A DNA stretch of 32,000 nucleotides from Variovorax sp. V213 (GTDB lineage Bacteria > Pseudomonadota > Gammaproteobacteria > Burkholderiales > Burkholderiaceae_C). The notes under the pieces were generated by a model that had not been told where the DNA came from, searched no databases, and saw only the letters and a list, made by a program, of their open reading frames with translations. Shown in pieces: positions 1 through 32,000 of the stretch; positions within the stretch are counted from its first letter, which is position 1; every line of letters starts with the position of its first letter. The stretch is from the NCBI RefSeq assembly GCF_041154455.1, contig NZ_AP028664.1:1915935-1947934 (forward strand), in the 5' to 3' direction. The translations under genes were made by a program, and so were the position numbers.

Positions 1-3000
1 TAGCCGGCGTCGAGCTGCCTGCGCACCGCTTCCTGCACGAAGTCGGGCTGCCAGCCGAACATGTTCATGCCGAAGCCGTTGAGGGCATCGACGTATTCGT
101 TGCCATCCAGGTCCCATAGCTTCGAACCCTTCGAGCGCTCGATGACGATCTGGTAGGTGATCTCCTTGGTCAGCGGCCGGAAGCCGTTGACCACGCGCGG
201 GTCGGCCATGTGGGGGCGGTTTGCCGCGGTGAACTCCTTGCTCTTGCGGGTGCGTTCCACATAGCGCCGCATGAAGGTCGCCAGCCGGGCCTTCTGCCGG
301 CCGCTCGGCTCGGCGGTGCGCTGGGTGTGAATGCGGGCGATGGCGCCGAACGCCTTGGTGACGTCGTAGCGCACCGGCTCCTTGGGCGCACCGCCTTCGT
401 CGGCGGCGGGCTGCGCCGCAGGGGCCGGCACGGCCTGAGCCGGTGCGGCTGTCGCCGGCGCCGGCTGCAGGAGCACGGTGGACCTGGCGGGGGCGGTGTC
501 CGCTCCCATGCTCGAGAGCAGCGCAAGCTGGTGCCGCATCAGTTCCATCTGCTGCGCGACCAATTGCGCGAGCGGCGTGGCCCCGATGCCGCTGGCGGCT
601 GCCGTCGCATTCATCGGCGACGTGTACGCGGCTGGCTGCATTGCGATGCCGGCTGGCGCGGCCGTGGGCACCGGTGCGGGGACGAAGGCGGGCGATGCCG
701 TGGGTGCGGGTGCCGCAGACACGGGTTCGGGTGGCAGGCTCTCCTGCAGGAATGCGGCAAGCGTGTCGAAGCTGCGGTAGTTCTCCATCAGCTGCCGAAA
801 GCTCAGGTTGACCTTGAAGCGCTTCTTGATCTGCGTGGCAACCTGGGTCAGCGTGAGCGAATCCAGGCCGAGTTCGCCGAAGGCGGCGTGTCCGTCCGCC
901 TGTGCCATGTCGATACCGGAGATGTCCTCGAACAAGGACCGCAGCCGCACGCCCATGGGTTCGGCGGCTGGAGTGGTCGCGGGGGAAAGAAGTGGCGCGG
1001 GCGCAGCAGCTGTCACGGTCGGCTCCAGGATGAGAGGGGGAACGAAGGGCGCAAGCGCGGGCTGTGCGACAGCCGGCGCATCGGCGGGCAGGGCGAGCGG
1101 CGCGGAGGCCGGGCTCGCTGCGGGAGCCGCGATGTCGACCCAGAAACGCTTGCGCTCGAAGGGATAGGTGGGCAGGCGCACGCGCTGTGCGCCGGCGCGA
1201 ACGGCGAGGCGGGACAGCTCCACGTCTGCGCCGCAGGTCCAGAGACGGGCCAGGGCCAGCCGCAGGGTGCGGGCCTCGTCGGCCGGTTCGCCGTGCAGAA
1301 GCGACATCACTTCGCCCGCGCCGTGCTGGCGCACCAGCGTGGCCAGCGTATTGCGCGGGCCGACTTCCACGAAGAGCGGCCGCGCCGCGTGCGCCATGGC
1401 GCCGCGCACCGCCGGCGAGAACTGCACGGTGCTGCGCAGGTGGCGGGCCCAGTACGCCGCGCTGGTGGCTTCCGAATCTTCGAGCAGCCGGCCCGTGAGC
1501 GTCGAGAAGATCGGGACCGTGGGCGCGTGCAGCGCCACTTCGCCGACCAGTGCTTCGAAGGGCGCGACGGCGGCGTCCATCATGAACGAGTGAAATGCGT
1601 GCGAGGTCTGCAGCGGGCGGGCTGCGATGTCGTCCTTCTGCAGCTCGGCCTGCAGGGCTTCGATGGCTTGGAAAGGACCGGCGACCACGCAGGCCGTGGG
1701 GCCGTTGTCCGCGGCAAGCGACAGCGACGGACCGAGCCGGGCCACGAGCTCGCTCGCGCTCATGCGCACCGACAGCATCGCGCCCGCGGGCTGGGCCTGC
1801 ATGAGCGCGCCGCGGCGGGCCACGAGCCGGGCGGCGTCTTCCAGGCGCATCACGCCCGCCAGCACGGCAGCGACGAACTCGCCGACGCTGTGCCCGATGA
1901 GCGCATGCGGCCGCGCACCGAGCGACAGCAGCCGGCGTGCCAGCGCGTATTCGATCGTGAAGATGGCAGGCTGCGTGACGGCCGTGGGCACCAGCGCCTG
2001 GGCGTCGCCGCCGAACATCCGCTCGCGCAGGTCGAAGTCCACCGCGCCGCCGAAGGCCTTGATGCAGGTGTCGAACGCGGCGGCGAACACCGGGTCGTTC
2101 GCATGCAGGTTCTTGCCCATGCCCGGGTACTGGGCGCCCTGGCCCGGGAACATCAGCACCGGCTGCGGCGCACGCGCATCGATGCGGCCGCTGACGCGCC
2201 ACGGCCCGTCGTTGCCGCGCAGCGCGGCCACGGCTTCGGCCGCATCGCTGGCCACCACCGCCCGGCGGAAGGCGTGCGCCTTGCGGCCTACGCCCAGCGT
2301 GTAGGCGACGTCGGCAAGCGGCACGCCGGGCGTTGCCTCGAGGTGCGCCGCAAGCTGTTCCGTCGCCACGGCCAGTGCGGCCTCCGAGCGGGCCGACAGC
2401 GGCAGGACTTGCGGACCCTTGGCGCACGTCGATGCGGGGCGCACGGGTGCTTCTTCGACGACGACGTGCGCGTTGGTTCCGCCGACACCGAAGGAACTGA
2501 CGCCGGCACGGCGCGGTTCGCTGGCGCGCGGCCACGGCTGCAGGCTGGGCGACACGTAGAAGGGCGTGCGCGCGAAGTCGATGGCCGGGTTGGGCGCGCC
2601 GAAGTGCGCGGTCGGCGGAATCACTTCATGGTGCAGCGAGAGGGCGGTCTTGATAAGCCCGGCGGCGCCTGCGGCCGTCACCATGTGGCCCACGTTGCTC
2701 TTGAGCGATCCGAGCGTGCAGTACCCCAGTGCGTCGGTGTGCTCGGCGTAGGCGCAGGTCAGCGCTTCGACTTCGACCGGGTCGCCCATCGGCGTGGCGG
2801 TGCCGTGCGCTTCGACAAACGAAATGCTGCGCGCATCCACGTTGGCTGCCGCAAGCGCCGCACGGATCACCGCCGCCTGCCCGTCCACGCTGGGCGCGGT
2901 GAAGCTGGCCTTGCTGCCGCCGTCGTTGTTGACGCAGGCGCTGCGCAGCACGGCATAGATGGTGTCGCCGTCGGCCTGCGCGTCGGCCAGGCGCTTCAGC

Positions 3001-6000
3001 AGGACCACCGCGGCGCCGTCGCTGAACACCGTGCCCCGGGCCTGCGCATCGAAGCTGCGCGTGCGGCCGTCGGGCGAGAGCATCGAGCCCTCCTGGTAGA
3101 GGTAGCCGCTGCGCGTCGGGCAGGTGACCGATGCGCCGCCCGCCAGCGCCATGTAGCACTGGCCGGTGCGCAGCGCATGGAAGGCATGGGCCACGGCCAC
3201 CAGCGAGGTCGAGCAGGCGGTGTGGACGCTGACTGCGGGCCCCGTCAGGTTGAGCCGGTTGGCCACCCGCGTGGTGATGTAGTCCTTCTCGTTGGCCAGC
3301 ATCACCTGGAACTCGCCGACCGCTTCGATGAGGTCGGGCCGCGTGCTGACGTGGCGCTGGAAGTAGCTCGCGTTGTACATGCCGGCATACACGCCCACGG
3401 GGCCTGGCGCGGCGTCGGGCACATAGCCGGCGCGCTCGAGGCATTCCCAGCAGATCTCGAGGAACACGCGCTGCTGCGGGTCCATCAGCGCGGCCTCCTT
3501 CGGGCCGATGCCGAAGAAGGCGGCGTCGAAGTTCTCGATGCCCTCGATGACGCCGCGGGCCCGCACGTAGGCCGGGTCCGTGCGCAAGGCGTCGCTGACG
3601 CCGGCGTCGAGCGTCTCGTCGTCGAAGAAGCTGATGGTGTCGCGGCCGGCGACGAGGTTGTCCCAGAACTGCTCGACGTCCGCCGCGCCCGGGAAGCGGC
3701 CCGCGGTGGCGATGAGCGCGACGGCGCCCGACAGGTCGGCGCTGTCGGAGGGGCGAAGCGATGCGCGCGGCGCTGCGGCGGCGGGCATGGGCGATGCGGC
3801 TTCGCCGGAGCCCGGCTCCAGCTCAGCCGCCATGGCGCTCGGCGTCGGATGCCGGAAGAAGAGGGTGGTCGACAGCGGCTGGGCACTGTCGCGCTGCAAT
3901 TCGGCCAACACCTGCAGCACCCGCAGCGAATCGCCGCCGAGATCGAAGAAGTTGTCGTGGCGCCCGACCTTGCCGATGTGCAGTGCGCGTGCAAAGGCTT
4001 CGCACACCCGTTGCTCGGTGGCGTTGCGCGCTTCCTCGAACGGCTGCGCCAGTTCGGGGCGGTCGCCCACCGGTTCGGGCAGCGCCCTGCGGTCGAGCTT
4101 GCCGTTGGGCGTGACCGGAAGCTGGTCGAGCCACACCTGGGCGGAGGGCAGCAGCGCCGCCGGCAGCCGTGCGGCCAAGTGCGTGCGCAGCGCGTCCCAC
4201 GAAACCTTGTGCGAGCGCGCGACGAGGTAGGCCACCAGGCGCAGTTGCCCGTCGGCATCGGGCCGCGCCACCACGGCGCAGGACTGCACGGCCGGATGGG
4301 CGAGGACGGCCATCTCGACCTCGCCGGTCTCGATGCGGTGGCCGTGGATCTTGACCTGGCCGTCGCGGCGCCCGATGAATTCGATCGTGCCGTCGGGCAG
4401 CCAGCGCGCAAGGTCACCGGTGCGGTAGAGGCGATCGCCCGCTTGGCCGAACGGATCGGGCACGAAGCGTTCTTCCGTCAGCTGCGGCTGCCGCAGATAG
4501 CCGCGCGCCAGTCCGTGGCCGCCGATGCAGAGCTCGCCGATCAGGCCCGTCGGCAGCAGCGCCATCGAGGGGCTCAGCACGCGCAGCACGGTGTCCTTGA
4601 TCGGCCGGCCGAGCGGCACCGAACGCAGGTCCGATGGCAGCGCATGGGGAATGCGGTAAGTGGCTGCGAAGGTCGTGCATTCGGTGGGCCCGTAACCGTT
4701 GCTCAATGCGAGGCCCGGGAGCGCAGCCAGCGCGCGCCGCACGTGGGGCACCGAGAGCGCCTCGCCGCCGGTGATGAGATGCCGAAGGCCCGAGAGATGC
4801 GCAGGGTCGTCGTCGATCACCGCGTTGAACAGCGCGGCCGTCAGCCAGGCGGTGTGCACGTCGTGGCGAGCGATGGTGGCGGCAAGGCCTGCGCCCGTGG
4901 GCACGCGCTCGCCGTGAACGACGCAGCAGCCGCCATTGAGCAGCGGACCCCAGACTTCGAGCGTGGCGGCATCGAAGCCGAGCGGCGCGGCGTGCAGCAT
5001 GGCGCGCCCTGGTGCCAGATCGGCGTATTCCACGTCGACGACAAGGCGCAGGATCGCGCGGTGGCAGATCTCGATGCCCTTGGGCATGCCCGTGGAACCC
5101 GAGGTGTACATCACGTACGCCACCGATTCGCCGTCGATGTCCGGTGCGCGCCAAGGGGTGAGTTCGGCCGCCTCGGGCTCATCGAGCAGCAGCGCGGTCC
5201 GGGACTCGGGCACGAGGTGGCGGTGCGCCGATGTGGCGATCACCTGGCGTGCGTCCGCCTCGTCCAGCATGTATGCGATGCGCTCCGGCGGAAAATCCAC
5301 CGGCACCGGCACATAGGCGGCGCCTGCCTTGAGGATGCCGAGCTGCGCCACCACGGCGTCCATCGACCGCTCGAGCACCAGGCCCACGCTGTCGCCCGCA
5401 CGCACGCCCAGGTGCTGGAGGCGGTGCGCAAGCCGGTCCGACTGCCGGTCGAGCTCGCCATAGCTCATCTGCGCATCGCTCTCCGCGAGGGCGACGGCAT
5501 CGGGCGCGGCAGCGGCCCGGCGGGCGAACATCTCGACCACGGTGAGGCTGCGGTCCAGCGCAGACAGCGCGGCGTTCCAGGTTGACAGCTGCTGCTCGCG
5601 GTCGGCGGCAGAGAGGGTGCGAATGTCGCCGAGAGGAGCGCCGGTGCGATCCATCAGGTCGGCGGCAGTGTCGGCGATGGCCGCGAGCAGTTGCGCTGCC
5701 GTTGCCGGGTCCAGGAGGGTCGCCGCCGCTTCGGCATGAAGACGCGGCGTGCCCGAAGCGGTGGACAGCCAAAGATGAAGAGGGGCCTGGGAATCGGCGG
5801 CGCTGGCGTTGCCGCTCAGCCAGAGCGAGCTCGGTGTCGCTCCGGACGGGTTCGCAGCCGCTGCGCGGCGTCGCTCGTCGAGCGTGGCCAGCCAGTTGCT
5901 GGCCGTCTGGCCGGGATCAAAGGCGGCGGCAATCGCCGTTCGGCTCGCCGCCGGTTCCGATCCGCTCCTGGAAATCTCGTGGAGGACGGGCTCCTGCGTG

Positions 6001-6230
6001 CCGAGCCAGCGGGCCTGCAACAGGAGCCAGGCGGCCGCAAAAGGGGTATCGGGCAACTGCGCCGAGGCCTCGATCCATCGGGTCCAGCGCAGTGCATTTT
6101 CCGGGTCGATCTCCAGTGCACCGCCGATCCGCTCGGCCTTTTTTTTTGAATTCAAGCGCAACGCAAATACATCTTCCAATGGAAGATGGAGGGGCGCGAA
6201 TTGCACCGGCAATACGGATGGGGATTTCAT
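1..6230 (-). CDS. hybrid NRPS-PKS megasynthase (C-terminal half of a C domain, A, T, KS, AT, ACP, class-III aminotransferase); 3' end continues beyond the window
   Basis: Frame fixed by hand translation of the minus strand, with ATG at 6230-6228. It has no in-window stop, so it is absent from the ORF track. Motifs read directly: A domain YVMYTSGSTGMPKG (~5076-5120), NGYGPTECTT (~4671-4703), YRTGD (~4413-4430), PNGKLDRRAL (~4081-4118). Carrier FFDLGGDSL (Ser codon 3927-3929). KS VHTACSTSLVAV (Cys codon 3213-3215), EAHGTATPMGD, KSNVGH. AT GHSVGE (~1880-1900) and HAFH (1590-1601). ACP LGLDSL (Ser codon 858-860). Aminotransferase start ERSKGSKLWDLDGNEYVDALNGFGMNMFG (~61-147). Confidence 0.93.
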   Translation of the reverse strand, partial: MKSPSVLPVQFAPLHLPLEDVFALRLNSKKKAERIGGALEIDPENALRWTRWIEASAQLPDTPFAAAWLLLQARWLGTQEPVLHEISRSGSEPAASRTAIAAAFDPGQTASNWLATLDERRRAAAANPSGATPSSLWLSGNASAADSQAPLHLWLSTASGTPRLHAEAAATLLDPATAAQLLAAIADTAADLMDRTGAPLGDIRTLSAADREQQLSTWNAALSALDRSLTVVEMFARRAAAAPDAVALAESDAQMSYGELDRQSDRLAHRLQHLGVRAGDSVGLVLERSMDAVVAQLGILKAGAAYVPVPVDFPPERIAYMLDEADARQVIATSAHRHLVPESRTALLLDEPEAAELTPWRAPDIDGESVAYVMYTSGSTGMPKGIEICHRAILRLVVDVEYADLAPGRAMLHAAPLGFDAATLEVWGPLLNGGCCVVHGERVPTGAGLAATIARHDVHTAWLTAALFNAVIDDDPAHLSGLRHLITGGEALSVPHVRRALAALPGLALSNGYGPTECTTFAATYRIPHALPSDLRSVPLGRPIKDTVLRVLSPSMALLPTGLIGELCIGGHGLARGYLRQPQLTEERFVPDPFGQAGDRLYRTGDLARWLPDGTIEFIGRRDGQVKIHGHRIETGEVEMAVLAHPAVQSCAVVARPDADGQLRLVAYLVARSHKVSWDALRTHLAARLPAALLPSAQVWLDQLPVTPNGKLDRRALPEPVGDRPELAQPFEEARNATEQRVCEAFARALHIGKVGRHDNFFDLGGDSLRVLQVLAELQRDSAQPLSTTLFFRHPTPSAMAAELEPGSGEAASPMPAAAAPRASLRPSDSADLSGAVALIATAGRFPGAADVEQFWDNLVAGRDTISFFDDETLDAGVSDALRTDPAYVRARGVIEGIENFDAAFFGIGPKEAALMDPQQRVFLEICWECLERAGYVPDAAPGPVGVYAGMYNASYFQRHVSTRPDLIEAVGEFQVMLANEKDYITTRVANRLNLTGPAVSVHTACSTSLVAVAHAFHALRTGQCYMALAGGASVTCPTRSGYLYQEGSMLSPDGRTRSFDAQARGTVFSDGAAVVLLKRLADAQADGDTIYAVLRSACVNNDGGSKASFTAPSVDGQAAVIRAALAAANVDARSISFVEAHGTATPMGDPVEVEALTCAYAEHTDALGYCTLGSLKSNVGHMVTAAGAAGLIKTALSLHHEVIPPTAHFGAPNPAIDFARTPFYVSPSLQPWPRASEPRRAGVSSFGVGGTNAHVVVEEAPVRPASTCAKGPQVLPLSARSEAALAVATEQLAAHLEATPGVPLADVAYTLGVGRKAHAFRRAVVASDAAEAVAALRGNDGPWRVSGRIDARAPQPVLMFPGQGAQYPGMGKNLHANDPVFAAAFDTCIKAFGGAVDFDLRERMFGGDAQALVPTAVTQPAIFTIEYALARRLLSLGARPHALIGHSVGEFVAAVLAGVMRLEDAARLVARRGALMQAQPAGAMLSVRMSASELVARLGPSLSLAADNGPTACVVAGPFQAIEALQAELQKDDIAARPLQTSHAFHSFMMDAAVAPFEALVGEVALHAPTVPIFSTLTGRLLEDSEATSAAYWARHLRSTVQFSPAVRGAMAHAARPLFVEVGPRNTLATLVRQHGAGEVMSLLHGEPADEARTLRLALARLWTCGADVELSRLAVRAGAQRVRLPTYPFERKRFWVDIAAPAASPASAPLALPADAPAVAQPALAPFVPPLILEPTVTAAAPAPLLSPATTPAAEPMGVRLRSLFEDISGIDMAQADGHAAFGELGLDSLTLTQVATQIKKRFKVNLSFRQLMENYRSFDTLAAFLQESLPPEPVSAAPAPTASPAFVPAPVPTAAPAGIAMQPAAYTSPMNATAAASGIGATPLAQLVAQQMELMRHQLALLSSMGADTAPARSTVLLQPAPATAAPAQAVPAPAAQPAADEGGAPKEPVRYDVTKAFGAIARIHTQRTAEPSGRQKARLATFMRRYVERTRKSKEFTAANRPHMADPRVVNGFRPLTKEITYQIVIERSKGSKLWDLDGNEYVDALNGFGMNMFGWQPDFVQEAVRRQLDAG

Positions 6231-7149
6231 GGGAGAGATGTAATAAGAAATGCATGCAATAGATCAGCAGCGATTTACACATCATTAAGAAAAATGTATG
6301 TAGTACGTAGGTTTGTATTTCGCTGGTAATCCTAGAGACTTTGCTTGCGGCGGAGTAGCTGAAAACTCATCAAGTTGCATTCCCGAAACGATCGTTACAT
6401 AACCGTACTACCTTAGATCGCGTGAATAGGGTAGCCAGCGCCTTTACCGCTGAGTTGCGAGCCGAACGCAGGCCCGGCGGGTCCGGGTTTTCCTATCTGC
6501 GCGGCGCCGCCTTTTCACAGAAAAGCTTTTAGCCATGGAAGTCACTGTAGAAATTGCGCCCGCCACCCGCATGAGCGATGCGCCCCCTTTTGAAGGAGAC
6601 AATCGCCCCCTTTCCGCGGTCCACAACCATGACAAAGCGCCTGCCACTGGACGCGTCTGGTTCGGCGGAATTTGCCGGTGCCCAGGCGTGCGCCCCACCC
6701 AGGCGGTGACTCAATTTCGGTAGAGAAGGCAGGGGATGGCTAGATCCGATTTCAGGGGATCGAGGGCAGGAGAGAGGTCCTGCTGACTATTGGGTAGATG
6801 CGGTTCCCGCGGGAGAGCGCGACGGATCCGGGCCGCCGGTACTTACTACCTACGGCCTATGCAACTCGCAATTAAGCGGTACCAGATTTGTTATGAACTA
6901 CCCGAATTCTGTAATAGTTTTAAAAAATTCGGCAAGGAATCCGGGAGTCGTGTGATTCTCTGCAACAACTTGACTTGTTAGGCTGGGGTTTTTGTTGAAG
7001 GCCGCGAAATGCGAGGCGATATCTAATTGCCAATGTGTCCTCGAACTTTTTGGAAGCTGATTCCATTCGAAGCTCGAACGGGCCTCCAGCGCGATCACTG
7101 CCAATGCAACCTATTTCGGCAACCTTCAATGGGCCTAGGAATATCTGGG

Positions 7150-7381
7150 TTACCGCCACCGGCACTTCAAGAGCAGGTGGCTGGCCGCTGGCGGCGACTG
7201 GACGGGGAAGGTGGTTGTCGATCTCGGCTGCGGGCCGGGCAACATCTTTGCCACGCTCGGTGGAAAGCCCAACTGCTGGGCGGGGTGGATGTGGCCCCCG
7301 GTTCGCCGGGCAGGTCTCATCACGTTCAGGTCGCTACTGCGATTGCGAACCTGTGGTGCTCTGACGACCTTGCTGGACATC
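7150..7381 (+). pseudogene. frameshifted, truncated fragment of a class-I SAM-dependent methyltransferase
   Basis: SAM-binding motif I GKVVVDLGCGPGNIF (from 7205) lies in one frame. The flanking ...ALQEQVAGRWRRLDGEG (upstream) and LLGGVDVAPGS (7273-7305, the usual post-motif-I strand) lie in another frame, so at least two frame changes are needed. The reading frames end at the att repeat at 7382. There is no intact ORF. Confidence 0.4.
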
Positions 7382-7399
7382 TGGAGCGGGTGAAGGGAA
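7382..7399. repeat. distal att direct repeat (TGGAGCGGGTGAAGGGAA), a displaced copy of the tRNA-Gly 3' end
   Basis: Exact 18/18 match to 20882-20899. Flanking bases differ on both sides (c/a before, g/t after). Confidence 0.8.
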
Positions 7400-7512
7400 G
7401 CTAAGTGTGGCTTGGAAGCCGCATTCAGCCTAGGTTTTTGCTGTTTGATCGCTCAGTGTTCCCCCTTGTGTTCCCCGTTCTTGCCGGTCCGATTCGCCAT
7501 GGTCTTTTAGAG

Positions 7513-7542
7513 GAGAAGAAAAAGCCCGCGCGAAGGCGGGCT
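7513..7542 (-). terminator. intrinsic-terminator-like hairpin with U-tract (minus strand)
   Basis: Stem aGCCCGC (7523-7529) pairs with GCGGGCt (7536-7542), loop gcgaag. On the minus strand it is followed by TTTTTCTTCTC (complement of 7513-7523). Confidence 0.5.
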
Positions 7543-7844
7543 GTATCCAACTTGTCGAAGTTGGCACCTTCTTCCGTTGCCGGGGGAAGGGCGGCGGCAG
7601 TGTGGTCAGAACAAGTTCAACTGACCAGGCATCGAGCGGCAATGCTCACAAACGTTCTCCAGCCGGCCGAAGCGGAAGCGAACGTAAGGGCGCACATGCA
7701 CACTCCGCGGGTACATACATGCAGGCATGTCGTGTCCTTTGTAGTGTTATCGACAGCGACCTTGCCCTACCAACACCGCAGCGTTTAAACTGTGGTTGTC
7801 CCTCAGAAAGACACATTGGTGGGCGGTCACACGCAAACCTGACG

Positions 7845-7871
7845 AAGCCTCTAGCTCATACCTAGAGGCTT
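7845..7871. terminator. 10-bp perfect hairpin just downstream of the 7887-8519 gene; T-tract only on the plus strand
   Basis: AAGCCTCTAG (7845-7854), loop ctcatac, CTAGAGGCTT (7862-7871), then ttgtcgttg on the plus strand. It lies 15 nt past the stop of the minus-strand gene. Confidence 0.45.
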
Positions 7872-7886
7872 TTGTCGTTGATGGCT

Positions 7887-8519
7887 TCATAGCTCATCGT
7901 CGTCTCCTTTTTGAGGTACATCATTTTCCGCAAGGTCTTGTTGTGCCGTAGGGGCCAGTGCGGCGTTATCTATCGAAGGAAACGGTGCCGACGCTAAGCT
8001 CCACCCAAGCTTCCGATCTGAATGCAGGTGCGGCGTCTCCGACATGATCTGAACTAACCGATGCAAGGGGTTCTTAATTCCACTGAAATCGACGTTCTGC
8101 GCAGACAACTCATCAAAGATCGCTTTCGTCGCTAGTGGTCGTCCAGGACGCAGCAAATTCTCAATCCGCCGTATCACGTCGGCACGCCACGCTCGCCGGC
8201 TTTGAAAAACCTGCTGCATTGGCGAGGATGTGGGCGGTCCGCCGCCGAAGAGCATTGGGCGACCTATAAGAATTGCTGCTGCTGTCGCAGCAGAGATCGG
8301 AGGGGTAGACGGGCTGGTCGGCTGCAGTTCTATCAGCGCCTTTGCCGAGAGCGCTGCGACGATCTTGTGCCGTTTGGCTAGAAGTGCGTCCACGCGTGCG
8401 CGCGCCAGCGTCACGGCTTCCACCAGTCGCTGGTGATCGGCTTCAGCACGGGCAACCTCGCCCTCCACCTGCTGCAGGAGTAGCTGCATGCCTTCGACCA
8501 CGATGTCTTCGTCTGCCAT
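7887..8519 (-). CDS. hypothetical protein: N-terminal coiled-coil, Pro/Ser/Ala linker, C-terminal winged-helix-like (HARE-HTH-like pattern) region
   Basis: ORF 7887..8600 in the track. The ATG at 8519 (MADEDIVVEG...) is preferred over the upstream TTG. The C-terminal segment ADVIRRIENLLRPGRPLATKAIFDELSAQNVDFSGIKNPLHRLVQIMSETPHLHSDRKLGWSL resembles the HARE-HTH pattern by eye. G+C is lower than in the core genes, and an AT-rich 114-bp region lies upstream. Confidence 0.6.
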   Translation of the reverse strand: MADEDIVVEGMQLLLQQVEGEVARAEADHQRLVEAVTLARARVDALLAKRHKIVAALSAKALIELQPTSPSTPPISAATAAAILIGRPMLFGGGPPTSSPMQQVFQSRRAWRADVIRRIENLLRPGRPLATKAIFDELSAQNVDFSGIKNPLHRLVQIMSETPHLHSDRKLGWSLASAPFPSIDNAALAPTAQQDLAENDVPQKGDDDEL

Positions 8520-8633
8520 TCGCCGGATTATTGCAGAGAAGAGACGAAGACGGAGACAAAATGTTCTTGATGGAGAACTATTTTGCGATAGAAAAGACAA
8601 ATCGCATGTGTTCTTGTCCAGTAGGGTAAATTA

Positions 8634-8900
8634 CTAGGCTCCCCGGGAAAGCCACCGCTGCACACCTTGTCGGTCAATGAATACATGGCCGTCCGGCGCC
8701 CGCAAATACTCGCGCCCTTCGAGCCATACCCCCTCTTTGATCTTCGACCGGATGGCGGCCTCGCTGTAGCCGCTGACTACGGCATGGAGCTTGATCGTCA
8801 CGAATCGATCAGGTGCTAGGTACACGGGGCAAGGCGAGACCTCGCATGCCACGTGCGCCGCAACGGAACGCGCAAATGCGTCGAATGCCTCTTCGATCAT
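8634..8900 (-). CDS. excisionase-like DNA-binding protein (lambda-Xis-like winged helix at the C terminus)
   Basis: 88 aa. RFVTIKLHAVVSGYSEAAIRSKIKEGVWLEGREYLRAPDGHVFIDRQGVQRW fits the excisionase-like pattern (HTH, then G.W.EGREY..AP.G...ID..GV.RW). The start overlaps the upstream stop as ATGA (8897-8900). Confidence 0.7.
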   Translation of the reverse strand: MIEEAFDAFARSVAAHVACEVSPCPVYLAPDRFVTIKLHAVVSGYSEAAIRSKIKEGVWLEGREYLRAPDGHVFIDRQGVQRWLSRGA

Positions 8901-9184
8901 TCGGAAATCTCATCCATGAGGCTTGCGACGGCAAACGCATGCCCCGCATCTGCTGAAACGCGATTAACCGCGGCTGCATCGGTGCCGGCAAGCAGGATGT
9001 GTGACGCTACGCATGAGTGCAGCATGTAGATCACATTAGAAAAGTCGAGCCCAGTTTTCGCGCTCAGGCTCCTAACCGCGCCGATGCAAACTTGGCGCAT
9101 CATCGCCAAGTTGCAAACGTCGGCCCCATGAGCGGCGGCTAGCTCTTCAATGAGGCCACCAAGTTCCCTGTTTCCGATCACCAT
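8897..9184 (-). CDS. hypothetical protein (95 aa), translationally coupled to the excisionase-like gene
   Basis: ORF 8897..9373 in the track. The internal ATG at 9184 (MVIGNRELGGLIEELAAAHG...) is preferred because the upstream part (RIRFVPSSISPYASP...) overlaps the divergent promoter region. No recognisable domain. Confidence 0.5.
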   Translation of the reverse strand: MVIGNRELGGLIEELAAAHGADVCNLAMMRQVCIGAVRSLSAKTGLDFSNVIYMLHSCVASHILLAGTDAAAVNRVSADAGHAFAVASLMDEISE

Positions 9185-9287
9185 TACTGGCGCTCCAAGT
9201 TGGTTGCTGATGGGTGAAGCGTAGGGAGAGATTGAAGAAGGAACAAACCGGATACGGCGTGTCGCACTCTGGAAATAGGGCCTTATC

Positions 9288-9302
9288 CTGTTTGCGAAAC
9301 AG
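9288..9302. promoter_or_regulatory. perfect 6-3-6 palindrome CTGTTTgcgAAACAG, candidate operator
   Basis: Read directly. It sits in the 133-bp divergent region between the genes starting at 9184 (minus) and 9318 (plus), and ends 1 nt before the AAAGGAG SD of the plus-strand gene. Confidence 0.35.
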
Positions 9303-9317
9303 CAAAGGAGAAGACCA

Positions 9318-9620
9318 ATGTGGACAATCGCAGCGCGCGTTGAGCCGAATCGCGGTGGCTCGTCGGCTCGCAAGTTTCGCCTTTACGCCCTGCCTGGGCA
9401 GCCCGTGAGTGACGATGTTCCGATCTCGTGTCCTGTCGATGAGCGCCATAACGGGCGCTTCTACTTGGTCAACGTGGCGATGACCGCTGCAAGTCCAAAC
9501 ATGAGGTCCTACCCTTATGTGCTGAACATGAAAACGATTGCGATGACCCTCATTGAACAAGGGGCCGCGCTCGCCCACGTTCAGAAGACGTTTGGCGACA
9601 AGCGGCCGCGAAGGAAATAG
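9318..9620 (+). CDS. hypothetical small protein (100 aa), possible regulator
   Basis: ATG at 9318 preceded by AAAGGAG (9304-9310, 7-nt spacing). The sequence looks protein-like (…FRLYALPGQPVSDDVPISCPVDERHNGRFYLVNV…KTIAMTLIEQGAALAHVQKTFG). It converges on the tape-measure gene stop with a 6-bp gap. Confidence 0.6.
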   Translation: MWTIAARVEPNRGGSSARKFRLYALPGQPVSDDVPISCPVDERHNGRFYLVNVAMTAASPNMRSYPYVLNMKTIAMTLIEQGAALAHVQKTFGDKRPRRK

Positions 9621-9626
9621 TCGAGC

Positions 9627-12602
9627 TCATCGCGTCACGCGCTTCGACAGGTTCGTGAGCGTCTTGGTGAAGCGCGCGGCTTCTTCTTCGGACGCCATGC
9701 CGAACTGTTCGCGGCTGCCGTCCGGGAACTTGAAGTCCACGGTGTGTCGGCTGTCCGCCGCGCCCTGTTGCGCAGGGGCCGACGCGCTGGACTGCTGATG
9801 GTTGCCGGCGCCGAATGTCACGCTCTCCGCAGCCTTGAGCAGTGCCGTGTTCAGGGTGCTCCCGTCCCCGCCGTACTTCTTCTGGCCGGGGTTGTTGAAA
9901 AACGGGATGTCGCCTCGGCTGTCGGCAAATTCGTTTGTGATGCGCCGTGCTTGCGCGTCATCCGTGACACCCGCGGCCTTGAGAAATTCAAGGACGCTCG
10001 TACGCGTGGCCCCGCCTGCGTTGATCGTGTTTCCCGCCTTGTCCAGGCTGAAACCATTTTTGTCGACGCCCTTGCGTCGGTTCTCCAGCGCAAGTTGTCG
10101 CTCGGCCAGGTCGAGGGCCTTTTCTTGCGCCGAGATGCTCGCCTCCAGTGCAGCGGTGCGCGCCTGTTCGCTGTTGGCAAGGCTGCGAATCTTGTCGGCC
10201 AGGATGTCGGCCTTCTGAGCTTCCAGGTCCTTGAGGTCGGCACTGCGTCGGGCCGCGTCGATCTCGGCCAGCTTCGACGCCGTGAGTTCTCCGGTAGCGC
10301 GAAGCTCGTTTTCCCGTGCGTCGGCCGCATCGTGGATTGCCTGCGCTTCCCGCCGGGCACTGGCGGCGGCTTCGTCGGCTGCACGGGCCTGCAGCGCCGT
10401 CGCTTGCATCTGTGCCTGTGTGGCGGCCGTGGCGTCGCCATTGGCCTGTGCCACCTCGCGCATGGCGTTGGCCCGCTCGATGTCCACGCTGATTGCCGAC
10501 TGCGTGACTTGCCCGGATCGTTGCTCGGCCTGCACCTTGCGCTGCGCCGCGTCGGTGGCATCGCGTAAGGCGTCGCGATAGAGGGCCGTCGCGCTGGCGG
10601 CGCGTGCCTGCGCTGCGGCCACGTCGTCACTCGATGCCTTGCCCTTCTTCTGCGCTTCGACCAGGCGTTCCACTTCGCGGGCTGCCTCGGCCGCTGCGCC
10701 GCGCAGTTCGTAGACTCGCGCGGCGTTGTCCTTGTACGCCTCCGCGGCTGCCTGTGCCGCGGCCACCTCAACCTGTTTGGATCGCGCGCCGGCAATCGCC
10801 TGATCGGCTTCGGCGCGCTTGGCATCGGCGGACTGCTGCGCTGCTTTGATCTGGTCCTGCGTGGCGCGGGTGGTGTCCCGGCGCTGCAGCGCCTCTTCCT
10901 GCAATCGCAGGCTGTAGCTCTGCGCGATGATCGCCTCGGCGTTGCGCGCGTCGGCCAGGTCCTTTGAGGCTCGCGCCTGCACACTTGCCGCCTCGGCCGC
11001 GGCCTGCCGGCGCTCCGCCTCGGTGCCGTAGATGCTGACCAGCGAGGTGAGCGTCGCGGCTTCGGCCTGGCGCGCTGCTGCGCTCTTCGTCATCAGGTCG
11101 GTGTACTGTGCAGCACCCTTGATTAGTTCGCCGTAGGAGGCGCGCACGGCCAGGTTCGAGGTCGTGTGTCGCTCTTGCGCGGCAATGGCGTTGTCGACGG
11201 CGCGCACCTGCGCCTGCGTGGCTTGCGTCGCGCCGTCCAACGCCTTTGTGATCAGGCCGGCGGCTTCGGCCGCCTGAGTCAGTTCACGGTCGTACTTCGC
11301 GTTGAGCGCGGCCGCCTGCTGCAGGTCGAAATTACCGGTGCGCACTGCGGCGGCAAATTCGCCAATGGCCGTGCCCGCCACGTCGGCCGCGTTGCTGAGC
11401 CCGCGGACGCCAAGGGCCGCCCACGCTAGGCCCTTCGCGATCCCCTTCGAAGCGCCACCTTCGCCGATGGCGTTGGCAGTGTCTGCCATGACATTCTTCA
11501 AGCGCGCCCACTCGGAGTAAATTGTCTGCGGCGGGACAGCGTTGGCATAGAGCTCGTTGAGCCCCGAGGTCAGGGCGGGCAACAGGTCTTTTGCAAGGGC
11601 TTGTCCTGCCTCGACCATATTGGTGAGCCCTTCCACCGTCATGCCGGCACCCTTTGCGGCTGCCTCCATGGCGCCAGGGAGTGCCTCGCCGAGTTGTCCG
11701 CGCAGTTCCTCCATGGAAACGGTGCCCTTGGAGGCCATCTGACTGATGGCTGTCAAAGCTTGATCGGTCTGTGCGCTGCTCTTGCCCAGGGAAGACATGG
11801 CGCGAGCAGTTGCCTCGAAAACCGCTCGCGTAGCTTCGCCTTCTATCGCGGTGCCCTTCGTCGCGGCCGCCAGCGATGTATAGGAGCGCGCCAGCGCCTG
11901 CGATTCAATGCCGAGTTTGTTCGCCGTGGTGCGCACAAACTCCATCTCATGCGCGGCGCGTTCTGCGCTCCCGAAGATGGCTTGAAATGAAAGGGCAAGT
12001 TGCTGCTGCTCAGCGATGGTTTGCACGAACTGCTGCGCGCCGAAGGCTGCAGCCATCGCGGACACCAGGGGGCGCAGTGCACCGACTGCGTCGTCGGACA
12101 CCTTGCGCAGGCCGCCCACGCTGTCACTCGCCGCCTTTGTGGCCTTGACCACGGCCGTTGCCTGGGTGGCGAGTTCCTTTTCGGCGGCTGCGGCCTTCGC
12201 GGTTTCCCCTGCAATCTTGGTGAGCTCTTCCTTTTTCGCCCGTAGGGCGATGCCCTCGTCGTGAATTGCCAAGCGGGCGGCTTGTACCTGCGCTTTGTAG
12301 TCCGCGGTCTTCTTCGTCGCTGCATCGGTCTCGATGCCCGATCGCCTCAATGCATCCGTCTGCTGTTGGATGCCGGTTTTGGTCTGCGCGATGTTCGCGA
12401 CGAGCGCTTTCTCTGCTTCGCGCAGGCGAAGTGTTTCCGCTGCGGCTTTATCCATGTCGTCGGCGAGACGCTGGAATGCTGGTGCGGCATCGCCACCGGC
12501 CTTCGCCAGGTCTCGCACCTGAGCCTGCAGGTCCTTGACCCCTTGGCTGCCGTCGGTCGTTACCTTGATGCCGAGCTCGACATCGCGTTTATTCGTCGCC
12601 AT
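9627..12602 (-). CDS. phage tail tape-measure-domain protein (~991 aa)
   Basis: ORF 9627..12653 in the track. The ATG at 12602 (MATNKRDVELGIKV) is preferred because AGGA lies 7 nt upstream. A tape-measure signature is read directly: GKSSAQTDQALTAISQMASKGTVSMEELRGQLGEALPGAMEAAAKGAGMTVEGLTNMVEAGQALAKDLLPALTSGL. The C-terminal ~500 aa are an Ala/Gln/Glu/Arg-rich predicted coiled coil, as is typical of TMPs. Confidence 0.85.
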   Translation of the reverse strand: MATNKRDVELGIKVTTDGSQGVKDLQAQVRDLAKAGGDAAPAFQRLADDMDKAAAETLRLREAEKALVANIAQTKTGIQQQTDALRRSGIETDAATKKTADYKAQVQAARLAIHDEGIALRAKKEELTKIAGETAKAAAAEKELATQATAVVKATKAASDSVGGLRKVSDDAVGALRPLVSAMAAAFGAQQFVQTIAEQQQLALSFQAIFGSAERAAHEMEFVRTTANKLGIESQALARSYTSLAAATKGTAIEGEATRAVFEATARAMSSLGKSSAQTDQALTAISQMASKGTVSMEELRGQLGEALPGAMEAAAKGAGMTVEGLTNMVEAGQALAKDLLPALTSGLNELYANAVPPQTIYSEWARLKNVMADTANAIGEGGASKGIAKGLAWAALGVRGLSNAADVAGTAIGEFAAAVRTGNFDLQQAAALNAKYDRELTQAAEAAGLITKALDGATQATQAQVRAVDNAIAAQERHTTSNLAVRASYGELIKGAAQYTDLMTKSAAARQAEAATLTSLVSIYGTEAERRQAAAEAASVQARASKDLADARNAEAIIAQSYSLRLQEEALQRRDTTRATQDQIKAAQQSADAKRAEADQAIAGARSKQVEVAAAQAAAEAYKDNAARVYELRGAAAEAAREVERLVEAQKKGKASSDDVAAAQARAASATALYRDALRDATDAAQRKVQAEQRSGQVTQSAISVDIERANAMREVAQANGDATAATQAQMQATALQARAADEAAASARREAQAIHDAADARENELRATGELTASKLAEIDAARRSADLKDLEAQKADILADKIRSLANSEQARTAALEASISAQEKALDLAERQLALENRRKGVDKNGFSLDKAGNTINAGGATRTSVLEFLKAAGVTDDAQARRITNEFADSRGDIPFFNNPGQKKYGGDGSTLNTALLKAAESVTFGAGNHQQSSASAPAQQGAADSRHTVDFKFPDGSREQFGMASEEEAARFTKTLTNLSKRVTR

Positions 12603-12610
12603 TGGAATTC

Positions 12611-12910
12611 CTAGATCGGTGTGTTGCGATGAGCAGGGCGTGCCCGCTTCCAAGCTGTGATGCCCGCCTCTGCGCGCGGCGGTGCTCCGTAGAGGTCATC
12701 CCATGTCACGGCTGAGATGTCCTCGACGCGCAGGTCGATCGACGCGGGGCCGCCCTTCAGGCGCCAGACCCCGCCGAGTCGATAGACCCGAATCTCCAGC
12801 GTGGTGCAGCGGGCCAGGGCGGGCGCGTGGGGTGCGAGCAGAGGACTCGACTCGGCATCAGACCAGCGCACGCGGCGCGGCTCGTCGGTGTCGAATCGGT
12901 CTTTCTTCAT
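12611..12910 (-). CDS. hypothetical protein (99 aa) immediately upstream of the tape-measure gene
   Basis: ATGA overlap with the upstream gene (12907-12910). Its stop lies 8 nt before the TMP ATG. It is in the -1 frame relative to the upstream ORF. Confidence 0.6.
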   Translation of the reverse strand: MKKDRFDTDEPRRVRWSDAESSPLLAPHAPALARCTTLEIRVYRLGGVWRLKGGPASIDLRVEDISAVTWDDLYGAPPRAEAGITAWKRARPAHRNTPI

Positions 12911-13359
12911 CGCTCGTGCAGTTTTCTTTCGAGCGTCTTCACCTTTGCGGTGAGCACCGCAATGGCCTCGGCCTTAGCTTTCCGCTCTGCGTAGAACTGG
13001 CGTGCCATCTCGTCGATGGTGGACACGTTCGGGGCTTCGACTTGGCTTAGGAAACTGTCCACGTGCGCAGATTCGTCCCATTGCGCCAACTTGCTCAGGA
13101 CGGCGGCCCGGTAAGCCTCCACGGCCGCACCGCTCTTCACGGCTTGGGCCATCTCGATCTCGGGATTGATGCCGTGTTCCTTGTAAGCCGAAGCGGCGAC
13201 CTTGAAGATGCCGCAGATTTCAGATGCACGGGCCACGGCCGCGCGCGCGTTGTCGGGCGTGTCCAGGTTGACGGAGTCGCTGAACAATAGCGCTTGCACG
13301 ACGCGGGCGGGGAGCTTCGCCGCGGCTGCGAGTTCGATGGTCAGAGAGGCCTGGATCAT
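12907..13359 (-). CDS. hypothetical helical protein (150 aa), in the tail-assembly-chaperone position
   Basis: ATGA overlap with the upstream gene (13356-13359). The C terminus is a coiled coil (AERKAKAEAIAVLTAKVKTLERKLHER). GC3-rich codon usage. Confidence 0.7.
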   Translation of the reverse strand: MIQASLTIELAAAAKLPARVVQALLFSDSVNLDTPDNARAAVARASEICGIFKVAASAYKEHGINPEIEMAQAVKSGAAVEAYRAAVLSKLAQWDESAHVDSFLSQVEAPNVSTIDEMARQFYAERKAKAEAIAVLTAKVKTLERKLHER

Positions 13360-13850
13360 GCCGACACCTCCGCATCGAGCACGACAACCGGGTTTGCATC
13401 AGATCGGCGCAGCACGTCGCCGCCCGTGGCCTCGATCTCGCGAATCAACGTCTCTTCTGCGCGTTCGAGTTGCAGGAGCTCTGCGTCCAGGGCCTCCAGG
13501 CGCGCGGCGCGGTCGGGCTTTGCGAGGGTGTCGCCGTCGTTGAGGTGGCGCGTGAGCGCGGACAGGACGGCATCCACACCGAGCAGCGGGACGAGCAAGT
13601 CGCCGAGGTTCGCCGTGCGATCGACGTGCACGGTGAAGAACTGGCCGGGTTGCCCGGTCAGGACAGTCGACCACGCGTGTTGTGCTGCGCGCGCTCCGCG
13701 TTCCTCGTGCGCGACCAGCGTGGCGCGCACTTTCGCGACTGCTTCATCGCGAGATAGTTCGAACTGCGCGATGGTGGCGCGCTCGGCCAGCTTGGTGATG
13801 CGCTGCGCGCGAACGGCAGCCAGCTTTTCGAGAGATGTTTTCGGGGTCAT
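13356..13850 (-). CDS. hypothetical protein (164 aa)
   Basis: ATG at 13850 preceded by GAGAGG. GC3-rich frame. No recognisable domain. Confidence 0.7.
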   Translation of the reverse strand: MTPKTSLEKLAAVRAQRITKLAERATIAQFELSRDEAVAKVRATLVAHEERGARAAQHAWSTVLTGQPGQFFTVHVDRTANLGDLLVPLLGVDAVLSALTRHLNDGDTLAKPDRAARLEALDAELLQLERAEETLIREIEATGGDVLRRSDANPVVVLDAEVSA

Positions 13851-13865
13851 CGGGTGCCTCTCTGT

Positions 13866-14243
13866 TTACTGAATGAAAGCTTCGAGGCGCTCGATGAGCG
13901 CCGATTGCTGCTTGCTGCGCTCGGACGTGCGAGCAGCGTCTGCCGCTGCGTAGTCGAGTTGCTCCAGCAGCCCGACCAGTTCGCGCAACACCACCGGGCG
14001 GATGCCGATGGCCTCCAAGTCGGGCGTCTTGTCCAACAGGTTTTGCAACCAAGCGCGATCGCATCTGAGATTCCAGGCTGCTTCGGTGTCATGCGGATGC
14101 ATCTGACAATTGCGCCGTGTTGAAGCCACCGCCCGCCGTATCTCAACAAGCGCATCGGACGCTGCCAGTGCGACAAGGCGTGCACTATCGGCCTGCGCAG
14201 CGAGCCGTGCAAACCGCGAACGGTCGTAGATCAATTTCTTCAT
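13866..14243 (-). CDS. hypothetical helical protein (125 aa)
   Basis: ATGA overlap with the upstream gene (14240-14243). No recognisable domain. Confidence 0.65.
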   Translation of the reverse strand: MKKLIYDRSRFARLAAQADSARLVALAASDALVEIRRAVASTRRNCQMHPHDTEAAWNLRCDRAWLQNLLDKTPDLEAIGIRPVVLRELVGLLEQLDYAAADAARTSERSKQQSALIERLEAFIQ

Positions 14244-14515
14244 TGGCTGTCCTTTTGTGCATTGCGCTTGTTCCAGTAGTCGGCTGCGACAACTGCCATG
14301 GTCTTCGTGTTTTTTCCGCGAGCGTCGAGGCGAGCCAGGGCATCGGACATGCGAATGCCGGCTACTGGGTTGGCGGTCTGCTTCTTTTCTTCAAGCGCTC
14401 GCCGGCACTCGGTGCCGTACTTCACGACGGCAGGGGCATCGACGAATTGGTCGGCCGTGAGCGTGCCCTTGGCGAGCGCGTCGAGCGCTGCGCTCAGGTC
14501 CTTCGGCGTGCTCAT
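14240..14515 (-). CDS. hypothetical protein (91 aa)
   Basis: ORF 14240..14572 in the track. The ATG at 14515 (MSTPKDL...) forms an ATGA overlap with the upstream stop (14512-14515). Confidence 0.65.
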   Translation of the reverse strand: MSTPKDLSAALDALAKGTLTADQFVDAPAVVKYGTECRRALEEKKQTANPVAGIRMSDALARLDARGKNTKTMAVVAADYWNKRNAQKDSQ

Positions 14516-14769
14516 GGCTGCGCCTCCTGAAGCTCCAAAATTTTCGCGGCACCCTCGGGCGTAGCAAGCCATGCTTCTAGATCATGTCCGTTGACCAATC
14601 CATCTGTGGCGAGCAATCGCACGGGGTCAACAGGAATCGGGTGGGTGCGCCCTGGAATTTCTTGGGACGCAATCCCCTCGGCTAGCTGAGCCGGCGTGAT
14701 ACCTGCAACTCGGGCCGCAACATGCAGTTTCCAATTCTTGATGCCGCTGTTATCGACGCGGATGGTCAT
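14512..14769 (-). CDS. hypothetical small protein (85 aa), possible HTH
   Basis: ORF 14512..14940 in the track. The ATG at 14769 (MTIRVDNSGIKNWKLHVAARVAGITPAQLAEGI...) forms an ATGA overlap with the upstream stop (14766-14769). The longer N-terminal extension is an Arg/Ser/Pro-rich off-frame overlap. Confidence 0.65.
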   Translation of the reverse strand: MTIRVDNSGIKNWKLHVAARVAGITPAQLAEGIASQEIPGRTHPIPVDPVRLLATDGLVNGHDLEAWLATPEGAAKILELQEAQP

Positions 14770-14999
14770 CGCGCACCCCCGCGGACAAGTTGCACTACGT
14801 CGGCGGCGTTCACAAAACGCATGCCGCGATCGTTGGGACGCAGGGTGCGAACGGGACTCGGGAAGGTGTTGTCGAGCGCGCCGCGCCAGAGCAGTTCCGG
14901 AGGGATGCCGAGAATTTTGGCCGCTGCCGGCAGGCGCCAATAGCCGGGCGACGACGGAGCGGGCGTCTCGGCCAGTTCGTTGAAGGAATCGGAATTCAT
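14766..14999 (-). CDS. small HTH DNA-binding protein (AlpA/excisionase/MerR-like), first gene of the coupled operon
   Basis: ORF 14766..15014 in the track (TTG). The ATG at 14999 (MNSDSF...) is used here. YWRLPAAAKILGIPPELLWRGALDNTFP resembles an AlpA/excisionase-type HTH. No clear SD for either start. Confidence 0.6.
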   Translation of the reverse strand: MNSDSFNELAETPAPSSPGYWRLPAAAKILGIPPELLWRGALDNTFPSPVRTLRPNDRGMRFVNAADVVQLVRGGAR

Positions 15000-15186
15000 C
15001 TGAAGATCACACAAAGTTGCGATCTAGGCACTTTGCCGGCATCACGGCCCAAATGCCTGCGGATGAATTTCGGGACATGCTCAAATGATCAACGAGGAGT
15101 GCGGGCGAAAGGAGATGTCGGGTTTACTCCGGGAAGAAGGTCCCGAACGCACGATAAGCTGCAGCCTCCACAACGAGGAGTGAGAT

Positions 15187-15432
15187 ATGGCTTGGCACAT
15201 CGAGGGTTCGAAGTTGGTGAAGAGTGATGGAAAAGGAGTCCATTGGACTACGACCTATGGCCCTGGGGATGACGTACCCGTCTCGGGTATCTACCTCTGT
15301 CTCGGGTGCGGAAAGGAAGTCACTTGCAATCAGCCAGATAAATTCCCGCCTCAAAACAAGCATCAGCACACGGCGGCGGAGGGCAACATCCGATGGAAGC
15401 TGAATATCCGCACTAACACCGAAGGCGCATAG
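15187..15432 (+). CDS. small zinc-ribbon-like protein (81 aa), opposite orientation to its neighbours
   Basis: ATG at 15187 preceded by GAGGAG (15175-15180, 6-nt spacing). Contains GIYLCLGCGKEVTC plus downstream HQH. G+C is lower than its surroundings. Confidence 0.6.
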   Translation: MAWHIEGSKLVKSDGKGVHWTTTYGPGDDVPVSGIYLCLGCGKEVTCNQPDKFPPQNKHQHTAAEGNIRWKLNIRTNTEGA

Positions 15433-15471
15433 CCCGAGGTAGAAAATGAAATATCTGCAGAGCCTTGCGCA

Positions 15472-15491
15472 AATCTTGATTCATCAAGATT
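15472..15491. promoter_or_regulatory. 20-bp AT-rich palindrome AATCTTGAT-tc-ATCAAGATT (operator or weak bidirectional hairpin)
   Basis: 9-bp perfect arms read directly. It lies in the convergent gap between the gene ends at 15432 (plus) and 15619 (minus). No U-tract on either strand. Confidence 0.3.
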
Positions 15492-15618
15492 GAAAATTCG
15501 AAAAACGGGCGATCACCGCGCCTCTTCGACCCCGCGCGGCTGCCGGAATCACCAGGGTCCCCGGCGATCTGCCGCACGTCGGTACAACTGCTCAAACCAT
15601 GCGGGGCGCTGCGTGGTT

Positions 15619-15930
15619 TCACAGGCGCGACAACCTATGTTGCTCAGCGTCGAGCCGAATGCCGATGAACCAGAGGCGCGCATTCGCCTGCTCGGTGGTC
15701 TCAGCTCTTGCTGCGATCCAGCCTACCGACGGTCGCGCGGCCGATGCGACCGTCACCCAGTCGTCGGGCGTCAGGTCCGACACAGGCGCAGCGCGCGCAT
15801 ACAGCGCGATGGCTGACGCCTCGCACCATTCAGTAGGCACGCGGCTTACGTCTGCGGTCAGCAGTGTTTGCAGCGCGATACGCGCGGCGCGGGGCGAGAG
15901 GCGCGCTGCAGCATCCAAGTAATCAGACAT
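15619..15930 (-). CDS. hypothetical protein (103 aa)
   Basis: ORF 15619..15978 in the track. The ATG at 15930 (MSDYLDAAARL...) overlaps the upstream stop by 8 nt (ATGTCTGA). Confidence 0.6.
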   Translation of the reverse strand: MSDYLDAAARLSPRAARIALQTLLTADVSRVPTEWCEASAIALYARAAPVSDLTPDDWVTVASAARPSVGWIAARAETTEQANARLWFIGIRLDAEQHRLSRL

Positions 15931-16183
15931 TCGACACCCCCATGGTCGGTGCACGTTCGCTAGCCAGTTGCTGCACACGCCGCAAGGTCACACCGAGGCG
16001 CGCGGCAATGGCAGGATATGGCACGCCCTCGGCCAGCAGACGCGCGACGCTCTCGCGCCGACGTGCGGCCGTCGTGGTGCGGATGGCGGGGACGCGGATC
16101 GTCTGTCCAGCGAGCTCGCGAGTGATTCGAGCCACCAGGGCAGGGCCGCAGATGCGGAGCAGCGTTTCTTGGACATCGGTCAT
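15923..16183 (-). CDS. small HTH protein (sigma-70 region-4-like / Mor-like C-terminal HTH), 86 aa
   Basis: ATG at 16183 preceded by AAGGAAA. RRESVARLLAEGVPYPAIAARLGVTLRRVQQL is a typical HTH. Confidence 0.7.
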   Translation of the reverse strand: MTDVQETLLRICGPALVARITRELAGQTIRVPAIRTTTAARRRESVARLLAEGVPYPAIAARLGVTLRRVQQLASERAPTMGVSNV

Positions 16184-16441
16184 TTATGCATTTCCTTGCT
16201 TGTATATGGAGTGGTCGAGTGACTGGCTCACCTGCCACACCTGCCCTACCTGTTTTGCATCCTTCTTACCAGGCGCGCTGTGGAACCTCCCATGTCTCAT
16301 CAATTGCTCTCTGTCTACTGTTAAAGAAAAGGTAGGGCAGGTAGGGCAATCGACCGGAAATCCAACGCTGGCGCGGGTTTGCACTGGCTGACCTACCTCC
16401 GAGACGGTGAGGCATTCGCTGGTTAGGTGAGGCAAAGTCAT
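16184..16441 (-). CDS. questionable 85-aa ORF that exactly fills the primase-to-HTH gap and contains the iteron-like repeats
   Basis: For: an ATGA overlap with the primase stop (16438-16441), and its TAA abuts the next ATG (TAAATG at 16183-16186). Against: markedly lower G+C, repeat-derived peptide stretches (CPTCPTF, QVGQVWQVSQ) and no domain. Confidence 0.4.
   Translation of the reverse strand: MTLPHLTSECLTVSEVGQPVQTRASVGFPVDCPTCPTFSLTVDREQLMRHGRFHSAPGKKDAKQVGQVWQVSQSLDHSIYKQGNA
16224..16434. repeat. cluster of eight 9-mers GGT(A/G)NG(G/C/T)CA in both orientations (iteron-like; candidate replication origin or regulator array)
   Basis: Read directly. Three contiguous minus-orientation units: TGGCTCACC (16224-16232), TGCCACACC (16233-16241), TGCCCTACC (16242-16250). 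Two tandem plus-orientation units: GGTAGGGCA (16331-16339 and 16340-16348). Also TGACCTACC (16389-16397), and GGTGAGGCA at 16406-16414 and 16426-16434 (20-bp spacing). Confidence 0.6.
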
Positions 16442-18867
16442 GCTGTCATCTGCGCGGGTCGAATGAAAAACCAGCAGCGCACGCCGTTCGCCATCTCTCT
16501 GACGCGCTGCCAGCCCATTGAGGTGAGGCAGGCAGCGGCCCGCATCTCGTCGGCCCGTTTGAAGTCACCTACTCGCTTGTCGAGTGCCACGTGCAACACG
16601 TCGCGTGTCGTGGTTCGCGCCAGGGGATTCGGGAAGTGCGGATCGTGCGGTCGCCGACCATCGAGATAGTCTGCAATCGCCGGTACCCATGCGTCATCGT
16701 CCTGATACTTGTGGTGCTCCGCTTCGGCCAAGCGTTCGGCGTCTTCCCACATCACGCCATGCGCGTCAAACAGTGCAGCGCCCTCGGCCCATAGTTGATC
16801 GCGGTCGCGAGCCACTCCGTCCGGATCGCAACGGCCCGCTTCGAAGGGCAGGAATCGACGACTACCCGTCGGGTCGGTGAGGAAGTCGCGTTTGTTGGTG
16901 CTGCCGAAGAAAATGAAACGCCTCGGGTTGCGTGTCTGGTGCTCCACGTATTTCGGCACCCACATATCGACCTGCTTCGTAATGAACGCCTTCAGGTCGC
17001 TCGCGTCACGCTGGCTCATGCCGCGCAGTTCGGGGAGTTCGACAACCAGCTTGCCCGACAGCATGCGCGCCGTGTCGTCGTCGCGGTCGGCAAGGTCGAG
17101 CTCGTAAAAGGTGTCCTCGTGCGGCGCCATCGCGCGGATGGCGCTTGACTTCATCAGGCCCTGTATGCCGACAGCCACGGGCACCATGTCAGCCTTCACA
17201 CCGGGCTGAATCACACGTCCCGCGAGTGCCGACCATATGTAGCGCGACACTGCTTGCGCATAGGGCGTGTCGGCCGTGCCGAAACACTGGCCCAGGAATC
17301 GATCAACCCGCGGCGTGCCGTCCCATGTGGGAAGGCTGCTCAGCCATTTTTGAGCGCTGTCCCGCTCGTTCTCTTGCGCAACAAGCAGTATTGCGTCGCG
17401 CATTTTTTCCTTCGACACTTCGCCGAACGAATGGCTTAGTTGCAGATGCTCTCGCGCCGACGTGTAGTCGTTGTCGGTGAGTTGTCGCAACTGAGCGCCG
17501 TCGTCCAGGTCCACGACTTGCCGAAAAGTGTCGAGTGAGGGGCGAAACCCGCATATATCGGATTGGCGCAGGGCGCTCAGCACATTGGGGAGCGTCGGTT
17601 CGACGACGCCGAGCTTGTTTCGGGGGAAGTCCTGACGCTCTTCGCGGCGCGGCGCCACGAGCTTGCGGCACATCGCGATGGGGAACTTGGTGCCGAGTCC
17701 GCCGAACACCTTGACCAGCAACTGCGCCAGTTCCTCGCGCTCCATCTCGCCGATGCGATCATCGCGGGCGAGCTCGGGGCACATCTTCTCGCGCAGCACG
17801 AAGTCGTCGCTGCAGGCGGTCAGCTTGGCCTTCCACTCGTCGCGCGCACGGTAGCCAGCGCGGGTGCGTTGCTCGTTCGCCTGCTTGATGAGCCAGGCCA
17901 TCGTGATCGACGCGCCTGCGAACTTGCCAAAGGAGCGCCACCGCTCCATGCAGTACGCCTCGGTCGTGTACTTGGGGCTCGCCTTCGACCAGTTGTGCCA
18001 GAGCTCGAATCCCTCGCCCTGCGTCTCCTGATGGACGGCCATGCCGACCTTGACCCACGTGTCGTAGTCGAGGTCCGCCGGCAGCACGTCGAGGTGCCCC
18101 ACGATCTCGCCGTTGCTCAGGCCGAGGGTCGGCGACAGCGCCATGAGACCGAAGCCATCGTCGTCGAACACCTGCGACGGCGCGCGGCTGAGCGAGCCCC
18201 ACCGCGACACGTAGTCCGCGATGACGGCCGGCGTGAGGTCGCACAGCGTGTCCTCGAAGCCGAACAGCGCACACTCGTCGGTGATGTCGCCGGTGACCGT
18301 GACGAAGCCGTTGTGGCCGAAGTATTCAACGGCGAACGAGCCGCGCTCGGCGTCCACGTCCTTCTTCGACTCGACCGAGCCGCGCATGAACGCGCGCAGG
18401 CCGGTGCCGGAGGGGCTGATCTCGGTGTAGGTGCCCGACACGAGCTCCGCGACGCGCGGATCGATGACTCGGTCCACCACGCAGTTGTCGAAGTCCAGCG
18501 CGACCAGGTTGAAGTCGGCGTGCATCGCGAAGCCGACGCCCTGCCAACCCCCGTCGCGCGCCACGCGCACCGCCTCGTCGAAGGTGACCATCGCGGCCCG
18601 ATCCTCCGGCGACCCTTGCGTCCCGCTGCGCGGCAGCCCCGACGCGTAGTACGGCACCTTGCGGGGCTTCTTGTCGCCGTTGGGCACGAACTTCCACACG
18701 AGCCACGCGCGCTTCGATGCGAGCTCGGCAGGCACTGAGGCCGGTAGCGAAGCGCCTCGCCCCGCGATTTCGCTATTGCGATTCAGAATTTGCATTGCTG
18801 ATTTCTGTTTGCGCCGAGCCCCACGCTCGGCGCTTTTCTTTATGCCACTGGGCAAGGCGAAACACAC
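16438..18867 (-). CDS. phage/plasmid primase-helicase: N-terminal PrimPol-like, PriCT-2-like middle, VirE-like C-terminal NTPase domain
   Basis: 809-aa ORF from GTG 18867, with an alternative ATG at 18795 (MQILNRNSE...). N terminus: WLVWKFVPNGDKKPRKVPY, ALDFDNC (~18481-18505), SPSGTGLRAF (~18383-18424). Middle: YDTWVKVGMAVHQETQGEGFELWHNWSKASPKYTTEAYCMERWRSF (PriCT-2-like). C terminus: PTWDGTPRVDRFLGQCFG...VAVGIQGLMKSSAIR (VirE-like with a P-loop-like segment, 17141-17172). Confidence 0.9.
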   Translation of the reverse strand: MCFALPSGIKKSAERGARRKQKSAMQILNRNSEIAGRGASLPASVPAELASKRAWLVWKFVPNGDKKPRKVPYYASGLPRSGTQGSPEDRAAMVTFDEAVRVARDGGWQGVGFAMHADFNLVALDFDNCVVDRVIDPRVAELVSGTYTEISPSGTGLRAFMRGSVESKKDVDAERGSFAVEYFGHNGFVTVTGDITDECALFGFEDTLCDLTPAVIADYVSRWGSLSRAPSQVFDDDGFGLMALSPTLGLSNGEIVGHLDVLPADLDYDTWVKVGMAVHQETQGEGFELWHNWSKASPKYTTEAYCMERWRSFGKFAGASITMAWLIKQANEQRTRAGYRARDEWKAKLTACSDDFVLREKMCPELARDDRIGEMEREELAQLLVKVFGGLGTKFPIAMCRKLVAPRREERQDFPRNKLGVVEPTLPNVLSALRQSDICGFRPSLDTFRQVVDLDDGAQLRQLTDNDYTSAREHLQLSHSFGEVSKEKMRDAILLVAQENERDSAQKWLSSLPTWDGTPRVDRFLGQCFGTADTPYAQAVSRYIWSALAGRVIQPGVKADMVPVAVGIQGLMKSSAIRAMAPHEDTFYELDLADRDDDTARMLSGKLVVELPELRGMSQRDASDLKAFITKQVDMWVPKYVEHQTRNPRRFIFFGSTNKRDFLTDPTGSRRFLPFEAGRCDPDGVARDRDQLWAEGAALFDAHGVMWEDAERLAEAEHHKYQDDDAWVPAIADYLDGRRPHDPHFPNPLARTTTRDVLHVALDKRVGDFKRADEMRAAACLTSMGWQRVREMANGVRCWFFIRPAQMTA
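18811..18843 (+). terminator. strong GC hairpin with T-tract on the plus strand, between the 18874 gene and the primase ATG
   Basis: GCGCCGAGC (18811-18819), loop cccac, GCTCGGCGC (18825-18833), then TTTTCTTTAT (18834-18843). On the gene-sense minus strand the hairpin lacks a U-tract. Confidence 0.4.
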
Positions 18868-18873
18868 TGCGGC

Positions 18874-19143
18874 TCAATTTCGCGCTTTGCGTTTGACAAT
18901 CGCCAGGGCGACTGTGTATGCCTCGCGATGCCACCATCCGGGCTCTTGCCCGCGTTCCGCGGCCTCGATCCACTGCAGGTAGCACCAGGCGGCGCAGACT
19001 GGTCGGGGGAGGCCAGTGAGACGCGAGAGGAAGGCGGCCCGCTGCAGGTCCCGGTCGGCATGCCCTCCGTGGGCCTTGAATTGCGGATCGACGAGTGCGA
19101 GAGCACTGCCCTCCGACTCGCTGACCGTGGGGAGGCCCGACAT
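18874..19143 (-). CDS. hypothetical protein (89 aa; 105 aa if the GTG at 19191 is used)
   Basis: ORF 18874..19191 in the track. The ATG at 19143 lies 8 nt after the AlpA-like stop. No SD and no recognisable domain. Confidence 0.5.
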   Translation of the reverse strand: MSGLPTVSESEGSALALVDPQFKAHGGHADRDLQRAAFLSRLTGLPRPVCAAWCYLQWIEAAERGQEPGWWHREAYTVALAIVKRKARN

Positions 19144-19151
19144 GCGAGGAA

Positions 19152-19409
19152 TCACGCCGAGGCGGCGGTCTCGGCCTTCGACCGAAGCCACTGCGTCACA
19201 TCGCCTGCGCGCCAGCGGGTGCAGCGGATGCCGTCTTTCAGGGGCTTCGGAAACTTGCCGGCTGCCACCTTCCGGCGGATGGAAGACTCCGAAAGCCCCG
19301 TAACTCCGATCACGGTCTGGACCTTCAGCAGCGCGTCCGCGATGTGGACCGCGTCGAGAGATTGCAGCGGTTGGCTAGCTTGGCGGTATTGGGCAGTTTG
19401 TGACGGCAT
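19152..19409 (-). CDS. AlpA-family phage transcriptional regulator / excision factor
   Basis: ORF 19152..19457 in the track, with the ATG at 19409 preferred. LLKVQTVIGVTGLSESSIRRKVAAGKFPKPLKDGIRCTRWRAGDVTQWL matches the AlpA pattern (HTH, F-P-x-P-hydrophobic-K, W..(S/G)(E/D)(V/I)..W(L/I)). Confidence 0.8.
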   Translation of the reverse strand: MPSQTAQYRQASQPLQSLDAVHIADALLKVQTVIGVTGLSESSIRRKVAAGKFPKPLKDGIRCTRWRAGDVTQWLRSKAETAASA

Positions 19410-19495
19410 ATGGCACCTTTTGAATGGATGCCTCACAAGATGCCCATGGCGGCTCAAATCCCCCTGCGGTCAAATTTCGTAGTTATGTTTCATAA

Positions 19496-20710
19496 CTACT
19501 CTGTCGCGCGCAACTTGTCGAGATAGTTCGCCCACGTCACCATCATCTTCCGGCGCTGGTCTTTGAACTGCGCGCGGTTGTATGCCGTGCCGAGCGGCCC
19601 GCGCTTGCCGTGGGCAAGTTGCTCTTCAATCACTTCCGGGTCGATATGGAGCTCGTCGACCATGATCGTGCGCGCCATCGCGCGGAAGCCATGGGCGGTC
19701 ATCTCCGTATTGTCGAAGCCCATGCGCCGGAGTGCCGTGTTGATCGTGTTGTCGCTCATGGGGCGCTCGCCGGAAAGCAGGCTGGGAAAAACGTAGCGGC
19801 CGTGCCCCGTGAGCACGTGCATGCGCTTCAGGGACGCCACGGCCTGCGGTGCCAGCGGCACCAGGTGGGGCTCGCCGCTGATCTTTGCCTGCTTGGTCCG
19901 CTTCATGGACGCGGCCGGTATCGTGACGAGCGCGCCGTTGAGGTCGACCCACGACCATTCCATCGCCCGGATGTTGCCGGGGCGCTGGAAAAGCAGTGCA
20001 CTCAGTAATAGCGCCTCCTGCGTGGCGGGCAAGCCGTGGTAACTGTCGATTGCTCGCATGAGCGCGCCGGCTTTCTCCGCCGTCAGCACCGCCGCCATGT
20101 TCTTGACGATGACGGCGCCGAGCGCGTCGCGCAGCTTCGTTGCTGGGTCGTCGTCGCATCTGTCGGTTGCGATGCCATAGCGGAAAACCTGCCCCGCGTA
20201 CTGGCGTAGCGACACGGCCGTCTCGTTGAGGCCCTTGCTCTCCACGCGACGCAGCGGCTCCAGCAGCACACGAGCGGTAATCTCGCGCAGCGGTAAGCTG
20301 CCGATCCAGGGGAACAAATTGCTTTCCTGCAGGCGAAGCCACTTTGTGCTGTACGCCGCGCTCCATTCCTTCCGTTTGATCGCGTGAAATTCGCGAGCGA
20401 CTAGCTCGTATGTGGTGATGGCACTTGTGCGGACGAGCGCCTTATCGAGCCGGCGGCGCTGGGTTGGGTCGGCGCCTGACTGGTGGACCTTCCGCGCGTC
20501 GTCCCGCGCGGCGCGCGCATCCTTGAGCTTGACGGCGGGGTACACACCGATCGCGAGACGTTTTTCTTTGCCGGCGAACGAGTACTTCCAGAACCAGCGC
20601 TTCGAGCCGTTCAGAGCCACTTCGAGGTAAAGATTGCCGCCGTCGGTGAAGCGTGCGCGCGCCTTGTCAGGAGGGCAAGATGCGTTCTTGCAGGCGACTT
20701 CTGTGAGCAT
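19496..20710 (-). CDS. int: tyrosine recombinase, P4-type integrase (N-terminal arm-binding DUF4102-like plus catalytic domain)
   Basis: 404 aa. N terminus: LYLEVALNGSKRWFWKYSFAGKEKRLAIGVYPAVKLKDAR. Catalytic residues: ...FQRPGNIRAMEW (Arg), HGFRAMARTI (H-x-x-R), LAHGKRGPLGTAYNRA (His...Tyr). Lies directly next to the tRNA. Confidence 0.93.
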   Translation of the reverse strand: MLTEVACKNASCPPDKARARFTDGGNLYLEVALNGSKRWFWKYSFAGKEKRLAIGVYPAVKLKDARAARDDARKVHQSGADPTQRRRLDKALVRTSAITTYELVAREFHAIKRKEWSAAYSTKWLRLQESNLFPWIGSLPLREITARVLLEPLRRVESKGLNETAVSLRQYAGQVFRYGIATDRCDDDPATKLRDALGAVIVKNMAAVLTAEKAGALMRAIDSYHGLPATQEALLLSALLFQRPGNIRAMEWSWVDLNGALVTIPAASMKRTKQAKISGEPHLVPLAPQAVASLKRMHVLTGHGRYVFPSLLSGERPMSDNTINTALRRMGFDNTEMTAHGFRAMARTIMVDELHIDPEVIEEQLAHGKRGPLGTAYNRAQFKDQRRKMMVTWANYLDKLRATE

Positions 20711-20881
20711 AGGGGAACAAGCCCATGAAATGGGGGCAAAAGTGCCCCTGTTCCCCGAGTTGTACCCCGAGAAGCGCTGCGCTGCAATGCTCGGTTATGG
20801 AGCCTTATGGCGGATCAACTTGGCTAAGTCGTTGATCTAATTCAGTTTTTGAAGCCATATGGCGGAACATGGCGGACTGAA
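20711..20881. promoter_or_regulatory. int upstream / att arm region with nested inverted repeats and three ATGGCGGA direct repeats
   Basis: GGGGAACA (20712-20719) and TGTTCCCC (20749-20756) flank the hairpin GGGGCA-aaag-TGCCCC (20733-20748). ttATGGCGGA (20805-20814), atATGGCGGA (20857-20866) and acATGGCGGA (20867-20876) lie next to the core repeat. An imperfect inverted copy, ttcgccat, is at 7493-7500. Confidence 0.45.
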
Positions 20882-20899
20882 TGGAGCGGGTGAAGGGAA
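20882..20899. repeat. proximal att direct repeat (within the tRNA-Gly 3' end)
   Basis: Exact 18/18 match to 7382-7399. It corresponds to the 3' T-stem strand, the 3' acceptor strand and CCA. Confidence 0.8.
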
Positions 20900-20955
20900 T
20901 CGAACCCTCGTATGAAGCTTGGGAAGCTGCCGTTCTACCATTGAACTACACCCGC
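20882..20955 (-). tRNA. tRNA-Gly (anticodon CCC), CCA encoded
   Basis: Reverse complement: GCGGGTG TA GTTC AATGGTA GAAC G GCAGC TTCCCAA GCTTC ATAC GAGGG TTCGATT CCCTT CACCCGC T CCA. This is a cloverleaf, nearly identical in layout to E. coli tRNA-Gly(CCC). There is one C28:U42 mismatch in the anticodon stem. Confidence 0.9.
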
Positions 20956-21133
20956 ATTTCAACCCGCTGATTCGCAACGGGCTATCGATCCAAGCGGCGG
21001 ATTTTACGTCGAGAAATCCGGGCGATTGCCGCCGCGGAAATTACTTTCGAAAACGCGGCAACGCGCCCTCGGGCACCCTTTTCACGAGGACCGCCGGGCG
21101 CGCGTGGTATCCAGCTCGCTGTGGGTAGACCTT

Positions 21134-21955
21134 TCAGCGTAGGAACACATGCTCCATGAACTGCCTGATGGGGTACTGGATCACGCTCTCTACCCTGGGG
21201 GGCAGTTCCAGCGGCCGCATCAGCATCTTGAGGGTGGCCCCCGGGCTGATGTTGGTGCGCACCGTGCCATTGATGCGTGCGCCCAGTTGCCGGATGTAGG
21301 CTGCATCGCCGGCCCGCTCGGGTGATCGAGCGCGGACCACGTGGCGGACGGCGCAGTCGGCATCCTCGCTCTTGAGTTCCAGCGTGCGCCGGCCGATGAT
21401 GCCCAGCACGCGGACCCGGCCCAATTTTTCCTCTTGTCGGTAGCGCCGGAAAAAGCGGTAGAAGTGCTTGTAATGGCTGACCTCATCGGCCGCAATGCGG
21501 CTCGCCAGATCGCGCAGCACCGGCTCGGTGGTGGCGCGCGCCAGGGCCCGGTAGTAGCTGGCGGTGCCGGTCTCGACCACGCAGCGCGCGGCCAGTTCGA
21601 GTCCGCGCGTCGGGGAGAGGAGTTCCACCTTGCAGTAGGTGGCGTATTCCCCCAGAAAGCCGCGGTAGGCGGTTTCCCAGTCGAATTCGGGCCAGACATG
21701 GGATACATAGGCGCGCAGCGCCCGGCCGTGCTGCAGTTCCTCGGCTTCCCAGTGGTGGGTGAGCCAGGCCGTGACTTCGTTGTCGCCGCGGAAAAAGTCG
21801 ACCAGATTCTGGGTGTAGAGGTCCGAACCGCTTTCGATGAACGAGGCGGAGGCAACGAGGTAGAAAAGGTTTTCGTCCTGGCGGACTTCTGCTCGCGCAA
21901 TGCGCGAAAAGTCCAGATCCTCGATCTTCCAGGGTGCTGCCTCTTGACCTGCCAT
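21134..21955 (-). CDS. ferritin-like di-iron carboxylate protein (AurF / desaturase-like oxygenase family)
   Basis: ORF 21134..21973 in the track. The ATG at 21955 is preferred because AAGGAG lies 5 nt upstream. Two E-x-x-H motifs (WEAEELQHG and [11 protein letters not shown]) plus upstream Glu-containing helices ([19 protein letters not shown]). Confidence 0.75.
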
Positions 21956-22209
21956 GCATGCTCCTTGATTCACCTTTGAAACGAATAGGACGAGGCCCGG
22001 CGCATTTGGTTCTGCGCGCTAACGTTCATATTAGTTTCAGGGTTCCGGGGGCCGGGCAGTGCCGCTCCCGGCTGCGGGGGCGCGGTCCGGTAGCCAAACC
22101 TATAATCGATTGTTCAAGCAAATCAAGCAGTCAGGTCGGTTCGACGCCGTGGTTTCGACGAGAGGGTCGCCATCGCCAGGCCGCCCTCGACAGCAGACGA
22201 AATCCAAAG

Positions 22210-24833
<2,624 letters not shown>

Positions 24834-24834
<1 letters not shown>

Positions 24835-25937
24835 TGGCCTCTACCGAGGTGCTCGGCCACCCTCCCGGCGAAGTGCTGGTGATGGGGGCGGGCACCATCG
24901 GTTGCTTCATCGGCGGCAGCCTGGCGGCGGCGGGTGTTCCCGTCACCTTCGTCGGCCGGCCACGCGTGCTGCGGGGCCTTGCGGAACATGGCCTCACGCT
25001 GAGCGACCTCGAAGGCGGTACGCATCGCCTGCCGGCCGCCGGCCTTCGGTTGAGCGAGCAGGTGCCCGCAGGGGCCACGCCGGCATTGGTGCTCCTGTGC
25101 GTGAAGAGCGGCGCCACGGCCGAGGCGGCCGCCGAGCTTGCCTTTGCATTGCCCGCGGGCACCACGGTTGTCTCGTTCCAGAACGGCATTTCCAACTGTG
25201 CCGCGGCCTCGCAGGCGGGGCCCACGCTCGGCGTGCTGCCTGGCATGGTGCCGTACAACGTGGCCGAGATCGGCCCGGGTGCCTTTCACCGTGGCACGGC
25301 CGGACGGCTGGCCGCCAAGGACGACACCGCACTGCGGCCGTGGCAGCCGGTCTTCGAGCGTGCGGGCGTGCCGCTCGACCTGTACGCCGACCTGCTGCCG
25401 GTGCAATGGGGCAAGCTGCTGCTCAACCTCAACAACCCCGTCAATGCGCTCTCCGGGCTGCCGCTGCGCGAAGAACTGCTGCAGCGTGGCTACCGGCGCT
25501 GCTTTGCCGCGCTGATCGACGAGGCGCTGGGCGTGCTCGGCCGGGCCGGCATTGCGCCGGCACAGGTGGCCGCGGTGCCGGCGCAGCGGCTGTCCGCGGT
25601 GTTGCGGCTGCCCGACTGGCTGTTTCGCATCGTCGCGGCGCGCATGCTGTGCATCGATGCCAAGGCCCGCTCCAGCATGGCGGACGACCTGGCGCTCGGA
25701 CGGCGCACCGAAATCGATGCGCTCAGCGGCGAAGTCGTGCGGCTTGCGCAAGACCATGACCTGGACGCGCCCCGCAACGCAAGAATGTTCGCGCTGCTCG
25801 AAGACTGGCCGCGCCAGCCCAGGCGCCTGGACGGCACGGCAATTGCAAGACGCACTCGGCCTGTAGCGCGGAACCTTGTACCCTCGGGGCCGGTGTCGCG
25901 TGCGGCTTTCAAGGGGTTGTTCTCATGCAGGTTCTGA
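24834..25937 (+). CDS. 2-dehydropantoate 2-reductase family protein (PanE/ApbA-like)
   Basis: N-terminal [21 protein letters not shown] (Rossmann fold). Also [19 protein letters not shown] and [26 protein letters not shown], which are typical of ketopantoate reductases. The start overlaps the alaS stop (TGATG). Confidence 0.8.
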
Positions 25938-27184
25938 TCCTCGGCAGCGGTGTCATCGGCACCTCGGTGGCCTACTACCTGGCGCGTGCGGGCCACGACG
26001 TGACGGTGCTCGAGCGCCAGCCGGCGCCCGCGCTCGAAACGAGCTTCGGCAATGCGGGCGAGGTGTCGCCCGGCTACTCCGCGCCTTGGGCCGGGCCTGG
26101 CGTGCCGCTCAAGGCCATCAAGTGGATGCTCATGCAGCACAGCCCGTTGGTGATCAAGCCCATGCTCGATCCGGCCATGTGGCGCTGGGGCCTGTCGATG
26201 CTGTGCAATTGCACGCAGGCGCGCTACGAGCTCAACAAGGGCCGCATGGTCCGGCTCGCCGAATACAGCCGCGATTGCCTGAAGACGCTGCGTGCCGACA
26301 CCGGCATCCGGTATGACGAACGCGCGCTGGGCACGCTGCAGCTCTTCCGAACCCAGAAGCAGCTCGACGGCATTGCCAAGGACGTGGAAGTGCTCAAGGC
26401 CTCCGGCGTGCCCTACCAGGTGCTCGACCGCGAGGGCTGCGTGCAATACGAACCGGCGCTCGCGGCAGTGAAGGGCAAGTTCGTCGGCGGGCTGCGCCTG
26501 CCGGGCGACGAGACCGGCGACTGCTTCAAGTTCACGCAGGCGCTGGCCACGCTGGCCGAGGCGGCCGGCGCCAAGTTCCGCTTCGGCGTGGGCATCCAGG
26601 CCATCGAGCACGGCGCCGCCGGCGTCACCGCCGTGAGAACCGACGCCGGCAGCTTCACCGCAGAACGCTACGTGGTGGCACTGGGCAGCTACTCGCCGGC
26701 CATGGTCAAGCCGCTGGGCATCGACCTGCCGGTGTACCCGGTCAAGGGCTTCTCGATCACGGTGCCCATTTCCGATGCCAGCGGCGCGCCCGAATCCACG
26801 GTGATGGACGAGACCTTCAAGGTGGCCGTCACCCGGCTCGGCGACCGCATCCGCGTTGGCGGCACCGCGCAGCTCTCGGGCTTCGACCTGGCGCTCGATG
26901 CCGGGCGGCGCGACACGCTCGAGCATGTCGTGACCGATCTCTTTCCGAGGGGCGGTGATGTGCGCGAGGCTTCCTTCTGGACCGGCCTGCGCCCCATGAC
27001 TCCGGACGGCACGCCGGTGATCGGCGCCACGCGCATTCCCAACCTGATGCTGAGCACCGGCCACGGCACGCTCGGCTGGACCATGGCGGCGGGCACGGGC
27101 CGCGTGATGGCCGATCTGATCGACGGCAGGCAGCCCGCGATCGACATGGAAGGCCTGACGGTGGCGCGCTACGGCGGGAGCTGA
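25925..27184 (+). CDS. dadA: D-amino acid dehydrogenase small subunit
   Basis: Collinear with E. coli DadA along its length: [109 protein letters not shown]. Confidence 0.95.
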
Positions 27185-27451
27185 TCAAGCGGCGCTGCGC
27201 GACATCTTCCGGGCTGCCGCGCAATCAGTGTGGCTCCATGGTCACACCGGATTCGCCGGATGCTCCTGCCCCGCATGCTGCGCGCGGCATGAAGAAAGAA
27301 CCATCTTCGTAGCGCATTGCGCGCATGCAATCGATGACTCCATTCGTCGTATGGCGCGCGAACATTTTGAGAGGGAAAAGTTCCGTGCTTCGTTGACGCT
27401 GTCATCTGTGCTCAGCTAAAAATGTGCGCACTTCCAAGGAGGGAGACGCAC

Positions 27452-27553
27452 GTGAAGCTATTCAGAACAGCTACAAGAGAACTTGCCGTTGCGACCGCTA
27501 TTTCAATCGTCATCGACGTGCACGAGTACGCAGCGATGACGCGCTTGCACTAA
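27452..27553 (+). CDS. candidate 33-codon small ORF (MKLFRTATRELAVATAISIVIDVHEYAAMTRLH)
   Basis: GTG at 27452 preceded by AAGGAGGGAG (27436-27445). It lies in an otherwise ORF-poor 690-bp spacer. Rare codons (AGA, CTA, TCA, ACA) argue either against translation or for foreign origin. Confidence 0.25.
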   Translation: MKLFRTATRELAVATAISIVIDVHEYAAMTRLH

Positions 27554-27876
27554 GCCAACCGTCCAGGCACTCAGGCTCAGCCGCATTCCATCGCCCTCGC
27601 GCATCGACGGGAATGGAACCCATCACTCCCCGCATCCTGGGGCCACCTGCATTGCTCGCGAGGTGGTCCGGTGCTGCACGTTCGTGCCGCGCCGGCTGAA
27701 AAAACAAAGCATGGCTAGCTCCCGCTTTTCCTGACGAACGTCTCGTTCGCCGGGAGGGTGCGGTGCTACCTGCTCGATGTGTCGGTCATTCCATCACTGC
27801 GCGCGTTCGTGCATTGCCGGCTATCCGCCGGTGCATGCACAGCGGCGCTTGTCTTTACCAAGAGGCGTTCATCATC

Positions 27877-30096
27877 ATGAAGAAATTTGTCAAGCCAGCC
27901 GTCAATCATCTGGCCATCACTGCCGTGACACTTGCCACCCTCGTGGCTTGCGGCGGTGGAGGAGGCGGCGGCGACTCTTCCCTGGGAGGCAGCGCGCTGA
28001 GTGCGCCCTCGCTCGCGGCGGACAGTTCCGCATCGCCCAAGGCGCCCGACGACGGACCGGCGCTTGCACCGGACGCGGCCGTGGCCCAGATCGACCGGTC
28101 CGCGAAGCCGATGGAACTGCCCGACACCGTCTGGCCCGTCAACTACAAGTTGTGGTTCCGGCCCGATGCGCAGCTCAAGACCTTCGTGGGGCGAGGCGAC
28201 GTGGAGATCGAAGTGCTCAAGCCGGTCGATGCGATCGTCGTGGCCGCGCACAACCTGAAGTTTGCCAACGGCCGAACCACCTTGCGCAAACTGTCGAATC
28301 CCTCCGAGGCGATTGCGCTTATTCCCACGCCGCAGACGCTGGGCGACTTCGTTCAGCTGCGGCTCAACGACGGGCAGATTGCCAAGGGCAAGTACCTGCT
28401 GCACATGGAGTGGGACGGCAAGATCCAGTTCTCGGATGCGGAGTACTGCCCGCCCGAGGAAATGGCGCGCAACCCGTTCTGCTCGGCCGCGACCGGCGTC
28501 TTCAAGGTGGGCCTTTCCACGCCCGAAGGCGTCAGTAGCGATGCCATCGTGACGCAGGGCGAAACCAACTATGCGCGGCAATGGTTCCCGGGCTGGGACG
28601 AGCCGGCCTTCCGCCACACCTTCGAGATCTCGGCCGAGGTGCCGGGCGACTGGCAGACCGTGTCGAACGCCGCGCAGAAGTCGGCCGTCAAGCTGCCCGA
28701 CGGCTACCAGCAGGTGTCGTTCGAGAAGACGCCTTCGATGCCGATGTACCTCGCCTTCTTTGGCGGTGGCAAGTTCGACATTCTCTCGGACACCTTCAAG
28801 AGTCCGCTCGACGGCAGCGAGATGCCGCTGCGCTGGTTCACGCCGCCGGGCCGCTCCAGCTGGGCCACCTTCGCGATGGAATGGACCAAGGTGGCCATGG
28901 ACTACTACTACAACTACACCGGCATTCCGCTGCCGTTCAAGAAGTTCGACACCGTGGCGGCCAACGACAGCTACGACAACAAGCCCAACACCGGCTTTGG
29001 CGGCATGGAGAACTGGGGCTCCATCTTCGAGTTTGCCGACCGCGTGCTGACCAAGCCGGGCGACACGCCCACGCTGTACTCGGTGACGGTGGTCACGCAC
29101 GAAATTGCGCACCAGTGGTTCGGCGACCTGGTCACGCTCGACTGGTGGGACAACGTGTGGCTCAACGAATCGTTCGCGCGCTGGTTCGACCGCCGCACCA
29201 CGATCAAATTCCACCCCGACTACTACAGCTTCTCCGACTACGTGCTGGACAAGCACACCGTGGTGGTGGCGGACCTGCGCAATACCGCGGTGCCCGTGCA
29301 GCGCAACTTGAATGATGCGGGCTCCTTCGGCTTCATCAGCCCTTCGATCTTCGTCTACAACAAGGGCAGCCACGTGCTGGAGATGATCCAGAACTACATC
29401 GGCGAGGAGGCAATGCAGAAGGGTCTGCAGATCTACCTGAAAGACTATGCCTTCGGCAACGTCACGCCGTCGCGGCTGTGGAGCTCGCTCGAGAAGGCGA
29501 GCGGCGGCAAGAAGGTGACCGACATCGGCGACAGCTTCATCCGGCAGACCGGCGTGCCGCTGCTGACGGTGGACGCGCAATGCGCGGGCGACCGCACCTA
29601 CGTGTCGATCAGCCAGGAGCCGTTTCCCAACCAGAACGTCTATCCGGCGTCTTCGTGGACCATTCCCGTGACGCTGGCCTACGGCGATGCGATGGAACAG
29701 CGCAAGACCTTCGTGATGGCGAGCAGCACCACGCAGCTGGATCTTCCGGGCTGCACCGCGGTGCTTGCCGGGCCGACCGGGCAGGACTACTACGTGAGCA
29801 ACTACAGCACCCAGTCGTGGAGCGACCTGCTGGCCAAGGCGCAGAACTTTGCGGACAACAAGCCGCTGCTGCTCAATATCGAAAGGGACGCGTTTCGCCT
29901 GCTGTCGGTCGGCCGCATCACGCAGGCGCAGTACGACCAGATCAAGAACATCGTCAACCTGCCGTCCACGCTCCTTGCCAAGACCGAGGCCAGCCAGCAG
30001 AAGACGATGGTGCAGGACGCGGGCGGCAAGGAGGACTATCCGCACGCGCTGCGCTACCAGGGCAGCCTGAAGCTGCGCGACAACGAGAAGCGCTGA
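27877..30096 (+). CDS. M1-family zinc aminopeptidase (aminopeptidase N-like), predicted lipoprotein
   Basis: The internal ATG at 27877 gives MKKFVKPAVNHLAITAVTLATLVAC-GGGGGG (lipobox LVAC). Exopeptidase motif GFGGMENWG. Zincin motif HEIAHQWFGDLVTLDWWDNVWLNESFA (HEXXH-18-E). Confidence 0.9.
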   Translation: MKKFVKPAVNHLAITAVTLATLVACGGGGGGGDSSLGGSALSAPSLAADSSASPKAPDDGPALAPDAAVAQIDRSAKPMELPDTVWPVNYKLWFRPDAQLKTFVGRGDVEIEVLKPVDAIVVAAHNLKFANGRTTLRKLSNPSEAIALIPTPQTLGDFVQLRLNDGQIAKGKYLLHMEWDGKIQFSDAEYCPPEEMARNPFCSAATGVFKVGLSTPEGVSSDAIVTQGETNYARQWFPGWDEPAFRHTFEISAEVPGDWQTVSNAAQKSAVKLPDGYQQVSFEKTPSMPMYLAFFGGGKFDILSDTFKSPLDGSEMPLRWFTPPGRSSWATFAMEWTKVAMDYYYNYTGIPLPFKKFDTVAANDSYDNKPNTGFGGMENWGSIFEFADRVLTKPGDTPTLYSVTVVTHEIAHQWFGDLVTLDWWDNVWLNESFARWFDRRTTIKFHPDYYSFSDYVLDKHTVVVADLRNTAVPVQRNLNDAGSFGFISPSIFVYNKGSHVLEMIQNYIGEEAMQKGLQIYLKDYAFGNVTPSRLWSSLEKASGGKKVTDIGDSFIRQTGVPLLTVDAQCAGDRTYVSISQEPFPNQNVYPASSWTIPVTLAYGDAMEQRKTFVMASSTTQLDLPGCTAVLAGPTGQDYYVSNYSTQSWSDLLAKAQNFADNKPLLLNIERDAFRLLSVGRITQAQYDQIKNIVNLPSTLLAKTEASQQKTMVQDAGGKEDYPHALRYQGSLKLRDNEKR

Positions 30097-30518
30097 TGAG
30101 CATCACCATGAAAAAAGCACTGAACTGTCTGGTGGCCGGCGCATCGGCGCTGCTGTTGCTGACCGCTTGCGGCGCGCGCGGCGGGCCCGAGGCTGAACTG
30201 GTCGGCGTCTACGCCGTGAAGAAGAACGGCGTTCTGAAGGAACTGGTCAAGATCGAGCGGCAGGGCGGCCGCTACATCATGCGTGACAAGGTGCGCACCG
30301 CCGAGTGGAGCGAACCCAAGATGCAGATGGAGCCCGTCACGCGCGAAGCCTGGCGCCGTATCACCACCGACACCGGGAACACCGCCTTCGTCGGCGTGGC
30401 GAGCGGGCAGCTCGGCGTGTTCAAGGTGCCGCCGGGCTGGAAGAAGAACGACTTCAGCACCGGAACCGGGTACTTCCTGTTCTATTCGCAAGGACCCGTC
30501 GAGGTCCACAAGCTGTGA
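30096..30518 (+). CDS. small predicted lipoprotein (140 aa), coupled to the aminopeptidase gene
   Basis: The start overlaps the aminopeptidase stop (TGATG at 30094-30098), with an alternative ATG at 30108. MSITMKKALNCLVAGASALLLLTAC-GARGG carries the lipobox LLTAC. This gene is the tail of the off-frame track ORF 29478..30518. Confidence 0.7.
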   Translation: MSITMKKALNCLVAGASALLLLTACGARGGPEAELVGVYAVKKNGVLKELVKIERQGGRYIMRDKVRTAEWSEPKMQMEPVTREAWRRITTDTGNTAFVGVASGQLGVFKVPPGWKKNDFSTGTGYFLFYSQGPVEVHKL

Positions 30519-30540
30519 GCTGCGCGATGAGAGGCGTCGG

Positions 30541-31296
30541 CTAGGCTGCGGGCGCGACGATCGCGCCTTCGATGCCGTGGCGTTCGAGCGCGCTGGCCAC
30601 GAAGCCGCTGGCCTTCATCTCCTCGACGAAGGCCGCGAGCAGGGCCTGTGCCTCGGCGCCGCGGCTGGCCGGCGTGCCCATGGCCTGCTGGATCACCATG
30701 AAGCGGCCGGGCAGCACACGCACGCCCGGTTCGCGCAGTGCCTCGCCCTCGAGCAGCTGGCGAATGCCGGCTGCCACCTCGACCTGCCCTGAACGCAGCG
30801 CCGCCAACGCGGCTGCCGCGCCCTGGAGCCGGACGATTTCGGCCTGCCTGATTTCGCGCGTGAGAAAGAGGTCGTAGGCGCTGCCCGCGCCAACCGAAAT
30901 CCGTTGGCCCGCGCGGTCGATCTGGGCGTTGTCGGTGAGTTCGGATGCGTCGCGAACGAGGTAGCTGCCTTCGATCAGCACGTAGGGCGCGGTGAAGCGC
31001 AGCCCTTCGCTGCGCGCCGGGTCGATGGCGAAGAAGCCGATGTCGGCCTTCTCGTTCCTGACCGCGTCGACCGATGCCGCCGCCTTCTCGAACACCACGA
31101 GCTCGATGCCCACGCCGAGCCGGCGCGCGAGCTCGCGCGCGAGGTCGATCGACACGCCGACCGGTTCGCCCGTGGCCGCGTCCTTGTTCGCGAGGATCGG
31201 GTTGCCGAGATTGATCGACGCGCGCAGCGTGCCGCTGGGCGCGAAGGTGGAAACAAGAGCAGGGGCAATGGGCTGTGGCTGGGTCATGGCGTCCAT
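30541..31296 (-). CDS. family-3 solute-binding-protein-fold protein (amino-acid-binding type), no obvious signal peptide
   Basis: 251 aa. LRASINLGNPILA...GEPVGVSIDLARELARRLGV..ELVVF and ADIGFFAIDPAR...FTAPYV match the SBP_bac_3-type layout. Confidence 0.75.
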   Translation of the reverse strand: MDAMTQPQPIAPALVSTFAPSGTLRASINLGNPILANKDAATGEPVGVSIDLARELARRLGVGIELVVFEKAAASVDAVRNEKADIGFFAIDPARSEGLRFTAPYVLIEGSYLVRDASELTDNAQIDRAGQRISVGAGSAYDLFLTREIRQAEIVRLQGAAAALAALRSGQVEVAAGIRQLLEGEALREPGVRVLPGRFMVIQQAMGTPASRGAEAQALLAAFVEEMKASGFVASALERHGIEGAIVAPAA

Positions 31297-31347
31297 CGTT
31301 TCAGGAGGAGGATGAGCGCCAGTTTACTGACCGGCCGTATCAGCGCA

Positions 31348-32000
31348 TCAACGTGCCGTCAGCGGCTCGAGGCCGGTCTTCGCAATGGTCGGCGCGGCCT
31401 CGGGCGAATTGAGATAGCGGATCAGCTGGCGCGCTGCCTCGGGCTGCTTCGAGGCCGTGGCAATGCCGGCCGAGAACACCGTCACGCGCTGTACCTCGGC
31501 TGGCAGCGGGCCGATGTAGTCGATGCCTTCGATCGGCAGCAGTTCGCTGACCTGTTGCAGTCCCAGCGCCGCGTCGCCGCGCGCCACCACCGTACCCACG
31601 CGCTCGCTCAGGATGCGCTTGCTCTTGGGCTTGACCTGGTCTTCGATGCCGAGCTTCTTGAGCAGCTCGGTTTCGTAATAAGTGCCGCTGGCACTGGCCG
31701 AGTAGGCGATGGAAGGCGCGGCCAGCAGCGTGCGCTTGAGCGCATCGACCGTACTGATGTCGGGCTTGGGCGCACCCTTGCGCACCGCGAAGCCGATCGA
31801 CGACCTGACCAGGTCGACCTGACTTCCCGGCACTACCTTGCCCTGCGCCACCAGCGCGTCGAGCGCCGGCCGCGCAAGGATCACCACGTCGGCCGGTTCG
31901 TTGCGCGACAACCGGCTCGGAATCGAATCCTCGGCATTGCCCATCGAAGCGCCATACGCGGTCTTGACCGTGCGGCCGCTGCTGCGCTCGAAGCCTGGTC
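31348..32000 (-). CDS. ModA-like / type-II periplasmic-binding-fold protein, 5' end beyond the window
   Basis: The frame stays open upstream of the track start at 31944 (...PGFERSSGRTVKTAYGAS-MGNAEDS...) to the window edge. ADVVILARPALDALVAQGKVVPGS and VGTVVARGDAALGLQQVSELL resemble molybdate/anion-binding proteins. Confidence 0.7.
   Translation of the reverse strand, partial: PGFERSSGRTVKTAYGASMGNAEDSIPSRLSRNEPADVVILARPALDALVAQGKVVPGSQVDLVRSSIGFAVRKGAPKPDISTVDALKRTLLAAPSIAYSASASGTYYETELLKKLGIEDQVKPKSKRILSERVGTVVARGDAALGLQQVSELLPIEGIDYIGPLPAEVQRVTVFSAGIATASKQPEAARQLIRYLNSPEAAPTIAKTGLEPLTAR

Follow-up and report, generated by a model that had tools for sequence, protein, structure and literature searches.

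A Variovorax genomic island with its own tape measure protein is probably a satellite of a temperate siphophage

A 13.5-kb island with an integrase, AlpA and a primase is inserted at tRNA-Gly in a Variovorax chromosome. It covers positions 7382-20904 of the window, that is, of the whole 32,000-nt stretch of DNA that was analysed. Judged from its sequence, the island is probably a helper-dependent integrative satellite of a temperate siphophage with a lambda-type head and a cos-type (GpA) terminase, and it would contribute its own tape measure protein (TMP) to chimeric tails. It has its own modules for integration (Int, AlpA and a DUF1233 protein) and replication (a PriCT_2/VapE primase-helicase), and it has kept a stripped-down late operon of small wHTH proteins, a remote scaffold-domain homologue (o150), a helical protein (o164), lineage-specific small proteins and a full-length TMP. 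No helper phage was found in the window.

Borders, integration and replication modules

The direct repeats at 7382-7404 and 20882-20904 have an 18-nt exact core in common, where the chance expectation is zero matches, and the right repeat is the 3' 23 nt of tRNA-Gly(CCC). The initial annotation had described a 13.5-kb element with an Int-AlpA-primase core, which domain matches and the repeat core bear out. It had also taken intact repeats and an intact integrase to argue against decay, and both were confirmed to be intact. The features outside the late operon are as follows.

20882-20955, minus strand: tRNA-Gly(CCC) (ARAGORN; Rfam tRNA, 67 bits; repeat)
19496-20710, minus strand: tyrosine integrase, 404 aa (Arm-DNA-bind_3, Phage_int_M and Phage_integrase domains)
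19152-19409, minus strand: AlpA-family regulator/excisionase-like protein, ATG at 19409 (PF05930 Phage_AlpA, 2.4e-9)
16438-18795, minus strand: primase-helicase (PriCT_2 + VapE-like), the replication module (PF08707, 6e-19; PF05272, 7e-55)
15923-16183, minus strand: 86-aa HTH_23 protein with weak sigma70-region-4 and Mor matches (PF13384, 4.8e-7)
15619-15930, minus strand: 103-aa conserved protein, kept in L118 and L123 (dN/dS 0.20)
15187-15432, plus (opposite) strand: 81-aa gene with a CxxC motif and a weak YjzC match, kept in the V. atrisoli element L125
8634-9373, minus strand: two small genes, the first with a conserved part of ~95 aa, the second for an 88-aa DUF1233 excisionase-like protein
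7887-8600, minus strand: 237-aa variable cargo gene without a family match
7382-7542, minus strand: left attachment repeat (7382-7404), conserved att-proximal arm and intrinsic terminator (7523-7542)

The integrase is 95% identical to its counterpart in Variovorax sp. SG517 (dN/dS 0.04). The N-terminal half of the primase-helicase is 69% identical to the SG517 protein, and its C-terminal half has been swapped. Both the cargo gene and the plus-strand gene are missing from SG517; the product of the latter is possibly a regulator. The DUF1233 protein is conserved among satellites. The HTH_23 protein is kept in seven satellites and has a homologue directly preceding a conserved 95-nt element (described below) in phage contig L128; it is a candidate activator of the motif-bearing units of the island.

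The tape measure protein

The open reading frame at 9627-12653 on the minus strand encodes 1008 aa from a TTG start and 991 aa from the ATG at 12602.

9627-12602, minus strand: TMP, 991 aa (Pfam, TIGRFAM and PHROG matches)

The initial annotation had called this ORF of ~991 aa, the last of a minus-strand array, a tape measure gene. Profile matches identify its product as a true TMP: residues 190-380 (nt 11463-12035) match Pfam PF20155 TMP_3 with an E value of 1.2e-27 and 97 bits against a cutoff of 41, TIGR02675 tape_meas_nterm matches at 7e-15, and 12 PHROG tape-measure families match, the best being phrog_2335 (1.6e-39). A C-terminal tip-associated module spans approximately residues 783-975 (nt 9678-10256).

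Is the satellite protein still equipped to build a tail? TMPs of satellites and complete siphophages have an N-terminal motif, the TMP_3 core and the C-terminal module in common. Residues 168-957 are 64% identical to the 1259-aa TMP of a Pseudacidovorax prophage, and a further homologue in a complete prophage is 47% identical. Since such close homologues lie inside complete prophages, the TMP is not exclusive to satellites. Residues 781-975 are 45-53% identical to TMPs of 34 IMG/VR phages. In phages the C-terminal module occurs together with one tail-tip protein family (48 of 51 loci), whereas in all 14 satellites the module is present and the tail-tip gene is absent. The length of the satellite TMPs is 948-1036 aa (mean 992, sd 23). 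From these features, the satellite TMP looks competent as a tape measure.

The late operon

Seven small genes precede the TMP gene, which is the last of the operon.

14766-14999, minus strand: o78 (77 aa), small wHTH-like protein, first operon gene (dN/dS 0.05)
14512-14769, minus strand: o85 (85 aa), distant o78 paralogue (ATGA overlap)
14240-14515, minus strand: o91 (91 aa), Variovorax-lineage-specific
13866-14243, minus strand: o125 (125 aa), Variovorax-lineage-specific
13356-13850, minus strand: o164 (164 aa), all-helical, satellite-specific (HMM, AF2 model)
12907-13359, minus strand: o150 (150 aa), putative scaffold-like-domain homologue (phmmer, hhalign, domain HMM)
12611-12910, minus strand: o99 (99 aa), strongly conserved, directly upstream of TMP (SG517 comparison)

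The sizes given in the initial annotation stand for six of these genes; the first has 77 aa, not 78. Its count of five 4-nt ATGA junctions was reproduced from the sequence (77/85, 85/91, 91/125, 164/150 and 150/99), and at the two remaining junctions the genes are 15 nt and 8 nt apart. Coupling by ATGA is frequent where GC content is high and by itself unremarkable. All eight operon genes are conserved in SG517 with dN/dS of 0.05-0.29 and are therefore real genes. The operon is under purifying selection.

The o78 family was found in 10 loci, and in phages L085, L088 and L092 it precedes a DUF1441 gene; small wHTH proteins precede the small-terminase-position gene in related phages. The o164 protein is present in at least 11 of 14 related satellites, and its HMM matches are confined to satellite loci, with no phage member. 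In a set of 1.84 billion proteins, its family accounts for 611 cluster representatives. The o164 protein matched neither a Pfam nor a PHROG family, and its AF2 model (three long helices, pLDDT 90.6) found no match in fold searches against PDB and BFVD. The o99 protein is 95% identical to its SG517 counterpart (dN/dS 0.09) and also occurs in V. atrisoli; its AF2 model is unreliable (pLDDT 53).

It appears that o150 is remotely homologous to the scaffold-like domain at the C-terminus of phage ClpP-type prohead (head) proteases. It is linked to L060 by phmmer (1.8e-5), and the domain HMM also matches 700-aa phage fusion proteins between their protease and capsid parts. In hhalign, cluster 135 matches phage cluster 21 at 97%, a value reached via an intermediate family, while o150 directly matches that cluster at only 46% (E 2e-4). 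It also matches phrog_4523 weakly. The earlier claim that the element has no other virion genes therefore holds in part: searches of Pfam, PHROGs and NCBIfam gave no match to a terminase, portal, capsid, tube, sheath or baseplate family, but o150 resembles a scaffold domain. The island has no small-terminase homologue, no tail-tip gene and no recognisable tail assembly chaperone.

DNA signals shared with phages

Two non-coding signals, a 16-nt motif and a ~95-nt element, are common to the island and complete lambda-like siphophages. The 16-nt motif CGAAATT-N3-CCGCAG has three exact matches in the window, where none is expected.

19464-19479, minus strand: copy 1, CGAAATTTGACCGCAG, in the gap between int and alpA
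18867-18882, minus strand: copy 2, CGAAATTGAGCCGCAG, upstream of the primase ATG at 18795
15057-15072, minus strand: copy 3, CGAAATTCATCCGCAG, 5' end 72 nt upstream of the first operon gene
15479-15572, minus strand: ~95-nt conserved non-coding element (nhmmer)

The copies precede alpA, the primase gene and the operon, that is, the three transcription units of the island. Copy 3 occupies the same place in 11 other satellites. In related phages, the motif occurs four to five times per late region, before terminase, portal, protease, tube and tip genes. The 95-nt element consists of a GGGGACCC core, then GCGGGG..AGAGGC, then a T/A-rich tail with a palindrome (15473-15490). It has nhmmer matches in 11 satellites, and in phages L085, L088, L091, L092 and L126-L128 it directly precedes the o78-like, DUF1441 and GpA terminase genes. 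A test for RNA covariation in the element found none. By its position the element is a candidate cos/pac site; a regulatory region is equally possible.

A family of related islands

At least 14 related islands of 13.5-14.8 kb lie at tRNA genes of at least five kinds (Gly, Asn, Lys, Pro and Thr). Their integrases and primases differ and their layout is the same throughout; the gene order in the 14 satellite-type loci is int, primase, o78-like, o164-like (in at least 11), TMP. Repeat spacing gives sizes of 13,500, 14,203, 14,666, 14,129 and 14,246 bp, and islands that form whole contigs measure 13,509-14,771 bp. Cargo differs between relatives, an example being a RelA_SpoT protein in L124. Some relatives carry extra morphogenesis-type genes, namely major capsid protein E (five), ClpP protease (four) or a DUF1441 small-terminase-position gene (three). 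The satellite family is widespread and appears to be hitherto undescribed.

Related complete viral contigs in IMG/VR are 35-48 kb, an island-to-phage size ratio of ~1:3. The ratio is likewise ~1:3 for P4/P2 and SaPI/80alpha. The shared cis elements occur in L085-type phages and the closest TMP C-terminus in L121-type phages, which are different phages, so the helper must be an as yet unseen mosaic.

Comparison with known satellites

The core of Int, AlpA and primase-helicase and the integration at a tRNA gene are shared with P4 and P4-like satellites of P2-like phages. P4 also has a genome of about one third of its helper's size, a helper-type cos site and late-promoter elements shared with its helper, features that the island probably has as well. 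However, P4 has a myovirus helper and encodes no tail component, whereas the island carries a TMP; their primase-helicases differ in domain make-up, and PHROG and NCBIfam profile searches found no Sid, Psu, Delta or Eps homologue in the island. PICIs/SaPIs and capsid-forming PICIs (cf-PICIs) likewise have the Int, AlpA, primase layout. They also have morphogenesis genes for the remodelling of helper capsids, and SaPI CpmB is homologous to scaffold proteins, a relationship that seems to hold for o150 too. Some relatives of the island resemble PICIs in having a small-terminase-position gene, capsid protein or protease. The island itself lacks the TerS, Ppi and CpmA/B of PICIs. It is also without the complete set of capsid genes by which cf-PICIs are defined (portal, protease, capsid protein, connectors). 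The PICI definition does not include a TMP.

Some described satellites carry tail genes. Pseudomonas PhiAH14b, a satellite from the Proteobacteria, has a P4-like core of integrase, AlpA and primase, and its single tail-related gene encodes a homologue of tail assembly protein I; unlike the island, it has no TMP, measures 16.8 kb and enters helper heads of full size in the form of multimers (PMC4936722). EPIPs are 11-kb satellites of the Mycolicibacterium prophage HerbertWM (bioRxiv Dec 2025, PMC12822802). Like the island, they are small siphophage satellites with TMP and scaffold-type genes and no tail tube or tip. They differ in their actinobacterial host, serine integrase, small terminase, head-tail adaptor and stopper proteins, capsid protein and lack of a primase. 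Altered tail length and smaller capsids were observed for EPIPs (PMC12822802). EPIP tails are longer than the helper's, while the island TMP is shorter than those of related phages.

PLEs, including PLE11, parasitise phage ICP1 in Vibrio cholerae (Mathur, Boyd et al., Nature 2026, PMC12987554). By gene content, PLE11 resembles the island as a satellite without most tail genes that has its own TMP. The PLE11 TMP, which differs in length from the helper's, substitutes for it in chimeric tails, and putative tmp genes are also noted in PLE-like elements and some cf-PICIs (PMC12987554). The PLE helper is a lytic myovirus, whereas the phages related to the island are temperate siphophages whose heads are of the lambda type. 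Three PLE proteins are not recognisable in the island, namely the tail assembly chaperone, the baseplate hub and the anti-TMP protein Rta of PLE11; the integration and replication modules also differ.

Alternative explanations

Among the readings offered by the initial annotation, a satellite with its own TMP is the best supported, by the recurrent 13.5-14.8 kb gene set, the TMP ends shared with phages, the phage-type cis elements and the PLE11 precedent. An unlikely alternative, though one to be taken seriously, is that the TMP acts only as a dominant-negative decoy of a satellite or defence island, dispensable for its own transfer, such that dead or wrong-length helper tails protect the host population. 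Tail assembly is a known target of satellite- and island-borne defences, including Tai systems (PMC11364771) and Rta (PMC12987554), and the island TMP, which shares its tip-docking C-terminal module with phage TMPs, could compete with them; interference was also among the initial proposals. However, a decoy needs neither both termini, the TMP_3 core nor a length of 992 +/- 23 aa, all kept across elements 31-86% identical, and the conserved full length of ~990 aa is left unexplained. A cos-like site, a scaffold-like gene and a constrained size are conserved along with the TMP and point instead to packaging of the island itself, and no PADLOC defence model matched the island. It is quite improbable that an integrative element with a primase merely looks like a satellite and uses a TMP-domain protein outside tails, for example as an abortive-infection bait or sensor or a membrane channel. 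Most operon proteins are without known function and cargo varies among relatives, as such a role would allow, but other features point to virion assembly: the island has a phage-type late motif, a terminase-proximal element and a scaffold-domain gene, and its relatives have genes for a capsid protein, a protease or a small-terminase-like protein.

That the island arose by recent deletion from a full-length siphophage prophage and kept the TMP gene by chance is hardly credible; a deletion derivative was also proposed initially. The TMP homologues in complete prophages and an operon gene order that mirrors the phage late region fit such an origin. Yet homologues are not confined to full-length prophages at the same tRNA site: the islands are independent elements of the same size and layout, with different integration sites, integrases and primases. 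The o164 family has no phage members, pseudogenes are absent, and repeats and integrase are intact. Thus, the recurrence of size-constrained islands at several tRNA genes, together with purifying selection, largely refutes a deletion remnant.

Proposed mechanism

How would the proposed satellite exploit its helper? A late-gene regulator, either the helper's or the island's HTH_23 protein, may act on the 16-nt motif before alpA, the primase gene and the operon, which would switch on excision, replication and morphogenesis together. The phage-type ~95-nt element would let the helper terminase package island DNA, and the scaffold-like and helical proteins may bias the helper capsid to a size for about one third of the helper genome. 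The island TMP would dock on the helper tail-tip complex via its phage-like C-terminal module and replace the longer helper TMP, giving transducing particles with chimeric tails. Tape measures set ~0.15 nm of tail length per residue, and on this rule the chimeric tails would be ~20-60 nm shorter.

The benefit of a private TMP is likely to lie in evading an anti-TMP block encoded by an island or by the host, or in a changed specificity of DNA entry. For Vibrio PLE11, experiments have shown that a satellite uses its own TMP to make chimeric tails (Nature 2026, PMC12987554). If the proposed reading is true, the Variovorax island would be a further case of this already known mechanism.

Organization of the island

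The island spans 7382-20904 (13.5 kb) between ordinary chromosomal flanks. Its GC content is 0.62 versus 0.70 and 0.66 in the flanks, and all of its genes except one are located on the minus strand. The layout is as follows.

3-6263, minus strand: hybrid NRPS/PKS gene of the left flank, which leaves the window at its left end
7382-7404 and 20882-20904: attachment repeats with an 18-nt exact core; the right copy is the 3' end of tRNA-Gly(CCC)
Start of the island (gene order on the minus strand): tyrosine integrase, AlpA, PriCT_2 + VapE primase-helicase, 86-aa HTH_23 protein, 103-aa protein
Middle: non-coding stretch with one small plus-strand gene, between the 103-aa gene and the operon
15187-15432, plus strand: the only opposite-strand island gene, 81 aa, with a CxxC motif and a weak YjzC match
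Then: array of 77, 85, 91, 125, 164, 150, and 99 aa proteins and the 991-aa tape measure protein, with five ATGA overlaps
End: three small genes (one DUF1233 excisionase-like), then a strong terminator
Right flank: alaS, panE-like, DAO, peptidase M1, and solute-binding genes

The 81-aa plus-strand gene lies between a cos-like element and the motif that precedes the operon, both described below. It is kept in the V. atrisoli island (L125, 7771-8016, minus strand, 81 aa), is missing from the Variovorax sp. SG517 element, and is a candidate switch or repressor. A comparison of the primase gene (16438-17867) with that of the SG517 element (L118, 4391-6165) revealed a domain swap within the replication gene: the N-terminal half is common to both Variovorax elements (69% amino acid identity), and the C-terminal halves are unrelated, the V213 half carrying VapE.

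A region of ~1.1 kb (6264-7381) with a GC content of 0.56 separates the NRPS/PKS gene start from the left attachment repeat; no convincing gene and no further att copy were found. A plus-strand ORF at 210-5585 (1791 aa) is a high-GC antisense artefact; the true gene there is the minus-strand NRPS/PKS gene, which encodes AMP-binding, PP-binding, KS, and AT domains. A search of the window against Rfam returned tRNA only, and PADLOC defence-system models gave no matches.

The tape measure protein

The initial annotation took the 991-aa product of the last operon gene (9627-12602, minus strand) for a tape measure protein (TMP), and every profile library tried recognized it as such. It scored 97.4 bits against PF20155 TMP_3 (cutoff 41) and 55 bits against TIGR02675 (cutoff 21.35), and it is 100% identical to GmRootV213_18230. 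Members of the TMP family are present in ~100 phage-type loci as well. The nearest of these is a complete Pseudacidovorax prophage, to whose 1259-aa TMP the island protein is 64% identical over residues 168-957. Genes for GpA terminase, lambda-family portal, S49 protease, decoration protein D, capsid protein E, major tail protein (phrog_807), and a set of tail-tip proteins are present in this prophage. In deposited phage genomes, the TMP_3 core alone matched, and no record covered at least 80% of the TMP.

How does the island protein differ from a phage TMP? Satellite TMPs are 948-1036 aa long (mean 992, sd 23) versus 1111-1377 aa in phage relatives. An N-terminal motif is common to both, which ruled out a satellite-specific N-terminal domain, and the phage proteins are longer through extra coiled-coil sequence. 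The other end is a separable module. In IMG/VR, 34 contigs from phages, 23-80 kb in length and 35-48 kb in 30 cases, matched only the last ~190 residues of the TMP. Identity there is 45-53%, reaching up to 70% in a few contigs when shorter stretches are compared, and their tape measures are otherwise different (PhageMin_Tail). In 48 of 51 phage loci this C-terminal module is accompanied by a single tail-tip protein family, the three exceptions including truncated loci. All 14 satellites carry the module, and none carries the matching tip gene. Because both the N-terminal motif and the C-terminal module occur in phage TMPs too, the satellite TMP looks complete, with both docking ends, and shorter. 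A TMP gene normally sits between tube or chaperone genes and tip genes, whereas no tube, chaperone, or tip gene was found around it in the island. The TMP is somewhat more apt to be a functional part of the island's particles than not.

Two observations on TMP genes elsewhere are recorded here. In the related satellite L119, a 109-nt stretch of the TMP_3 core is duplicated (9648-9756 and 10729-10837, 88% identical) as part of a 95-aa ORF that closely precedes the TMP gene; this ORF is 62% identical to residues 232-279 of the window TMP. In L085 and L121, loci of related complete phages, the TMP gene follows the major tail gene within ~80-90 nt, and gene calling gave no separate chaperone (G/GT). 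Phages of this type may do without the classical chaperone pair or encode it elsewhere.

A family of related satellite-type islands

The initial annotation proposed a survey of related genomes for the same gene set, and that survey uncovered a family. Full-length TMP homologues (31-86% identity, aligned from residue 1) were found in 14 satellite-type loci, including Variovorax sp. SG517, V. humicola, several MAGs, and many metagenome contigs. All of these loci carry an integrase, a primase-helicase, a small protein like o78 (the first operon protein), and a TMP, and at least 11 of the 14 encode a protein like o164 (the 164-aa protein). The V. atrisoli island is a further member, found through a search with o99 (the 99-aa protein). 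Sizes fall in a narrow band. Islands measured by repeat spacing were 13,500, 14,203, 14,666, 14,129, and 14,246 bp, and whole satellite contigs were 13,509-14,771 bp. Among the 50 closest TMPs, 28 had a longest contig of >12 kb, and half of these (14/28) were on contigs of 12.1-14.8 kb. The 13.5-kb contigs were considered as circles, an idea that was dropped: contig L002 ends in a 15-nt tRNA-like repeat, which fits breakage at att sites and is not proof of circles. The islands are found at several tRNA genes, including tRNA-Gly, Asn, Lys, Pro, and Thr. Integrase types vary among satellites, and so do primase types (PriCT_2/VapE, D5_N, DUF5906, AEP-TOTE). IMG/VR scans returned phages only, with no satellite-type locus among the loci retrieved.

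The island had been given three possible explanations: a satellite with its own tape measure, a TMP-domain protein that interferes with phage tail assembly, or a deletion derivative of a prophage. Between the V213 and SG517 elements, dS was 0.25-1.4 and dN/dS was 0.05-0.29 for every operon gene, including the 99-aa gene that the SG517 annotation had missed. Such low dN/dS despite this divergence excludes recent prophage decay. The island carries its own integration and replication genes together with an incomplete set of virion and packaging genes, which is the general definition of a satellite. A satellite with its own tape measure is the best interpretation, and satellite status as such is very probable. 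Mobilization and encapsidation by a helper phage are suggested indirectly by the size band, roughly a third of the genome length of related phages, and by the shared cis elements.

Several related loci have features of their own. The slot just downstream of the TMP gene holds variable cargo, such as a RelA_SpoT-domain protein in L124 (11390-12451) and a 433-aa protein in the V. atrisoli island (13341-14642), and may be an accessory or defence hotspot. In a Paucibacter sp. locus (L097, 7586-17843), an integrase and AlpA lie upstream of a 1339-aa TMP, and a primase and a copy of the 95-nt element described below lie downstream; this locus is either a satellite adjoining a phage or a different architecture. 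Just outside the SG517 island, beside the tRNA-Gly gene, there is a 231-nt tandem duplication (L118, 719-1180, 98% identical).

Small operon proteins

None of the seven small operon proteins had a significant match in Pfam, PHROGs, NCBIfam, or PADLOC, in line with the earlier view that they belong to no nameable family. Given these null results and the TMP matches in all libraries, the initial description of the operon is correct, including the gene array and the five ATGA overlaps, except that the first protein has 77 aa and not 78.

The marker of the satellites is o164. Its HMM matched satellite loci only, and in a set of 1.84 billion proteins it recovered 611 cluster representatives. When 60 family members were tested, none matched a PHROG convincingly, and none of 84 IMG/VR loci contained o164. 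Structure prediction, also proposed at the outset, succeeded in part: the AlphaFold model of o164 is confident (pLDDT 90.6) and predicts three long helices, with no fold match in PDB or BFVD, and the model of o99 is unreliable (pLDDT 53) and too poor for a chaperone-fold test. A programmed -1 frameshift joining o164 and o150 (the 150-aa protein) in a G/GT-like chaperone layout was rejected, as the heptamer A AAC CCG at 13395 is not kept in SG517 or V. atrisoli.

A link to phage head genes comes from o150. A 128-aa satellite family connects it with phage ClpP-type prohead proteases of ~350 aa, specifically with their C-terminal extension, which follows an alanine-rich linker (phmmer 1.8e-5; hhalign 97% for the intermediate family and 46%, E 2e-4, for o150 directly). 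The HMM of this domain also matched 700-aa fusion proteins, in the segment that separates their protease part from their capsid part. Scaffolding or delta domains are located between protease and capsid parts. Head genes are found in related satellites as well: capsid protein E in five, ClpP protease in four, and DUF1441 in three, the DUF1441 gene occupying the TerS position in L002, L123, and L125. In phages, there is an overlap between the DUF1441 gene and the beginning of the GpA terminase gene, and the o78 family is present immediately before DUF1441. The idea that o78 and o85 (the 85-aa protein) are DUF1441 fragments was dropped because there is no similarity. Together, o150, the head genes of relatives, and the position of o78 in phages indicate that the operon is the skeleton of a phage late region, in phage order.

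DNA signals shared with phages

Two short DNA signals connect the satellites to phages. The motif CGAAATT-N3-CCGCAG occurs three times in the window, where none is expected, always on the island coding strand: before alpA, before the primase gene, and upstream of o78, whose start codon is 72 nt from the 5' end of this copy. Nearly all satellites have the motif ahead of their o78-like gene. One phage group (L078-80, L085, L087, L088, L092) has 4-5 copies per late region, which precede the terminase operon as well as the genes for portal, protease-scaffold, tube, and tip.

The second signal is a ~95-nt element (15479-15572) whose GGGG-N-CCC core is invariant. Each satellite has one copy, which separates the replication module from the operon. 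Phages L085, L088, L091, L092, and L126-L128 also have one copy each, directly ahead of the motif, the o78-like gene, DUF1441, and GpA terminase. This is the position of cos in lambda-type phages, which makes the element a candidate cos site. The element is conserved in sequence, and it was treated as a DNA site because a search for RNA structure found no compensatory changes (consensus energy -5.3 kcal/mol). In phage L128, a homologue of the HTH_23 protein is encoded just upstream of the element, and thus the synteny reaches the candidate activator. At the A/T-rich end of the element is a perfect palindrome (15473-15490, ATCTTGAT-GA-ATCAAGAT), which is kept in the SG517 element, is not kept in the V. 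atrisoli element, and could be an operator or IHF-like site.

Relation to known satellites

The family lacks defining features of P4-like satellites, cf-PICIs, and PLEs. It shares with P4-like satellites the core of Int, AlpA, and an alpha-type primase-helicase (of PriCT_2 + VapE type in the island), but no island protein matched Sid, Psu, Delta, or Eps in PHROG, Pfam, or NCBIfam. In the comparison with PICI/SaPI, which are marked by a small terminase and/or capsid-redirection genes (TerS, Ppi, CpmA/B, Rpp), no TerS was found in the window; o150 resembles a scaffold domain, and DUF1441 takes the TerS position in the three relatives named above. The full capsid module of cf-PICIs (capsid protein, portal, protease, head-tail connectors, TerS) is absent from the window, and relatives hold at most a capsid protein or ClpP protease, never a portal. 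PLEs carry a tail trio of TMP, chaperone, and baseplate hub, whereas only the TMP was found in the island.

The principle of a satellite-encoded tail part is already published. In Vibrio cholerae, PLE11 carries genes for a TMP, a chaperone, and a baseplate hub, its chimeric tails are 10 nm shorter than those of ICP1, and Rta blocks the phage TMP; putative tmp genes were also noted in PLE-like elements and some cf-PICIs (PMC12987554). Mycolicibacterium EPIPs carry a TMP and have altered tails (PMC12822802), and PhiAH14b carries a tail assembly gene (PMC4936722). The present family was not found in the searched literature or deposited phage records. It is defined by the Int-AlpA-primase core, a siphophage-type TMP, the o164 marker, and the two cis elements, with no capsid set in the Variovorax lineage.

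Proposed mechanism

From gene content, homologies, conservation, selection, and shared motifs, we infer a model of expression, packaging, and particle composition. The island is most likely a helper-dependent satellite. It would be switched on through the shared late motif, and its DNA would be packaged through the shared terminase-proximal site. Scaffold-like and helical proteins would adjust capsid assembly, and the helper's tube and tip proteins would be assembled around the island's own shorter tape measure.

A more ambitious reading joins several further proposals, and as a whole we consider it rather unlikely. The islands would be a widespread, undescribed Burkholderiales satellite family with P4-style cross-talk with lambda-like siphophages. 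They would carry the helper's cos-type site, their own copy of the late activator, and the helper's late-gene motif before all island modules, and the tape measure would be the only virion part swapped. The private TMP would bring island DNA into cells already harbouring the helper prophage by escaping superinfection exclusion directed at TMPs, or an anti-TMP inhibitor encoded by the island. It would also give the particles a distinct tail of shorter length. In the same reading, o164 would be an adaptor steering the TMP, or small-capsid assembly, to satellite particles.

Significance

To our knowledge, satellites were thought until 2025-26 to steal tails whole. PLE11 and ICP1 provide one experimental system in which a satellite replaces the tape measure. 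The family draws attention to islands of ~14 kb that are missed by virus-finding pipelines, and none of these was among the IMG/VR loci retrieved. In addition, o164 defines a protein family with hundreds of members and no known function. The present family would extend the idea of tape measure replacement to temperate siphophages of soil and water Betaproteobacteria. It would also offer a minimal parts list, consisting of a tape measure, a scaffold-like protein, and one helical protein of no known function, and two short DNA signals whose role as helper-satellite wiring can be tested directly. The interest of the family is that it is large and minimal, with wiring between helper and satellite that can be tested.
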